Of a stretch of 64,000 nucleotides of DNA, positions 1 through 64,000 are shown piece by piece (the stretch's first letter is position 1; every line of letters starts with the position of its first letter). Source of the stretch: an uncultured Thermoleophilia bacterium (GTDB lineage Bacteria > Actinomycetota > Thermoleophilia > Gaiellales > Gaiellaceae). Location of the stretch: NCBI GenBank assembly GCA_963784945.1, contig CAWATN010000013.1, forward strand, positions 91,742 to 155,741. Reading direction: 5' to 3'. The notes under the pieces were generated by a model. It was not told the DNA's origin. It ran no database searches and saw nothing but the letters and a program-made list of their open reading frames with translations. Position numbers and translations under genes: made by a program.

Positions 1-234
1 GGCCGGACGTGGTGCCTCGGCGATCAGTTCTCGGTCGCCGACATCTACCTCTACATGCTCAAGGGCTGGGAGAACTACTCGGATGGATACCTGCTCGGTG
101 GCGTCAACCTCGCCGCCCACTACGAGCGCGTCGGGGCACGACCCGCTATCGGTCGCGCTCGCGAGCTAGACGACCTCGACGAGCGGCTCCTCCGCTATCA
201 CCCCAACCTGCGCGCAGGCCAGCCGATCGACTGA
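1..234 (+). CDS. glutathione S-transferase, C-terminal fragment (5' end lies outside the window)
   Basis: The frame is open from base 1 to the TGA at 232-234. The translation ...GDQFSVADIYLYMLKGWENYSDGYLLGGVNLAAHYERVGARPAIGRA... resembles the GST C-terminal helical domain. Confidence 0.55.
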   Translation, partial: GRTWCLGDQFSVADIYLYMLKGWENYSDGYLLGGVNLAAHYERVGARPAIGRARELDDLDERLLRYHPNLRAGQPID

Positions 235-318
235 CTGGACGTAGCGATGACAGCTCGCCGGATTGCGTCAAAGCTGACCTGATATCTACGGACGAGAACA
301 TGGCTCCGATAGCGGCAC

Positions 319-1077
319 CTAGGCGAGGTCGGCAATCGAGCGCTCGTAGACCCGCTGCAGGTCGAGTGCCGGGCTCGTCAGCCGGGGAACGCGCAGCTTC
401 CACGACGCAAGTGCGTCGCGCACACGCTGGCGCTCGGTGCCGAACGCATGCGCGTGCGAGAGCGGCTCCGTCGGAACACGAGAGCCGAAGCTCACATCAA
501 ACGTGAGCTCCCACCGCGCGTGCGGGGGGAGTAAGACGAGAAAACGTGCGCCCCCAGGCGCCTGCTCGAACGGTAAAGAGAACCGAACCGTAGTCTGGTA
601 GCCATTGGCGTCAGAGACGGTCAGCATCGAAGGTTCTGCCGGCGAACAGAGAAGCTCAGTTGGAAGTGGGACGGCTGACGCAGGGTCTCCAAAGGCGAAA
701 TCGTGGGCCTTGACAGAGATGATGTCCGCGAAATCTGAGGCAAGCTCGAGCACCACACCGAACGACAGCTCGCCCATGCTCTCGTTGCTGAGAGTCAGAT
801 GCTCAGTCACGGTTTTGCTGACGAAGCGCTCCCGCGAGACCGAGAGCGAGTCCTGAGGGAGACAACGAGTAGGCGCGTTACGGAGATAGTGGGACGCGCT
901 GAAGTAGTCGACCGCCCGAGAGGTCAGAAGCAACGGGCTTTCACCATCAATCAGGAGCCGACAGCGCGAAAGCATCCGCGTGTCATCGGCAAACACTCCC
1001 TCCGAGCCCGAGCCAACATCGCCGATGTCATCGCTGACCACAAACGTCGACCCGTCGAGGATCGTCAGCACTCGCAC
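319..1077 (-). pseudogene. glycogen debranching enzyme (amylo-alpha-1,6-glucosidase family), N-terminal domain only; the catalytic C-terminal part is missing
   Basis: This 252-aa ORF starts MRVLTILDGSTFVVSDDIGDVGSGSEGVFADDTRMLSRCRLLIDGESPLLLTS, which matches the GDE N-terminal domain pattern. It stops at ...RSIADLA, where full-length family members continue for several hundred residues. No homologous continuation is seen in any frame before the convergent GST stop at 234. Confidence 0.5.
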
Positions 1078-1646
1078 AACCGTCCGCTAAACACGCGTCT
1101 CATATCTCCGTATGCCCGGATCGGCCGAAGCTCACGCCTCTTCGACATGCCGAGAAAGTCGACGATGTCATCTCAGCCCGTCGCGAGCGTCCTGTTCCCT
1201 CAAGCGATCGGGCTCGCGTCATGTCCAGGACGCCCACGACTGAACCATGTCCCTGAGCCTCGCCTATTGTGCCGGACGGATATGTCGGCGAATGGGCGTC
1301 TTCGAGGATCACTTTCATCCTGAGCAACCTGGTGGGGCTGTTGTTCGTCGCGGGTGGTCTACGTTTCGCCGCCAGTCGAGAGGGGTATACAGAACGCTAC
1401 CCGCAAAGGAGGTAATCAAGATGCTTGCTCTCGCTGGCACAGGCTACGGTCTGATCGGAATTCTCGTAATCATCCGGCAACCGCCCCTCCCAGGGAGCAA
1501 TCGACACGACACCAGGTCAGCAAACATTGCGACAGCAGACTATCGTCCGGCGGCGCGCGGGATTGCGCCCAAACTAACCGGCTTACGCGGCGGTCGGCAG
1601 CGACCGTCGATGTTTCAGTCAGTGCTTTTAAGGTCATACTCGCGGC

Positions 1647-2036
1647 ATGATTCGATATACGAAGATCAATCTTCGTGAGGTGAAGAACCAAGCGCCTAAG
1701 TTCGGCATGCCGGCTGAGTTGGACGCTCGTTTTGCCCGGACGGCGCTCGGAGGGGAAACCCTCGGCCTGAGCCTGATGAAGCTCGCTCCCAACTTCCGGA
1801 TCCCGTTCGGTCACAAGCATCAGGGCCAGGAGGAGGTCTACGTGGTGCTGAGTGGCTCTGCGCGGATCAAGGCCGAGGACGAGATCGTCGAACTCGGCGA
1901 ATGGGACGCGATCAGGTTCGACAATGACACAATGCGTGACGTTGAGGCAGGTCCCGATGGCGTTGAGTATCTCGCGTTTGGCGCCGGAGACGACCCCAGC
2001 GATGCCGACATGGTGCAGAACTGGTGGAGCGACTAG
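1647..2036 (+). CDS. cupin domain protein
   Basis: This is a 129-aa ORF with a cupin His/Glu motif region, GHKHQGQEEVYVVLSGSARI. It is a paralogue of the ORF at 3696-4073; both end in WWSD. Confidence 0.75.
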   Translation: MIRYTKINLREVKNQAPKFGMPAELDARFARTALGGETLGLSLMKLAPNFRIPFGHKHQGQEEVYVVLSGSARIKAEDEIVELGEWDAIRFDNDTMRDVEAGPDGVEYLAFGAGDDPSDADMVQNWWSD

Positions 2037-2380
2037 CGCCACCAAAACGGGTCGCGACCAAGACCGACGCGACGCATCCAGGCACCTGTAGCCATGCCTG
2101 AGTGGACGTGCCTCTGCCACTTCTCGGTCGGATCGGAGGGCGTCTACCGAGTCGAACATGAACGGTTGTTGAGAGGCAGCAAGACGACCATCGTCGGTCT
2201 TCAGGGCCTATGGGTTGTGACGGAAATGAACGCCCCGGACGAGGCCGAGGTGATCGACGCCGAACTCTGGATCGAGCCAGCGGAATAGCACCACCCCCCT
2301 GCGGGACTGAAGACGCGCAAGGCTGGGTACTACTGGGTCAATCGCTCCATTCAGAGGGCGACCAATCTAGGAGAGTCCTG

Positions 2381-2620
2381 ATGGAAGATCCCCACGACCG
2401 CGAACCCGATGTCGAGGAGCTGGAACAGAACCAGCTGCCTGGTGAGGGGGACGAACCCGACGAGCTCCTGTCACCGGCATCGCAGATCGGAAGAGCCGCC
2501 CAGACGGGCGGAACGCCAGAATCAGGAGAGGCGCCGGGCGAGGACGTCGCAGAGGGATGGCCAATGCCAGACCAGAGCGACACTCCCTCCGAGTGGCCCG
2601 AACCGACCACGGACGGATAG
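2381..2620 (+). CDS. hypothetical highly acidic protein
   Basis: The ATG at 2381 is preceded by AGGAGAG at 2368-2374. The 79-aa product is rich in D/E/P (MEDPHDREPDVEELEQNQLPGEGDEPDELL...). I recognise no family. Confidence 0.35.
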   Translation: MEDPHDREPDVEELEQNQLPGEGDEPDELLSPASQIGRAAQTGGTPESGEAPGEDVAEGWPMPDQSDTPSEWPEPTTDG

Positions 2621-2643
2621 CCTTGCAAGGGCTACACGACCGT

Positions 2644-2823
2644 GTGCACCCAGAGCGTTCATCGAAAGACTCTCCCCGCCTTGTCTGCCAGGACTGCGGA
2701 AAGGAAGCCGACCACGACGCAAAGAGGTGGGCTGGCCTGCACGGCCGGGAGGACAACGACAGCGTCACGGTGGTGGTGCTCTGCCCAGAGTGTTGGGCTA
2801 GGGAGTTTATTGACGACAGCTGA
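2644..2823 (+). CDS. hypothetical zinc-ribbon protein
   Basis: A GTG at 2644 lies just after the stop of the acidic ORF. There are two CxxC pairs (CQDC ... CPEC), and the tail ...VVVLCPECWAREF resembles small actinobacterial zinc-ribbon proteins. Confidence 0.35.
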   Translation: MHPERSSKDSPRLVCQDCGKEADHDAKRWAGLHGREDNDSVTVVVLCPECWAREFIDDS

Positions 2824-3254
2824 GTTCGTCAGGGCGAGAGAGCTTCCGCGGCACCCCAATTCTCGTTCGCCGGGTCAAGGATCGCCACGAAACCACCGTC
2901 CCAAGTGACAACCACATTCCCCTCAGGGCTGAAACCACTCACTCGCCCCGAGGTCACCGCGCTTTAGGGTCGGGTAGGTGGTGATGTGGCTGAGAAGCTC
3001 GATCGTCTGTCCGATGCGAACCTGGGCACGAATCCGGGCGGCAAGCACGGTCGAGCTCTTTGCATCCACACGTTGACTATCGACGGCCGCGCCGGGAACT
3101 TGAACCGGGTCGCGGGAATCCAGTCATGCAGAGCCTGGCAAGCCTCCCACACGTGTCGGGACTCCACCACACCGCAACACTCTTACAACATCGAGAGGCA
3201 TATGTGGCCAGCCCCGACCGGAGTACGCTGGGAGGCCCGACAAAGGAGACAACG

Positions 3255-3569
3255 ATGGCAGTCGCATACCTGCAGGAGTTCAAGATCGTCGACGGCGACA
3301 CCAGCACCGCCAACTACGACGCTGTTGTCGAGAAACTGAACCTCACCACCGCTCCCGACGGACTCATCGTCCACACAGCCGGCTTCGATCACGACGCCGG
3401 CATCTTCCGGATCTTCGACGTCTGGGAGACCCGCGAGCAGGGCGACCGCTTCACCAACGAGCAACTGCAACCAATCCTCGAAGAGATCATGGCCGCCCAC
3501 CCCAACCCCGAAAGCCTCACCCCGCCCGACCGCGAGACCTGGTATGAGCTTCACGACACCATGAGCTGA
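3255..3569 (+). CDS. ABM-like (dimeric alpha/beta-barrel) protein
   Basis: The ATG at 3255 has AAGGAG at 3243-3248 upstream. The 104-aa product MAVAYLQEFKIVDGDTSTANYDAVVEKLNL...FRIFDVWETREQGDRF resembles ferredoxin-fold ABM-family proteins. Confidence 0.55.
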   Translation: MAVAYLQEFKIVDGDTSTANYDAVVEKLNLTTAPDGLIVHTAGFDHDAGIFRIFDVWETREQGDRFTNEQLQPILEEIMAAHPNPESLTPPDRETWYELHDTMS

Positions 3570-3695
3570 CACGCGCCGCATCACTAACCAATCCGTCGCC
3601 TGCGCCAGCGTCCTCTCACTCGAACGTAAGACGCGGCGCCGAGTCGCGTTTCGGCAGCTCCGCATCCAGCGGCGCGACCCTGCAATGAGCAACGC

Positions 3696-4073
3696 TCAGT
3701 CGCTCCACCAATCCTCGACCCGCTCACCATCGCCGCCTTCAGGTCGATCAGAGCCGACGGCCACCAGCTCTAGCCCGTCTGGCCCACCCTCGAAGGCACG
3801 CACCGTGCTCGGGGCGACCCGAACCACATCCCACTGCCTGAGATTGACGATCTCGTTGTCGAGCTTGACCCGTCCTGAGCCGCTGACGACGAGGTAGACC
3901 TCCTCCTGCTCGCGGTGGCTGTGGCCGGTGCGGCTGCGGTAGTTCGGCCCGTAGCGGAACAGGCTGAGGCCGAGATGGTCGGAATCCAGATGGCTGCGAG
4001 CGAAGCGTGCCTCAACGTCGGCGCTGCCTCCGGCCTCGATCTCTTTCAAGTTGATCTTCGTGAATCCGCTCAC
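3696..4073 (-). CDS. cupin domain protein (paralogue of 1647-2036)
   Basis: The 125-aa product has MSGFTKINLKEIE... at its start, GHSHREQEEVYLVVSGSGRV internally and ...VEDWWSD at its end. It aligns collinearly with the other cupin. Confidence 0.75.
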   Translation of the reverse strand: MSGFTKINLKEIEAGGSADVEARFARSHLDSDHLGLSLFRYGPNYRSRTGHSHREQEEVYLVVSGSGRVKLDNEIVNLRQWDVVRVAPSTVRAFEGGPDGLELVAVGSDRPEGGDGERVEDWWSD

Positions 4074-4231
4074 ACGTGCCTCCTTGTCTGACGGTCGCGG
4101 CTTGAGGTCTCATCTTGCCGACTGAGAGGGAGTGCACTCTTGGCATCGATCAAAGCACGACCATCAACTGGTCCCAACCCGGTGGGCTCGAAGCGCGGGG
4201 TCGCGGGGCCGAGTCGGCGTAGACTCGAAGG

Positions 4232-4621
4232 ATGGATCCAGTCCTACGCAGCGGTGGCTGCCTTTGCGGGTCAGTTCGATACAGCGTTCGCGGCGAGCCG
4301 GTGCATGTTGGCCGTTGTCACTGCCACGACTGTCGGCGGGAATCCGGCAGTGCGTTCACGGTCTACGCACAGTGGCCTGTCGAAGATTTCGAGCTGAGCG
4401 GCGAGATCGCAAGTTACGAGGGGCGCGGCTTTTGCCCCACCTGCGGTTCTCGGGTTCTCAATCCCATCGACGAAGGAGATCGCCTCGTCGAGGTTCGGAT
4501 CGGGACGCTCGATGACGCACCTTTCGACCTCAAGCCTGAGGCTGAGATCTGGGTGAAACGTCGGGAACCATGGATCTCAGTGGTCGCAGGCGCAACGCAG
4601 CACGACGAGAACCGACACTAA
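4232..4621 (+). CDS. GFA family (CENP-V/glutathione-dependent formaldehyde-activating-like) zinc protein
   Basis: The cysteine pattern CLCGSVRY ... CHCHDCRRESGSAF ... CPTCGSR is typical of the GFA domain. Confidence 0.75.
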   Translation: MDPVLRSGGCLCGSVRYSVRGEPVHVGRCHCHDCRRESGSAFTVYAQWPVEDFELSGEIASYEGRGFCPTCGSRVLNPIDEGDRLVEVRIGTLDDAPFDLKPEAEIWVKRREPWISVVAGATQHDENRH

Positions 4622-4767
4622 CGCGCCCGCCTTCATTAGCTGGTGGATCGTCTGGCGTGGCCCGTTTTTATTCAGACCCGATCGTTTTCCCTTGATCGAA
4701 TCCGGGGAACTAGGCTGAACACACTACTGCCGCTGCTGCCTTCAGCGGCGGTGAGAGGAGGGTCCCC

Positions 4768-5015
4768 ATGTTCAAGCACACTGGTGCGTTCTCGACGTTC
4801 TCTGTTGACGATGTCTCGCGGGCGAAGCAGTTCTACGCGGCAGCCTCGGCCTGTCGGTGAGCGAGGAAATGGGTGGACTGCGACTCCACCTTCCAGATGG
4901 CGTCGAGATGTTCGTCTACCCGAAGCCCGATCACAAGCCCGCGAACTTCACCGTGCTCAACTTCATCGTCGACGACATCGACAATGCCGTCGCGGAACTC
5001 ACAGTTTGGGAATGA
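4768..5015 (+). pseudogene. VOC/glyoxalase family gene, frameshifted and 3'-truncated
   Basis: The ATG at 4768 follows GAGAGGAGG. The frame reads [23 protein letters not shown] and then hits TGA at 4858-4860. Homology continues in another frame from about 4845 ([52 protein letters not shown]) and ends prematurely at the TGA at 5013-5015. Confidence 0.55.
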
Positions 5016-5259
5016 CGCCTGACCCGGCGACTGCGACGCCGCCGGTCGATGACTGAAATCGACACCCGCACGATGAACGCGAGCAGGATTAGGACGATCA
5101 CTACCCCCGGCATTGCGGGCATCGGCCACGGAACTGCGTCCACATCTCACATCGTAAGGAGGATGGTCGCGACGGAAAGCTCCGGGTTTCTGCGAGTGTC
5201 TACGCCACACGGATCCACGCCAAGAGCAAGAGCTTGCCCAACGGACTCCGAGAGGCGGC

Positions 5260-5931
5260 ATGAAACTTCTTCTCACCTCGGCCGGCATCAAGAACACGAG
5301 CATCCACGACGCGTTGGTTGACCTCTTGGGCAAACCGATCGACCAGTCCAATGCCCTCTGCATTCCGACCGCGACGTACGCGTTCCCCGGTGGTGCTGCC
5401 AGCGCATGGCGGCTGATCAACGGACGTGCTGCCTCGCCCCTCTGCGAACTCGGTTGGAAGTCACTGGGAGTGCTCGAACTCACCGCGCTGCCGAGCATCG
5501 AGAGGACGATTTGGATCGACGCGGTCGAGGAGACGGACGCCCTTCTCGTGGGAGGTGGCGACCCCCTCTACCTGTGCTACTGGATCGAGCAGTCGGGACT
5601 GGGCGACCTGTTGCCCTCGCTAAGCAACATGGTCTGGGTGGGAGTCAGCGCCGGGAGCCTGGTGATGGGACCACAGGTCGGGCAGGGGTTTGTCTCTGGG
5701 AGCCCAGTCACCACCGGTGACGACCGAGCGCTGGGCCTCGTCGACTTCGCGATGTTCCCGCACCTGAACCACGAGGCAATGCCAGACCACTCGATGGCCG
5801 CCGCGGAGCTCTGGGCGGCCGGTCTGACGGTTCCGGCGTACGCAATCGACGACGAGACCGCGATCAAAGTGGTCGGTCGCACCATCGAAGTCGTCTCCGA
5901 GGGGAAGTGGCAGCTGTTCAATGCCCGCTAG
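5260..5931 (+). CDS. peptidase S51 family (dipeptidase E-like) protein
   Basis: The 223-aa product reads MKLLLTSAGI...LLVGGGDPLYLCYW...VWVGVSAGSLVMG, which fits the S51 pattern, with the nucleophile serine in GVSAGS. Confidence 0.7.
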   Translation: MKLLLTSAGIKNTSIHDALVDLLGKPIDQSNALCIPTATYAFPGGAASAWRLINGRAASPLCELGWKSLGVLELTALPSIERTIWIDAVEETDALLVGGGDPLYLCYWIEQSGLGDLLPSLSNMVWVGVSAGSLVMGPQVGQGFVSGSPVTTGDDRALGLVDFAMFPHLNHEAMPDHSMAAAELWAAGLTVPAYAIDDETAIKVVGRTIEVVSEGKWQLFNAR

Positions 5932-6153
5932 GAGAGGCTTGACCATTTCTTCGCTCCTGCTCATCCAGCCGTTGTTACACGTAGCGCAGGCTGCTCGCGA
6001 AGTAACGCGGAGGTCGCGGGTGGTGGCTTTGTTCCGTCCGTGCGCACGCCGCAGAACGAACCCGAACTCGCCAGCGCCTCCCAGCGCCTCGGTGATCCAC
6101 CGGGCGAAGACGTCCTCCTCGCTGGTCCCCCTATCGTCGCAGAACACACACAC
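5932..6153 (-). pseudogene. HNH/Abi-like CxxC...CNNGW protein, N-terminal fragment
   Basis: The minus-strand ORF begins MCVFCDDRGTSEEDVFARWITEALGG...CATCNNGWMSRSEEMVKPLLAG. After about 75 residues the frame simply runs antisense through the S51 peptidase gene, so only the first ~220 nt look genuine. Confidence 0.3.
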
Positions 6154-6836
6154 GAGCCGAGACTGGTCGGCGGCAACGTTCCCATCCTTATGAAACGAGG
6201 AGCCCTTTAGGTCGCGGCTCCCTTGCTCTTATTGCACGTCTCACAGCGAAGCTCGGCGATTCCGGTCGGGATCGATGCTCGACCGTCCCCGGAACAAAGC
6301 TTCGTCATCTCCGGATCAGACAACGCGGACGGACAATACGGGTCATCGATAGGTCACCCCCGGGAGTTGACCGTCCTCGGTGCAGAGTGGACGATGGAGA
6401 TGCGATCGGAGTTGTTCGCAGGGCAACAAATCGATGACGTACTCCGAACAACCGAATTCGTTCCCCTCAAAGGCCTAACGGTGACGGTCACTTCCCTTAG
6501 GCAATCCGGAGAATGGGGGGCGGACATCCACTCCACCATGGCCTATCCGTCACCTGCCTATCGATTGATCCAAGCGTAAACCCAATCCCAACACCCAACC
6601 CCTACGACTTCACAGTCCCAGGAGGCTGATCGAAAACACCGCGGCGCCTCTCATTACGAGTGGAGCCTCTTTGCGCGGGATTTTCCGAACACCTTCGTCT
6701 TAGGCTCGGCGGACTTACGGTCGAGAGGTCTTGCCGACCTGCCGGCATCGCGGGGTCGAGGCACCGACGGCGGGTCGCTGAAAACGCTTGCCAAAACGCT
6801 TGCCGCGAACGATCGGCGCGTCAATCCAGAAAACGC

Positions 6837-6860
6837 AAAAGCCCCGTTTCCAGGGCTTTT
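6837..6860 (-). terminator. hairpin terminator downstream of tRNA-fMet
   Basis: AAAAGCCC-N8-GGGCTTTT forms a perfect 8-bp stem 6 nt after the tRNA 3' end. On the transcribed (minus) strand it is followed by GCGTTTTCT. Confidence 0.5.
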
Positions 6861-6865
6861 GCTAG

Positions 6866-6939
6866 TAGCGGGGGCAGGATTTGAACCTGCGACCTCCGGG
6901 TTATGAGCCCGGCGAGCTACCTGACTGCTCCACCCCGCG
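6866..6939 (-). tRNA. initiator tRNA-Met (CAT)
   Basis: The minus-strand sequence CGCGGGGTGGAGCAGTCAGGTAGCTCGCCGGGCTCATAACCCGGAGGTCGCAGGTTCAAATCCTGCCCCCGCTA folds as a 74-nt cloverleaf. It has a 1:72 mismatch, a GGG/CCC run at the base of the anticodon stem and a CAT anticodon. CCA is not encoded. Confidence 0.9.
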
Positions 6940-6999
6940 ACGCGGCGTCCATCGTAGCACTGTCCCGTTCGGTCGGTGCTCCCTGTTAGCGTGCAGGCG

Positions 7000-7317
7000 A
7001 TGGTGGTCTGGCTCGCTCTCGGTGTGCTCCTCGTCGCGATCATCGGCGGGATCGCGTTCGCCGTGATCCGTGGTTTCCAGCTGTATCGCGATGTGAAGCG
7101 TGGCGGCTCGACGCTCACCACCGAGATGGGACGAATCAGCGAGGTCTCGCTCCAGATCGAGCACCAGATGGCGAATGCCGAGGCCGCGTCGGGGCGACTG
7201 CAGGGAGCCACGGCACGGCTCGCAACGTCGCGGGCGCAGCTCGACGTCCAACTCTGCGCACTCCAAGAAGCGCGCACCCAACTGCGGCGGCTGTTCTGGT
7301 TCGTCCCCGGAATCTGA
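7000..7317 (+). CDS. hypothetical membrane-anchored coiled-coil protein
   Basis: The ATG at 7000 (alternative GTG at 6976) opens a product with an N-terminal TM helix, VVWLALGVLLVAIIGGIAFAVI, followed by a heptad-like helical region. It lies just upstream of def on the same strand. Confidence 0.45.
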   Translation: MVVWLALGVLLVAIIGGIAFAVIRGFQLYRDVKRGGSTLTTEMGRISEVSLQIEHQMANAEAASGRLQGATARLATSRAQLDVQLCALQEARTQLRRLFWFVPGI

Positions 7318-7366
7318 GGCGTTCACCGGCGAGGCCCGAGGGTCGCAGCGACGCTCCGGCGAGCGC

Positions 7367-7957
7367 GTGAGCACCATCCCGATCCTGCAGATCGGCCACC
7401 CGGCTTTGCGGCAGAGAGCACGCGATGTGAGCAGGGACGAGTTCGGCTCCGCGGAGTTTCGCCGTATCACCGATGACCTCATCGAGACGATGCGCGCGGC
7501 AAAGGGCGCCGGGCTGGCGGCACCGCAGGTCGATATCCCACTCCGGATCTTTGCCGTCGAGGTCGAGGACAACCCGCGTTATCCCTACAAGCCCCGGCTC
7601 GGCCTCCGCGTGCTCGTCAACCCGGTGATTCGCACCCTCAGCGAGGAGACGTACCAGAGCTATGAGGGCTGCCTCAGCATCCCCGACCTTCGAGGCCTCG
7701 TACCCCGCCACGCCGAGATCGAGGTCGCGTACGACGACGTCACCGGGAGCGCGCACGTCGAGCGCTTCGGCGGACTGAGCGCCGGCACGATGCAGCACGA
7801 GCTCGATCACCTCGACGGCGTTCTCTTCACCGACCGTGTTCAGGATGCAACGACATTCTGCACGTGGGAGATGTTCCGCAGCTACCGCGAGGAGTCGTGG
7901 GTCGCGAGCATCGAGCACCTTCTTGCGCGCTTCCCCGGAGAAATGGAGACCCGATGA
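7367..7957 (+). CDS. def: peptide deformylase
   Basis: All three deformylase motifs are present: [16 protein letters not shown] and QHELDHLDG. The GTG at 7367 gives the typical N-terminus [15 protein letters not shown]. Confidence 0.9.
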
Positions 7958-8961
7958 CTCTCGCCGACTTTCCACGCGTACCTCTGACGTTCGGCCCTTC
8001 GCCGGTCCACCCGCTCGAGCGGCTCTCCGCGCACCTCGGCGGTACGGTCGAGATCTGGGCCAAGCGGGAGGACTGCAATTCGGGCCTCGCGTACGGAGGC
8101 AACAAGGTGCGCAAGCTCGAGTACCTTGCGGCAGAAGCGCTCGCGCAAGGCTGCGACACGCTTGTCTCGATCGGCGGCGTCCAGTCGAACCACACCCGTC
8201 AGGTCGCGGCGGTAGCAGCCCACCTCGGCCTCGGCTGCCTCCTCGTCCAGGAGCACTGGGTCGACTGGGACGACCCGATGTACGACAGGGTGGGCAACAT
8301 CCTGCTGTCGCGGATAATGGGCGCCGACGTGCGACTCTCGGATGCCGGTTTCGATATCGGCTTCCGCCACAGCTGGGAAGAGGCCCTGGCAGAGGTCGAG
8401 GAGCGCGGAGGGAAGCCCTATGCGATCCCGGCTGGCGCATCCGATCATCCGCTCGGTGGACACGGTTTCGCGGGCTGGGCAGGCGAAGTGGCAACGCAGG
8501 AGCAGGAGCTCGGCATCTTCTTCGACACGATCGTCGTCTGCTCCGTCACCGGGTCGACCCAAGCCGGCATGGTCGCGGGCTTTGCCGGCCAGGAGCGGGG
8601 ACGCTCGGTGCTCGGTATCGATGGCTCAGCGACGGTGCAACAGACGTGGGAGCAGATTGGGCGGATCGCCCGCCGCACGGCCGAAGCGATCGACCTCGGC
8701 CGCCCGCTCGCCGACGAAGAAATCGTCCTCCTCGACGAATGGCACGCCGGAACCTACGGCATCCCGGACGAGAAAACGATCGAGGCGATTCGCCTCTGCG
8801 CCCGACTCGAGGGCATGCTCACCGACCCCGTCTACGAGGGAAAATCGATGGCGGCGCTGATCGACCTCGTCCTTGACGGCCGCATCGAGCCCGGATCTCG
8901 CGTCCTGTATGCCCACCTCGGCGGCCAGCCGGCGCTGAACGGATACGCAGGCTTGTTCTAG
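7954..8961 (+). CDS. acdS: 1-aminocyclopropane-1-carboxylate deaminase
   Basis: The product aligns collinearly with the remembered Pseudomonas AcdS: [77 protein letters not shown]. The ATG at 7954 overlaps the def stop codon (ATGA). Confidence 0.85.
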
Positions 8962-9008
8962 CGTTCGAGGCCCGGGGCATAGGAACGGGCAACTACAACA
9001 ATGCGCCG

Positions 9009-10079
9009 CTATGCCAAGATTCTCGAAGCTGGCGGCGCGGGCTGACGCGAAGGCGCGAGCGCTACGCCGAGAGTGACTCCCGCGATTCCGAGCACGCCGA
9101 CCGTCTGCCAGGGGGGGCCGTTGCCAGTCCCGTTGCCGATAACCATGAGCACGGGCAAGAACCACGCCAGCGACAGCCGCGGCCGCATGACGGCAACCGG
9201 GCCGAGCAGCAACGCGAACGAGTGCATCCACACGATCGGTGAAGCGACGATCATCGCCGTGACGGCCAGTGAGAATGACCTTCGATCGTCACCCCGCCGG
9301 CCCATGACCACGCTGCCGGCGAGAACCCCCAACGCGAGGACGATCCCCACCAGGCGGGCAAGATCGACGCTCGCCCCGAGGTCGAGGAGCATGACCTTGA
9401 CCGTGTAACTCTCCGACGATACAGCGCGATTGAGGGACCCCAGGTTGGACGGGTAGGCGGCAAGCCCCGAGAAGCCAAGTGTCCCCCAGAGGACAAAGGT
9501 CACGGTGGCAGAGACGACGGCGACGCCGACCGCTGCCGCCGTCCGGCGGGTCGCAGCGAGCCAGACGATGAGCGGCCAGCAGATGATCTTGGCTGCGAAT
9601 GCGAGACCGCCTGCCGCCGCCGCTCGCTTCCAGTGATCTCGCGCATGCCAGCAGACCGACGTGCCGAGTAGAAGCAGGATCGTGACATTGCCGGTCTGCA
9701 CCGCAGCCAGAACAGGGGTCCACAGAAAGCAGACGCTGTAGCAGCGCCAGTCACGCACACCGAGGAACCACAGGCATACAGGGACGCACCCGATAAGCAA
9801 GACGGTGAAAATGACGTTCGGCCCGGGCAGCGCCGTGAGCGGCACCAGCGCAAATGCGACAAGGGGTGGATACCCGTAAGCCGGATAGGGAGAGTGGCCA
9901 GCAGCAATTGCGCGGGCCGCCGGAAGAAGGGTCTGATTCAGATCGATGCCGAGAATGCCGTCCCGATACGCGGCGACGAGGGCAGGCACCAGCACGAAAG
10001 CCGGCAGCAGCATGAACAGAACGACGTTCAGCGGGCGACTAGGGGACGTGCTCGAACGCCAGGATGAGTGAACACGCAT
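9009..10079 (-). CDS. glycosyltransferase family 87 (DUF2029)-like polytopic membrane protein
   Basis: The 356-aa product has many TM segments, and the loop ...GHSPYPAYGYPPLVAFALVPL resembles GT87 mannosyltransferases. Confidence 0.55.
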   Translation of the reverse strand: MRVHSSWRSSTSPSRPLNVVLFMLLPAFVLVPALVAAYRDGILGIDLNQTLLPAARAIAAGHSPYPAYGYPPLVAFALVPLTALPGPNVIFTVLLIGCVPVCLWFLGVRDWRCYSVCFLWTPVLAAVQTGNVTILLLLGTSVCWHARDHWKRAAAAGGLAFAAKIICWPLIVWLAATRRTAAAVGVAVVSATVTFVLWGTLGFSGLAAYPSNLGSLNRAVSSESYTVKVMLLDLGASVDLARLVGIVLALGVLAGSVVMGRRGDDRRSFSLAVTAMIVASPIVWMHSFALLLGPVAVMRPRLSLAWFLPVLMVIGNGTGNGPPWQTVGVLGIAGVTLGVALAPSRQPAPPASRILA

Positions 10080-10208
10080 CGGAGCATCCTACGGACGGCG
10101 TCGGCCGCATCCCGGACACGGATTCGCTACTGCGCGGCCCGGTTTGACGGTCACTGTCAGAAGCGACGAAGGCCAATGTCGGCTGATCGCTCTGCAACAC
10201 TCCCACGC

Positions 10209-10844
10209 ATGCGCGTAGTGATCGCCGACGACCACCGCCTCATGCTCGACGGCATCCGCCGGGCGCTCGAGAGCGACGGCGGCTTCGAGATCGTCGGCGA
10301 GACACAAGACGGGACACAGGTGCGCTCGATCGTCGACCGGACGAGTCCGGACCTCGTGCTTCTCGACGTGCGCATGCCTCGAATGGACGGACTTGCCTGC
10401 CTCGACGAGATTCACAAGCGGTACCCCGAGATCAAGGTCGTAATGCTTTCCGCGTCGACGTCGCCGGAGCTCATTGCAGCAGCGCTTCGCCGCGGCGCGA
10501 GCGCGTATCTCTCGAAGAGTGTCGACCCGACAGATCTCCCCTCGACGCTCCGGCAGATAGCCGGGGGACACGTATGGGGCTCGAGCGGCACCGCCTCCGA
10601 CGAAGGAGACGACGGCCCCAAGGCACTCGGGCTCACGGATCGTGAGATCGCAATCCTGCAGGCACTCGCGCGCGGCCTCTCGAACGCCGAGATCGCGAAG
10701 GAACTGTGGGTGACGCAACAAACGGTGAAGTTCCACCTGACGAACATCTATCGGAAGCTCGGCGCCAAGAATCGAACGCAAGCGACACGGATCGCCCACC
10801 AGCACGGTCTCGTCGACAGTCCGCTCTACGGCGACGAGGAGTAG
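10209..10844 (+). CDS. NarL/FixJ-type response regulator (REC + LuxR HTH)
   Basis: The receiver reads MRVVIADDHRLMLDG...DLVLLDVRMPRMDGL and the C-terminal HTH reads LTDREIAILQALARGLSNAEIAKELWVTQQTVKFHLTNIYRKLG. An alternative ATG lies at 10176. Confidence 0.85.
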   Translation: MRVVIADDHRLMLDGIRRALESDGGFEIVGETQDGTQVRSIVDRTSPDLVLLDVRMPRMDGLACLDEIHKRYPEIKVVMLSASTSPELIAAALRRGASAYLSKSVDPTDLPSTLRQIAGGHVWGSSGTASDEGDDGPKALGLTDREIAILQALARGLSNAEIAKELWVTQQTVKFHLTNIYRKLGAKNRTQATRIAHQHGLVDSPLYGDEE

Positions 10845-10861
10845 GCATTACGGGCCCGAAG

Positions 10862-12358
10862 ATGCCGGACGTCGCACCAAACGGCGACTCCGGTGCTGGC
10901 AGGATGAAGCAGCGATGGATCCAGGGGGTTGTCGACAACAACCTCCTCGTCCTCGTGATCATGCTGCTTGCGACGTTCCTGCTCGTCGTCGGGCGCGCGC
11001 TCCTTGGCGGCGACAGCTGGCTCACTTTCATGGCTGGTCGGGAGATCGTCGAGCATGGCCTCCCACGGCACGAGACGCTGACGACGATCCCGCTCGGGAG
11101 AACGTGGACCGATCAGCAGTGGCTCGCCCAGCTGGTCTTCTACGGGCTCAACCGCGTCGGTGGGCTCGGACTCTCGATCGTCTTCCACGCGCTGATGGTC
11201 ACCACGGCGTTCGCCATCACCGTGGTCACGTCACGGATGCGCGGCGCGTCGTCGCGGATGACGCTCGTCGCCGCAGCCGTCTGCCTGCTTGTCGCGCCCT
11301 GGTCGTGGCAACTGCGGGCTCAGTCGATCGCCCTACCCCTCTTCGCTTTCACCCTCGCGCTGATGGCGACCGACGCCTGCTTGCGTGCGCGGCGTACCTA
11401 CCTCGTGTTTCCGACACTCATCGTCTGGGCGAACATGCACGGTTCGGTGGTGCTGGGGGCGATGCTCGTCTCGTTCGCCGCCGTGCTTTGCCTCCCCGAC
11501 CTCGTTCGCCGACGTCCACACATGACCCCTCTGTGGAGGCTGGCGCTGTTCCTGATTGCCCCCTGGGCCTGCATTCTCGTCTCGCCGTACGGCACCGACC
11601 TCGTCGACTATTACCGCATTCTCCTTGTCGACAGCCCCGTCTCGAAGTTGATCACGGAGTGGCAAGCACCCAAACCGCACGGGTACTTCCTCATCTTCTT
11701 CGTGGTCGCCGCCGTAACGGTGGCGATCGTGATCTGGCAGCGCCGGCGCCTGTCGCTCTACGACATCGGGGTGTTGGCGCTGACGCTCGCCGGGGCCGGG
11801 CGGAGCGTGCGCGCGGTCGTGTGGTTCTCACTCGCGATGGCCATGCTGCTGCCGCTCGCCCTCGACGGCATCGTGCGCCCGAGTGCACAGGCTCCCATCC
11901 ACCGACGACTCGCGCTCGGCCTCACGGGCGCCTTGGCCTGCATTCTCACCGCAACAGCAGTCTTCATGCTCACCCGAAGCGACACTTGGTACGAACACAG
12001 CTGGTCGGCGGGCGGAGCCCGCGCGACGGCGCGCGCCGCAAACACCTCCGGGATCGAGGAAGCAGTGTGGCCGAGCGACGCGTACGCAGACTGGCTGCTG
12101 TGGAAGGAGCCCACGCTTCGAGGGCGAATTGCCTGGGACGTCCGCTTCGAGCTCTTGACCGAGGCGGAGATCCGCTCCATCGTGAGGTTCAAGTCGTACA
12201 AGCCTGGGTGGCGAGCTCCTGTCCGCAGATATCCCATCCTCGTCCTCGACCCCCGCGAGAGCCCCGCGCAGGCGCGGGCTCTTCGACGCGAGCCAGGCAC
12301 AAGGGTCATTTTCGCCGACAGGGCGATGATCGTACTGGTTCGTAGCCCGTCCGGCTAA
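10862..12358 (+). CDS. large polytopic membrane protein of unknown function (possibly GT-C-like)
   Basis: The product is about 500 aa with at least 10 hydrophobic segments and an N-terminal loop GGDSWLTFMAGREIVEHGLPRHETLT...DQQWLAQ. The start could be the ATG at 10862 or at 10904. Confidence 0.55.
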   Translation: MPDVAPNGDSGAGRMKQRWIQGVVDNNLLVLVIMLLATFLLVVGRALLGGDSWLTFMAGREIVEHGLPRHETLTTIPLGRTWTDQQWLAQLVFYGLNRVGGLGLSIVFHALMVTTAFAITVVTSRMRGASSRMTLVAAAVCLLVAPWSWQLRAQSIALPLFAFTLALMATDACLRARRTYLVFPTLIVWANMHGSVVLGAMLVSFAAVLCLPDLVRRRPHMTPLWRLALFLIAPWACILVSPYGTDLVDYYRILLVDSPVSKLITEWQAPKPHGYFLIFFVVAAVTVAIVIWQRRRLSLYDIGVLALTLAGAGRSVRAVVWFSLAMAMLLPLALDGIVRPSAQAPIHRRLALGLTGALACILTATAVFMLTRSDTWYEHSWSAGGARATARAANTSGIEEAVWPSDAYADWLLWKEPTLRGRIAWDVRFELLTEAEIRSIVRFKSYKPGWRAPVRRYPILVLDPRESPAQARALRREPGTRVIFADRAMIVLVRSPSG

Positions 12359-12434
12359 CGGCCCAGCGTTGGATGGTTGATCGGTCATTCACGAGTGAGC
12401 CTGTCATCATCGGGTAGCGGGGACCGGGATCGAC

Positions 12435-12665
12435 GTGTCGAACGTCGGCAGTGTCAGTACTCCGTCGACACAGGAGGCTGCCGTGCGCGCCGACCTCGAC
12501 ATCCTCGTGATCGCGCTTTATCGCGCTGGCTGCGCATTGCTCCTTCCCAGCGAACGCCGCGACACGGCCGTCGGAACTGATCAGCGCAACGAGTTGCTTG
12601 CGCTGATGGTCGCCCAGATGCTCTGCTGGGCCAAGAGCTGCCGGAATTGCCGGGGATCGACTTGA
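12435..12665 (+). pseudogene. IS982-like transposase, N-terminal remnant only
   Basis: The translation ...ADLDILVIALYRAGCALLLPS...DQRNELLALMVAQMLCWAKS... follows the LDxLxxALYxxxDxLLP...ELLxLxVAQxLLGxxSE pattern of IS982-type transposase N-termini. No DDE domain follows it. Confidence 0.35.
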
Positions 12666-12786
12666 CCATTGGCCAGTTGACCCTCTCAGCGTTCCAAACG
12701 ACACTCCAGTGTGCTGAAACATGGTCGTCGCGGCGAGTTATGGCGATCAGAACGGAAGCTACAACCGGGGGAGAAGGAGCGAGGGA

Positions 12787-12990
12787 ATGAGAGTGCTCGA
12801 CGCGATTTCCGCCCGGGTTCAAAACGCATGGTTCGCAACTCGAGACGAGGAATCCGGTCAGACGCTCACCGAGTACGCGCTGATCATCGCTCTTGTTGCG
12901 GTAGCGACTGTCGCAGCGGTCGGCTTCTTCGGCGGCAGGCTCGTCAACCTTCTGTGGCAGGAAGGAAGTTCGGTCGGTAACACCACCTGA
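12787..12990 (+). CDS. flp: Flp family type IVb pilin
   Basis: The ATG at 12787 follows GGAGAAGGAGCGAGGGA. The processing motif is ESG/QTLTEYALIIALVAVATVAAVG (G/XXXXEY), and the hydrophobic mature peptide is about 43 aa. Confidence 0.85.
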   Translation: MRVLDAISARVQNAWFATRDEESGQTLTEYALIIALVAVATVAAVGFFGGRLVNLLWQEGSSVGNTT

Positions 12991-13161
12991 CGGGCTACGC
13001 AGAAAGAATATCGGGGGATAAATCAGTCGGTATTGACCGGGGGATAAGTTCGTCTCAAAACGGGAAATCGAACTGGACTATCCGCCAGTTGAAGATCTGA
13101 TAATTCCAGAGCACAGTTATGCCAACGACGACCTTTCGTCATCTACCAAAGGGAGAGTGTC

Positions 13162-13356
13162 ATGCAGGTTTTCACCAACGTTGTTGTCCGGGCCCAGAAC
13201 GCTTGGTTCGCAGCTCGTGACGAGGAGTCCGGCCAGTCGCTCGTCGAGTACGCGCTGATCGTCGCTCTTGTCGCGGTCGCTTCCATTGCAGCACTCGGCT
13301 TCCTCAGCGGCAAGATCCAGGCCATCTTCTCGAAGGCCGGCAGCTCGATCGCCTAA
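13162..13356 (+). CDS. flp: Flp family type IVb pilin (second copy)
   Basis: The SD is AAAGGGAGAG. The product MQVFTNVVVRAQNAWFAARDEESG/QSLVEYALIVALVAVASIAALG has the same leader architecture as the first copy. Confidence 0.9.
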   Translation: MQVFTNVVVRAQNAWFAARDEESGQSLVEYALIVALVAVASIAALGFLSGKIQAIFSKAGSSIA

Positions 13357-13402
13357 TCGCCCAAAGCGGGCGACCGACGTTGCAGCTTTCGCACCATGCG
13401 AC

Positions 13403-13438
13403 GAGGAAGGGCCGTGCCGACAAGCGCGGCCCTTCCTC
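13403..13438 (+). terminator. stem-loop (attenuator/terminator) between the pilin genes and the assembly genes
   Basis: GAGGAAGGGCCG-N12-CGGCCCTTCCTC forms a perfect 12-bp stem 47 nt after the flp2 stop. The downstream T-tract is weak (GTTCAAG). Confidence 0.5.
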
Positions 13439-13675
13439 GTTCAAGACACAACGTCGGCAAAGAACACGTGCGCCAAGGAGGAATTGAACCTTCCGGCGCG
13501 CACTAGGACGAAGAGGAAGCCCGAACCAGCACGACGTACCAAGCGAGAAAACCAACTCGGATTCGCAAGCTCGACGTAAAGCATCGCTCCTCGGGTGCCG
13601 AGGACCATAGGCGGGCCTGATCGACCACCTGACCCGGCACGCGCCGCAACGTAATGACGGAAGGAGCTCCGCAAG

Positions 13676-14392
13676 ATGGCGAAGAACCTGATGGAGAAAG
13701 TGACAACCTCACGAGGGGGCGCGATCGCCATCGGGGTTACCGTCGCGATCATTGCAGCGATCCTCCTGATCGTCTACCTGACGCGGTACAAGTCGAGCGT
13801 CGACTCGACCGCAGCAGCAGTACCCGTGCTCGTCGCGAAGAACCTGATCCCCAAGGGGACGCCGGGAACCGCCGTCGCTTCGAAGGGGCGCTATCAGAGC
13901 ACATCCGTACCATCGGACAAGGTCCAGCCCGGGGCAATCAGTGATCCCGCGGAGCTCAACGGACGTCTTGCCATTGCGGACATCTACCCGGGAGCACAGC
14001 TCACGCTGAACAACTTCACGGCCGAGGCCTCAGGTGCCCTGAACGCACAGATCGCGGGCAGGGAACGCGGAGTGACGCTGGCGATCGATGTGGTCAACGG
14101 CAGCCTTGCGAACGTTGCCACGGGTGACCACGTCGACCTCTATGTCAAGGTCGACAAGGGCGAACAGCCCACGATCCAGCTCTTCCGATCGAATGTTCTC
14201 GTCCTCTCGGCGCCTGGCGCTGCCGGCGGGAACGTCGTGCTCAGAGTGGGCACCAAGGACTCATCGAACATTCTCTTCGCCGCGACGCAGGCCACGTTGT
14301 ACTTCGTCATCCGCCCAGCGGCCGGAGCCAGCCCATCAGCTCCTTCGCTCGCGAATCTCTCGACCGTGATCGCAACCAGCAGGACTCGCTAA
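13676..14392 (+). CDS. cpaB: Flp pilus assembly protein CpaB/RcpC
   Basis: The SD is GGAAGGAG. The product has an N-terminal TM anchor, then a SAF-like segment VPVLVAKNLIPKGTPGTAV and the typical CpaB length. Confidence 0.8.
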   Translation: MAKNLMEKVTTSRGGAIAIGVTVAIIAAILLIVYLTRYKSSVDSTAAAVPVLVAKNLIPKGTPGTAVASKGRYQSTSVPSDKVQPGAISDPAELNGRLAIADIYPGAQLTLNNFTAEASGALNAQIAGRERGVTLAIDVVNGSLANVATGDHVDLYVKVDKGEQPTIQLFRSNVLVLSAPGAAGGNVVLRVGTKDSSNILFAATQATLYFVIRPAAGASPSAPSLANLSTVIATSRTR

Positions 14393-14396
14393 CTCC

Positions 14397-15602
14397 ATGG
14401 CCGAGACGCTTCGCACGCTGGTTGCGGTCGATAGCGGCCTCGATACCCATGAGCTCGCGAACATCGTCACGAGCGACGGCGTCATCAGCGTCTCGGGCGT
14501 CATCGACGGGATGGACGAAGCGTGGCGGACGTTGCAGGACAGCTCCTGCGACATCCTGGTCGTTGCCTGTCAGGGCTACTCGGAGCGCGCCCTCGCCCTG
14601 ATCGACGGGTCGGTCAAGCAGGATCCGGGCCGCCCGATCCTCGTGCTCGCGGAGGGCGTCCCGAACGGCTTCGTCCGACGCAGCTTCGAAGCCGGCGCAG
14701 ACGACATCCTGATGCTGCCCCAGACGCCCGACCAGGTGCGTTTCTCGATCCTCAAGCTGGTCGCGCGCAAGAGCCGGAAGAACGACGGTACGCCGGGGCA
14801 TCAGGGCCGTCTCATCTGCGTGCTCGGGCCGAAGGGAGGGGCGGGCAAGACCCTGACGAGCGCCAACCTGGGGATCGCGCTTGCGCAGGCAGGGCAACGC
14901 GTCGCGATCGTCGACCTGGACCTGCAGTTCGGGGACGTTGCCCTGTGTCTCGGGCTCGGGCCCGACCGAACGTTCTACGACCTTGCGCTCGCCGGCGGCA
15001 CTCTCGATGCCCAGAAGCTCGCCGCGTACCTGATGACGCATTCGTCAGGTCTCTGCGCGCTGCTTGCGCCGACGCGGCCGGATCAGGCGAGCTCGATCTC
15101 GGTCGAGTTGATCCGCGAGGTGTATGCATCCCTGCGGTCGACGTTCGATTACGTCATCGTCGATACGCCGCCCGGGTTCACCGCTGAGGTGATCGCAACT
15201 ATCGACGCAGCCAGCGATCTCGTCATCGTCGGCATGCTCGACGCCCTCTCGCTCAAGAATACGAAGCTCGGCCTCGAGACTCTCGAGCTAATGGGGTGCG
15301 ACCCGGATTCGATCAAGATGGTGCTCAACAGGGCTCAGAGCCAGGTCGGGATCAGTCAGAGCGATGTGGCAAACGTCCTCGGACGGCAGCCCGATGTCTT
15401 CATCCCGAGCGATCGGGAGATCCCCCGCGCGGTCAACGAAGGCATCCCGATCACCATCGCCAAGCCCGCGTCCGAGGCTGCCAACGCTTTTCGCCAGCTC
15501 GCATCGTTCTTTGTCGACGATGGAATGTCCGAGCCGCTAGCCATGACCACAGCACAGGATTCCGCCCTCGGGCGCCGACGTCTCTTCGGGAGGAAGATCT
15601 AA
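14397..15602 (+). CDS. tadZ: TadZ/CpaE: atypical receiver domain + MinD/ParA-type ATPase
   Basis: The deviant Walker A is GPKGGAGKT. The N-terminal receiver-like fold lacks the phospho-acceptor Asp (CDILVVACQG). Confidence 0.85.
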   Translation: MAETLRTLVAVDSGLDTHELANIVTSDGVISVSGVIDGMDEAWRTLQDSSCDILVVACQGYSERALALIDGSVKQDPGRPILVLAEGVPNGFVRRSFEAGADDILMLPQTPDQVRFSILKLVARKSRKNDGTPGHQGRLICVLGPKGGAGKTLTSANLGIALAQAGQRVAIVDLDLQFGDVALCLGLGPDRTFYDLALAGGTLDAQKLAAYLMTHSSGLCALLAPTRPDQASSISVELIREVYASLRSTFDYVIVDTPPGFTAEVIATIDAASDLVIVGMLDALSLKNTKLGLETLELMGCDPDSIKMVLNRAQSQVGISQSDVANVLGRQPDVFIPSDREIPRAVNEGIPITIAKPASEAANAFRQLASFFVDDGMSEPLAMTTAQDSALGRRRLFGRKI

Positions 15603-16954
15603 TGGAACTCCATGAACGCCTCACAACGACCAGGCCGAACGTTTCTCAGGGGACCCGCGAACCATTTGCGGAGCTGAAGACGCAGGTTCACCTTGCGGTA
15701 ATCGGAGATCTCGGGCCACAGCTCTTCAACGTCACCATGGACCCCGGTGCGTTGCGTGATCGCGTGCTCGTCGACATCCGGCGGCACCTCGCGGCCGAGA
15801 CGACCCTCTCGCGGGACGACCGCGAGCGCCTGAGCAAGGAAATCGCTGACGACATCCTCGGGTACGGCCCTCTCGAGCGGCTGCTCTCCGACGACTCCAT
15901 CTCGGAGATCATGGTCAACGGGCCAGGGGACATCTGGATCGAACGCCAGGGCCGCCTCTACGAGACGACGGTTCGGTTCAACGACGATTCCCACCTCCGC
16001 CGGATCATCAACAAGATGGTCGCTCAGGTCGGGCGTCGCGTGGATGAGTCATCGCCGATGGTCGATGCGAGGCTTCCTGACGGCAGCCGCGTGAATGTGA
16101 TCATCCCGCCGCTCTCGCTCTCGGGCCCGCTCGTCACCATCCGCAAGTTCTCGAAGAAGCGCCTCACGCTCGACGACATGGTCAATCTTGGGACGATCTC
16201 CGCGGAGGGCGTCGAGTTTCTGCGCCTGTGCGTTGCTGCAGAGCTGAACATCCTCATCTCCGGAGGCACCGGAACTGGCAAGACCACGCTGCTGAACGCG
16301 CTCTCGTCTGCAGTTCCCGAGAACGAGCGGATCGTCACGATCGAGGACGCCGCGGAGCTGCAGCTGCACCAGGAGCACGTTCTCCGTCTCGAGGCCCGGC
16401 CGAAGAACATCGAAGGCGAGGGCGAGATCTCGATCCGGGAACTCGTACGCAACGCGCTGCGCATGCGGCCCGATCGGATCATCGTCGGAGAGGTACGTGG
16501 AGCCGAGTCGCTCGACATGCTCCAGGCGATGAACACGGGCCACGACGGGTCGATGTCCACCGTGCACGCCAACTCGCCCCGCGATGCGCTCCACCGCATC
16601 GAGACGATGGTGCTGATGTCTGGGTACGACCTGCCCGTGCGCGCAATCCGGCAGCAGGTCTCCTCCGCACTCGACCTGATCGTCCACCTCGACCGGTTCG
16701 AGGACGGCTCACGCCGGATCTCGCACATCACCGAGGTGCAGCGGATGGAGTCGGACGTGATCACGCTCCAGGATCTCTTCGAGTTCAAGCTCGAGTCGGT
16801 AGCCGCAGACCGGACGATCACGGGAGGCGTCAAGCCGACCGGTCTCCGCCCCATGTTCCTCGCGAAATTCGAAAAGCACGGCGCCGAGCTTCCTGCCCAC
16901 ATGTTCGGCCCGGCTCCGACCACGCTCACCGACATCACGCGGAGGCAAAGGTGA
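15602..16954 (+). CDS. tadA: TadA/CpaF pilus assembly ATPase
   Basis: Walker A is ISGGTGTGKTT, followed by RPDRIIVGEVRG and NTGHDGSMSTVHAN. The ATG overlaps the tadZ stop (TAATG). Confidence 0.95.
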   Translation: MELHERLTTTRPNVSQGTREPFAELKTQVHLAVIGDLGPQLFNVTMDPGALRDRVLVDIRRHLAAETTLSRDDRERLSKEIADDILGYGPLERLLSDDSISEIMVNGPGDIWIERQGRLYETTVRFNDDSHLRRIINKMVAQVGRRVDESSPMVDARLPDGSRVNVIIPPLSLSGPLVTIRKFSKKRLTLDDMVNLGTISAEGVEFLRLCVAAELNILISGGTGTGKTTLLNALSSAVPENERIVTIEDAAELQLHQEHVLRLEARPKNIEGEGEISIRELVRNALRMRPDRIIVGEVRGAESLDMLQAMNTGHDGSMSTVHANSPRDALHRIETMVLMSGYDLPVRAIRQQVSSALDLIVHLDRFEDGSRRISHITEVQRMESDVITLQDLFEFKLESVAADRTITGGVKPTGLRPMFLAKFEKHGAELPAHMFGPAPTTLTDITRRQR

Positions 16955-18846
16955 ACCTGAAGCGGACACCGGCTATCGCGCTCGTCTCGGCTGCCCTCGT
17001 TGCTGCCGTTGCCACAAACGTGGCGACGGCAGCCGAGAGCGCAGCCGGCGTCGGTGTCACGGAGGCCACGGATTCGCACTTCCCGGACATGGCATTCGTT
17101 CTGTCGTTGCCCAAGAAGCAGCCACTCACGGCCGCTCAACTGGGCCTGACCGAGAACCGGAAGCCCGTTCAGAACCTGACCGTCGCAAAGCCTGGCGCGG
17201 ACAACGTCGGCGTCGTGCTCGTGATCGACGCGTCCAACAGCATGAAGGGCCGACCGATCGCCGGTGCGATGGCAGCGGCACGTGCCTTTGCGGCCCGACG
17301 TACTCCTGGGCAGCAACTCGCGCTCATCACGTTCAACGGCAAGACGACCGTCGTCCTGCCCCTGACGAACGGGGCGGCAGCGATTACCAAGGCGCTGGCG
17401 CAGACTCCCGATCTCGCCCCCGATACCCACATCTACGACGCTCTCGACAGTGCGCGCAAGTTGCTCGAGGAGTCGGGCGTCGCTGCAGGCTCAATTGTGC
17501 TCCTCTCCGACGGGAAGGACATCGGGAGCGATATCGACCAGACCACCGCGATCAGCGCGCTGAAGGACACGAAGGTACGGGTGTTCGCGGTCGGACTCCA
17601 CTCGGGCCAGTACGACCCGGCCGCGCTCAAGGCAGTCGCCGCGCAGACCTCGGGGAACTACAGCGAGGCATCGAGCGCGTCTGCACTGAAGCAGATCTAT
17701 GCCGGGCTCGGCTATACGCTCTCGAACGAGTACGTCGTCCGCTACCGGTCGCTCGCCGGCCCGGGGCAACAGACGAGGGTTGCAGTCAAGGTCGCTGGAA
17801 TTCCGGGAACGGCCCGAACGAGCTACGTGACTCCGTCGCTTCCGACGGCCTCTGTGGCGAACGGAGAGACGTGGTGGGATCGCATCATCCGGTCCCCGAT
17901 CACGCTCATCGTCGTCGTCTTCGCGATCGTTGCGATGCTCGGGTACGCGGTCTTCCGGCTCCTGTACCGGCCGGACCAGGCGCTGAAGCGGCGGATCGGC
18001 CAGTTCGTCTCCCTCCCGGAGGACGAGAGAGCGAAGCAGCGCCAGGCTGAGGTCGATCTCATGCTCGCGCCCGACGAGAAGTCTCCTACAGAAGGGCGCT
18101 TCGCCTACCTCAGGCGGCTCGAGGACGACATGGAGCTCGCCCACATCGAGACGCCGGTGCGCACCGTGCTGCTTCTCACGTGCATCGGTGGTCTTGCCCT
18201 TGGGATCGTCGTCGCCATCCTCGTTGGCTCGCCGATCGGCCTCCTTGCGGCGCTCGTCGCACCGTTCGTCACAAGGGCAGTTGTCAGCCGGCGCCTAAAC
18301 ACCACGCGCGGAGTCTTCTCGGATCAACTGCCGGACAATCTCGACGTTCTCGCGTCGGGGCTCAGAGCCGGGCACAGCTTCGTCGGCGCCCTCGCGGTCT
18401 GCGTCGACGATGCCGCCGAGCCGTCGAAGAGTGAATTCCAGCGCGTGCTCGCCGACGAGCAGCTAGGAGTGCCGGTCGACGAGGCGTTGCACGTCACTGC
18501 CAAGCGGATGGACAGCAGGGATGTCGTCCAGATTGCGCTCGTTGCAAGGCTTCAGCGCGAGGCCGGCACGAACGCGGCGGCCGTGCTCGACCAGGTCGCC
18601 GACAACGTCCGGGCTCGACTCGAGCTTCGTCGCCTGGTCGCAACGCTTACCGCCCAGGGCCGGATGGCACGCTGGATCGTGTCACTCCTGCCGGTGGGCC
18701 TCTTCTTGATCATCTACCTCCTGAACCGGCAGTACCTCGCCCCGCTCTGGAACGATCCGGTCGGCATCGCTGCGCTGATCTGTGCGGCGGTCATGGTCAT
18801 TGCCGGCTCCCTCGTCATCAAGCGAATCATCGAGATCGAGGTGTAA
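16951..18846 (+). CDS. tadB: fusion protein: signal peptide + von Willebrand A domain + TadB-type platform (T2SS-F) domain
   Basis: The GTG at 16951 overlaps the tadA stop (GTGA). The N-terminus is VNLKRTPAIALVSAALVAAVATNVATA. The VWA domain has a MIDAS-like motif (VLVIDASNSM ... VLLSDGKD). A TM helix ITLIVVVFAIVAMLGYAVF follows, then a T2SS-F domain running to the stop. There is no in-frame stop between the parts. Confidence 0.85.
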   Translation: MNLKRTPAIALVSAALVAAVATNVATAAESAAGVGVTEATDSHFPDMAFVLSLPKKQPLTAAQLGLTENRKPVQNLTVAKPGADNVGVVLVIDASNSMKGRPIAGAMAAARAFAARRTPGQQLALITFNGKTTVVLPLTNGAAAITKALAQTPDLAPDTHIYDALDSARKLLEESGVAAGSIVLLSDGKDIGSDIDQTTAISALKDTKVRVFAVGLHSGQYDPAALKAVAAQTSGNYSEASSASALKQIYAGLGYTLSNEYVVRYRSLAGPGQQTRVAVKVAGIPGTARTSYVTPSLPTASVANGETWWDRIIRSPITLIVVVFAIVAMLGYAVFRLLYRPDQALKRRIGQFVSLPEDERAKQRQAEVDLMLAPDEKSPTEGRFAYLRRLEDDMELAHIETPVRTVLLLTCIGGLALGIVVAILVGSPIGLLAALVAPFVTRAVVSRRLNTTRGVFSDQLPDNLDVLASGLRAGHSFVGALAVCVDDAAEPSKSEFQRVLADEQLGVPVDEALHVTAKRMDSRDVVQIALVARLQREAGTNAAAVLDQVADNVRARLELRRLVATLTAQGRMARWIVSLLPVGLFLIIYLLNRQYLAPLWNDPVGIAALICAAVMVIAGSLVIKRIIEIEV

Positions 18847-18849
18847 CCC

Positions 18850-19767
18850 ATGACGACTTTCATCCTCATCGTCGCACTGATTCTTCTCGCCGCCGCGGTC
18901 ACGATTCTCGTTCAGGCGATCACCGCTCCACAGCGCGAGGGCCAGGAAGTGGTCGAGCAGATCGGAGCCTACGGCTTCCGCGGCTTCGTCTCGCGCGACG
19001 ACGGCGTGGCGCGCGAGCACACATCCCTCAGGGAGCTGCCGACCACGATCGGTGATTGGCTGAGCGCCCGCTTCGGGGCCCACAAGGAGGCGGATGTTCG
19101 TCGGCGCCTCGTGGCGGCAGGATGGTATTCGACGACGCCTGCCGCGTTGCTCGGGTACCGATTCATCAGCGCGACCGTCTTCACGTTCGGGTTCCTTCTC
19201 CTCGGCGCGGCTGCGGGTATGAGCACCGCGTTGTACGTCGTCGGCCTCATCGTCTTTGCGCTGTTCGGCTGGTACCTGCCGTCGATGGTCCTGAACCGCA
19301 AGACGAAGGAACGCCACCACAAGATCGACCGTGAGCTTCCCGAGCTGATCGATCTCCTTGTCGTCACCGTGGAAGCGGGGATTGGCTTCAACGGCTCCCT
19401 TCGGCTCGCCGCCCAGGAGCTCGGCGGCCCGCTCGCCCAGGAACTGCGGCTCACCCTGCAGGAACAGAGCATGGGCCTCTCGACGACGGAGGCGCTCGAC
19501 AACCTCTCGTACCGGGTCGACGCCCCGGGCATCAAGTCCTTCGTGCGGGCGATCAGTCAGGGCGAGACCCTCGGGGTCTCGATCAGCCAGATCCTTCGCA
19601 ACCTCGCGGAGGAGATGCGCAAGAAGCGGAAGGCGACTGCCGAGGAGCTGGCTCAGAAGGCGCCGATCAAGATGCTCTTCCCGCTGATCTTCCTGATCTT
19701 CCCCGCCATGTTCGTGGTCTTGCTCCTACCGGCGCTGCTCGCGATCTCGAAGTCGCTGGGGGATTAG
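18850..19767 (+). CDS. tadC: TadC platform protein (T2SS-F domain)
   Basis: The 305-aa product has an N-terminal TM helix, a central ELPELIDLLVVTVEAGIGF region and a C-terminal TM pair. It starts 3 nt after the tadB stop. Confidence 0.85.
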   Translation: MTTFILIVALILLAAAVTILVQAITAPQREGQEVVEQIGAYGFRGFVSRDDGVAREHTSLRELPTTIGDWLSARFGAHKEADVRRRLVAAGWYSTTPAALLGYRFISATVFTFGFLLLGAAAGMSTALYVVGLIVFALFGWYLPSMVLNRKTKERHHKIDRELPELIDLLVVTVEAGIGFNGSLRLAAQELGGPLAQELRLTLQEQSMGLSTTEALDNLSYRVDAPGIKSFVRAISQGETLGVSISQILRNLAEEMRKKRKATAEELAQKAPIKMLFPLIFLIFPAMFVVLLLPALLAISKSLGD

Positions 19768-19771
19768 CCGT

Positions 19772-20539
19772 ATGAGCAGACGGGCAGGGACGCTGACACT
19801 TCGTCGGGAGGATGGCCGCATCGTCTGCGACTCGGTCATCGTCGCCGACGGAACGTTCCGACGCCTGCGCGGCCTCCTCGGCCGCAAGGCACTCCGTGCC
19901 GATGAGGGGATCGTCCTCCGCCCCGCCTGGTCGATCCATACCGCGTTCATGCGGTTCTCGATCGACGTCGTGTTCGTAGACGCAGAGCAGGTCGTGATGC
20001 GTATTGCGCCGAGCCTCCGACCGTTCAAGACCGCGTCCTGCCGTGGCGCCCGAGAGGTCGTCGAGCTTGCAGCCGGCGAGTGCGCGAGGCGTGGCCTCGC
20101 TCCCGGTGACCGTGTCGCGTGGGCGTCCCGCGACGTCGTCAATGCGCTCGCGATCAAGGAGAACGCTCCGCTCCAGATCGACCGACTCGGAACGGTGCTC
20201 GTTGCGAGCGCCGATCAGCGGTTCGTCAAGCTCGCCCGCTTCCTCCTGGAGGGGCGTGGGATCAACATTGAGGCACAGTCTGCGCCCGTCTCACTTTCGG
20301 GCTCGCTTGCGGATGCGAACGTCGACGCGGTTCTCCTCGACGCCGGCGTGAGTCTCGGCGACGGTCTCCGCGCTCTGAACAACGCGCGCGCACAGCGGCC
20401 CGACGTGCCCTTCGTCCTCGTCGCGGAGGCCCCCGGTGACCGTGCTCCCGAAAGCGTGCGCGTCTTCGACAAGTGGCAGGAGACGGACGCGGCAATGAGC
20501 GCGCTCGAGCAGGCGATCACGGGAGTTCCCGTCGGATAG
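19772..20539 (+). CDS. DUF192 (UPF0127/COG1430) domain fused to a receiver-like domain
   Basis: The N-terminal half (VIVADGTFRRLRGLLGRKALRADEGIVLRPAWSIHTAFMRFSIDVVFVD...VVELAAG) matches the DUF192 pattern. The C-terminal half (TVLVASADQ...VDAVLLDAGVSLGDGL...PFVLVAEA...FDKW) is CheY-like. Confidence 0.65.
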   Translation: MSRRAGTLTLRREDGRIVCDSVIVADGTFRRLRGLLGRKALRADEGIVLRPAWSIHTAFMRFSIDVVFVDAEQVVMRIAPSLRPFKTASCRGAREVVELAAGECARRGLAPGDRVAWASRDVVNALAIKENAPLQIDRLGTVLVASADQRFVKLARFLLEGRGINIEAQSAPVSLSGSLADANVDAVLLDAGVSLGDGLRALNNARAQRPDVPFVLVAEAPGDRAPESVRVFDKWQETDAAMSALEQAITGVPVG

Positions 20540-20725
20540 GACTTTTCGCGCATGAATCCACGCCCTCATCCGCCTCTCCTCCCGGCCCAAGAGTCACTCA
20601 TGGCCTTGCGCCAGGATGCCGATCTCCATTCGATGGGCGACTCACAGCTGATGTGCGCCGCGTGGGAGGCTCGAGTGGCGGAAAACGGGGTCCCTCGCCG
20701 ACCAGCAAGCCGCAGGGACGGGTAG

Positions 20726-22192
20726 ATGGCGTCCCTCGCCGGCACCACATCGAGGACCGAGGCGATTGTCGCGCTCTCGCGTCTCGATGCCACGAAGCGG
20801 TCGGCCTCGGCCGGGACGACGCGGCTCGAGCATCTTCATGCGTTCCTCGCCGACGGCGCTCCCTCCCACGTGCTGCCGCTCCTCGTTGCGGCGCGCGTAC
20901 GAGCCACCCGGATCGCGCTCGCCGGTGGTGAAAACGAGGCGAGTGACGCGATGGCGGCGCACGTCTACGCCGCTGACGTCGTCGCGAACCTCGCAGCCGA
21001 GGGCGATCTCGCTCCAACCGACACCCAGATCACTGCAGGAGCGCTCGCCGAGGCATGCTCGATACCGCTCACTGCGGCCAGCTTCGACCTGTTCCTCCGC
21101 ACCATCTCGAGCCCCGTCCTGCTCGAACTGCCGCCCGTCGTGGCCGCCGAGATCCAGCTTCGACTGCTGCTCCATCTCGACGTCGCCTCCGAGGTCTCGC
21201 TCTGGTGCCGAACGAGCGACGGTCGCATCGACTGCATGATCTCGCTCGGCGCCGACCCGACGGACGGCCAGGTTCGCAGGCAGGCCAAGGCTGCGATCAC
21301 GGGGCGCGCCGGCGTCTCGCTCGTCGGCCTTTCGACGCTCCGCACGGGGGCAGTGCACCGTTTCGGAACGCCTGTTGGCGCGGTCGTTGCACGCCTCCAT
21401 GGCGATCGCCGACGCGACATCAGTGCCTACCTGGACGAGACGGCGCTTGCGCTCTCGATCGTGCTCGAGCGCGAACTGCTGCTCGAGCACAACACGAGGC
21501 GCGAAAGCGCCCTGACGAGCAACTCAGAGAACCGGCTGACGCGACTCGGCTTCGACCTGCACGACGGGCCGGTTCAGGATGTGCTCGCTCTCGGCGCCGA
21601 AACCCGCCAGCTGCGCGACAAGGTCTACCCCTTCGTGCTCGACAGCCACCGCGAGCTCGTGAGCGGCCGCTTCGACGATCTCCTTGCACGACTGGTCGAG
21701 CTCGACCGGCAACTCCGCGAGATGGCCCACTCACTCGAGTCGCGAAGCATCGTCTCGCGACCCCTCGCCGAGATCCTGCACCGCGAGGTCGAAGCCTTCG
21801 CGCGCCGAACTGAGATCGAGACCTCGGTCGAGGTGCGTGGCGATCCGGAGTCGCTCAGCTCCTCACAACGCGTTGCCCTGTTCAGAGCCATCCAGGAGTC
21901 GCTCTCGAATGTCCGAGAGCACAGTGGCGCCACGGAGGTCGAGGTGCGGCTCCAGGTGCGGCGCAGCACGGTCGACGTTCGCGTTACCGACAACGGCCAA
22001 GGCTTCGAGGTGAACCGCTCGCTTGCTCTCGCAGCCGAGCGAGGGCGCCTCGGCATCGTCGGCATCGGTGAACGGATGAGGATGCTCGGAGGCTCGTTCG
22101 AGGTCGACAGCCGTCCCGGCGGTCCCACCACTTTGCGGTTCTCCCTGCCACGGTGGGAGCAGTTCCACCCCGTCTCCCGAGAGAGGAGCTGA
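20726..22192 (+). CDS. soluble sensor histidine kinase (GAF-like N-terminal region + HisKA_3 + HATPase_c)
   Basis: The H-box LGFDLHDGPVQDV is of the NarX/DesK (HisKA_3) type. The ATPase motifs are IQESLSNVREH, VTDNGQGF and LGIVGIGERMRMLGG. No TM segment is seen. An in-frame TAG lies immediately upstream of the ATG. Confidence 0.8.
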   Translation: MASLAGTTSRTEAIVALSRLDATKRSASAGTTRLEHLHAFLADGAPSHVLPLLVAARVRATRIALAGGENEASDAMAAHVYAADVVANLAAEGDLAPTDTQITAGALAEACSIPLTAASFDLFLRTISSPVLLELPPVVAAEIQLRLLLHLDVASEVSLWCRTSDGRIDCMISLGADPTDGQVRRQAKAAITGRAGVSLVGLSTLRTGAVHRFGTPVGAVVARLHGDRRRDISAYLDETALALSIVLERELLLEHNTRRESALTSNSENRLTRLGFDLHDGPVQDVLALGAETRQLRDKVYPFVLDSHRELVSGRFDDLLARLVELDRQLREMAHSLESRSIVSRPLAEILHREVEAFARRTEIETSVEVRGDPESLSSSQRVALFRAIQESLSNVREHSGATEVEVRLQVRRSTVDVRVTDNGQGFEVNRSLALAAERGRLGIVGIGERMRMLGGSFEVDSRPGGPTTLRFSLPRWEQFHPVSRERS

Positions 22193-22297
22193 GACACGAT
22201 GGAATCGACGAAACTGACCTTCGGAGCGATCGCGTTTCCCGCGAAATGCAGGTATTCTTTGCCTGAAACGGTGGGCGAGGAGCCCGGGGAGAAGTCG

Positions 22298-22726
22298 ATG
22301 CACGAGCCAGTCAGACATGCGAAGCGACGGCGCGAGGAAGGCCAGGCGATGATCGAGATGGCCCTGATTCTGCCCGTCCTGTTGCTCCTGATCGGCGGAA
22401 TCGTGAAGTTCGGCATCGTCTACAACAATCACATCATCTTGACCGATTCCGTTCGCGTCGGCTCACGCCAACTCGCGCTCGGTCGCGGTCTCCCCGACGC
22501 GTGCGTGCCCGCGGTCAAACGGCTCAAGGACAGCGCTGAGAACCTCGACTCGAGCAAGCTCGTCGTCGCGGCGCCGGTCTTCAGCGGCACGTCGTCCTGC
22601 GCCACGATGTTCGAGGGTGACGCGTCGACGATCAGCGCCACCTATCCGTGCGAGCTGACGATCTTCGGGATCGACTTCTTCCCGAGCTGCAAGCTCAAGG
22701 CATCCGCGACAGAGGCTGTCGAGTGA
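22298..22726 (+). CDS. tadE: TadE-like minor pilin
   Basis: The ATG at 22298 follows GGGGAGAAG. The TadE N-terminal motif is RREEGQAMIEMALILPVLLLLIGGIVKFG. Confidence 0.75.
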   Translation: MHEPVRHAKRRREEGQAMIEMALILPVLLLLIGGIVKFGIVYNNHIILTDSVRVGSRQLALGRGLPDACVPAVKRLKDSAENLDSSKLVVAAPVFSGTSSCATMFEGDASTISATYPCELTIFGIDFFPSCKLKASATEAVE

Positions 22727-22743
22727 GACTCGCGCCCTCAGAC

Positions 22744-24768
22744 ATGCGGCGTCGTAGCGTTCGTCACGAGGACGGGCAGGCGTTGCTCCTGATGGTCTTC
22801 GCACTCGTGGTGCTGCTCGGTCTGGCCGCGCTCGTCTTCGACTTCGGCCGGGCGTACCTTGCACAGCGTCAACTGCAGCAGGCCGTCGATGCCGCCGCAC
22901 TCGTTGCCGGGCAGACCATGCCGGACACCACGGCCGCCTATGCCGCTGCCGTGAACTACAGCGCCACCGGCCTGAACAAGCATCTCCTCAGCATGAACGC
23001 GGGCGCCCCGACGATCAAGTTCAAGTGCGTGCAGAGCCTCGCGCAGAACAATGTGCCCTGCCTCAAGGATCCGACGCCTGCCGGCGGTGGCAGTCCCAGC
23101 ACCCCCTGCAGTGTCGACGAGCCCATCACGAAGAAGTGCAATGCCGTCCAGGTGACACAGTCGGCGACGGTGCCAACCACATTCGGGCGGCTCTTCGTGC
23201 CGAGCCTCAAAGTGACGGCCCGCTCCACCGTCGGCATGCGCGGGGGAGCCCCCCACCCCCTCAACATCATGATCGTGCTCGACAGAACCGGATCGATGGG
23301 AGACCCTGGGCTTTCGATGACAACGACGGGGTGCGGCGACGCCGTCACGGATCCAAGCGGCAACACCGTGATTGCGGCCAACCAGTCCCTGAAGATCGAC
23401 TGCGCCAAGGCCGGTATCCGAGAACTCCTCAGTGGTCTTCTACCGTGCCAACCGAATCTCCAGGTGTGCGGCGCGGCGGCCCCACTCGATCAGGTCGGCA
23501 TGATGGTCTTCCCTGCGCTCAACGCGCGGGACGCGACAACTCACGACACCACCGGCAACCCCGCACATTCCAACGTCAACCTCGACTCGAGCGCCAGCTG
23601 CTCGGGTGCGCTCACGACGAAACCGCCGTGGTACACGCCGAACCGCGCGTTTCCCAACTGGTTCCTGCAGACGAGCGACGTCGGTTATGGATCGCCCGCA
23701 GTAGCGGCCGTGCCAGCGGTAGACGAGGTGGACCGGCTGAACGTTCAGGGCAACCCCAGCAGCGGGAACAATTCCTACTTCACCGTGACGGTGAACGGGC
23801 AAACGACAGGCAACCTCACCTGGCCAACGAACGCCGCTGCTGTTCAGGCCGCGATCGTGGCTCTGCCCGGAGTTGGGCCGACAGACGTCACCGTGGTCGG
23901 AAACAACAACGGACCAGGCGACCCATGGACGGTCACGTTCGCTAATGCCCTCGGCGGTCAGAACGTTGCCTTCGGCGTCACCGACAACCTGCTTCCCAAC
24001 AATGTTTCGATCACCAATTCGGAGGTGCTGGCCGGAGCGGCCGGCTCGCCCGCGCAGCCGGCGGTCGTCCCGGACTACTCATTCGCCCCGCTCTCGAACG
24101 ACTTCAGGACAACCCCCGATCCAGGGCTGAACGCCAATTCGCGCCTGATCCAAGCGATCACCTGGTCCTCCTGCCCCGGCGGCACGTCGACCGTCGGAAC
24201 CCGACAGATCGCCTCGGAGAGCGCAACGGGGTATCCCGGAAACCGGTACTACGGCGTAACTGCCGGCGGCAATACGTATTACACCGGAGCCCTCCTCGCA
24301 GCTCAGGACGCGCTCGCAGCCGAAGCGGCTGCCCATCCACAGCGGGAGGCGCAACCGGTGATCATCTTTCTCACGGACGGCCAGGCCAACACGGGGGCGC
24401 CAAATCCGTGCGCCACTGCCATGAGCGCCGCGCAGGCTGCCGCCCAGGCCGGGACCTGGGTGTATTCGATCGCATACAACGTCTCGGTCAGTTCGTCGAA
24501 CCCCGACACGTATTGCCAGTTCCCGGGAGGTACCCGGGAGGTCGCCCCGGGGTACCCGGGAGGACTGCCCGCGTATCACACTCTCGCGCAGATCGCGAGG
24601 AACAACGACACCCCAACGGTGTCCGATCCGACGAAGTTCTTCTGCGTGGGCACGCCTTCGAACCCCGCGGAGCCGTGCCAGGACGGCAGCACTCTCACGC
24701 AGGTCTTCAGGAGCATCGGCACCCAGCTCACCGCTTCACGGCTCTATTCCGATGACACCTTCAACTAG
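22744..24768 (+). CDS. tadG: TadG-like pseudopilin with an interrupted VWA domain
   Basis: The Tad N-terminal motif is EDGQALLLMVFALVVLLGLAALVFDFGRAYLAQRQLQQAVDAAALVA. The VWA elements are IMIVLDRTGSM and VIIFLTDGQAN. The alternative GTG at 22723 overlaps the tadE stop. Confidence 0.75.
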   Translation: MRRRSVRHEDGQALLLMVFALVVLLGLAALVFDFGRAYLAQRQLQQAVDAAALVAGQTMPDTTAAYAAAVNYSATGLNKHLLSMNAGAPTIKFKCVQSLAQNNVPCLKDPTPAGGGSPSTPCSVDEPITKKCNAVQVTQSATVPTTFGRLFVPSLKVTARSTVGMRGGAPHPLNIMIVLDRTGSMGDPGLSMTTTGCGDAVTDPSGNTVIAANQSLKIDCAKAGIRELLSGLLPCQPNLQVCGAAAPLDQVGMMVFPALNARDATTHDTTGNPAHSNVNLDSSASCSGALTTKPPWYTPNRAFPNWFLQTSDVGYGSPAVAAVPAVDEVDRLNVQGNPSSGNNSYFTVTVNGQTTGNLTWPTNAAAVQAAIVALPGVGPTDVTVVGNNNGPGDPWTVTFANALGGQNVAFGVTDNLLPNNVSITNSEVLAGAAGSPAQPAVVPDYSFAPLSNDFRTTPDPGLNANSRLIQAITWSSCPGGTSTVGTRQIASESATGYPGNRYYGVTAGGNTYYTGALLAAQDALAAEAAAHPQREAQPVIIFLTDGQANTGAPNPCATAMSAAQAAAQAGTWVYSIAYNVSVSSSNPDTYCQFPGGTREVAPGYPGGLPAYHTLAQIARNNDTPTVSDPTKFFCVGTPSNPAEPCQDGSTLTQVFRSIGTQLTASRLYSDDTFN

Positions 24769-25498
24769 GACCGGCGTGTCGCGCCGGTCCCGAACGCTGT
24801 GCGCGACTGCAGTCGGTGCGGTGTGCCTCGCCCTCGTCTCGACGGCGTCCGCGTCCGCCCCGGTGACATACGTCACGCCGACGGCGATCGCAGCGAAGAT
24901 CCGTGGTCTCGTTCCGCAGATCCCCACCGACAACACGAGCCCGCCCTCGACCATCACGGCAACGTCCTGCAAAGGTCTTCCCCCCGCCCGTCAGCAGAAG
25001 TTCACGACGTTCCGCTGCTCGGCGACGTGGAGCCATGGACATGCGACGATCTGGGCTCGGGCACTCCCGGGCGGGACGTATTGCGCCAGCAGCACGGGGC
25101 TGGCCTCCTGCCCACCGGGACCTGCGGTCACGGGCGATCCCCGGATTTGCACGAATGCGCCCGCTCCGCCGACCGCCGACCCGAACCGCTGCGCGCTCGC
25201 TGCAACCGAGATCGCGATCGTCCGAGCGATGCCGATCAACTTCAACGATCCCGGGTGGACGATCAGGAACGTCTCTTGCACAGGGTCGAACTTGAGCCGG
25301 AAGTGCACCTTCTCGAGCCACACCGCGTACGGCATCTACTACACGAGTGCGATCGGCTTCGCGCAAGTCGACGGCGCCTGGACGGCGACGATCGTCACGA
25401 CCGGTGGCGGCGGGACGTCCACGTGCTTGGTCCTCCCCGGCCCACCGGCGGGGCGCTCTCGCTGGACGACAGGCCCAGCACCGACCTGCACGAAGTAG
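24752..25498 (+). CDS. secreted cysteine-rich hypothetical protein
   Basis: The signal-peptide-like N-terminus is RRSRTLCATAVGAVCLALVSTASASA, and the mature part has about a dozen Cys. The gene overlaps the tadG 3' end by 17 nt on the same strand. Confidence 0.5.
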   Translation: MTPSTRTGVSRRSRTLCATAVGAVCLALVSTASASAPVTYVTPTAIAAKIRGLVPQIPTDNTSPPSTITATSCKGLPPARQQKFTTFRCSATWSHGHATIWARALPGGTYCASSTGLASCPPGPAVTGDPRICTNAPAPPTADPNRCALAATEIAIVRAMPINFNDPGWTIRNVSCTGSNLSRKCTFSSHTAYGIYYTSAIGFAQVDGAWTATIVTTGGGGTSTCLVLPGPPAGRSRWTTGPAPTCTK

Positions 25499-25590
25499 GC
25501 ACCCGACCGGACCCGTAGGGGCGACGCGAAGCGTGGCCCTCCCCGTCTCCCCTGCCTTCCACGTCTTCCGTCTTCCCCGCTCGTCGTCGT

Positions 25591-26574
25591 TCAGCCCTCG
25601 CAGGCTGCGAGCAACCCCTGGATGTAGCCGATCGCATGAAGGCGCCCGAGCGTCGGGTACCCCGGCACGAGCGTCGTGTCCCCAGCGAGCGCCGGCGAGT
25701 GATCCGTACGCAAGGGGGCGTCGACGCCGGCGGCGAGATAGGCGCGAATACAGGCCGCCATGTCGGTGGGGCCTTCGTCGACGAACGTCTCCACGAACCG
25801 CTCCGGCGTTCCTCTGACGTCGCGGAAATGAACGAACTGAATGCGACCTGCTTCGCCGAACCGCGCGATCGCGGCCGGGAGATCAGGGGTCATCAACGCC
25901 ACGTTCCCCTGACACAGGGTCATCCCGTTCGCAGGGCTCGGCTGCAGGTCGAAGACGCGGTCGTAGGCGTCGAGGGAGCGGATGATCCGACCGATCCCAC
26001 GTACGGGCGAGAGCGGAGGATCATCGGGATGCAACGCCAGGCTGACGCCCGCGTCCTCGGCAACCGGGATTGCGCGCTCGAGGAACCAGGCAAGCGCTTC
26101 CCAGAGCCGCTCCTCCTCGACGGGAGCGCCCGGAGCCGGAGGCCCGTCCTTCCAGACGGCTGCGTCGAAACCCGTCACCTCGGCACCACCACGCCCGGGC
26201 CTTGCGACCGAGGTTCGCGACCACGGGACGACGGCCATCCAGTTGTAACACCACACCGTGATTCCGAGCCTGCCCATCGTCCGCAACAGCTCGAGCACCG
26301 TCTCGAGCTCCTCCTCGCGGCCGGGGAGCCCGAGCCGGAGCCTGTCCATCGGCGGGTTGTCCTCGATCACGGTCAGGCGGAGCCCTGCGTCCTCGATCTG
26401 CTGTCGGTACAGCGCGAGCGGGCCATACTCCCACGGCTGCTCGGGCGCATGCGCACGCCAGTCCACGAACCCGCGCGGTAGGACTCCCGTAGCCTCCTCG
26501 ACCCCGAGCTGACGCAGCTGTGTCCAGGTCGGAGCCGCACGGGGCTCGAGCAGGATCTCGGCGAGGCGCAGCAC
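25591..26574 (-). CDS. uxuA: mannonate dehydratase
   Basis: The C-terminal block reads FVHFRDVRGTPERFVETFVDEGPTDMAACIRAYLAAGVDAPLRTDHSP...PGYPTLGRLHAIGYIQGL. That block and the overall length match UxuA. Confidence 0.75.
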   Translation of the reverse strand: MLRLAEILLEPRAAPTWTQLRQLGVEEATGVLPRGFVDWRAHAPEQPWEYGPLALYRQQIEDAGLRLTVIEDNPPMDRLRLGLPGREEELETVLELLRTMGRLGITVWCYNWMAVVPWSRTSVARPGRGGAEVTGFDAAVWKDGPPAPGAPVEEERLWEALAWFLERAIPVAEDAGVSLALHPDDPPLSPVRGIGRIIRSLDAYDRVFDLQPSPANGMTLCQGNVALMTPDLPAAIARFGEAGRIQFVHFRDVRGTPERFVETFVDEGPTDMAACIRAYLAAGVDAPLRTDHSPALAGDTTLVPGYPTLGRLHAIGYIQGLLAACEG

Positions 26575-26698
26575 AGGAGAGACCGTACCTCGTCGGGCTC
26601 ACACGGCCGGAGCCGGCTCGTCCTCCGGGGCAGGTGGCGTCGCTTCTACCCGTCTAGCGGCATCGACCACACACGCGCCCGCGATGTGCTTGGCGCGC

Positions 26699-27259
26699 CT
26701 ACCTATCTCGTGGCGAGGTCGGAGCGAGCGAAACCGCAGCGCCCGAGAGCCGGAGTTCCCTCGCGGCAGCGCTCGTGCGCTCGTCCCAGGTGACTGCGGA
26801 CTCCGGAAGAAACCGCACGACGATGTCGTCTGATGCGAGAAACGCCGCTGCAGCTGGAAGGCGCTCACCGACCGGCGTGACGTACCGACGGTGGACGAGC
26901 TCGACGAGCTCCGTCGCATCCCCACCTTCGACGAGCTCCACACGACCACGGATCGACACACCGCATACCTCGAACCCCGGCCGCGAATCGTGTAGGACGA
27001 GGGTTGCGCGCGGTTCACGTCGGAGGTTCTGCACTTTGCGGCTCCTGCTCCCCGTGGCAAACACGATCGCTTCGCCGTCAGAGGCATACCAGAGCGGAAT
27101 CGCGTGCACCGTGCTGTTCGGTTCGAGCGTCGCGAGCACGCCGACGAGGCGCGCCGCAAGCAGCTCCTGGACGAGCGGATCCGCAAGGATTGCTCGTCCT
27201 CTCAGCTCGCGACTCTGCTCCGGCGAGCCCGTCACTGCCGGACGTTTCGCAGCCTGCAA
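26699..27259 (-). CDS. pyridoxamine 5'-phosphate oxidase family protein
   Basis: The segment LVGVLATLEPNSTVHAIPLWYASDGEAIVFATGSRSRKVQNLRREPRATLV matches the PPOX-like split-barrel pattern. Confidence 0.65.
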   Translation of the reverse strand: MQAAKRPAVTGSPEQSRELRGRAILADPLVQELLAARLVGVLATLEPNSTVHAIPLWYASDGEAIVFATGSRSRKVQNLRREPRATLVLHDSRPGFEVCGVSIRGRVELVEGGDATELVELVHRRYVTPVGERLPAAAAFLASDDIVVRFLPESAVTWDERTSAAARELRLSGAAVSLAPTSPRDR

Positions 27260-27272
27260 TCAGGGGCTTGAC

Positions 27273-27686
27273 TCATTCCGCGTCGGCGTCGACCGGGTCC
27301 TCGTCCTCCGCGAGGCGCCGCTGCAATACGCTGCGGGAGAGGACTCCGACGAGGCGGCCGCGCTCGACGACCGGGACGCGCTCGGCGTCGTGCTCCTCGA
27401 GAAAGCGGAACGCATCGTCGAGCGGAGTGTCCGCGTCGATCGTGTAATACGGCTCCTCGGCGAGGGCGCCGATCGTCGTCAATCTGGCGTCGAGGCCGGC
27501 GGCCACGACCTTGGCGACGAGCGTCTTCCTCGTCAACACACCCGTGAGGGCGCCGGCGGCGTCGACCACATAGACCGCTCGCACCTCGGAAGGAGTCAGC
27601 ACCTGACCCGCCTCCTGAGCGGAGGCCGTGCCGGGCAGCGAGCGTGGATCGACGATCATCGCGTCGCGGACGAGGTCGGTCGTCAT
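27273..27686 (-). CDS. CBS domain pair protein
   Basis: The 137-aa product has two CBS repeats (...VRAVYVVDAAGALTGVLTRKTLV ... ERVPVVERGRLVGVLSRSVL). Its ATG overlaps the gdh stop (ATGA). Confidence 0.8.
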   Translation of the reverse strand: MTTDLVRDAMIVDPRSLPGTASAQEAGQVLTPSEVRAVYVVDAAGALTGVLTRKTLVAKVVAAGLDARLTTIGALAEEPYYTIDADTPLDDAFRFLEEHDAERVPVVERGRLVGVLSRSVLQRRLAEDEDPVDADAE

Positions 27687-28969
27687 GGGTAGAGCCCCCG
27701 GGCCTCGAGCGCCGCTCCCACGTCACGAATTCCGGCCACGAGCGCAGACGTGCGTAACGTCAGGTTCTTCTCCGCAGAGACCTCCCAGACACGGTCGAAG
27801 GCGTCGTTCAACTTCTCCGCGAGCTTCGCGCGGATCTCGTCGCGCCCCCAGAACAGCCGGCCGAGATCCTGAACCCATTCGAAATACGAGACAGTGACCC
27901 CTCCGGCGTTCGTCAGGATGTCGGGCAGAATCGGAATCAGCCGCTCGCTCAGGATCGCATCGGCCTCGAGGGAGATCGGACCGTTCGCTCCCTCCGCAAT
28001 CAACCGGCACCGCAGTAGCGGTGCATTCGTCAACGTGACCTGATTCTCGCGGGCTGCGAGCACGAGGATGTCGCATTCGAGCTCGAGCAGCTCCTCGTTC
28101 GAGACGCGAGCACCCGTGGCCCAGCCCTCGAGTGAGCCGTGCTCCTTGGCGTACGCGCTCATCGTCGGAATGTCGAGCCCGGCCGAGTCGAACACACCGC
28201 CCGAGATGTCGGAGACCGCGAGCACTGTGGCACCGCGCTCGACGAGCTCTTGCGCCGCTATCCCTCCCACGTTCCCGAATCCCTGCACGACGCATCGCTG
28301 CTCGCTCAACTTCCAACCGAGCCGCTCGCATGCTCGCGCGATCGTCATCACAACCCCTGCGCCGGTCGCCTCGTGTCGAAAGACCGACCCGCCGATCGAG
28401 ATCGGCTTCCCGGTCACGATCTCCGGAACGGCGTGACCCATCTGCATCGAGTACGTGTCCATCATCCAGGCCATCGTCTGCTCGTTCGTCGCCATATCCG
28501 GAGCCGGAATGTCTTCCTTGGGCCCGATGATCGGCAGGAGCTCCGACGTGAAGCGTCGCGTCAGCCTCTCGAGCTCGCCAGGCGACATCTGCCGTGGGTT
28601 ACAGCGGACGCCGCCCTTGGCGCCGCCATACGGCAGGCGAAGGAGCGCGCACTTCCACGTCATCCAGACGGCGAGTGCGGCGCACTCCCCGAGGCTGACC
28701 TCGCTGTCGTAGCGGATGCCACCCTTCGTCGGCCCGAGCACACTGGAGTGCTGCACGCGATAGCCAGGGAAGACGACACGGCGGCCGTCGTCCAGGCGCA
28801 CCGGGCAGCTGACAATGAAGGCACGCTCCGGGTAGCGAAGTCGCTCGGCTACATCCGGGTCGATGCCGGCATGCGGTACCGCCTGGTCGTACTGGGCCAC
28901 CGCTGTGCGATAGAGCGGTGAATCCCACTCCATCGGCTCGTGGACGTCAGCCTCATGAATACTCGCCAT
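27683..28969 (-). CDS. gdhA: Glu/Leu/Phe/Val-family glutamate dehydrogenase
   Basis: Motifs present are GPTKGGIRY, LPYGGAKGG and the Rossmann motif VQGFGNVG. The ATG at 28969 gives a 428-aa product. Confidence 0.9.
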   Translation of the reverse strand: MASIHEADVHEPMEWDSPLYRTAVAQYDQAVPHAGIDPDVAERLRYPERAFIVSCPVRLDDGRRVVFPGYRVQHSSVLGPTKGGIRYDSEVSLGECAALAVWMTWKCALLRLPYGGAKGGVRCNPRQMSPGELERLTRRFTSELLPIIGPKEDIPAPDMATNEQTMAWMMDTYSMQMGHAVPEIVTGKPISIGGSVFRHEATGAGVVMTIARACERLGWKLSEQRCVVQGFGNVGGIAAQELVERGATVLAVSDISGGVFDSAGLDIPTMSAYAKEHGSLEGWATGARVSNEELLELECDILVLAARENQVTLTNAPLLRCRLIAEGANGPISLEADAILSERLIPILPDILTNAGGVTVSYFEWVQDLGRLFWGRDEIRAKLAEKLNDAFDRVWEVSAEKNLTLRTSALVAGIRDVGAALEARGLYP

Positions 28970-29072
28970 GGCGCCGCAGTCTATTGCGTGCGGGCACGCG
29001 CAGCGTGCTTGCACTCGGTGCAACCGGGCCGTAGGCTCGCGCCGCACAGCCCATCTTCAACGGGGGTCATCG

Positions 29073-29450
29073 ATGTTCGAGACCGAGAGCAGCGACGTGG
29101 CACTCGACCCGGTTGCGGTCGGGACGCTGCTGGAGATGATCGGGGACGATCAAGAGATGATCGGGGAGATCGTCGATGCGTTTCTCGAGGACGCCCCCGA
29201 ACGTCTGGCCGAGATCGCGAATGGGCTCGCTGTCGGTGATGCCGACCTCGTGCGCCGCGCTGCCCACACGCTGAAGGGGAACGGCCTGACGTTCGGCGCG
29301 ACTGCCTTCGCACACGCTTGCCGGGAGCTGGAAGACGCCGCCAGGACCGAGCAGCTCGACGCAGCGGCCCCGCTGGCAATGGAGGTCGAGCGCACCTGGT
29401 CGGCTGTCCGCCCGGAAATCCAGGAGCTGGCAGCCGGAAGACGCCCGTGA
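29073..29450 (+). CDS. Hpt (histidine phosphotransfer) domain protein
   Basis: The 125-aa product has FLEDAPERLAEI...RRAAHTLKGNGLTFGA, with the conserved HxxKG phosphorylation motif. Confidence 0.8.
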   Translation: MFETESSDVALDPVAVGTLLEMIGDDQEMIGEIVDAFLEDAPERLAEIANGLAVGDADLVRRAAHTLKGNGLTFGATAFAHACRELEDAARTEQLDAAAPLAMEVERTWSAVRPEIQELAAGRRP

Positions 29451-30532
29451 GCGGCGGCGAGCCGGGAACCGTGCTCGTCGTCGACGACGACCGGGTCAAC
29501 CGGATGCTGCTGACACGGAGCCTCGAGGCGGAGGGCCATTCCGTCGCGACCGCAGCGAACGGAAGCGAAGCGCTCGAGCTCCTCGAGGGCGACCTGCCGG
29601 ACGTGATCCTGCTGGACATCCTGATGCCGGTGCTGGACGGGTTCGCTGTTCTCGACCACGTCAAGGGCGATGCTCGCCTGCGCGAGATCCCCGTGATCAT
29701 GATCTCGGCCGTCGACGAGATGGACAGCGTCGTACGTTGCATCGAGGCGGGAGCAGAGGACTACCTCCCGAAGCCCTTCGATCCCACCCTCCTGCGCGCC
29801 CGGATCAACGCCGGGCTGATGAAGCGCCGGCTCGGCCAGGTCGAGCGCGAGCGTGTGCGTGACGTGTTTGCCCGATTCCTCCCGGAGACCGTCGTCGACG
29901 AGGTCATGCGCGATACCCACGGCGAGCCGCGGCTGGGCGGCGTCCGGCTCGTCGGCACCGTCCTCTTCAGCGATCTCCGTGGCTTCACGACGTTCGCCGA
30001 GCAGACTGCGCCGGACGTCGTCGTCGATGTCCTCAACCACTACTTCAGTGAGATGAGCGATGCGATCCTCGACAACGGCGGCACCCTCCTCGGCTTCCTC
30101 GGCGATGGGATCCTTGCCGTGTTCGGCGCCCCGATCGCGTCGGACGACCATGCAGACCGCGCCCTCGTCGTCGCACGGCAGATGCTCTACGAGCGGCTCC
30201 CCCGGTTCAACGCGTGGGCTCGTTCGGAATTCGGTGACGGCGCCGACTTCCGGATGGGGATCGGCGTCAGCAGTGGGCCGTTCATGTCTGGCAACGTCGG
30301 CTCGTCGCGACGGCTCGAGTACACGGCGATCGGCGATCCGGTCAACACGGCCGCCCGCCTGCAGGACCTGACGAAGGTGTTGCAGCGCCCCGTGCTCGTT
30401 TCCGATGCGACCCGGGCGTTGTTACAGGGCGGCGAGGGCGGCCTCGAGTTCGTCGACGACCACGACGTTCGCGGAAAGAAGGAGCGCATCAAAGTGTGGA
30501 CGCTCGCGGCGACGCAGGAGCGCGACCTGTGA
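29447..30532 (+). CDS. response regulator receiver fused to a class III nucleotidyl cyclase
   Basis: The GTG at 29447 overlaps the Hpt stop (GTGA). The receiver reads VLVVDDDRVNR...DVILLDILMPVLDG...KPF. The cyclase elements are TVLFSDLRGFT, GFLGDGILAVFGAP and IGDPVNTAARL. Confidence 0.85.
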   Translation: MSGGEPGTVLVVDDDRVNRMLLTRSLEAEGHSVATAANGSEALELLEGDLPDVILLDILMPVLDGFAVLDHVKGDARLREIPVIMISAVDEMDSVVRCIEAGAEDYLPKPFDPTLLRARINAGLMKRRLGQVERERVRDVFARFLPETVVDEVMRDTHGEPRLGGVRLVGTVLFSDLRGFTTFAEQTAPDVVVDVLNHYFSEMSDAILDNGGTLLGFLGDGILAVFGAPIASDDHADRALVVARQMLYERLPRFNAWARSEFGDGADFRMGIGVSSGPFMSGNVGSSRRLEYTAIGDPVNTAARLQDLTKVLQRPVLVSDATRALLQGGEGGLEFVDDHDVRGKKERIKVWTLAATQERDL

Positions 30533-33500
30533 CCGACGAGGCGCCCCTGTCAGAGGTCGACCTCCTGCGGCTGCACGTTGCCGAGGTCGAGGCGCGCGAG
30601 GCAGCACTACTCCGCCTCGCCGAGGCGGCGAGCGACGCCCGTGACATGCGCGAGTTCTATGCCACCGTGCACGCCGCGGTCGCCGAGCTGATCACGGCGA
30701 CCAACTTCTACATCGCGCTACACGACCAGGAGCGAAACCTGATCAACTTCCCCTACTACGTCGACGAGGTGGACGACGACGTTCCGAACCCGGACGCGTG
30801 GGACCCGATCGGCGAAGGGTTCGGGTCGGGGCTGACGGCGTACGTGCTGCGGACCGGGAAGCCCGTGCTCGTCGACCAGGAACGGAACGCGGCGCTGATC
30901 GAAGCAGGAGAGGTCGCCTCGGTGGGCGCCGACTCGCTCGACTGGATCGGGATCCCGCTGCGCGCCGAGGGGAAGACGCTCGGCGTGCTGGCCGTGCAGA
31001 CCTACGACGAGAACGTCCGTTTCGACGAGAAGGACCGCGACGTCCTCGCCCAGATCGGCCAGCATGTTGCAGCCGCACTCGAACGCGTCCGTCTCCACGA
31101 GGAGACGCGCCAGCATCTCCGCGAGCTCAAGGCCGTCAACCGGATCGGCCAGGCACTCGCCGCACAGCTCGGCCTCGACGGGTTGATAGCGCTCGTCGGC
31201 ACCCTGATCGAGGAGATCTTCTCCGCCGACATCACCTACATCGCGTTCCTCGACGCAGCGACGGACATGATCGCGTTCCCCTTCTTCAGCGAGATCGGCG
31301 TGCCGGCGGAGCGTCCGGGCGTCCCCCTCGGCGACGGGCCGACGTCGCGTGTGCTGCGCTCGGATGAGCCGCTGCTGTTGCACGGGAGCGCCGAGTTCGG
31401 CAAGGTCGGTGAGCGGCTCGTGGGTACCGACGAGGGCTCGTATCTCGGCGTGCCGATCCTCTCCGGCAGCCGGGCCATCGGCGTGCTTTCGGTGCAGACG
31501 ACCGTCAGCGACTCGCGCTACGGCGAGACCGACGCGAGGCTCCTCGCAACCGTCGCAGCCGGTGTCGCCATCGGCATCCAGAACGCACGGCTGCTCGAGT
31601 CGCAGCGCGCGTCGGAGAAGCGCTACCGCGAGCTCGTCGAGTCGATCCCCATCGCCGTCTACCGGTCGTCGGTGGATGCGCGAAACGCCTCCGAGTACAT
31701 GAGCGAGCGGGCCGTCGCGATCTTCGGCTACCCGGTCGATGCCTGGTACGACGAAGACTTCTTCGCCTCGATCCTCCACCCAGACGACTACGACTGGGTG
31801 CTCGCCGAAAACGATCTGGAGCCGACCGAGGACGATAGCGTCTGGGTGAGCGAATATCGTGTGATCGCCGCCGACGGACGCACCGTGTGGGTACGTGACG
31901 AGTCGTGGACGGTGCGGGGGGACGACGGCACGCCCCAGTTCGTGCAGGGCTGCATGATCGACGTCACCGAACAGAAGCAGGCGCAGCTCGAGCTTGCCGC
32001 CGCCTCGGATGCGCTCCGCCAGGCAGAGCAGCAGTCACGCCGCCTGATCGAGGAGTTGCCGATGGCGGTCTACACGGACAAGCCCGATACGACGTCCACC
32101 TCCACGTACATCAGCCCTCGGGTCGAGGCCATGTTCGGCTATCCCCGGGAGGCCTGGATGCAGGAGACGTTCTTCGCCTCGGTTGTGCACCCAGATGACT
32201 ACGAGCGGGTCGTCGAGAAAGGGGCCATCGACCTGAGCGGCTCGGATGAGAGCGCGACCCAGGAGTATCGGCTGATTGCGGCCGACGGGAGGGTCGTCTG
32301 GGTGCGGGACGACCAGTGGATCGTCAGGGACGAGCAGGGCGAGCCACTGCACATCCAGGGCTTCCTGATCGACATCACCGCCCAGCACGAGGCCGCGCTC
32401 GAGATCCGCCGCCAGAAGCAGTACTTCGAGTCGCTCGTCGAGGTCAGCCCTGTCGCGGTCGTCGTCACCGACCGCGACGAACGCATCAGCGGCTGGAACC
32501 CTGCTGCCACCCAGCTCTTCGGCTACGAGGCGGACGAGGCGATCGGGCAGGTGATCGACGTCCTGCTGCTGCAGTCCAAGGGACTCGTCGACGAGGGGCA
32601 CGCCGTAACCGAAGAGGCGCTCGCGCGGGGGCGGGCCCAGCGAATCACCCAGCGGACACGCAAGGACGGGTCGCTCGTCGACGTGGAGATGCTGATGGTG
32701 TCCCTCCTGATCGAGGGTGAGCACATCGGCTACTACGTCATGTACCACGACATCGGCGACCTGCAGCGGGCGCGGAAGGAGGCCGAGGCGGCGACGCAGG
32801 TGAAGAGCGCGTTCCTCGCGACGATGAGCCACGAGATCCGGACGCCGATGAACGCCGTGATCGGGATGACGGGGCTCCTGCTCGACACCAACCTCGACGA
32901 CGAGCAGAAGGGCTTCGCCCAGGTGATCTCCACGAGCGGCGACGCCCTTCTCCACATAATCGACGACATCCTCGACTACTCGAAGATCGAGGCGGGGAGG
33001 CTCGAACTCGACGTCAGGCCCTTCGACTTGCGCGAGTGCGTCGAGGCGGCGCTCGAGATCCTCGCACCGCGCGCCGCGACGAAGAACGTCGAGCTCGGCT
33101 GCCTGTTCGGCGACGACGTCCCGGTTGCAGTCAGCGGAGATGCGGGCCGGCTACGCCAGGTCCTGCTCAACCTGCTCTCGAACGCCGTCAAGTTCACCGA
33201 CCAGGGCGAGATCGTGGTGCGTGTGGAACGAGGGGCAGGCGACGTCGTCCGGCTCGACGTGCGTGATACGGGAATCGGGATCCCTGCCGACCGGATCGAT
33301 CGTCTCTTCGAGTCGTTCAGCCAGGTCGACGCCTCGATCACGCGCCGTTACGGCGGCACCGGTCTCGGACTGGCGATCTCGAAGCGTCTGGCGGAGCTGA
33401 TGGGAGGCACGATCACGGTCGAGAGCGAGGCGGGCAGCGGCTCGACCTTCGGCCTCACGATCGTGGCGCCCGAGACGGATGCAGTGCCGCAGCCGCGCTA

Positions 33501-34347
33501 CGCCCGGGATCGGCAGCCCGACCTCGAGGGCAAGAGCGTCCTAGTGGTCGACGACAACGCAACGAACCGCGAGATCTTCTCCCGCCAGGCGGCGTCCTGG
33601 GGCATGGACGCCGAACCCTGCGAGAGCCCCGCCGCGGCATTGGGCCGGCTGCGCGGCGGCGAGCGCTTCGACGTCGCCGTGCTCGACATGCAGATGCCCG
33701 AGATGGACGGGCTGACGCTCGCTCGGGAGATCCGAGGGCTGGAGGCCAGATCAGCGTCCGCAGATCCGCCGCTACCGCTCATCCTCGCGACCTCACTCAC
33801 AGGGCTACAGGAGGCCCGTAGCTCGGCGGATTTCGTCGTCCAGCTGACGAAGCCGGTCAGGGCCTCCCATCTGTACGAGGCGCTGCTGGCGGCACTCGGT
33901 GCGACACCCGGGGACGCGGCTCCCGCGGCGGAGGACCCCGGCTCGGCCGGCGTCTCGGCGCTGCGCATCCTCGTCGCGGAGGACAACGCGGTCAACCAGA
34001 AGCTCGCCATGCTCCTGCTCGGCAAGCTCGGCTACGCGGGTGACCTGGCGGAAAACGGGCTGGAGGTGCTCGAGGCGGTCGCCCGCGAGCCGTATGACGT
34101 GGTGTTGATGGACGTGCAGATGCCGGAGCTGGACGGCCTCGGAGCAACCCGCCGCATCCTCGAGCTCCATGGAACGGATCGGCCCCGCATCATCGCGGTG
34201 ACGGCGAACGCGATGCAGGGTGACCGCGAGGAGTGTTTCGCCGCCGGCATGGACGACTACATCGCAAAGCCGATCCGGCCCGAGGAGCTAGCGGCCGCGC
34301 TCGCTCGCTGCCGGCCGCGTGTAGCCCCTGAGAGGGCCAGGCACTGA
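30529..34347 (+). CDS. hybrid sensor histidine kinase (2 GAF, 3 PAS, HisKA, HATPase_c, 2 REC)
   Basis: The GTG at 30529 overlaps the cyclase stop; an alternative ATG lies at 30496. The H-box is FLATMSHEIRTPMNAVIGM and the ATPase motifs are NLLSNAVKFT, DTGIGI and GGTGLGLAI. The two receivers read VLVVDDNATNRE...VAVLDMQMPEMDG and ILVAEDNAVNQK...VVLMDVQMPELDG. Confidence 0.85.
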   Translation: MTDEAPLSEVDLLRLHVAEVEAREAALLRLAEAASDARDMREFYATVHAAVAELITATNFYIALHDQERNLINFPYYVDEVDDDVPNPDAWDPIGEGFGSGLTAYVLRTGKPVLVDQERNAALIEAGEVASVGADSLDWIGIPLRAEGKTLGVLAVQTYDENVRFDEKDRDVLAQIGQHVAAALERVRLHEETRQHLRELKAVNRIGQALAAQLGLDGLIALVGTLIEEIFSADITYIAFLDAATDMIAFPFFSEIGVPAERPGVPLGDGPTSRVLRSDEPLLLHGSAEFGKVGERLVGTDEGSYLGVPILSGSRAIGVLSVQTTVSDSRYGETDARLLATVAAGVAIGIQNARLLESQRASEKRYRELVESIPIAVYRSSVDARNASEYMSERAVAIFGYPVDAWYDEDFFASILHPDDYDWVLAENDLEPTEDDSVWVSEYRVIAADGRTVWVRDESWTVRGDDGTPQFVQGCMIDVTEQKQAQLELAAASDALRQAEQQSRRLIEELPMAVYTDKPDTTSTSTYISPRVEAMFGYPREAWMQETFFASVVHPDDYERVVEKGAIDLSGSDESATQEYRLIAADGRVVWVRDDQWIVRDEQGEPLHIQGFLIDITAQHEAALEIRRQKQYFESLVEVSPVAVVVTDRDERISGWNPAATQLFGYEADEAIGQVIDVLLLQSKGLVDEGHAVTEEALARGRAQRITQRTRKDGSLVDVEMLMVSLLIEGEHIGYYVMYHDIGDLQRARKEAEAATQVKSAFLATMSHEIRTPMNAVIGMTGLLLDTNLDDEQKGFAQVISTSGDALLHIIDDILDYSKIEAGRLELDVRPFDLRECVEAALEILAPRAATKNVELGCLFGDDVPVAVSGDAGRLRQVLLNLLSNAVKFTDQGEIVVRVERGAGDVVRLDVRDTGIGIPADRIDRLFESFSQVDASITRRYGGTGLGLAISKRLAELMGGTITVESEAGSGSTFGLTIVAPETDAVPQPRYARDRQPDLEGKSVLVVDDNATNREIFSRQAASWGMDAEPCESPAAALGRLRGGERFDVAVLDMQMPEMDGLTLAREIRGLEARSASADPPLPLILATSLTGLQEARSSADFVVQLTKPVRASHLYEALLAALGATPGDAAPAAEDPGSAGVSALRILVAEDNAVNQKLAMLLLGKLGYAGDLAENGLEVLEAVAREPYDVVLMDVQMPELDGLGATRRILELHGTDRPRIIAVTANAMQGDREECFAAGMDDYIAKPIRPEELAAALARCRPRVAPERARH

Positions 34348-34446
34348 CGCCGACGACCCAGAACCGGCGGACCGTTGCAGGTTCCGTCCCAAGCGGCCCG
34401 CGGGCGGGCCTCTTCAGGATCCGCGCGCAACGCGACAGCAAACACG

Positions 34447-34494
34447 CATCTGGGGAAGCCTCGATCTGCTCTTCCATCGAGGCTTCCCCAGATG
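34447..34494. terminator. perfect 19-bp inverted repeat (bidirectional terminator candidate)
   Basis: CATCTGGGGAAGCCTCGAT-N10-ATCGAGGCTTCCCCAGATG lies between the hybrid kinase stop and the 3' end of tRNA-Leu. Its right arm overlaps the tRNA 3' end by 2 nt. Confidence 0.5.
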
Positions 34495-34577
34495 CCGGGG
34501 CTGGGAGTCGAACCCAGACGTCCCGAAGGACACCCGATTTTAAGTCGGGCGCGTATGACCAGTTTCGCCACCCCGGC
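34493..34577 (-). tRNA. tRNA-Leu (TAA anticodon)
   Basis: The minus-strand sequence GCCGGGGTGGCGAAACTGGTCATACGCGCCCGACTTAAAATCGGGTGTCCTTCGGGACGTCTGGGTTCGACTCCCAGCCCCGGCA is an 85-nt class II tRNA. It has a long variable arm, anticodon loop CTTAAAA and T-loop TTCGACT. CCA is not encoded. Confidence 0.9.
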
Positions 34578-34615
34578 GAGTAGGACGAGTTTACGGGGCC
34601 ACGGACGTGTCGTTC

Positions 34616-35314
34616 TTACATGCCGGGCAGCAACGAGGACTGCGGGAAGCGCTCCGGCCCCTTGAACTGGTACGCGCTGAAGAACGCCGCGTACGCCTTC
34701 TCGTCGAACGTCGTGCACTTGGCGAGGTGGGCGGTACCGTCGTCCGGTTTCGTCGGGTTCTTCACCGTCCACACACCCACGGCGATCTTCGAGCCGAGGC
34801 TCGGGAGCGGAGCCAGCAGCGTGGCGGACTGATGGTTGTCATAAAACCCCTTCAGCTGGTCGATCGTCGCCTGTGGGACACTCTTCCCGTACTGGATGAA
34901 GATGCCGCCGTGCTCGAGATTGTGCACCACCTGGCCCTGAAGCAGCGGCTCTGTGTAGGCGCCCCAGATGGCCGGCGTCTGGTAGTGCGGCCCACTCGTC
35001 GGAGGCGAGGTATTCCATTTCTTCGAGGTTCCCTCGGGCGTCGTCACCGAATGGTCACCTGCGGGTAGCGACTTGACGCTCTGGACGGTGCAACCGGATG
35101 CCTCGAGCAGCTTGATCGCGTCGCTCGACGAGCTACTCGCGCTGCTGCTGTTACTGCCGCCGAGCAACGCGTAGCCGAGCACCGCTGCGATGACGACGAG
35201 GCCTGCCGCTCCGACCATCATCAGGAGCCGACGATTCGAACCGTCGCCGGAGGAGGTCGGCACCTTGACGTTTGCCTTCTTCTTGGGGCCCTGCGGGCGC
35301 GACGACGATGACAT
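34616..35314 (-). CDS. DUF3105 domain membrane-anchored protein
   Basis: The product has an N-terminal TM anchor, a Ser-rich linker and then PPTSGPHYQTPAIWGAYTEPLLQGQVVHNLEHGGIFIQY, which is characteristic of DUF3105. Confidence 0.7.
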   Translation of the reverse strand: MSSSSRPQGPKKKANVKVPTSSGDGSNRRLLMMVGAAGLVVIAAVLGYALLGGSNSSSASSSSSDAIKLLEASGCTVQSVKSLPAGDHSVTTPEGTSKKWNTSPPTSGPHYQTPAIWGAYTEPLLQGQVVHNLEHGGIFIQYGKSVPQATIDQLKGFYDNHQSATLLAPLPSLGSKIAVGVWTVKNPTKPDDGTAHLAKCTTFDEKAYAAFFSAYQFKGPERFPQSSLLPGM

Positions 35315-35397
35315 CAGCGGAATCGTAGCCGGAGGCTCGGCTCTCGGGCCTTCGTCTCCCGTGCTGTCCGGCGCCAGGACTACCGTTAGGTGCCCTC

Positions 35398-36651
35398 ATG
35401 GCTATCTTCGCACTTCTGCTCGGGCTCGTCGTCGGCGCCTCCGGCGTCTACGTGGTCGGGGTCCGTCGAGCACTCTCCGACCGCGATCTCGCTACGCGAG
35501 AGGCCCGCGAAGCCCATCGCGCCCTTGCCGAGACGGAGGGGGCTCTGGCCGCCGAACGGGGAGCGTTCGACGCTCGGGTCGAGAACGCGATCAAGGCCCT
35601 TTCGACCGAGGCTCTTCGTGAGAACGCAAACGCGTTCACCGAGCAAGCGATGGGTCGGCTCGGGGAGTATGTCGAGCCGCTGAAGAAGTCACTCGAGAAG
35701 GTCGAGACGAACGTGAACCTTCTCGAGCAGCAGCGCCAGCGCGCATACGGCGAGATCCACAAGGAGCTCGAGATCTCGCGCCTCAGCAACGAGGGTCTGC
35801 GTACTCAGACGGGAAATCTCGTCAACGCACTCCGTGGCGAGTCGCACACGCGCGGCCGTTGGGGCGAGATCCAGCTGAAGCGGGTGATCGAGATGGCGGG
35901 AATGCTGTCGTACTGCGACTTCGAGGAGCAGCATTCACTCGCGGGCGACGACGGCCGCTTGCTCCGCCCGGACGTGATCGTGAAGCTGCCTGGCGGCAAG
36001 TCGATCGTGATCGACTCGAAGGTGTCGCTCATCGGGTACCTCCGCGCTCACGAGGAGGGCGCCGACGCCGAGACGCGCCGCGCCGGGATGGCCGATCACG
36101 CGCGCCAGGTGCGGGAGCACATCCAGAAGCTTGCTCAGAAGGCGTACTGGCGCCAGTTGCCGGCGTCGCCCGAGTTCGTCGTGATGTTTCTCCACGACGA
36201 GTCGTCGTGGGTCGGAGCGCTCGATGTCGATCCTTCTCTCTTGGAATTCGCGTACTCGAACAACGTCATTCCGGCCTCCCCGACGAATCTGATCGGCCTC
36301 CTTCGCACGGTCTACCACGGCTGGCAGCAGGAACGCATCACCGAGGACGCTCGCGAGATCAGCGATCTCGGGCGGGAGCTCTACAAGCGGCTTGCCACGA
36401 TGGGCGCCCACATGTCCAAGCTCGGCCGCTCCCTCGACGGCGCCGTCAAGTCGTACAACGAAACCGTCGGGTCGCTCGAACGGCAAGTGCTTCCTCAGGC
36501 CCGCCGCTTCGAGCAACACGGGATCACCGGGATCGAGCCGCCCGAGCTGGCCGCGGTCGAGCGCCAGACGAGGGCGCTGAGTGCCCCCGAGCTCGTCACC
36601 GAGATTCCGCCTGCGCTCGAGATCCTCGCGAGCGACGCGAGTGCCGCCTGA
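35398..36651 (+). CDS. rmuC: DNA recombination protein RmuC
   Basis: The product has an N-terminal TM helix and coiled coil, then RGRWGEIQLKRVIEMAGMLSYCDFEEQ...PDVIVKLPGGKSIVIDSK, which matches the RmuC pattern. Confidence 0.85.
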   Translation: MAIFALLLGLVVGASGVYVVGVRRALSDRDLATREAREAHRALAETEGALAAERGAFDARVENAIKALSTEALRENANAFTEQAMGRLGEYVEPLKKSLEKVETNVNLLEQQRQRAYGEIHKELEISRLSNEGLRTQTGNLVNALRGESHTRGRWGEIQLKRVIEMAGMLSYCDFEEQHSLAGDDGRLLRPDVIVKLPGGKSIVIDSKVSLIGYLRAHEEGADAETRRAGMADHARQVREHIQKLAQKAYWRQLPASPEFVVMFLHDESSWVGALDVDPSLLEFAYSNNVIPASPTNLIGLLRTVYHGWQQERITEDAREISDLGRELYKRLATMGAHMSKLGRSLDGAVKSYNETVGSLERQVLPQARRFEQHGITGIEPPELAAVERQTRALSAPELVTEIPPALEILASDASAA

Positions 36652-36839
36652 GCCTCATCCACCGTTGACCGGCTCGACCGGTCTCCAGGGTGTCGAGCGC
36701 TCGCCTCCACCGGAACGGCAGCAAGCCGGTGGCCGGGCCGCGGAACATGCCGGTTCGCCTCGGCGTTGACTACCGTGGGTAGAGCTGATGCACCATGTAA
36801 CGAACGACTGCGTTCGAGGACCAAGGAGCTGAGGACATC

Positions 36840-37796
36840 ATGAGCGACGTACGAAACGTGATCATCATCGGAGGTGGGCCCGCCGGCTACACGGCTGCTC
36901 TCTACTCCGCGCGCGCCAACCTGCACCCGCTCGTGATCGAGGGGTTCAACTGGGGCGGCCAGCTGATGATCACGTCGGACGTCGAGAACTACCCAGGTTA
37001 TGCCGACGGCGTCATGGGGCCGGTGATGATGCAGGACTTTCGCCGGCAGGCAGAGCGTTTCGGCGCCGAGTTCCTCACTGATGACGTGACGAGTGTCGAC
37101 TTCTCGGAGCGGCCGTTCCGCGTCTCCGTCGGCAGCGAGGAGTTCCTCGCAGAGAGTGTCATCGTCGCAACGGGCGCGAGCGCCCGCCAACTCGGGCTCG
37201 ACTCCGAGCTGCGGCTCCAGGGTCGCGGTGTCTCGTACTGCGCCACGTGCGACGCGTCGTTCTTCCGCGAAAAGGTCGTCGCCGTGATCGGTGGCGGTGA
37301 CTCCGCCCTCGAGGAGGCGACGTTCATCAGTCGATTCGCAAGCAAGGTCTACCTCGTGCATCGGCGCGAAGAGTTCAGAGCCTCGCCGATCATGATCGAC
37401 CGTGCCCGCGCCGACGAAAAGATCGAGTTCGTCCTCAACAAGGTCGTCGAGGAGGTGCTCGGCGACCCCAAGGTGACCGGCATGCGACTTCGCGACACGG
37501 TCACCGGTGAGACGAGCGAGATCGAAACCGACGGCTTCTTCGTCGCGATCGGCCACGACCCCAACACAGCCCTCTTCCTCGACCAACTCGACCACGAAGC
37601 CGATACCGGGTACCTCGTGACGAAGGGCAAGTCGACCGAGACGAACATCCCGGGCGTCTTCGCAGCCGGCGACGTCCAGGATCACACGTACCGGCAAGCC
37701 GTCACAGCAGCAGGCTCGGGATGTGCCGCCGCCCTCGACGCCGAGCGCTTTCTCAGCGAGCGACGACACGCCGCGCTCACCGCCGCCGGCAACTAA
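36840..37796 (+). CDS. trxB: thioredoxin-disulfide reductase
   Basis: Motifs present are IIIGGGPAGYTAA, the redox-active CATCD, GGGDSALEEA and FAAGDVQD. Confidence 0.95.
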   Translation: MSDVRNVIIIGGGPAGYTAALYSARANLHPLVIEGFNWGGQLMITSDVENYPGYADGVMGPVMMQDFRRQAERFGAEFLTDDVTSVDFSERPFRVSVGSEEFLAESVIVATGASARQLGLDSELRLQGRGVSYCATCDASFFREKVVAVIGGGDSALEEATFISRFASKVYLVHRREEFRASPIMIDRARADEKIEFVLNKVVEEVLGDPKVTGMRLRDTVTGETSEIETDGFFVAIGHDPNTALFLDQLDHEADTGYLVTKGKSTETNIPGVFAAGDVQDHTYRQAVTAAGSGCAAALDAERFLSERRHAALTAAGN

Positions 37797-37857
37797 CGTC
37801 AGCCGAGAACCGCCGGGCGCGTCGCGGGCCAGCCGCGACGCCGTGTAGCCTCGGATC

Positions 37858-39237
37858 GTGACAGAGGGAATGGCCGGCTTCATGGCCCCCGTCGAACAGG
37901 CGCGCCCGTCTGCAGCATTCACGTGGCGGTTCGCGCCCATGGGAGTCGCTCTCGGGTCGCTCTGCCTCTCGACCGTCGTGCCCTGGCACCAGTCCTTGAC
38001 GACGGACGAGGCAACCTCGGTCGCGCAGGCGCACGGCTCGCTGGGCTCCGTTCTCGCGACAGCCGTGCAGGACAATCCAGGCTCGGCTGGATACCTGCTC
38101 CTGCTGCGGCTGGCGGCGAGTGCCGGGACGGACGAACGCACACTGAGGGTCCCATCCGCGATCGCCGTAGCGCTCGCGGCAGGGCTACTCGTCGTTCTCG
38201 GGACGCTGATGCTCGGCCGCCTCGCGGGCCTCGTCGCCGGAATTGCTCTGGCCGCGAATGCGGCCGTCGTCGATGTCTCCCGGGAGGCGCGGCCCTATGC
38301 GCTCGGCCTCTTCGGAATCGTCCTCGCGACCGTTCTCGTGGTCGTCGCGCTCGAACGCGGCGGTGGCTGGCGTTGGATCCCGTACGGGGTGGTGGCCGCC
38401 CTGTTGCCGCTGACGCACCCGCTTGCCGCCTCGGTTCTCGCGGCCCACGGCGCCGCCCTGATCGCATACCGAGGCCGAAGCAACCTCAGGCACGCCGGAA
38501 TCGCGCTTCTCGCGGGAACGATCGTGACAGCACTGCTGCTCGCCTGGATGGCGGCAGACCGCTTCGAAGCCCTGGACGGAGCGGGGACGCTCGACCTCGC
38601 GCGACTCGGTCGCGGACTCCTGCATGCGGTGGGTTGGAACCCGATCCTGTGCGCGGCGGCAGTCGCGGGGCTCATCATCCTGCTTGGTGCCTTTGGCCCG
38701 ACGGTGACGCGTTGGCAGGGCGTTCTCGTCGCTGGGCTGATCGGCGCACCGATCGTCGCGACGTTGCTCGCGGCAATCGTGCTGCCCATCTTCCCCGGCG
38801 CGCTCGTGCTGTGCGCACCCGGGATAGCTCTGGCGGCCGGAGCAGTCGCGCCACTCCTCTCCCCCACGCGCGGGCTCGTGTGGGCGGGGATAGCACTGCT
38901 CCTCGTCAGCTCTGGAGCGACGATCGCCTGGCGGCTGAGCAGCGCCCCGGCCGAGGACTGGCGAGCGCTCGCAGGTGCCGTCGGGCGAGTTCGCCTATCG
39001 CGAGAGACCGTCGTCGTCGTGCCTGAGCGCTCGCGAGACGCATTTGCCTACTACGCTCCGGAGGTGCAAGTGATCCGCTACGCCCGCGGCGACGGCGCCT
39101 GGGTCGCCGTGGTCGCCGGCACGCCTGCCGGCGCGATCGAGGCGGCCCGCCCGTTCGTCAAGACGCCGCGTTACGCGCTCCTCCGCCAGTTCCGCTACGG
39201 GGACAATCTGCGGCTGCAGCACTGGATTCGCCCCTAG
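37858..39237 (+). CDS. GT39/ArnT-like polytopic membrane glycosyltransferase (putative)
   Basis: The 459-aa product has many TM segments and a first-loop DE motif (SLTTDEATSV), as in PMT/ArnT-type GT-C enzymes. Confidence 0.55.
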   Translation: MTEGMAGFMAPVEQARPSAAFTWRFAPMGVALGSLCLSTVVPWHQSLTTDEATSVAQAHGSLGSVLATAVQDNPGSAGYLLLLRLAASAGTDERTLRVPSAIAVALAAGLLVVLGTLMLGRLAGLVAGIALAANAAVVDVSREARPYALGLFGIVLATVLVVVALERGGGWRWIPYGVVAALLPLTHPLAASVLAAHGAALIAYRGRSNLRHAGIALLAGTIVTALLLAWMAADRFEALDGAGTLDLARLGRGLLHAVGWNPILCAAAVAGLIILLGAFGPTVTRWQGVLVAGLIGAPIVATLLAAIVLPIFPGALVLCAPGIALAAGAVAPLLSPTRGLVWAGIALLLVSSGATIAWRLSSAPAEDWRALAGAVGRVRLSRETVVVVPERSRDAFAYYAPEVQVIRYARGDGAWVAVVAGTPAGAIEAARPFVKTPRYALLRQFRYGDNLRLQHWIRP

Positions 39238-39297
39238 CCACGAGCGGCGCTCGATCGAACTCAGTCCGCTGGAACGCCCGGGTGCACCATCCGCAGG

Positions 39298-39987
39298 TCA
39301 TGTCGACAGTACGTCGGGCGCCTGCCTGGCAGGACAGAGCTCGGCCAGGACGCACACGTCGCATCGCGGCTTGCGGGCATCGCAGACCCGCCGCCCGTGC
39401 CAGATCACGAGATGCGGAAACCGGTGCCAGTCAGCCCGCGGCACGATCTTGACGAGATCACGCTCGATCTTGACCGGATCTTCCTCCCGCGTCAGTCCGA
39501 GCCGCTGCGCGAGCCGCCGCACGTGAGTGTCGACGACGATCCCCTGCGCGTCCCCCAGCTCCGCAGCGACGACATTGGCCGTCTTGCGCGCAACTCCCGG
39601 CAGCCGCAGCAACTCCGGAATGGTGCGGGGTACGACGCCGTCGAACTCCTCGAGCAGCATGCGCATCGCGCCGCGGATCGACTTCGCTTTCTGTCGGTAG
39701 AACCCGGTCTGAAAGACGTCCTGCTCGAGTTCCTCTCGGGGAACGGCGAGGTAGTCCTCCGGACTCCTGTACTTGACGAAGAGCCGCTCGGTGACGCGGT
39801 TGACGTTCACGTCGGTCGTCTGAGCCGACAGCATCACGGAGATGAGCAACTCGACATCGCTCCCGAAGTGCAGTGCGATCTCTGCGCCGGAGTGCTCGGC
39901 GGCCAGTCGCTCGATGATTGGCCCGATCCGTTCCCGCCGCGTTCCGAGACCGCGACGGCGCGCCTCTGCGACGTAGCTACGCGCCAC
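39298..39987 (-). CDS. nth: endonuclease III
   Basis: The HhH-GPD region is LLRLPGVARKTANVV...VDTHV and the C-terminal 4Fe-4S cluster is C-x6-C-x2-C-x5-C (CDARKPRCDVCVLAELC). The GTG at 39987 overlaps the 3' end of the upstream gene. Confidence 0.85.
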   Translation of the reverse strand: MARSYVAEARRRGLGTRRERIGPIIERLAAEHSGAEIALHFGSDVELLISVMLSAQTTDVNVNRVTERLFVKYRSPEDYLAVPREELEQDVFQTGFYRQKAKSIRGAMRMLLEEFDGVVPRTIPELLRLPGVARKTANVVAAELGDAQGIVVDTHVRRLAQRLGLTREEDPVKIERDLVKIVPRADWHRFPHLVIWHGRRVCDARKPRCDVCVLAELCPARQAPDVLST

Positions 39988-40690
39988 GTTTGCTCTCGAA
40001 CGCCGTCGTCGCCTCCACGGCTGTGACGTCGCCAACGAGCGATCGGGCAAAGACTTCCTCGAAGCTCGGGAATGCCGTCCTCCGGAGTTCAGCGAGGGCA
40101 CCCTCGATGTCGTACGTCGTTCTCCTCAGGTGGATATCCGGCCCGACGAGGGCCCAGTACGCGCCGGAAGCACCCTCGTACGGCAGCCCGACGCTACCCG
40201 CATTGACAAGCCGAGGCCCGCCGGGCAGCAGGCGATCGAACTGCACATGCGTATGTCCGCAGACGACCACTGTGGCACCAACGTCTACAAGTTCGGCGGC
40301 AACCGCATTGTCGGGCGTGATCCGGGTCAGGATCGTCTCGTCGTCGTGCGGCGTTGCATGGCAGAAGAGAGCGGATCCCAGCCCTGCAAGATCACGCTCG
40401 ACCGTCAGCGGCCAGGATGCGACGAGCTCCCGCTCGTGTTCCGTGAGGTTCTCGTTGCACCACCGATCGATGTCGCTATCCGGGTTGAGCACGTCTCGTT
40501 CACAGTTGCCCGAGACGAACGTTGCTCCCACGCCCTGCAGGAGCTGCAAGCACTCCGACTGCATCGGCCCCCAGAGAACGTCACCACCGACGACTATCTC
40601 GTCCGCAACGCCTTCCCGGTCGATCTCCGTGAGCACCGCGACGAGCGCCGGGAAGTTGCCGTGAACGTCGTAGAGGGCGGCTACCCGCAT
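39977..40690 (-). CDS. metallophosphoesterase family protein
   Basis: The calcineurin-like phosphoesterase signature set is present: ALYDVHGN, VVGGDVLWGP, GNCE and VCGHTHVQ. Confidence 0.75.
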   Translation of the reverse strand: MRVAALYDVHGNFPALVAVLTEIDREGVADEIVVGGDVLWGPMQSECLQLLQGVGATFVSGNCERDVLNPDSDIDRWCNENLTEHERELVASWPLTVERDLAGLGSALFCHATPHDDETILTRITPDNAVAAELVDVGATVVVCGHTHVQFDRLLPGGPRLVNAGSVGLPYEGASGAYWALVGPDIHLRRTTYDIEGALAELRRTAFPSFEEVFARSLVGDVTAVEATTAFESKRGA

Positions 40691-40699
40691 GCGTCCAGG

Positions 40700-43600
40700 C
40701 TACTCGGCTGTAGCGAAGGCGGGCTCGTACGTCCCCTCGCCGGCTCCCCCAAGACGAGGCCCGGCGCACACGACGTCAAGGGCGGGGCAGCCGGAGCACG
40801 CAAACGCACTCGGCGTTGGACGGAATTCGCCGGCACGGATTCGTGCAATCGATGCCGAGAGATCCGCCTCGAGCCTCTCGGCATCGCTCGCGGTGAACAC
40901 CGTCGAAACCACAGCGTCGGCCTCCTCGAGGAAGTGATAGACGACCTCGACCTCCTGGGCGCCTGCGCGAAGGCAGGCAATCGCGTACACGGTTTGCTGG
41001 GTCAGGTACTCGGCTGTGACGATCTCCTCCGGATCGCGGCCCAGGAGCGCGTTCGTCTTGTAGTCGAGCACGACCGCCCGGCCTCCTTCGATCCAGAGGA
41101 CGTCGAGCCGTCCGTTCACGAGGACTCCGTCCAGCTCGAAGGCGAACGGTCGCTCCGGCCGGACGCCGTGAAGCCCTGCGATGCGCGCCGCGAGCTCGGA
41201 GCTCGTGTATGAGCCGACGAGCTCTCCAATTCGCGACAGCTCGTCGTCGGTGACGGTCGGGTACCAGGCGCGAACATGCATCTCGCGCGCGCCCGCGTCG
41301 GGTGGAGCCGGGGCTACCAGGTCGACGAGCTCGAGCAGGCGGTGCACCGCATCTCCGATCTCGGTGGGATGGAGGCCCGCCCCGACGCTGTCCTCGGCAC
41401 GGCTTTCCCATGGGGCCGGCCGCATCCCGACGACACGCTCGGCGAAGTAGCGATACCCGCAACGGTCATGGAGGGAGATCGCGCTATAGGAGAGGCGAGC
41501 AACGCGGGGGACCGCCACGATCGGAATCTCCACGAGATCTCGCAAGCGAGGGGCCGCAGGAGGGATCGCCTCCCCTTCACCCTCGAAGAGCACGAGCTGC
41601 CCTGCGTCGTCAGGCGGATCTTCCTCGTCTGCTTTCGGCGACAAGCTTTCGACCGCAGGGGCAAAGCGATCGATGCGAAGCACGACGCCTGCGGCACCGC
41701 GCTCGACCTCGGTGGGGCCGTCCAGATCGGCTCGGTCGAGCTCCTCGGCGAGGCGAAGCCGCTGCAGCACCCATCCGATCGGCGTCCGCTCGTCACGTTC
41801 GCTCGAGCGGTCGACCGAACCCGAAACGATGAGCCGCTCCATCGCACGCGTCATTGCGACGTAGTAGAGACGTAGCCGCTCGGCTTCCTCCTCGCGGTCG
41901 CGGGCCTCCTTCACGTCGTCGTACGACGGGGTAGTCACTCTGGTGGCCGTGTCCGGATGGGCCACCTTGAACCCGAAGCGTCCGTCGGAGAGACAGAGAA
42001 TCTCGTCGCTTCGTGACCGTTCGCGACCCGCATCGGCGACAACGACAACCTTGAACTCGAGGCCCTTGGCGGCATGGATCGTGAGCAGGCGCACGGCGTC
42101 GGCTCCCTCCTCCTCCGAGACGGCGTCGCGCTCCGGGGCACCTGCAGCGTCCTGTTCGGCCACGAACCGGATGAACCCCTCGAGATCCGGCCCTCGGAGC
42201 TCCTCGTAGGATCGCGCCAACCGCCCGAGCTTGCGGAGGTTGGCGTACCGGCGTTGTCCGTCGCGCCGAGCGAGAACGGCCAGGTCGTAGTCGTGCTCGA
42301 CGATGATGCGCTCGCAGAGCAGCTCCAACGAGAGCCTCGTCGAGCTCTCGACCAGGCGCTCGTACCGCTGCAGGAAGGCGCGCACGAGACGCCTGTCCTC
42401 CTCGGCGAGGTCCGGGGGCAACGAACGCTCGATTCCCTTGAAGATCGGGCGCCGCTCCGCGGTGGAACGGATCAGGACGAGGGCGTCGTTCGAGACGCCG
42501 ACGAACGGCGAGGCGAGCACGGTGAGAAGCGCCTCGTCGTCGTAGCGATTCTGCAACAGCCTCAGATACGAGAGCAGGTCCACGACCTGCTGCTGCCCGA
42601 AGTAGCGGCGGCCCGTCATCCTGATCGTCGGCAGGTCGAGGGCTCGGAGCTCCTCCTCGAACCACTCCGCGTCCGTCCCCGCCGCGAACAACAATACGAT
42701 CTCGCCGGGGGTCGCCTCCCCCGCGTCGACAAGGTTGCGGACGCGGCGGGCGACGTGACGTGCCTCGGCGCGCCGCCAGTGAACGCCTGACTCAGCGTAC
42801 GACGCCTTGTCCGTTACGAGCAACTCGAACGGTGTCCCGAACACGGGATCGCCGTAGCCTGCCGCCGGTTGCAACGACTGGAACCCCTCACCGAACTCGT
42901 CGGAGAACAGCTCGTTGACCGCCGCGAGCACTTCGGGCCGGGACCGGTAGTTCAACGTCAGCGGGAGCACCAGCGGCGCGGCTTCACGCCGGTCGCGGAA
43001 CACAGCAACGTCGGCGTGGCGAAAGCCGTAGATCGACTGGAACTCGTCTCCGACGAAGAACAGCTCCTTCGGAGGCCCGGCGCACAGCAGGTCGATCAGC
43101 TCCGTCTGGAGGCGATTCGTGTCCTGGAACTCGTCCACCATGATCGACCGGAACCGAAGCTGTTCTGCCTCCCTGATCGACATGTTATCTCGGAGAAGGT
43201 CACGCGCTCGAAGCTGGAGATCCTCGAAATCGAGCGCCGATTCGCGATCCTTGGCGGCGGCATACGTCGCGGCGAAACCGGTCAGCAGCTCCTGCAGGAG
43301 CTCGCGGTCGCGGGCCGCCAATTCCTCGAGGGCGATCGAGTGCACCGCTCTCCGCGCATCGTTGAATGTAGCCGCCCGTGCCCCACGCGCCGAGGAGGTG
43401 GCAAGAACCAGGAGGCGCTCGGGGAGGCGGGTCGTCTCCAGGAGGTCGATCACGTCTCGTGCCCCCGCCGCTTGAGCTTCCGTCGCCTTCTCGTCGGCCG
43501 AGAGCAACTCCGCCTCCGCGAGCAGCTGGGTGATGCGGCCGTCGAGGCTTTCGCGGCCTCGCGGTTCGAGCACGAGCTCGCGGCCGGCCGAGCGCAGCGT

Positions 43601-44095
43601 GTCGTAGACACTGACGAGCATCGAACGCAGGCCGCCGGCGCGGTAGGTCGCGAGAAGCTGCCACCGATCGGGCTCATCTGCTGCACAGAATTGGTCGAGT
43701 GCGACGTTGAACGCCTCGCCCTGCAACACCCTCGCCTGTGCCTCGTCGAGCACGCGGAATCGAGGATCGATACCCGCCACGAGCGGGTACGCGGTGAGAA
43801 GCCGACGGCAGAAGCTGTGAATCGTGGAGATCCAGCCACCATCGAGATCACGTGCGAGGTCGGGCCGTTCGAGCTCGAGTAAACGGGCTCGAATCCGAGC
43901 GCGCAGCTCGCCGGCGGCACGATCGGTGTACGTGATCACGAGCAGCGAATCGACGTCCAGCCCATCTTCGACGACCGCGCGGGCGAACCGCTCGACCAGG
44001 ACCGTCGTCTTGCCGGTGCCGGCGCCGGCGGACACGAAGGTCGATCCGCGCGCAGCGATGGCGGCACGCTGCTGCGTGTTCGGAACGCTGGTCAT
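40700..44095 (-). CDS. addA: UvrD/Rep-family helicase with C-terminal RecB-type nuclease (AddA-like)
   Basis: Walker A is AGAGTGKTTVL, with UvrD-like motifs throughout and a C-terminal nuclease motif GRLDVLW...VVLDYKTN. The ATG at 44095 overlaps the upstream stop (ATGA). Confidence 0.8.
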   Translation of the reverse strand: MTSVPNTQQRAAIAARGSTFVSAGAGTGKTTVLVERFARAVVEDGLDVDSLLVITYTDRAAGELRARIRARLLELERPDLARDLDGGWISTIHSFCRRLLTAYPLVAGIDPRFRVLDEAQARVLQGEAFNVALDQFCAADEPDRWQLLATYRAGGLRSMLVSVYDTLRSAGRELVLEPRGRESLDGRITQLLAEAELLSADEKATEAQAAGARDVIDLLETTRLPERLLVLATSSARGARAATFNDARRAVHSIALEELAARDRELLQELLTGFAATYAAAKDRESALDFEDLQLRARDLLRDNMSIREAEQLRFRSIMVDEFQDTNRLQTELIDLLCAGPPKELFFVGDEFQSIYGFRHADVAVFRDRREAAPLVLPLTLNYRSRPEVLAAVNELFSDEFGEGFQSLQPAAGYGDPVFGTPFELLVTDKASYAESGVHWRRAEARHVARRVRNLVDAGEATPGEIVLLFAAGTDAEWFEEELRALDLPTIRMTGRRYFGQQQVVDLLSYLRLLQNRYDDEALLTVLASPFVGVSNDALVLIRSTAERRPIFKGIERSLPPDLAEEDRRLVRAFLQRYERLVESSTRLSLELLCERIIVEHDYDLAVLARRDGQRRYANLRKLGRLARSYEELRGPDLEGFIRFVAEQDAAGAPERDAVSEEEGADAVRLLTIHAAKGLEFKVVVVADAGRERSRSDEILCLSDGRFGFKVAHPDTATRVTTPSYDDVKEARDREEEAERLRLYYVAMTRAMERLIVSGSVDRSSERDERTPIGWVLQRLRLAEELDRADLDGPTEVERGAAGVVLRIDRFAPAVESLSPKADEEDPPDDAGQLVLFEGEGEAIPPAAPRLRDLVEIPIVAVPRVARLSYSAISLHDRCGYRYFAERVVGMRPAPWESRAEDSVGAGLHPTEIGDAVHRLLELVDLVAPAPPDAGAREMHVRAWYPTVTDDELSRIGELVGSYTSSELAARIAGLHGVRPERPFAFELDGVLVNGRLDVLWIEGGRAVVLDYKTNALLGRDPEEIVTAEYLTQQTVYAIACLRAGAQEVEVVYHFLEEADAVVSTVFTASDAERLEADLSASIARIRAGEFRPTPSAFACSGCPALDVVCAGPRLGGAGEGTYEPAFATAE

Positions 44096-46986
44096 GCGCG
44101 TTCCTTGCGGCACATGCGCCAGAGGTCGCACCAGCCGGGGCAGTCCCCCCCATGAGGATCGTGGGCGACATCACCGGCCCGGATCCGTTCCGCGAGCACC
44201 ACAGCGGCACTCCGCGCGTGGTCGATCTCTTCCTCGAATGCCGGCCCTTGAAGGTAGTCGGCGGCCGCAAAGCCGGGCACCTGGTCGTCCCCACCGCGAA
44301 GCAGGCCGCGTGCCCGCCGCCCACCACCGAGCGGCATGTAGACCCCGCCCATCGGTTCACGACCGAGCTGATCCCGCAGCACGAGGAGATACAGGGGGAC
44401 CTGCAGCCGGGCTTCGTCGTGAATCTGCGTTGCGGACGGAGCCGACCCGGACTTGTAGTCGACGATGATCCCGCGCGCACTCATCGGATCGGCGTCGACA
44501 CGGTCGATCTTGCCGCTGACCGCGACACCCGGCGCGAGCTCGTATCCCTTGAACGCCACCTCGAGCTTCCAAGGGACGAACGTGGAGCTGGCGGCCGCAT
44601 CCGATCGCACGAGCTGCTCGAGATCGCGTCGCAGTCCCTGGCCGAGCTCGCGGCGCTGGAGATCGTCGACATCGATCCTGAGACCCGAATCGAGAGCGCC
44701 GTCCACGCACTGGTGCATGAGCTCGACCGCCGCCTCGACGTTGGCCGGTGTGACGCGTTCCGCTCCTGGGATGGCAGCCGGCAGCTGGCTGTAGAAGCGC
44801 TGGAGTGCAACGTGCGCGATCGAGCCCCGCATCTTCGGGCCGACAACCTGATCGATCTCACCAGGACGGAGGTAGCGTTCGACGAACCAGGCCGAGGAGC
44901 AGCCGGCCATCCGCTCTAGATCGGTGACGCGGAACGTGTCTCGGCTCGTGAGAAGAGCCTGTGCACGGGGATGGCGTATCGCCGTGGGACGTGCGAACGC
45001 CCGTCGGGCCCTGCCCAGTTTCCGCTGCCAGCCGTTTGCATATGCGAGGGCGTCGGCCTCGCGCGAATCGACGGCGGCCAGGCGAGCGAGAGCGCGGAGC
45101 CGCTCTCGCTCGGTAGGAGCGGATTCGATCGGCCACGTCAACCGCGCCAGTGGCCGCCTCGTTGTCTGCCGCCGCACGTCGCTTCGGTCGTAGAGCTCGC
45201 AGACGGCCTCCCAGAACGGGCTCGCCTCCCGTGGCGAGCCGTCGTCGGTCGCGGCTTCCCGTACCAGGGTCAGCAGTGAGCAAGGCCTCGTGCAAGCGGT
45301 GTAGAACAGATACCGATCCCGGCTGGCGGCGTCGGGGCGCTGCATCCTGGCACCCCGGGAGCCGTCGAGGTCCCGACGAGTCTCGTCGTCGAGGAACGGC
45401 GACGTGGACGGCCTGCGAGGCAACGATCCCTGTTCGAGCCCGATCACGAAGACCGCCTCGAACCTGCGCGTGCGGACCCGTTCGAGGTCGAGGACTGCGA
45501 CTCGACCAGGCTCTCCTGCGTTGTCGCCGCGGACCGTCGTCCGATCGAGGGCCGAGAGAACATCCTCGGCGTGGAGAGTGACGCCGGCTGCAACGAGCCG
45601 TTCCAGCTCGTCGATGACCCCACTCGCTGCGTCTGCTGAACGGAGATCACGTGCTGCGAACGCGGTCGCAGGTGGTGAGCCGAGGCCGTAGGCGTTGCGA
45701 AGCATCGCGACAGCGACCGCGCGAGCCACCCCCGGCAGGGTTACCTCGGCCGCAACGAGCTCGAGGATCGGCAATGGGCGCCCGGTGCGGAGCTTTGTCG
45801 TCTCCTCGACCGTTCGGTCACCACGGAGCACCGCTCTCCCCCGTAGGCGTCCTTCGAGGAAATCCACGTCCGGGCGCGCGAGGCCCGCATACGGGGTCCG
45901 CAGGAACGCGAACAGGTCACGTCGAGTGCCGCCGCTCCACGAGAAGCGCAGCAACGAGAGAAGCGCCTGCCCGTACGCGGTCGCTCCGAGCCTCGGGCGT
46001 CCCTCTATCGAAACCGGGATGCCCAACGATCCAAACGCAGTTTCGATGGAAGCACGGGAACGCTCGAGCGACGGGCAGACGATCGCGATGTCCTCGGGAG
46101 CCGTCCCGTCGCCTACGAGATCGAGAACCGCCTCGGCAACGAGCTCGAGCGTCGCGCGGCGACCTGCCCCCTCGAGGAAACGAATCGAGCCGTCAAGCGG
46201 CATCGGCACGGACCCATCGTCGAACAGGTGGCGTTCTAGATGGGCGAGCCCGGACGGGAGATACGTCTGCGAGCCAGCCGGGAGCTCGACGATGCTGCCG
46301 CTCGCGAGCGTCCCGAGGTCGCCGGAAGTCCGCGAGAGTGAGGCAAAGGCTGCTCGGCCCGGCTCGTACGGCAGCGAGACGTGCACTTCACCCCTCGCGG
46401 CAAGCGCCTCGATGAGCCGCCATTCCGCCCCAGTCAGATCCTCGAACCCGTAGGCGAACACGGGCGCCCCTTGCCAAGCGCTCAGGTCGGACGTGAGCCG
46501 TTCAACGGCGCGCCGCCTCACCATACCCCGGTCTCGTACACCGAGCCGGATCAGCTCTGCCCGATAGAGCCGCGTGAGCCTTCCGAGGTCCGGAGCAAGA
46601 TCCTCGGGATCGAGCAGACTTGCCTCGATCTCCGTTAATGCACCGACGAGTGAATCGGTGAAACCGACGAATCGAGAGGACTGGCCGAGCTCTCCCAGAC
46701 TCGAGGAGTTGACGAGGTGGCGGAGCACGATCGTACGTTCGGCATCACCCAGAATTCGGCGCGTTGGCTCGTCACCTGCGAGAAGTGTGAAGAGCGTGTC
46801 GAAGGTGCCCACGGTGCCGGCGAGCAACGCCCCGCTGCGACTCGCAAGCTCTCGTTCGACGCGGTCGACGTCGAATCGGTTCGGGACGATCAGCCACGGA
46901 TCGCGATCGAGAGCACCGACGAACCGGTCGAGCAAGAGCGCGACCTTGCCGGCATGGGCCGGTCCGACGACGAGTGAAAGACCCAT
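44092..46986 (-). CDS. addB: AddB/RexB-like helicase-nuclease subunit with a Fe-S cluster cysteine set
   Basis: The N-terminal P-loop is degenerate (GPAHAGKV). The nuclease motif is GKIDRVD...IIVDYKSG. Cysteines occur at ...MAGCSSAWF... and at the C-terminal CPGWCDLWRMC, resembling the AddB iron-staple. Confidence 0.7.
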   Translation of the reverse strand: MGLSLVVGPAHAGKVALLLDRFVGALDRDPWLIVPNRFDVDRVERELASRSGALLAGTVGTFDTLFTLLAGDEPTRRILGDAERTIVLRHLVNSSSLGELGQSSRFVGFTDSLVGALTEIEASLLDPEDLAPDLGRLTRLYRAELIRLGVRDRGMVRRRAVERLTSDLSAWQGAPVFAYGFEDLTGAEWRLIEALAARGEVHVSLPYEPGRAAFASLSRTSGDLGTLASGSIVELPAGSQTYLPSGLAHLERHLFDDGSVPMPLDGSIRFLEGAGRRATLELVAEAVLDLVGDGTAPEDIAIVCPSLERSRASIETAFGSLGIPVSIEGRPRLGATAYGQALLSLLRFSWSGGTRRDLFAFLRTPYAGLARPDVDFLEGRLRGRAVLRGDRTVEETTKLRTGRPLPILELVAAEVTLPGVARAVAVAMLRNAYGLGSPPATAFAARDLRSADAASGVIDELERLVAAGVTLHAEDVLSALDRTTVRGDNAGEPGRVAVLDLERVRTRRFEAVFVIGLEQGSLPRRPSTSPFLDDETRRDLDGSRGARMQRPDAASRDRYLFYTACTRPCSLLTLVREAATDDGSPREASPFWEAVCELYDRSDVRRQTTRRPLARLTWPIESAPTERERLRALARLAAVDSREADALAYANGWQRKLGRARRAFARPTAIRHPRAQALLTSRDTFRVTDLERMAGCSSAWFVERYLRPGEIDQVVGPKMRGSIAHVALQRFYSQLPAAIPGAERVTPANVEAAVELMHQCVDGALDSGLRIDVDDLQRRELGQGLRRDLEQLVRSDAAASSTFVPWKLEVAFKGYELAPGVAVSGKIDRVDADPMSARGIIVDYKSGSAPSATQIHDEARLQVPLYLLVLRDQLGREPMGGVYMPLGGGRRARGLLRGGDDQVPGFAAADYLQGPAFEEEIDHARSAAVVLAERIRAGDVAHDPHGGDCPGWCDLWRMCRKERA

Positions 46987-47103
46987 CTGTCCATCGTAGT
47001 CGGGGCCTACCGGGAGACCTTCTTACACGCCGTGGCGTCGTCGCAAAGAGCGGAAAGAGTCTTCTCGCGCGACGGGCGTCACCCCCGCCGCGAACACCGG
47101 GCG

Positions 47104-47298
47104 CTAGGCCACGGACTTCGGCTTGCGACCGCGCCTCGCGACCGCGTTGCCCGGCATCGTGCCGGCACAGCCGTCGCACAGGTCGGCGGCCTTGGCACCG
47201 CGCCGCGCGTCGGTGAACGTGATGCGCAGCGTGGCACCCCTTCCGTCCTCGACCTCGACTCCACAGTTATCGCAAACGAGAACCGTCTTTCGTGCCAC
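47104..47298 (-). CDS. small zinc-ribbon protein with a basic AT-hook-like tail
   Basis: The 64-aa product has two CxxC pairs (CDNCG ... CDGCAG) and a C-terminal ARRGRKPKSVA. The SD is GGAGAGGAA upstream, and the gene sits next to an unusually AT-rich intergenic region. Confidence 0.5.
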   Translation of the reverse strand: MARKTVLVCDNCGVEVEDGRGATLRITFTDARRGAKAADLCDGCAGTMPGNAVARRGRKPKSVA

Positions 47299-47403
47299 GG
47301 GTATTCCTCTCCGTCAATACGCATGAAATACGTACCGACCAATGATTAGGAAGCAGTATTGTGCTCGTCGCATTTTACCTCGCGATTGCTGGACGAGTCA
47401 ATC

Positions 47404-47432
47404 CTGACGTGGTCTGCAAACGCGACTAGAAT
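47404..47432 (+). promoter_or_regulatory. candidate sigma-70-type promoter giving a leaderless transcript
   Basis: The -35 is CTGACG (47404-47409), followed by a 17-nt spacer and the -10 TAGAAT (47427-47432). The ATG at 47440 lies 7 nt after the -10, and there is no SD. Confidence 0.4.
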
Positions 47433-47439
47433 CGTGGCG

Positions 47440-48513
47440 ATGGACTCGCGCACGATCGTCGTTCTCGAGGGTGACCAGACGGGCCAGGAGCTTCTGGAGG
47501 CGTCGCTCCGTCTTCTCGACAAGGCTGTGATCGGCTTCAACGTCGACCTCCCCCGCTACGACCTGTCGCTCGAGAGCCGCCGTGCCACCGACAACGGCGT
47601 CGTGTATGAGGCGGCACGTGCGATTCGCGGCCACGGGCTGGGTCTGAAGGCCGCAACAGTGACACCAGAGACGACAGGCGACGTCGGCTCGCCGAACCGA
47701 ATCCTGCGCGAGGAGATCGGCGGCAAGGTGATCGTGCGCACGGGCCGTCGAATTCCAGGGGTCGTGCCGCTCGGCGGCGTCCACTCCCCCATCTCGGTCG
47801 TGCGCATGGCAGTCGGCGATGCATACGGAGCGAAGGAATGGCGCGAAGGCGCGGGAGATGACGAGGTCGCGTTTCGAACGGAACGGATCGAGCGTGGTAT
47901 CTGTCGCGCAGTCGCGGAGTTCGCCTTCCGCCAGGCTGCAAGGATGGGCGCGAAAGTCTTCGGCGGCCCGAAATACACGGTTAGCCCGATCTACGAAGGG
48001 ATGCTGAAGGAAGAGATGGACGCCGCGGCGGAGCGGCACCCGGAGGTCGTCTACGAACCGCAGTTGATCGACGCGACGTTCGCACTGCTGATCTCCTCGA
48101 GCGGTTCGCCGATGGTGATTCCCGCGCTCAACCGTGACGGCGACATCCTCTCCGACCTCGTACTCCCCCTCTTTGGCTCGATCGCAGGGTCGGAGTCGAT
48201 GCTCGTCGCATTCGGCGACGACTACGTGCCATCGGCGCTGATGGCCGAGGCGGCGCACGGCACGGCACCGTCTCTCTTCGGCAAGGACGTGGCGAATCCC
48301 ATGGCGATGATCCTCGCGGCGGCAGCGCTCCTCGGGCACGCCGACGACGAAGAGGCGCAGGCCGCCGGGCGCGCGATTCGCGAAGCGTGTCTCGAAGCAG
48401 TCGCAGCGGGAATCCGCACCGCCGATCTGAGCGGCCATGCCGGCACGGTCGAGTTCACAGACGAGGTCATCGCACGGACACGCGCAAAGCTCGAAGTATG
48501 GGCCTCCCTCTGA
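47440..48513 (+). CDS. isocitrate/isopropylmalate dehydrogenase family protein
   Basis: The 357-aa product contains ...LNRDGDILSDL... and ...AEAAHGTAPSLFGKDVANPMAMILAAA..., typical of the beta-decarboxylating dehydrogenase family. Confidence 0.8.
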   Translation: MDSRTIVVLEGDQTGQELLEASLRLLDKAVIGFNVDLPRYDLSLESRRATDNGVVYEAARAIRGHGLGLKAATVTPETTGDVGSPNRILREEIGGKVIVRTGRRIPGVVPLGGVHSPISVVRMAVGDAYGAKEWREGAGDDEVAFRTERIERGICRAVAEFAFRQAARMGAKVFGGPKYTVSPIYEGMLKEEMDAAAERHPEVVYEPQLIDATFALLISSSGSPMVIPALNRDGDILSDLVLPLFGSIAGSESMLVAFGDDYVPSALMAEAAHGTAPSLFGKDVANPMAMILAAAALLGHADDEEAQAAGRAIREACLEAVAAGIRTADLSGHAGTVEFTDEVIARTRAKLEVWASL

Positions 48514-48583
48514 GACGGGAGGACGACAGACCATCGGGGCGGTTCTTCCCCCGGTGAGAAATCGCTTCCCGTAGATTCCGAGA

Positions 48584-49684
48584 ATGCGCGTCGTCGTTCC
48601 CCGTGAAGCTGCTCCCGGCGAAGGCCGAGTGGCACTCGTGCCCGAGTCCGTCGGGCGGTTGGCACCCGCCGGCTTCGAAATCGTGGTCGAGCGTGGAGCC
48701 GGCGCCGCGGCAGGGTTCCCGGACGAGGAGTACACGGATGCGGGCGCGACGCTGTCCGAGCACGGTGCACTGCTCGACGGCGCCACCGCGGTCGTCCGGG
48801 TGGCGCGGCCGTCGGCCGACGAGGTTGCCGCAATCGCGCCGGGCACCGTTCTGATCGGGTTCCTGGCGCCGCTCACCGATGCGGAAGGCATCGAGCGACT
48901 TCGACGCCAGGGCGTCTTCGGATTCGCGATGGAATCAGTGCCGCGTATCACGCGAGCCCAGTCGATGGACGCCCTCTCCTCGCAAGCAACGGTTTCGGGC
49001 TACAAGGCTGTGTTGATCGCGGCAGACCGCGTGCAGAAGATGTTCCCCCTCCTCATGACCGCTGCGGGCACGATCGCACCCGCAAAGGTGCTCGTGATGG
49101 GCGCAGGCGTCGCAGGTCTGCAGGCGATCGCAACGGCCCGGCGACTCGGTGCCGTTGTCTCCGCATTCGATGTGCGCCCCGCGGTGAAGGAACAGGTGGA
49201 GTCTCTCGGCGCCAGGTTCCTCGAGCTCGGTGTCCACGGCGAGGAGGGCGAGGGCGGCTACGCGAAGGAACTGACTTCCGAGCAGCAGGCGGCGCAGCAG
49301 GCGGCCCTCGAGGAGCGCGTACCCGACTTCGACATCGTGATCACGACGGCGCTCGTGCCCGGTCGCCCGGCTCCCAGGCTCATTCCGGCCTCGGCTGTCG
49401 GCCAGATGCGTCCGGGAAGCTGCATCATCGACCTCGCCGCTGAGGCGGGCGGCAACTGCGAGCTCACGAACCCCGGCCAGGAGATCGTTCGCGACGGCGT
49501 CACGATCGTCGGTTTCACCAACCTGCCGTCATTGATGGCGGCCGATGCGAGCCGCCTCTACGCACGAAACGTGAGCGCACTTCTGCAGCACCTCGCACCC
49601 GGCGGCGAGCTCGCGCTCGACTTCGACGACGACATCACGAGCGGCGCCTGCGTCGCCCGCCCGACCGAGGAGGTGGCGGCATAG
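48584..49684 (+). CDS. pntAA: NAD(P) transhydrogenase subunit alpha, part 1
   Basis: The product has an alanine-dehydrogenase/PNT-type dI domain: MRVVVPREAAPGEGRVALVPE, the Rossmann motif VLVMGAGVAGLQAIATA and ITTALVPGRPAP. Confidence 0.9.
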   Translation: MRVVVPREAAPGEGRVALVPESVGRLAPAGFEIVVERGAGAAAGFPDEEYTDAGATLSEHGALLDGATAVVRVARPSADEVAAIAPGTVLIGFLAPLTDAEGIERLRRQGVFGFAMESVPRITRAQSMDALSSQATVSGYKAVLIAADRVQKMFPLLMTAAGTIAPAKVLVMGAGVAGLQAIATARRLGAVVSAFDVRPAVKEQVESLGARFLELGVHGEEGEGGYAKELTSEQQAAQQAALEERVPDFDIVITTALVPGRPAPRLIPASAVGQMRPGSCIIDLAAEAGGNCELTNPGQEIVRDGVTIVGFTNLPSLMAADASRLYARNVSALLQHLAPGGELALDFDDDITSGACVARPTEEVAA

Positions 49685-49989
49685 AGACGTCCTTCATCCT
49701 CGAGCTGACGATTCTCGTCCTCGCGGTCTTCCTCGGTGTCGAGGTGATCTCGAAGGTGCCCACGATGCTGCACACGCCGCTGATGTCGGGCACGAACGCG
49801 ATCCACGGGATCGTCATCGTGGGTGCAATCCTGATTGCCGGAGCCGCCGACGACACGTTCACCAAGGTCGTGGGCGTTGTTGCCGTCGTCCTCGCTTCGG
49901 CCAACGTCGTCGGCGGCTTCGTGGTTACCGACCGGATGCTGCAGATGTTCAGGAAAAGGGAGCCCAGGCGTGAGTCGAACGACGACTGA
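49681..49989 (+). CDS. pntAB: NAD(P) transhydrogenase subunit alpha, part 2 (start codon unresolved)
   Basis: The conserved sequence FILELTILVLAVFLGVEVISKVPTMLHTPLMSGTNAIHGIVIVGA begins upstream of the first canonical start, the GTG at 49744. A strong SD, GAGGAGGTG, at 49667-49675 precedes an ATA at 49681. Confidence 0.65.
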   Translation: METSFILELTILVLAVFLGVEVISKVPTMLHTPLMSGTNAIHGIVIVGAILIAGAADDTFTKVVGVVAVVLASANVVGGFVVTDRMLQMFRKREPRRESNDD

Positions 49990-51352
49990 CGCCCTTTACC
50001 TGGTCACGATCGTGACCTTCATCCTTGCGCTCCGCTTCCTGTCGTCGCCGAAGCACGCGCGCAAGGGAAACTGGATCGGCGCCGCCGGAATGGCGCTCGC
50101 GATCGTCGTCACTCTGCTCCAGGACGGCGTCGGCAACTATCCCCTGATCGGAATCGGGATGGTCGTCGGCGGCGCCGTCGGGCTCGTGGGGGCGCGCATG
50201 GTGAAGATGACGGCGATGCCCCAGATGGTGGCCCTCTTCAACGGGGTCGGGGGCGGCGCGGCAGCCCTCATCTCGCTGGACGAGTTCCACCGGTTCGCGG
50301 GCAGCTTCTCCACGGTCGAAGCCACGTCCGTCGCCCTTTCGGCGCTGATCGGCGCCATTTCGTTCTCCGGGTCGCTTGTCGCCTACGCCAAGCTGCAGGA
50401 GCTGATCTCGGGTCGCCCGATCGTGTTCCGAGGCCAGCAGATCGTGAACGCGTTGATCATCGGCACGGCCGTCGTGCTCGGCGTCTGGATCGCGGCCGGC
50501 GGCGACCAGCAAGGGCTGATCTACGGGCTCATCGCAGCCGCGCTCGTCTTCGGCGTGATGTTCGTGCTCCCGATCGGCGGCGCCGACATGCCGGTCGTGA
50601 TCTCGCTGCTCAACGCATTTACGGGCCTCGCCGCGGCCGCGACGGGCTTCGTCCTCAACAACAACGTCCTTATCGTCGCGGGCGCGCTCGTCGGCGCATC
50701 GGGGACGCTACTCACGATCCTGATGGGCAAGGCGATGAACCGCTCGATTACGAACGTCCTTTTCGGAGCGTTCGGGCAGGTTCAGGCAGGCGTCGGTGCA
50801 GCTCGTGTCGACGACGGACGCACCGTCCGCGCAACCTCACCCGAGGATGTCGCGGTCATGCTCTCGTACGCCCGCAAAGTGATCATCGTTCCCGGCTACG
50901 GCCTCGCTGTCGCTCAGGCCCAGCATGACGTCCGCCAGCTCGGCGAGCTCCTCGAAGAGAAGGGCGTCGATGTCGTCTACGCGATCCATCCCGTCGCGGG
51001 CCGCATGCCGGGGCACATGAACGTGCTCCTCGCCGAGGCCAACGTCCCATACGACGTGTTGAAGGAGATGGACGAGGTCAACCCCGAGTTCCCACAGGCT
51101 GACGTGGCCCTCGTCATCGGCGCCAACGACGTCACGAATCCGGCCGCCCGTTCTGATACGTCCTCACCGATCTACGGGATGCCGATTCTCGACGTCGACA
51201 AGGCCGCCGCCGTCGTCGTCATGAAGCGATCGATGGCCCCCGGGTTTGCGGGGATCGACAACGAGCTCTACCTCGACCCGCGCACGACGATGCTCTTCGG
51301 CGATGCAAAGGACTCGATCGTCAAGCTGATCGGTGCCGTCAAAGCAACCTAG
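49970..51352 (+). CDS. pntB: NAD(P) transhydrogenase subunit beta
   Basis: The GTG at 49970 follows AGGAAAAGGGAG. The product has multi-TM dII segments and then a dIII domain, IIVPGYGLAVAQAQH...AIHPVAGRMPGHMNVLLAEA...GANDVTNPAA. Confidence 0.9.
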   Translation: MSRTTTDALYLVTIVTFILALRFLSSPKHARKGNWIGAAGMALAIVVTLLQDGVGNYPLIGIGMVVGGAVGLVGARMVKMTAMPQMVALFNGVGGGAAALISLDEFHRFAGSFSTVEATSVALSALIGAISFSGSLVAYAKLQELISGRPIVFRGQQIVNALIIGTAVVLGVWIAAGGDQQGLIYGLIAAALVFGVMFVLPIGGADMPVVISLLNAFTGLAAAATGFVLNNNVLIVAGALVGASGTLLTILMGKAMNRSITNVLFGAFGQVQAGVGAARVDDGRTVRATSPEDVAVMLSYARKVIIVPGYGLAVAQAQHDVRQLGELLEEKGVDVVYAIHPVAGRMPGHMNVLLAEANVPYDVLKEMDEVNPEFPQADVALVIGANDVTNPAARSDTSSPIYGMPILDVDKAAAVVVMKRSMAPGFAGIDNELYLDPRTTMLFGDAKDSIVKLIGAVKAT

Positions 51353-51379
51353 GCCAGGCGGCCCTGGCAGCGTTCTGGA

Positions 51380-51847
51380 TCAGGGAATGCGCTTGCCGGA
51401 CGCGACGACGAGGCCGAGGCCGACTGCGGCGAACTTCGTCGGCGGCTGCGGGCTCGATGCGACAAGCCGCACCTGACGCCCGAGAGCGCCGGTGACGCAC
51501 CGCCACGCCTGCTGCTCAGCACCCGTGTGCGACCAGTAGACCTTGTTGCCGTCGAGCTGGTAGCTCTTCTCCATTCCGGTACGGCAAGGACCGTACTGGC
51601 GGGTGGCGACGAAGTTGATCTCCCACCCGGCCTTGTTCAAGAACTCGATCTGCACCGTTTCCGTCGTCCGTAACCACTGCGAGTAGCGGAAGCCGACCGT
51701 CGTGCGGGTTGGCACGTAGGCGAGTAGCGGGGCACGGTGCTTGATCTGAGCCTGCACCGGGAGTGGCACGGGCGGGCTCGGCGCGGCAACGGAGGACGTG
51801 ACGAGAGTCAACGCGAGCGTCGAGCCGACAAGGAGCGACCATTTCAT
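51380..51847 (-). CDS. secreted hypothetical protein
   Basis: The 155-aa product has a signal peptide, MKWSLLVGSTLALTLVTSSVAAP. I recognise no family. Confidence 0.45.
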   Translation of the reverse strand: MKWSLLVGSTLALTLVTSSVAAPSPPVPLPVQAQIKHRAPLLAYVPTRTTVGFRYSQWLRTTETVQIEFLNKAGWEINFVATRQYGPCRTGMEKSYQLDGNKVYWSHTGAEQQAWRCVTGALGRQVRLVASSPQPPTKFAAVGLGLVVASGKRIP

Positions 51848-51953
51848 GCCTTGCAGGATACGTAGGTGATGTTCCAGGAATGTCGGGTTTCCGTAAGCGA
51901 ATTCGAAACCTCGCGCGTCGCCTCAATCGTTCGGCGACGAGGACCAAATCGTC

Positions 51954-52586
51954 ATGATGGGATCTGTGCCGACCCCTATCACGAGCGAAGACGCACTTCG
52001 CGATCTCATCGGTGAGCCTGCCGACATCGTCCGCGCGAAGGTGAGCGATCGGGTCAACGACCTTACACGCCGCTTCATCGATCTCTCGCCGTTCATGCTG
52101 CTCGCGACGTCGGCGCCCGACGGAAGCTGCGACGTGAGCCCGCGCGGCGACCCGGCAGGCTTCGTTCACGTGATCGACGAGCGGACGTTGCTCGTCCCGG
52201 ACCGGCCGGGAAACCGCCTCGCCGATTCGCTTCGCAACATCATCCAGAATCCGCATGTCGGCCTGCTCTTTCTGGTCCCAGGCGTGGGTGACACGTTGCG
52301 GGTAAACGGCCGCGCCGCGATCATCACCGATTCCGAGCTGCTCGACCCGCTCGCGGTCGAGGGAAAGACACCGAAGCTCGGCTTGCTGATCGAGGTCGAC
52401 GAGGTCTTCACGCACTGTTCGAAAGCGTTCCTCCGCTCCCGCTTGTGGGACCCGACGGAGTTCGTCGACCGCGAGCAACTCCCGAGCTCCGGCGAGATCC
52501 ACCGGAGCCTGAACCCCGCTTTCGACGCAGATCGCTATGACGAGGAGCGCGCCGACCGATACGCACGGCGTGAAGGGTTCTATTGA
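51954..52586 (+). CDS. PPOX-type FMN-dependent flavoprotein (MSMEG_1061-like)
   Basis: The product contains SPRGDPAGFVHVIDERTLLVPDRPGNRLADSLRNIIQNPHVGLLFLVPGVGDTLRVNGRA, characteristic of this PPOX subfamily. Confidence 0.7.
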   Translation: MMGSVPTPITSEDALRDLIGEPADIVRAKVSDRVNDLTRRFIDLSPFMLLATSAPDGSCDVSPRGDPAGFVHVIDERTLLVPDRPGNRLADSLRNIIQNPHVGLLFLVPGVGDTLRVNGRAAIITDSELLDPLAVEGKTPKLGLLIEVDEVFTHCSKAFLRSRLWDPTEFVDREQLPSSGEIHRSLNPAFDADRYDEERADRYARREGFY

Positions 52587-53324
52587 TCAGGGCGTACGAC
52601 GGCGGAGCGTGGCAGCGCCGAGCGTCAGCGCCAGTAGCGTCGAGCCGATGACAACGGCAACATCGGCGAAGAAGCGTGGGCCGAGAGTGGGATCGTGCGC
52701 CGCCCGGTCGAGCGCATCGAAGGCGTAAGTGAGCGGCAGGATGGACGAGACCGCTTGCAGCCAGCCGGCCATCTGATCCTGGGCCACGAACAGACCGCAG
52801 AGCAGAATCTGCGGAAGAACGAAGGCCGGCATGAACTGAACCGCCTGGAACTCCGTCTGGGCAAAGGCGCTCACGAACAGCCCGAACGCCATGCCGAGGG
52901 TCGCGTTGGCGACGGCGAGCAGCACGATCAGGGCGTCCGAGTGCACGCTGTGCAGGCCGAGGAGCCTGAAGCCGACGATCGACACGACCACGGCTTGCAC
53001 CACAGCCACGGCGGCGAACGCGATGCCGTAGCCGAGCAGGAGCTCGAGCTTCGTGAGCGGCGTCGTCAGGAGCCGCTCGAGAGTCCCTGTGGTTCGCTCG
53101 CGCAACATCGTGATCGATGTGACGAGAAACATGCTGATCAGCGGGAAGAGCCCGAGCATCGGGACGCCGACGCTCTGGAATACTTGCTGCCGTCCGGCGA
53201 ACAGTTGGTCGACGAGGAGGAGGAGCACACAGGGAACAAGGAGCAGGAGCGCGAGCGTTCTTGGATCGCGTCGAAGCTGCGAGAGCACCCGGGCAGAGGT
53301 CGCACCGATGCGGGAAGCGCTCAC
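52587..53324 (-). CDS. ABC-2 type exporter permease
   Basis: The GTG at 53324 overlaps the ATPase stop (GTGA). The product has six hydrophobic segments and the N-terminus ...LSQLRRDPRTLALLLLVP, typical of the ABC-2 family. Confidence 0.8.
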   Translation of the reverse strand: MSASRIGATSARVLSQLRRDPRTLALLLLVPCVLLLLVDQLFAGRQQVFQSVGVPMLGLFPLISMFLVTSITMLRERTTGTLERLLTTPLTKLELLLGYGIAFAAVAVVQAVVVSIVGFRLLGLHSVHSDALIVLLAVANATLGMAFGLFVSAFAQTEFQAVQFMPAFVLPQILLCGLFVAQDQMAGWLQAVSSILPLTYAFDALDRAAHDPTLGPRFFADVAVVIGSTLLALTLGAATLRRRTP

Positions 53325-54049
53325 GGTGCTGCGCTTCCCTCGACGAGCTGGAGGAACGCGGCGTCGAGATCGCGCGCGCCGGTGCGCCTCAGAAGCTCGC
53401 CGGGGGTGAGATCGGCCAGGATGCTGCCTTCGCGAAGGAGCAGCAACCGTTCGCACCGTGCCGCCTCGTCCATGACGTGGCTCGAGACGAGCAGCGTCGT
53501 GCCGCCGGCGGCGAGTTCGTGGAAGAAATCCCACAGGTCGCGGCGGAGCACGGGATCGAGGCCGACGGTGGGCTCGTCGAGCACGAGGACGTCAGGCTCA
53601 CCTAGCAGCGCCGTCGCGAGCGAGACCCGTGCCTTCTGACCGCCGGAGAGCCTCCCGACGAGCCGTGCGGCCGTATCGGCGAGACCGACACGTTCGATCG
53701 CCTCGTCTACCCGAGAGCGCGGCTCGCCAAGAACCCGTGCGAAGTACGCGAGGTTTTCACGCACCGAGAGGTCACCGTAGACGGAGGGCGACTGAGTCAC
53801 GTAGCCGACTCGGCTGCGAAGCTCCGGCGTGCCTGCAGGGAGCCCGAGGACGCGCACATCTCCGCCGGCCACGACCTGGACGCCGACGACCGACCGCATC
53901 AGGGTCGACTTGCCGCTGCCGCTCGGGCCGAGCAGGCCCGTGACGACGCCCCCGTCGACGGACAGAGTGAGATCGCGGATGACGGTGACGCCGCCGCGGT
54001 CGACGCGGAGACCCGCTATCTCGATCGTGGGAGCCACCGCTTGATCCAA
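53321..54049 (-). CDS. ABC transporter ATP-binding protein
   Basis: Walker A is GLLGPSGSGKST, the signature is LSGGQKARVSLA and Walker B is VLVLDEPT. Confidence 0.9.
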   Translation of the reverse strand: MDQAVAPTIEIAGLRVDRGGVTVIRDLTLSVDGGVVTGLLGPSGSGKSTLMRSVVGVQVVAGGDVRVLGLPAGTPELRSRVGYVTQSPSVYGDLSVRENLAYFARVLGEPRSRVDEAIERVGLADTAARLVGRLSGGQKARVSLATALLGEPDVLVLDEPTVGLDPVLRRDLWDFFHELAAGGTTLLVSSHVMDEAARCERLLLLREGSILADLTPGELLRRTGARDLDAAFLQLVEGSAAP

Positions 54050-54073
54050 TCACGCCCGGGTAGGCTTCGTGCG

Positions 54074-55012
54074 GTGAGAGTTCCGTTCTTCTCGGGCGCC
54101 GACGTCGAGCGCGCCGTCTCGCCGCATGAGGCGTACGACGCGGTGAAGAACGCCTTCGTCGCCCATGCAACCGGCGACTGGACAATGCATCCCAAGATCT
54201 ACGTCTCGGGGTCTGCCGCCGGGGACTTCCGGGCGATGCCGGCGGTCGGGGACGGGCACGTCCTGCTCAAGTGGGTGACGTCGTTTCCCGGGAACCCACA
54301 GCAAGGCCTGCCGACCGTTACTGGCTTGGTGCTGCTCTCCGACTCCGAGACGGGCGTACTGCTTGCCGTCCTCGACGCGGCGGCGGTGACGGCTCTCCGA
54401 ACGGCAGCAGCCGCGGTGATCGCGGCAGAGACCCTGTGCCGCGCGGGTGCTAGCTCTACCGCCGTCGTCGGTTGCGGCGTCAACGGTGCCGAGACGGTGC
54501 GGATGTTCCGAGCGCTCGGTAGCGACGTGCTCGTCTGGGATCTCGACGCCGCACGGGCTTCATTCGTCGCAGACCGGCTCGGGGCTCGCGTGGCCGACTC
54601 GCAGACCGAGGCGCTCGCCGCAGACATCGTCGTGACGGTCACCCCCGGTCGTGACCTGCTCTTCCCCGAAGGCTCGCTTCGCGACGGCCAGCATGTCTCG
54701 ATGATGGGAGCAGACGGGCCAGGGAAAGCCGAGGTCGCGATCGCCGAGCTGGAACGGGCTGACCTCTTCTGCGACGACTGGGAGCAGGCCAGCCACGGGG
54801 GCGAACTGGCGGCGGGGGTCGCGGCGGGAAACATCACACAGGATGACGTGACCCAACTGGGCGATGTTCTCGCCGGGCAGGCCGAAGGTAGACGCTCCGC
54901 GAGGGACATCACGCTCTTCGACTCGACCGGGCTCGCGATCCAGGACCTCGCCATTGCCAAGGTGGCGGCACCGAAGATGAGCGATCTGGATCTGCCGACG
55001 CTCGAGATTTGA
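54074..55012 (+). CDS. ornithine cyclodeaminase/mu-crystallin family protein
   Basis: The product contains ...LKWVTSFPGNPQQGLPTVTGLVLLSDSETGVLLAVLDAAAVTALRTAAA... and the Rossmann motif VVGCGVNG. The start could be the GTG at 54074 or the TTG at 54041. Confidence 0.7.
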   Translation: MRVPFFSGADVERAVSPHEAYDAVKNAFVAHATGDWTMHPKIYVSGSAAGDFRAMPAVGDGHVLLKWVTSFPGNPQQGLPTVTGLVLLSDSETGVLLAVLDAAAVTALRTAAAAVIAAETLCRAGASSTAVVGCGVNGAETVRMFRALGSDVLVWDLDAARASFVADRLGARVADSQTEALAADIVVTVTPGRDLLFPEGSLRDGQHVSMMGADGPGKAEVAIAELERADLFCDDWEQASHGGELAAGVAAGNITQDDVTQLGDVLAGQAEGRRSARDITLFDSTGLAIQDLAIAKVAAPKMSDLDLPTLEI

Positions 55013-55133
55013 GCTCCGCGGTGTTCGAGGCGTTTCTGGCCCGGCTCCCCGACAGCGGAAGCTCGTCGGCTCGGCCGCAGCCCTGACGCGGAGCCCGATC
55101 CCCGGCCGTGTGTCTCGGTCGAGCGAGACCTGA

Positions 55134-56267
55134 TCAGTCAGCGTTGAGAAGGCGGGCGGGATCGAACAGGTCCAGAAACGGAACATCATGGCCAACGACC
55201 GCCTGAGCAACGAGCTCACCGCAGGCGAAGCCGAGCACGTTGCCGTGGCCCGAGTAGCCGCCGGCGACCCAGACGTCCTCGAGCTCCGGCACCCGTCCGA
55301 CGACGGGTAGGAAGTCCATCACCATGCCGAAGATGCCCGCCCAGGCGTAGTCGACCCGCAGCTCGCGTCCGAGCAGGCCGTTGACGAAGGCGCGTAGCGC
55401 GTGCTGCACGGTCTCGGTCAACTCCTCGTCGGCCGTGAACTCCGTGTCGAAGGAGACGTCCCGGAAGCCACCGGCGACGATTCGGCCGTCCTCGTCCTGG
55501 TGCCAGTAGTCGTAGCCGTGACGTCCGTAATGCGGCACCTCGAACAGTCGCTCGGGGATCGGTTCGGTCGCGATCACCTGACCACGTGTCGGGATGATCA
55601 GCCCTTCGATCGAGCCGAGGAGACCGCTCGGATAGCCGTCTGTGCAGACAACGACGGTCGCGCCGCCGAGCTCGTCGAGCGACGATACGCGGGTGCGCTC
55701 CCGGATCTCGACGCCGGCCTCGGCGGCGAGGAGCGCGAGCCGCCGTACGAAGCGCGCCGGCTGCAATACCCCATCGGGGACATGGCGGAGGGCCGCGGTG
55801 AAACGGTCAGCGAGTGGCACTTCGGTGCCTTCCAGCCAATCGGCAGCGAAACCGGCGGCCACCAGGGCCTCGAACTCCGTCCGAAGCTCGGCGCGCTCCT
55901 CCTCGTCGACCGCAATCCGCAGCGAGCCGACCCTCCTGAAGGCGTCGCCGGCCAGCGCCTCGATCGTGTCGAGCGCCCGTTCCGTCCACGCAGTCAACGC
56001 CCGGGCAACCTGCTCACCGACCGAGTCGACCGTGACGTCGAACGGGGCCGGCATGCCCCGCAGCGCGAAGCCGCCGTTGCGGCCGCTCGCGCCACCCGCC
56101 ACTTCGCGCGCGTCGTAGAGCCGCACGCGCCTGCCTGCCTCGGCGAGGCGCAGCGCGGCGGTACAACCCGTGACCCCCGCACCGACGACGACGATCTCGG
56201 GGTCGTCGACGGTGACCGCAGGTAGCAGCGGAGCCGGTTCGCTGAGCCAGTAGGGAACCACGCGCAC
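55134..56267 (-). CDS. FAD-dependent oxidoreductase (DAO family)
   Basis: The dinucleotide fold is IVVVGAGVTGCTAALRLAEAG, followed by GASGRNGG and a C-terminal GGYSGHG. The start is the GTG at 56267 or 56261. Confidence 0.8.
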   Translation of the reverse strand: MRVVPYWLSEPAPLLPAVTVDDPEIVVVGAGVTGCTAALRLAEAGRRVRLYDAREVAGGASGRNGGFALRGMPAPFDVTVDSVGEQVARALTAWTERALDTIEALAGDAFRRVGSLRIAVDEEERAELRTEFEALVAAGFAADWLEGTEVPLADRFTAALRHVPDGVLQPARFVRRLALLAAEAGVEIRERTRVSSLDELGGATVVVCTDGYPSGLLGSIEGLIIPTRGQVIATEPIPERLFEVPHYGRHGYDYWHQDEDGRIVAGGFRDVSFDTEFTADEELTETVQHALRAFVNGLLGRELRVDYAWAGIFGMVMDFLPVVGRVPELEDVWVAGGYSGHGNVLGFACGELVAQAVVGHDVPFLDLFDPARLLNAD

Positions 56268-56314
56268 GATCCTACGGATTAGGATCCAGCCGGGGCTCAC
56301 GCCCTTCCCCGCGC

Positions 56315-57934
56315 ATGACGTCGCTAGCCCACTCCGAACGCGAGATCCCCCGCGAGACGCTCGCGGCCGCGGGCGTCGCGGCGGTCCTGGCTGCCACTCT
56401 CGCCTGGTTCGGGCCACCCGGCAGCGACTTCGCCGCTCACCTCTACCAGAGCGACCTCTTCGAGGATCACGGGTTCGGAATCTGGAACAACTTCTGGTAC
56501 GCCGGGCGCTACAGCTTTGTCACGTACAGCCTCCTGTACTACCCGCTCGCCGCCCTGATCGGGATCAAGCTGCTCGCCGTCCTCAGCATTGCGACGGCGG
56601 CGCTTGCGTTCGGAGTCGTCTCGGCTCGCGAGTGGGGACCCGCCTCACGGTGGGCGAACCGGTCGTTCGCCGTCGTCTGGGCCGGAGTCATCCTTTCGGG
56701 AGCGTTCCCGTTCGCCCTCGGCGTGGCGCTCGCGCTCCTCGCGCTCTGGGCACTACAGATCGGCCGCATCGGGAGGTTCGCGCTCCTGACGGCGCTGGTT
56801 CTCGCGGCGAGTCCGGTGGCGTTCGTCCTACTCGCGATAATTCTGGCGGGCGTGGGACTCGCCCGGGCATCGCGCGGCGCCGAGCTCGCCCTGCCTCTCG
56901 CCACGCTCGCCGTCGCGAGCGGCGCCGAGCTCGTGCTCTTGCGTCTCTTCCCCGCGGCCGGCAGGTTTCCGTTCTCGCTCCCCGAGTTTGCGGCTGCCTG
57001 CGTCTTCTGCGGCCTCGGCATCCTGCTCACGTGGCGCGTGCCGACGGCCGGCGTGCTGCGATGGACGTATGTCGTCTATCTCCTCGCATGCACGACCGCG
57101 TACCTCGTTCCGTCCGGCCTCGGCGAGAACATCGCACGGCTCCGATACGCAGCAATCCCGATCGCCATCCTGACGCTGTCCCTGCGGCGCTGGCGACCGC
57201 TACCGCTCGCCGTTCTAGCGCTGTCGCTCGCGGTCTCCTGGAATCTGACCCCCCTCGCCGGCAGCTTCGTCAAGGCAAGCGCCGACCCGGCGGCTGATCC
57301 TGCGTACTGGGCTCCGGCGGTGCAATTTCTGCACGGCCACCTCACGCCGTCCTACCGCGTAGAGGCGGTCGACACCGTCGGCCACTGGCCTGCGGCCTAT
57401 CTCCCGGCCGCCGGTATCCCGATCGCGCGGGGCTGGTTCCGACAGGACGATTTCCCACGCAACGGTGTCCTCTACGACGAGCTCACGCGCGTTTCGTACC
57501 TGACCTGGCTTCGGTCGCTCGGCGTCCGGTACGTCGTCCTGCCCGATGCGCCCCTCGACTACAGCGCGAAACACGAAGGAGCCCTGCTCGCCGGCGGCAG
57601 TTCCGGTCTGCGTGTCGTGTTCAGGTCGGCCCACACGACGGTCTATGCCGTCCCGTCAGCGCGAGCGATCGTGACAGGGCCGGGAAGCGCCCGTGTCGTC
57701 GCTCTCGGCCAGCACCGGATCACCGTTGCCCTCGGCCGCCCCGGCGCCTACCGCATAGCTACCAACTGGTCGCCGTACTGGCATACCGAGACAGGGTGCC
57801 TCTCCAAGGGCGCAGACGGCACCGTACGGCTCTCGACGACACGAGCCGGTGTTGTTCGTCTCAACCTCTCGGTCAACGCGCAGGGCGCTCTAGCGGCGCT
57901 CGAAGGGAACTCGAAGTCGAGGTGCGCGCGGTGA
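56315..57934 (+). CDS. large polytopic membrane protein of unknown function
   Basis: The 539-aa product has about 10 TM segments and then a soluble C-terminal domain of about 200 aa. I recognise no family confidently. Confidence 0.5.
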   Translation: MTSLAHSEREIPRETLAAAGVAAVLAATLAWFGPPGSDFAAHLYQSDLFEDHGFGIWNNFWYAGRYSFVTYSLLYYPLAALIGIKLLAVLSIATAALAFGVVSAREWGPASRWANRSFAVVWAGVILSGAFPFALGVALALLALWALQIGRIGRFALLTALVLAASPVAFVLLAIILAGVGLARASRGAELALPLATLAVASGAELVLLRLFPAAGRFPFSLPEFAAACVFCGLGILLTWRVPTAGVLRWTYVVYLLACTTAYLVPSGLGENIARLRYAAIPIAILTLSLRRWRPLPLAVLALSLAVSWNLTPLAGSFVKASADPAADPAYWAPAVQFLHGHLTPSYRVEAVDTVGHWPAAYLPAAGIPIARGWFRQDDFPRNGVLYDELTRVSYLTWLRSLGVRYVVLPDAPLDYSAKHEGALLAGGSSGLRVVFRSAHTTVYAVPSARAIVTGPGSARVVALGQHRITVALGRPGAYRIATNWSPYWHTETGCLSKGADGTVRLSTTRAGVVRLNLSVNAQGALAALEGNSKSRCAR

Positions 57935-59519
57935 GCGCCGGTTCGCGCGTCTCGTTCCAGGCGGTGAGCGCCAGACAGCCCAGCGCTCCGTACCCGAGCA
58001 CATCGACCGGAGTGTCGTTGACTCCGAGCGAGACGCCGATAGCAACGAGCATCGCGACGACAACCGGCTGATCGCGCCCTCTGAAGCCGAGCCAGGCGAG
58101 TCCGCCGAGCGACAGGAGACAGAGGAACGTCGTGTGGACGGCGGAGGTTGCGCCCGCCCATGAGATCCGGAGACGCCGATCGAGGTCGTCGAACAACCCG
58201 CCCGGGCCACTGCCGACCGCGTTGGTCACATGGCTCGAGCCACCAAGGAGTGCGTCGAGGCCGACGACGACGAGGCCGACGACGACGACGCCGACGATGC
58301 CGACGATGATCCTGGCCGGCGTGGGCCGGACACGAGCGAGCCCTGCAACGAGCACGGCAAACGCCGAGGCGACGACGAGGAGGCCTCCTCCGTCGGCCCC
58401 GCTTCTGCTCCACCCGACCGTTACGAGCAGTAATGCAGCGATGGCCAGGGAGCCAACCACGCCGACGAGCGCGCCGGCAGCGAGCGACGGCGCGAGTAAC
58501 AACGTCTCGACCTGGTTCGTGACGCCGTAGAATCGTCCGCCCCCGTCCGGATGCGGCCCGATCGCTGCGAGTGCGTTTACCTCGGGCCAGACCGCCAGAA
58601 CCACGAGAAACACGACGAGGAAACACACGACCGACGGGACGAGCAACTCCCGACGGAGGGCAAGGAGCAACGACCCGGCACCGGTGAGAGCAGCGAGCGC
58701 GCCGACGACGGTCGCAGGATGGTCGACGCCGATCGCGCGCAACACGAGTGCCGCCGCGAGGGCGACGGGCGCGACGAGCACAGCGGCCCGGCCGGCGATC
58801 GCCGAGCGCGCGAGAACACCGAGAGCTGCGAACGCGACGAGCCACCCTATGAGCACCAACGTTGCGCCGGTTCGAGCGTCGTGGGCCCGTGCGAGCCGGG
58901 CGTCTAGTCGTGCCAGCGTGGCAACCGCAGCGTCATCCTCACGAGCTCGGATCGGCGGTCTTTCACCTGCCGCAATCGCGGCCGCCGTGGGTGCAACGTC
59001 GGCCAGGGAGACGAGCCCGTCGATCCGCGTCGAGCCAGACGTGAGTAGACCGCGGTACCCTGGCCCGACGATCGCAACGGGGTACCGCACGACGTTGTGG
59101 TGCGATCCGGGGGACGGCAGCGCGAGGTAGATGGTGGTCTCTGCAGGCGCCTTGGCGAGTCGCAGGATCGGCTTCCCGTCGAGGTCGACGAGGGACGATA
59201 CGACGTGGCCGCGAACAAGAGACGCGAGTGCTCGCTGGCGAGTCACCGTTGCACCGGCGCCGGGAACAAGGAGTCCGACAGCACCACGATCGGCGTATGA
59301 CTCGAGCGTAAACGCCGGGACGACCACGACCGCGACCGACCGGTCGGCGGCCGTCGCTGCCGGAGCCGCGACCGCGGCGACGGCGAGCAGCGCGAGGGTG
59401 ACGGTTCGACGCAGGCGGTGGCGTGAAGCGCCGCGCGTGGCCCGGATCAGGTCGATGAGCACGCGCGGATCGTACTGGCGAGGGCGATCGGACAGGCTCC
59501 AACCCGGTGACAGGCGCAT
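57873..59519 (-). CDS. large membrane protein of unknown function
   Basis: The 548-aa ORF has a signal-like N-terminus, a soluble domain of about 200 aa and then many V/G/A-rich TM segments. The true start may be the internal GTG near 59462. Confidence 0.45.
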   Translation of the reverse strand: MRLSPGWSLSDRPRQYDPRVLIDLIRATRGASRHRLRRTVTLALLAVAAVAAPAATAADRSVAVVVVPAFTLESYADRGAVGLLVPGAGATVTRQRALASLVRGHVVSSLVDLDGKPILRLAKAPAETTIYLALPSPGSHHNVVRYPVAIVGPGYRGLLTSGSTRIDGLVSLADVAPTAAAIAAGERPPIRAREDDAAVATLARLDARLARAHDARTGATLVLIGWLVAFAALGVLARSAIAGRAAVLVAPVALAAALVLRAIGVDHPATVVGALAALTGAGSLLLALRRELLVPSVVCFLVVFLVVLAVWPEVNALAAIGPHPDGGGRFYGVTNQVETLLLAPSLAAGALVGVVGSLAIAALLLVTVGWSRSGADGGGLLVVASAFAVLVAGLARVRPTPARIIVGIVGVVVVGLVVVGLDALLGGSSHVTNAVGSGPGGLFDDLDRRLRISWAGATSAVHTTFLCLLSLGGLAWLGFRGRDQPVVVAMLVAIGVSLGVNDTPVDVLGYGALGCLALTAWNETREPALTARTSTSSSLRAPLERPAR

Positions 59520-60810
59520 ACACCTGTCATGCTGGGGCCGGGAGGCTCGAGTCCACGGAGATCAGCGAGGAGCGGCAACGAACGAGGCACCCGGAAGACG
59601 ATCGACCGTCGTTCTCGTCGGCACGCTGGATACGAAGGGTCACGAGTATGCATTCGTGCGCGACCGGATCAGGGCGCGCGGCGTCGACGTGGTTCTCATC
59701 GATGCGGGGATTCTGGGCGAGCCGCTCACCGAACCGGACGTTTCGCACCAGGAGGTCGCGGCCGCGGTCGGAGCGGACGTGAAGGCCCTCGCGGCTGCGA
59801 ACGACCGCGGCGCGGCGATCGAAGTGATGGCGCGAGGGGCGACCGAGGTCGTCCTCCGACTGCACGCCGAGGGGCGGTTCGATGCGATCGGCGCGCTGGG
59901 GGGCACGGGCGGCACGACGATCGCCACCCACGCGATGCGCGCGCTTCCGGTGGGCGTGCCGAAGCTCATGGTCTCCACCGTCGCGTCCGGTGACACGAGC
60001 CCGTACGTCGGCTCCGTCGACGTGACGATGATGTACTCCGTCGTCGACGTCTCGGGCATCAACCAGATTTCGATGCGGATACTGGCGAACGCCGCAGGCA
60101 CGCTCGTCGGGATGGCAACTGAGCCCGTACCGACGGTGGGCCAGGCGCGCCCGCTCGTCGCGGCTTCCATGTGGGGCGTCACCACGCCCTGCGTGACAAG
60201 GGCCAGGGAGCGCCTCGAGGAGCTCGGCTACGACGTTCTCGTCTTTCACCAGACCGGGACGGGCGGGGACTCGATGGAGGCATTGATCAAGACGGGGCTC
60301 GTCGGCGGCGTGCTGGACGTGACGCCGACCGAGCTCGTCGGTGAGCTCGCGGGCGGCATCTGGCCGGCCGGCCCCGAGCGACTCGAGGTCGCGGGGCTCC
60401 TCGGGATCCCCCAGGTCGTCTCTCTCGGCGGGCTCGATCTGATAGCCCTAGGGCCTCCGGATCAGCTTCCGGAGCGCTTCCGCTCCCGCTGGATCTACCG
60501 CCACGACGAGCACATGGCGGCTGCGCGGACAACGCCGGATGAGAGCACGTCGCTAGCGAAGATCATTTCGCGGAAGCTCAATGCCGCGACGGGGCCAGTG
60601 GCGCTCTACGTTCCGCTGCGCGGCTTCTCCCCGCTCTCGGTTCCGGAAGGCGAGTTCCACGACACAGCTGCGGACGCCGCGCTCGTCGAGGGGCTTCGCG
60701 AGCTGATCGACCCGTCGCGCGTGGAGATGCACGAGCTCGACTGCGACATCAACGACCCCGAGCTCGCCGTCGCGATGGCGGAGCGCTTGTACGAGCTCAT
60801 GGCCGGCTGA
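59455..60810 (+). CDS. UPF0261 (Tm-1-like ATP-binding) family protein; start uncertain
   Basis: The conserved region starts at VVLVGTLDTKGHEYAFVRDRI (about 59600). The nearest in-frame canonical start upstream is the ATG at 59455. Confidence 0.65.
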   Translation: MSTRGSYWRGRSDRLQPGDRRIHLSCWGREARVHGDQRGAATNEAPGRRSTVVLVGTLDTKGHEYAFVRDRIRARGVDVVLIDAGILGEPLTEPDVSHQEVAAAVGADVKALAAANDRGAAIEVMARGATEVVLRLHAEGRFDAIGALGGTGGTTIATHAMRALPVGVPKLMVSTVASGDTSPYVGSVDVTMMYSVVDVSGINQISMRILANAAGTLVGMATEPVPTVGQARPLVAASMWGVTTPCVTRARERLEELGYDVLVFHQTGTGGDSMEALIKTGLVGGVLDVTPTELVGELAGGIWPAGPERLEVAGLLGIPQVVSLGGLDLIALGPPDQLPERFRSRWIYRHDEHMAAARTTPDESTSLAKIISRKLNAATGPVALYVPLRGFSPLSVPEGEFHDTAADAALVEGLRELIDPSRVEMHELDCDINDPELAVAMAERLYELMAG

Positions 60811-60814
60811 GGCC

Positions 60815-63127
60815 GTGTCCGTGCCGATGACAACGTTGATCGGGCGCGATAGGAGCATCGCCGAGGCAGCGACGTTTCTGCGTCGGGACGATGTCCGTCT
60901 GCTCACCGTCACCGGCCCCGGCGGGATCGGCAAGACCAGGCTCGCCCAGGCGGTCGCCGTGGAGACGGCTGACCACTTCGCCGATGGGGTGATCTTCGTC
61001 CCGCTCCAGTCCGTCATTGACCCCGGCCACGTCATCGGCACAATCGCCCGGTCGCTCGGGCTCTTCGACGGCGAGGGCGACCTCGAGCAACGCCTCGTCG
61101 CACATATCGACGGTCGCCGGTTGCTGCTCATTCTCGACAACTTCGAGCAGGTCGTCGACGCCGCACCCTCGCTTGCCGCGATCGTGGCTGCGAGCCCGAG
61201 CTTGAAGGTCGCAGTGACGAGTCGAACGCGGTTGCGAGTGTACGGTGAGCAGGAGCTATCGCTCGAGCCACTTACCGGCACCGACTCTGTGGCGCTCTTT
61301 CTGGATCGAGCCCGCACCGTGCGGCCGAGCCTTCTGCCGGACGCCGCCGACCTGGACGCAATCGCCCTGATCTGCGATCGCCTCGACTGCCTGCCGCTCG
61401 CGATCGAGCTGGCTGCGGCGAGGGTGAAGATGCTGTCTCCGAGCGCGATACTCGGTCGTCTGGAGCGCAGCCTCGAGCTCCTCACCTCGGGCTCGCGGGA
61501 TGCGCCCGCCAGGCACCGAGCTCTGCGCGACACGATCAGCTGGAGCGTCGAACTCCTCGACGACGAGCAGAGGGCCGTCTTTCGTCGGCTCGGCGTCTTC
61601 GCGGGAGGCTGCTCACTGGAGGCTGCAGAGGAGGTATGTGGCGGGGACCTCGACACCCTCGGCTCACTCGTGGACGGGAGCCTCGTACGGCCGGAGGGTG
61701 AGCGCTTCGGCATGCTCGAGACGATCCGTGAGTACGCGAGCGAACTGCTCGACGCAACGGCCGAGGCTGAGGGCATCCGACGCGCCCACGCGGATCGTTA
61801 TCTCCATCTGGCCCGTGCCGCCGCGCCGGGCCGGGGCGTCTCGGATCATGCGCTGTGGCAGACGACGCTCGAGACCGATCACGACAACCTCCGCGCCGCT
61901 CTGCGCTTCTCACTCGACGCGGGAGACCCGGTGACTGCGCTTGAGCTCTGTGCCGTTCTGTGGCGGTTCTGGTTCGAGCGCGGCTACCTGAGCGAGGGCC
62001 GGCTGTGGCTCGACGCGTCGCTTGCGGCGTCGCCCAAGGCGTCCCTCAGCCGCGCCCGTGCGCTGAGCGGGAACGGCGTCCTCGCGCACTACCAGGGCGA
62101 CTATGACCGGGCCGAGGCCCTCTGCCAGGAGGCTCTCGAGCTGTCTCGGAAGCTTGACGATCAAAAGGGGATCGCGGAGGCGCAGACAGGGCTCGCGCTG
62201 GTGCGGAGGACGCGCGGGGACTACCCGGAGGCGGAAATGCTCTTCCGCGACGCCCTGGCGGGCTACGAACGGCTCGGCGACGAGCAAGGCGTCGCGCGGA
62301 CGCTCGACCGGCTCGCACTGCACTTCGTGGTCGTCGGAGACGACGACCGGGCCCGGCCGCTCTTCGAACGCAGCCTCGCGCTGTTCCGTCGGCTCGGCGA
62401 TGCTCACGGAACCGCACTCGGGCTCTATGGCCTCGCCTACACTCGTCCCGCGAACGCTCTGGTCGTCGCCCAGTCGCAGGTCGACGAGAGCCTCGACATC
62501 CTGCGTACGGTCGGCGACCGTCGAACCTTTGGCAAAGTGCTCTGGGCCCAGGCGGGGATCAACGCCGATCTCGGTGATGCCGAGACGGCCGCGGCCCAGT
62601 TCGAGGAGTCGTTGACGCTCTTCGTCGAATTCGGCGACCGGTGGTTCTGTGTGCTCGTCCTCGAGTCGGTCGCCTTCCTCGCTGCCTCAGCTGGCGAACT
62701 GGTCAGAGCCGTCCACCTTCTCGGCGCCTCAGGCGCGGTTCTGGAGAAGATCGGCGTCCCACTCCTGGCGCGCTTTCGTACGCCTCACGACCAGATCCTC
62801 GCGGAGGCGCGTAGCACCCTGGGGGAAGATCGGTTCGGAACCCTATGGGACGAAGGCCGGCGGCTCTCGCTCAGCGCAACAGTCGAGCTCGTGGGGGCAG
62901 CGCGCACGCGTGTCGATCCCAATGCCCCGGACGGTCTCACTGCCCGCGAGCTCGAGGTTCTGGCGCTCGTTGCCGACGGCCTTACCGACGCGGAGGTGGC
63001 CGAAACGCTCGTCGTGAGCCTACGCACCGTCCACGCCCACCTCCGCTCGATCTATCGCAAGCTCGATCTGCACACGCGAAGCGCGGCAACGCGCTACGCG
63101 ATCGAGCACGGCGTTACCGCCCCCTGA
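60815..63127 (+). CDS. STAND-type ATPase + TPR + LuxR-HTH transcriptional regulator
   Basis: Walker A is VTGPGGIGKTRLA and Walker B is LLLILDNFE. TPR-like repeats follow (ALSGNGVLAHYQGDYDRAEALCQEALEL...), and the C-terminal HTH reads LTARELEVLALVADGLTDAEVAETLVVSLRTVHAHLRSIYRKL. Confidence 0.8.
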   Translation: MSVPMTTLIGRDRSIAEAATFLRRDDVRLLTVTGPGGIGKTRLAQAVAVETADHFADGVIFVPLQSVIDPGHVIGTIARSLGLFDGEGDLEQRLVAHIDGRRLLLILDNFEQVVDAAPSLAAIVAASPSLKVAVTSRTRLRVYGEQELSLEPLTGTDSVALFLDRARTVRPSLLPDAADLDAIALICDRLDCLPLAIELAAARVKMLSPSAILGRLERSLELLTSGSRDAPARHRALRDTISWSVELLDDEQRAVFRRLGVFAGGCSLEAAEEVCGGDLDTLGSLVDGSLVRPEGERFGMLETIREYASELLDATAEAEGIRRAHADRYLHLARAAAPGRGVSDHALWQTTLETDHDNLRAALRFSLDAGDPVTALELCAVLWRFWFERGYLSEGRLWLDASLAASPKASLSRARALSGNGVLAHYQGDYDRAEALCQEALELSRKLDDQKGIAEAQTGLALVRRTRGDYPEAEMLFRDALAGYERLGDEQGVARTLDRLALHFVVVGDDDRARPLFERSLALFRRLGDAHGTALGLYGLAYTRPANALVVAQSQVDESLDILRTVGDRRTFGKVLWAQAGINADLGDAETAAAQFEESLTLFVEFGDRWFCVLVLESVAFLAASAGELVRAVHLLGASGAVLEKIGVPLLARFRTPHDQILAEARSTLGEDRFGTLWDEGRRLSLSATVELVGAARTRVDPNAPDGLTARELEVLALVADGLTDAEVAETLVVSLRTVHAHLRSIYRKLDLHTRSAATRYAIEHGVTAP

Positions 63128-63446
63128 AGATAGGTAGTGCGGTTAGGCAGTTATGCCGATGTGCCGCCCCGTACGTCGCTCTACCGTCAGGCCATGCAGA
63201 TCGATGACCTGATCGACAACCCGACGGAGGCAACCATGAGTGACATCGCCACCCCACGCTACGGCTTCGAGCCCACGGCCGCGTTTGCCACGACCCGCGC
63301 CGGTGCTGAGCGACGAGCCCGCGAGACTGCTGCGGCTGCCGTGACCTCGAATCACGGAAGGACCCTCGACCTGCTGCGCAGGCTTGCGACCCTCCTCACA
63401 GGATCATCCTCATAGAGACCAGGAGGAGTCATCACGCTGGCTATCC

Positions 63447-64000
63447 TCACCGCGTCATCGTCGCCCGGTAGACACCGTCTCCTTCGCTGATCCGACGTGC
63501 GAGCTCGAGTTCCATCAGGGCTGCGGCGATGTCACCGGGGGCGGCGCCGGATAGACGCGCCAGCTCGTCGATGCTCGCGGGGCCGACGGCAAGTCGTTCG
63601 AGTAACGCTCCCGCGAGTCCACCAGGCGGCTCGCCCCGCTCGGTCACGATCTCTATTCCGTATGCCTCGAGAACGTCGGCTGCAGCTGTCACGGGTGTTG
63701 CGCCGAGCCGGAGTAGCGCGTTCGATCCAGCCGAGACCGCGGAGGTGATCTCGCCGGGAACGACCATCACTTCCCGGCCGTCCTCGAGGGCGAAATCGGC
63801 TGTGATCAGCGCACCGGACCGCTCACGCGCCTCGACCACCACGGTGGCCGTGCACAGTCCGGCAATGATCCGGTTACGCGCTGGGAAGCGCCACGGGGCC
63901 GGCTCGATTCCGGCTTCGTACTCAGAGACGATCAGCCCCCGCTCCACGATTCGCCTGGCGAGATCCCGGTGGGCAGCCGGGTAGTCGCGGTCGATCCCGC
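63447..64000 (-). CDS. dprA: DNA processing protein DprA (5' end lies outside the window)
   Basis: The frame is open to the window edge. It contains ...GIDRDYPAAHRDLARRIVERGLIVSEY...FPARNRIIAGLCTATVVVEARERSGALITADFALEDGREVMVVPG and a C-terminal winged-helix tail. Confidence 0.8.
   Translation of the reverse strand, partial: GIDRDYPAAHRDLARRIVERGLIVSEYEAGIEPAPWRFPARNRIIAGLCTATVVVEARERSGALITADFALEDGREVMVVPGEITSAVSAGSNALLRLGATPVTAAADVLEAYGIEIVTERGEPPGGLAGALLERLAVGPASIDELARLSGAAPGDIAAALMELELARRISEGDGVYRATMTR

Follow-up and report, generated by a model that had tools for sequence, protein, structure and literature searches.

A TadB platform protein with a predicted outward-facing VWA domain in Tad/Flp pilus loci of Gaiellales and Thermoleophilia

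The gene at positions 16951..18846 (+ strand) of the window, a stretch of 64,000 nucleotides from an uncultured Thermoleophilia bacterium, is a genuine single gene and encodes a TadB subunit of a secretin-less Tad/Flp pilus machine of the actinobacterial type. The protein, termed VWA-TadB here, consists of a canonical TadB module and an N-terminal, outward-facing extension. This extension is a Sec-exported ectodomain of ~280 residues, in which a beta-sandwich embraces a VWA domain with an intact and strongly conserved MIDAS, and a flexible tether of ~20 residues connects it to the membrane. TadB is known, as are VWA modules of pilus machines, and the new aspect is the fusion of a VWA ectodomain onto the platform subunit. 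As to its role, we infer tentatively, with a probability of about 0.45, that the outward MIDAS ectodomain is a putative device for docking onto a Tad partner.

An earlier note on this DNA had described a single uninterrupted frame of 631 codons, starting at a GTG that overlaps the tadA stop and encoding a signal-peptide-like segment, a VWA domain, a TM helix and a T2SS-F domain. The frame and all four elements were found in the sequence at 16951-18846 (+). The features of the gene and its product are as follows.

16941..16945, + strand: ribosome-binding site GGAGG, 5 nt 5' of the GTG start, from reading of the sequence
16951..18846, + strand: VWA-TadB gene, GTG start, 631 codons plus stop, no interruption
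16951..17034 (residues 1-28), + strand: Sec-type signal-peptide-like segment with basic n-region (KR), hydrophobic core of ~19 residues and small residues (ATA-AE)
17050..17190 (residues 34-80), + strand: N-terminal beta-sandwich strands flanking the VWA domain (AlphaFold2 strands 35-38, 46-52, 64-68, 74-79; pLDDT ~90)
17206..17724 (residues 86-258), + strand: VWA domain (PF00092), alternating beta/alpha fold, pLDDT >90
17227-17241, + strand: MIDAS D93-x-S95-x-S97, from the sequence
17425-17427, + strand: MIDAS T159, from the sequence
17509-17511, + strand: MIDAS D187, from the sequence
17725..17835 (residues 259-295), + strand: C-terminal beta-sandwich strands with the LSNEY..RYRSL motif (AlphaFold2 strands 260-266, 274-281, 287-293)
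17836..17895 (residues 296-315), + strand: tether between ectodomain and membrane, poorly conserved, pLDDT about 56-76 and <50 at 300-305
17896..17967 (residues 316-339), + strand: TM1, predicted to run from outside to inside (Kyte-Doolittle peak 2.77; AlphaFold2 helix 316-338)
17968..18156 (residues 340-402), + strand: basic linker, predicted cytoplasmic (family mean 12.2 K/R; AlphaFold2 helices 341-350, 357-372, 381-396)
18157..18294 (residues 403-448), + strand: TM hairpin of TM2 and TM3 joined by a tight Ser-Pro turn, hydrophobic over at least 41 residues (AlphaFold2 helices 403-425, 428-472)
18340..18717 (residues 464-589), + strand: single T2SSF platform domain (PF00482), a cytoplasmic helical bundle running into TM4
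18667..18834 (residues 573-628), + strand: TM4, short outer loop, TM5 and cytoplasmic C-terminus KRIIEIEV, from hydropathy, charge and AlphaFold2

The GTG at 16951-16953 overlaps the TGA of tadA at 16952-16954 in the sequence GTGA. The frame is open upstream as far as 16228, but that part lies inside tadA, and the GTG start matches the N-termini of the homologues in the alignment. The signal-peptide-like N-terminus is followed by the beta-sandwich and VWA ectodomain, a TM helix, the basic cytoplasmic linker, the TM hairpin, one full T2SSF (TadB) domain and two C-terminal TM helices. Both domains scored above the Pfam cutoffs, VWA at residues 88-250 (E 4e-16, 60.2 bits versus a cutoff of 23.8) and T2SSF, which occurs once, at residues 464-589 (profile positions 2-124 of 125, E 4.4e-11, 43.3 bits versus a cutoff of 25.2). 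A stop codon or frameshift that would split the frame was looked for and none was found.

The fusion was followed through related proteins and genomes. Both VWA and T2SSF were present in every full-length protein among 120 homologues in the matches listed (45-94% identity). The best cluster representatives listed, at 50% identity, all matched the family profile (150/150), and the full-length ones aligned over both halves. At species-level genome loci, which are independent of one another, the two halves form one stop-free frame in 80 of 80 cases, and the architecture is common to hundreds of independent metagenome proteins of 610-645 aa. These observations refute a merger of a separate VWA gene and tadB by sequencing or assembly error, an explanation that retains next to no probability. 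The labelled genomes with the fusion are Thermoleophilia, Gaiellales or Gaiellaceae MAGs. The VWA-TadB fusion is the standard form in Gaiellales/Thermoleophilia and not a quirk of one genome, a lineage-typical distribution that had been missed in the earlier reading; the evidence for the family is the domain fusion in genome sequences, mostly of uncultured organisms. An Egibacteraceae variant has two VWA domains, and variants with two VWA domains or longer ectodomains comprise 700-900 aa. At least one family member, P0222 (locus L082), has no precomputed Pfam VWA match, so that the ectodomain may degenerate in some lineages. A paper describing a VWA-TadB fusion was not found in the literature.

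The MIDAS motif DxSxS...T...D is complete in VWA-TadB and includes DASNS (residues 93-97) and SDGKD (residues 186-190), both already pointed out in the earlier note. The MIDAS residues are conserved across the family: among 225 full-length members D93 is found in 222, S95 in 221, S97 in 213, T159 in 211 and D187 in 222 (94-99%). The mean pairwise identity is highest for T2SSF (0.59) and amounts to 0.44 for the VWA domain versus 0.25-0.29 for the transmembrane and linker parts, with the lowest values in the tether (residues 296-315, 0.25) and TM1 (0.25-0.26 for both together). The MIDAS is probably a ligand-binding site under selection. Y265, S267 and Y292 of the C-terminal strands are invariant in an alignment of 20 sequences; in an alignment of 115 sequences S267 and Y292 are invariant and Y265 is present in at least 90%.

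The AlphaFold2 model of VWA-TadB has a mean pLDDT of 83.7, and the value is >90 across the ectodomain. The tether is flexible, and therefore the direction of the MIDAS face is not fixed by the model. Foldseek matched the beta-sandwich plus VWA to proteins composed of VWA and a beta domain (4fx5, 6fpy, 8s05), and the VWA domain to CMG2, vWF-A3 and ITIH1 with a probability of 1.00. PDB matches of the VWA domain in sequence and fold include CMG2, vWF-A3, ITIH and Mfa5, and extracellular MIDAS VWA proteins are among the Foldseek/PDB matches of the ectodomain. Some fold matches are cytoplasmic VWA proteins (ArnB, TFIIH p44), so the fold by itself is no proof of an outside location. The best sequence and fold matches of the ectodomain are membrane-anchored or secreted bacterial VWA proteins, namely BatA/BatB, TIGR03436 acidobacterial VWFA and the PDB entries 4rck and 4fx5; in this group a beta domain sometimes follows the MIDAS VWA. 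Unlike VWA-TadB, these proteins have neither a T2SSF fusion nor a link to a pilus locus. Membership in the BatA/BatB or TIGR03436 families was rejected by the NCBIfam scores, which lie far below the curated cutoffs (TIGR03436 45.4 versus 81.25 bits, BatA 32.8 versus 380, PRK13685 37 versus 432).

The remainder of the protein is a module of the canonical type, with an N-terminal TM helix, a basic linker, a TM hairpin, one T2SSF bundle and C-terminal TM helices. TadC has the same layout minus the ectodomain and opens directly with its first TM helix (residues 3-25). This helix is the equivalent of TM1, which is the counterpart of the N-terminal helix in canonical TadB/TadC. The hairpin 403-448, with an uncharged turn, aligns with TadC residues 119-160, and the T2SSF region is 23% identical to TadC over 144 residues (E 1e-9). 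In canonical platform proteins the periplasmic part is limited to a small loop, and TadB and TadC contain one platform motif each (PMC10191384), in agreement with the earlier statement that canonical TadB lacks an extracytoplasmic domain.

The topology was derived from simple hydropathy, K/R charge bias and AlphaFold2 secondary structure. The Kyte-Doolittle plot has hydrophobic segments at residues 6-28, 317-339, 406-446, 573-594 and 605-628, and together with the AlphaFold2 helices it indicates a polytopic protein with the T2SSF bundle between transmembrane segments. Residues 6-28 reach a Kyte-Doolittle peak of 1.98, and residues 1-29 have a pLDDT <50; in the family, the n-region carries on average +2.2 K/R, D/E are absent, and AxA-like ends are common. 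The flanks of TM1 contain 4.3 K/R at the inner side versus 2.0 at the outer side in the family. Platform topology has been determined by experiment and the T2SSF bundle touches the ATPase (PMC10191384; PMC12019362), and thus the bundle must be cytoplasmic. Hydropathy and AlphaFold2 put three membrane spans, an odd number, between it and the VWA domain. Hydropathy, charge distribution and the AlphaFold2 model all place the VWA domain outside the membrane and not in the cytoplasm. The opposite arrangement would have an ArnB-like regulatory VWA domain in the cytoplasm, an N-terminal stretch that is no export signal and a TM1 running from inside to outside. ArnB (8s05, 5a8j), an archaeal cytoplasmic VWA regulator, is indeed among the best Foldseek matches and regulates the archaellum, a type IV filament (PMC4858521). 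However, this arrangement would leave the family-wide N-terminal n-h-c signal without a purpose, would put the K/R-rich linker 340-402 outside, contrary to the positive-inside rule, and, given the hairpin 403-448, would also move the T2SSF bundle outside and away from TadA. It is very improbable.

The gene is embedded in a Tad/Flp locus; tadA lies immediately 5', and tadC starts 4 nt downstream.

12721-12990 (true start probably later) and 13162-13356, + strand: two Flp-type pilin genes (PF04964)
13676..14392, + strand: CpaB/RcpC homologue (PF16976, 30.3 bits versus a cutoff of 28.8)
14397..15602, + strand: TadZ/CpaE-like ParA/MinD ATPase (AAA_31, CbiA and ParA matches)
15296..16954, + strand: TadA/CpaF secretion ATPase (PF00437, E 8e-73), start uncertain, probably near 15602
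18850..19767, + strand: TadC, second platform subunit without ectodomain (PF00482, E 1e-17)
22199-22726, + strand: TadE-like gene of the minor-pilin type; the region 22199..24768 matches PF07811, PF13400 and, partially, PF00092
22648-24768, + strand: TadG-like gene of the minor-pilin type with a VWA-like C-terminal part (partial PF00092; DRTGS...TDG motifs)

The block cpaB-tadZ-tadA-[VWA-tadB]-tadC is conserved among related loci. TadC is present in 79 of 80 loci, and the arrangement tadA/VWA-tadB/tadC is kept in 79-80 of the 80. CpaB/RcpC is the usual alignment component and TadD is a secretin partner, and the earlier note had proposed that the VWA domain replaces missing envelope components of these types. 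For RcpC this fails: the CpaB/RcpC gene is in the same operon (its SAF match is below threshold, 19.3 bits versus a cutoff of 21), and all 70 related loci whose upstream flank is long enough contain a homologue there, as do L081, L082 and L084. No secretin gene was seen at any of the loci examined, which included tested ORFs at the window locus as well as L081, L082 and L084, and this leaves nothing of the TadD type for the VWA domain to replace. The earlier note had also suggested that the domain could engage the VWA-bearing TadG. The TadG of the window does have a VWA-like part, but in L072, L081, L082 and L084 Pfam gave no VWA match for the TadG-like proteins; a VWA domain on TadG-like proteins is not general, and related loci often have none that is detectable there.

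Like TadB/CpaG (with TadC/CpaH; PF00482), VWA-TadB is polytopic with one T2SSF motif and an N-terminal peripheral helix, and its gene directly follows tadA and precedes tadC; genes for Flp, CpaB, TadZ and TadE/TadG-like proteins belong to the locus as well. In contrast to TadB/CpaG, a signal peptide and ~280 residues of beta-sandwich/VWA precede the first helix, and the size is doubled to 631 aa. TadG of Aggregatibacter and CpaL of Caulobacter likewise belong to Tad machines and carry a VWA module outside the cytoplasmic membrane, and the roles proposed for them include anchoring, priming, tip formation and surface sensing. They possess a pilin-like N-terminal Tad/TadE anchor (PF13400/PF07811) and can enter the pilus tip, whereas in VWA-TadB the VWA domain is covalently attached to a platform subunit. 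Pfam found no PF13400/PF07811 match in VWA-TadB, while the separate gene 22648-24768 has one; without a pilin-like segment, VWA-TadB is unable to leave the membrane. PilY1 of T4aP and the modular pilin PilB of Streptococcus sanguinis also have a MIDAS-type VWA domain at a type IV filament machine (PMC11525922, PMC8179133), but they belong to T4aP, are tip-located or filament-borne and lie outside the platform, and the sequence relationship is confined to the VWA fold.

Tad platforms have been modelled as trimers of TadB-TadC heterodimers, and peripheral N-terminal helices flank lateral gates for pilin entry (PMC12019362, PMC13170226). In such a platform, three VWA modules would be located just above the membrane part, around the site of pilus priming and growth. 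The MIDAS metal could bind an acidic residue on a further Tad component outside the cytoplasm, and candidate partners are the TadE/TadG-type priming complex, the base of the Flp filament and the CpaB ring. The VWA domain would then be an integral module for docking or alignment, with a function like that of the VWA modules in TadG/CpaL and PilY1, but attached to the platform instead of to a pilin-like protein. CpaL, TadG and PilY1 are precedents for a VWA module in a pilus machine. If the platform turns in steps of 60 degrees (PMC12019362), three tethered domains of 30 kDa would have to co-rotate or would resist, which speaks against docking.

Two other roles of an external VWA domain were considered. 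It might be a sensor or regulator that responds to load or to a bound ligand from the environment or a surface. The signal would pass via TM1 and the N-terminal helices to the interface of platform and ATPase and would switch or gate extension and retraction. Similar functions in surface sensing have been proposed for the VWA domains of PilY1 and CpaL; papers deal with surface sensing by CpaL (PMC12607857) and with PilY1 in the machine of type IV pili (PMC11525922). Signalling genes are often found beside tadC. Of the 80 loci, 55 have DUF192(+REC) and 27 a histidine kinase; L035 and L010 contain GGDEF/EAL genes, and L081, L082 and L084 each have a response regulator, accompanied in L081 by a histidine kinase. 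However, conservation is lowest in the tether and TM1, which fits poorly with a precise allosteric relay, and a sensory role is considered rather unlikely. Alternatively, in a secretin-less envelope the VWA and beta-sandwich could bind a wall polymer and hold the inner-membrane machine as an anchor or stator against pull or torque. The absence of a secretin gene among the ORFs tested at the window locus and in L081, L082 and L084 is in line with this, as are GT87 envelope glycosyltransferase genes adjoining 23 of 80 loci (three in L082) and the variants of 700-900 aa, which would reach further from the membrane. Yet the alignment component CpaB/RcpC is retained, MIDAS sites typically bind protein carboxylates, Pfam detected no wall-binding domain (LysM, PG-binding) in VWA-TadB, and fixing a subunit that models require to rotate (PMC12019362) would be mechanically awkward. 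A wall anchor is quite unlikely.

In a further reading, which we regard as speculative and of low probability, the platform VWA grips an outside partner, be it the priming complex, the base of the filament or a ligand on the wall or a surface, and thereby determines if the single TadA motor works and in which direction. If this were true, VWA-TadB would be the first platform protein of a type IV filament that directly holds a partner beyond the membrane, and the VWA domain would be an extracytoplasmic clutch or stator, doing the job of free VWA proteins (TadG, CpaL, PilY1) elsewhere. Since three bulky, tethered domains have to turn with the platform or else stop it from turning, it would also offer a natural handle for tests of the rotating-platform model.

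Of the core components of type IV filament machines, platform proteins are the least understood, and they are thought to have almost nothing beyond the membrane. A large family with a predicted external MIDAS domain (more than 150 clusters at 50% identity) would be an exception to this textbook picture, and it occurs in Gaiellales/Thermoleophilia, which are abundant soil Actinomycetota. It points to a direct extracytoplasmic interaction where pilins insert, suggests how the outer side of secretin-less Tad machines may be organised and provides a test object for the rotary platform model. In databases, the proteins are labelled either "VWA domain-containing protein" or "TadB", and either label hides the other half.

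The fusion gene is part of a complete Tad/Flp locus in the window (G+C about 65%). The neighbouring ORFs tested yielded no secretin, and the locus contains the following features:

12721-12990 and 13162-13356, + strand: two Flp pilin genes in tandem
13676-14392: CpaB/RcpC
14397-15602: TadZ-like ParA ATPase
up to 16954: TadA, the T2SSE ATPase
16941-16945, + strand: GGAGG upstream of the fusion GTG, read from the sequence
16951-18846, + strand: VWA-TadB fusion, one open frame (631 codons and a stop)
18850-19767: TadC
19772-20539, + strand: DUF192 (COG1430) protein, encoded right after tadC; DUF192 is followed by a weak match to the receiver domain (PF00072, 21.6 bits, under the cutoff)
20726-22192, + strand: histidine kinase-like protein with a HATPase_c match only and no recognised HisKA or sensor domain
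22199-22726: TadE-like protein
22648-24768, + strand: TadG-like protein with a VWA-like C-terminal part, in which Pfam matches the C-terminal portion of VWA only

The GTG start codon of the fusion gene (16951-16953) overlaps the TGA stop codon of the upstream tadA gene (16952-16954). A longer version starting at 16228 was rejected: the frame is open up to this position, but the additional codons fall within tadA, and the homologues have N-termini that align with the GTG at 16951. Two Pfam domains scored above the gathering thresholds, a VWA domain at residues 88-250 (E 4e-16) and a single, complete T2SSF domain spanning residues 464-589 and covering positions 2-124 of the 125 profile positions (E 4.4e-11). 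The motifs DASNS and SDGKD occupy residues 93-97 and 186-190, respectively. The earlier note had described one 631-codon frame with this start overlap, these two domains and both motifs, and the description was correct as written. In the 89-aa ORF 12721-12990 the Flp motif is found only at residues 43-78, and therefore, the true start is probably later. Likewise, the start of the TadG-like gene as annotated overlaps the TadE-like gene, so that its true start is probably further downstream.

The fusion is real and conserved. A search of 5.8 billion proteins yielded at least 1100 matches, and among the 120 matches listed, every full-length protein contained both VWA and T2SSF (identity 45-94%; length about 620-635 aa). 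When 1.84 billion representatives clustered at 50% identity were searched with the profile, 150 clusters were returned among the matches listed, all of which belong to the fusion family (at least 448 bits); neither unfused relatives nor independent fusions outside the family were found among them. The 6249 profile matches at E ≤ 1e-30 are a mixture of fusions and ordinary TadB proteins and do not represent the family size. When GTDB species were scanned, each represented by one genome, 209 genomes with a relative were detected. In the best 80 of these, the match extends from about residue 10-45 to residue 631, with the exception of locus L029, which is cut by the contig start and in which the match begins at residue 82. 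All of these 80 genomes are MAGs, and they carry the labels Thermoleophilia, Gaiellales, Gaiellaceae, Gaiella sp., Actinomycetes, Actinobacteria or Actinomycetota. The VWA and TadB halves share one frame, uninterrupted by stop codons, in 80 of 80 loci, which rules out a frameshift or an assembly artefact; the splitting of the ORF that the earlier note had considered was thus not observed.

The sequences themselves are not new, as they are already public under generic names, including "tight adherence protein B". This architecture has apparently not been described for pilus machines: full-text literature searches retrieved no description of a VWA-TadB fusion and nothing on Tad pili of Gaiellales. 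The fusion is widespread and bears on an open mechanistic question, and it is known from genome sequences alone, mostly of uncultured organisms.

Several variants of the architecture were detected. An Egibacteraceae MAG (locus L081, 7880-10579, DATKBU010000113.1) encodes an 899-aa platform protein with two tandem VWA domains N-terminal to T2SSF, and the operon has the same layout, cpaB-tadZ-tadA-X-tadC. The family members P0240, P0255 and P0265 are longer forms of 700-750 aa. The 641-aa protein P0222 (locus L082, 8001-9926, on a 5.1-Mb contig of a long-read MAG) aligns with the family profile over its full length; the precomputed Pfam annotation gives T2SSF only and no VWA match, and its ectodomain may be a degenerate VWA.

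The topology of the fusion was analyzed by hydropathy and by AlphaFold2. Hydropathy of the query and of the family average revealed five hydrophobic segments at residues 6-28, 317-339, 406-446, 573-594 and 605-628. Across the family, the N-terminus has 2.2 K/R and no acidic residues ahead of a hydrophobic core of about 19 residues, and small AxA-like residues are found just past this core; judged by these features, it looks like a Sec signal. TM1 is flanked by 4.3 K/R on its C-terminal side versus 2.0 on its N-terminal side, about 12 K/R are present in the linker 340-402, and the turn within segment 406-446 is uncharged. The AlphaFold2 model (115 sequences, mean pLDDT 83.7) leaves residues 1-29 disordered and includes a beta-sandwich (pLDDT >90) built from strands that flank the VWA domain on both sides (35-79 and 260-293). 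A low-confidence tether (296-315) leads to the TM1 helix (316-338), which is followed by three short helices, by helices 403-425 and 428-472, parted by a Ser-Pro turn, and by the T2SSF bundle, which continues into a long helix (542-591) before the final helix (603-627).

The topology of platform proteins has been established experimentally, and the T2SSF bundle touches the ATPase (PMC10191384; PMC12019362); therefore, the bundle of the fusion must be cytoplasmic. As three spans separate the bundle from the VWA domain, the latter is predicted to be extracytoplasmic. TadC, encoded in the same operon, is laid out alike but begins straight with its first helix (residues 3-25), and thus, the fusion merely lengthens an N-terminus already directed outward. 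The view of the earlier note that canonical TadB proteins lack an extracytoplasmic domain holds, as platforms have only a small periplasmic loop according to a review on the assembly of type IV filaments (PMC10191384).

The MIDAS residues turned out to be almost universal. D93 and D187 are each kept in 222 of 225 full-length members, S95 in 221/225, S97 in 213/225 and T159 in 211/225. The mean pairwise identity of the VWA domain is 0.44, compared with 0.25-0.29 for the tether, TM1, the linker and the hairpin, and it is exceeded by that of the T2SSF bundle (0.59). The near-universal MIDAS residues and the higher conservation of VWA than of tether, TM1, linker and hairpin show that the metal site is under purifying selection. 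The family profile, searched against the sequences in the PDB, gave VWA matches only and no T2SSF structure at E ≤ 0.001; the matches were 4rck (an uncharacterised membrane-spanning Vibrio protein), the ArnB-like 8s05, ITIH4, anthrax toxin receptor 2, the fimbrial tip protein Mfa5 and BatB. Fold matches included 4fx5 (a Catenulispora VWA protein), ITIH1, ArnB, CMG2 and vWF-A3. Membership in the NCBIfam families BatA, TIGR03436 or PRK13685 was rejected, with scores far under the cutoffs.

The operon context is conserved as well. Both tadA and tadC are present in 79 of 80 loci, and cpaB was found in 70 of the 70 loci with sufficient upstream sequence, and also in L081, L082 and another related locus, L084. 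The proposal of the earlier note that the VWA domain replaces a missing RcpC-type partner therefore fails, since the window locus encodes CpaB/RcpC, as do all related loci whose flank is long enough. Its other proposal, engagement of a VWA-bearing TadG, was compared with the TadG-like proteins. In the window protein, a MIDAS-like DRTGS ... TDG is split by an insert of about 370 residues. The window TadG was matched by tblastn in 4 of 80 loci, a low count that probably results from divergence and is no sign of absence. Spot checks of TadG-like proteins from four loci gave no Pfam match to VWA in L072 (704 aa), L081 (322 aa), L082 (756 aa) or L084 (514 aa). As no VWA is thus detectable in the TadG-like proteins of several related loci, such an engagement cannot be the general rationale of the fusion.

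From the directly observed architecture, the conservation of the fusion and its MIDAS, and the operon context, we infer a mode of action. The Tad platform has been modelled as three TadB-TadC heterodimers forming a trimer, in which peripheral N-terminal helices are located near lateral gates, and a minor-pilin/CpaL complex sits on top of the platform prior to extension (PMC13170226; PMC12019362). Three VWA modules, each on a tether of about 20 residues, would by analogy surround the site of pilus priming and growth. The conserved MIDAS suggests that VWA binds an acidic residue on a partner through its metal. In our preferred reading, VWA would be an integral part of the platform that docks or aligns another Tad component, perhaps a TadE/TadG-type complex, the base of the filament or the CpaB ring. 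The external domain could instead sense a ligand or load and tune the motor, which we regard as rather unlikely. It is quite improbable that VWA holds the machine to the wall, as an anchor or stator, in an envelope lacking a secretin.

Additional genes recur near the tad operons. A DUF192 homologue is a neighbour of the fusion gene in 55 of 80 loci; in some of them it is encoded upstream on the opposite strand. This recurrence suggests a Tad-associated regulator that is still uncharacterised. A histidine kinase homologue is found near the operon in 27 of 80 loci. The ORFs 10915-12345, 24752-25498, 25636-26481 and 26775-27692 (+ strand) that flank the window locus did not match any Pfam family at E ≤ 0.001, and the first has homologues in only 3 of 80 related loci. 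GT87-family glycosyltransferase genes lie beside the tad loci in 23 of 80 cases (tblastn), and also in the window (9009-10079, - strand) and in L082, which has three copies (12680-17350); a link to the envelope or to the glycosylation of pilins is possible. In two related loci, L035 (14837-16534, + strand) and L010 (14157-16256, - strand), genes for GGDEF-EAL and GGDEF-GAF proteins lie downstream of the tad operon at a distance of a few kb, which hints at control by c-di-GMP.
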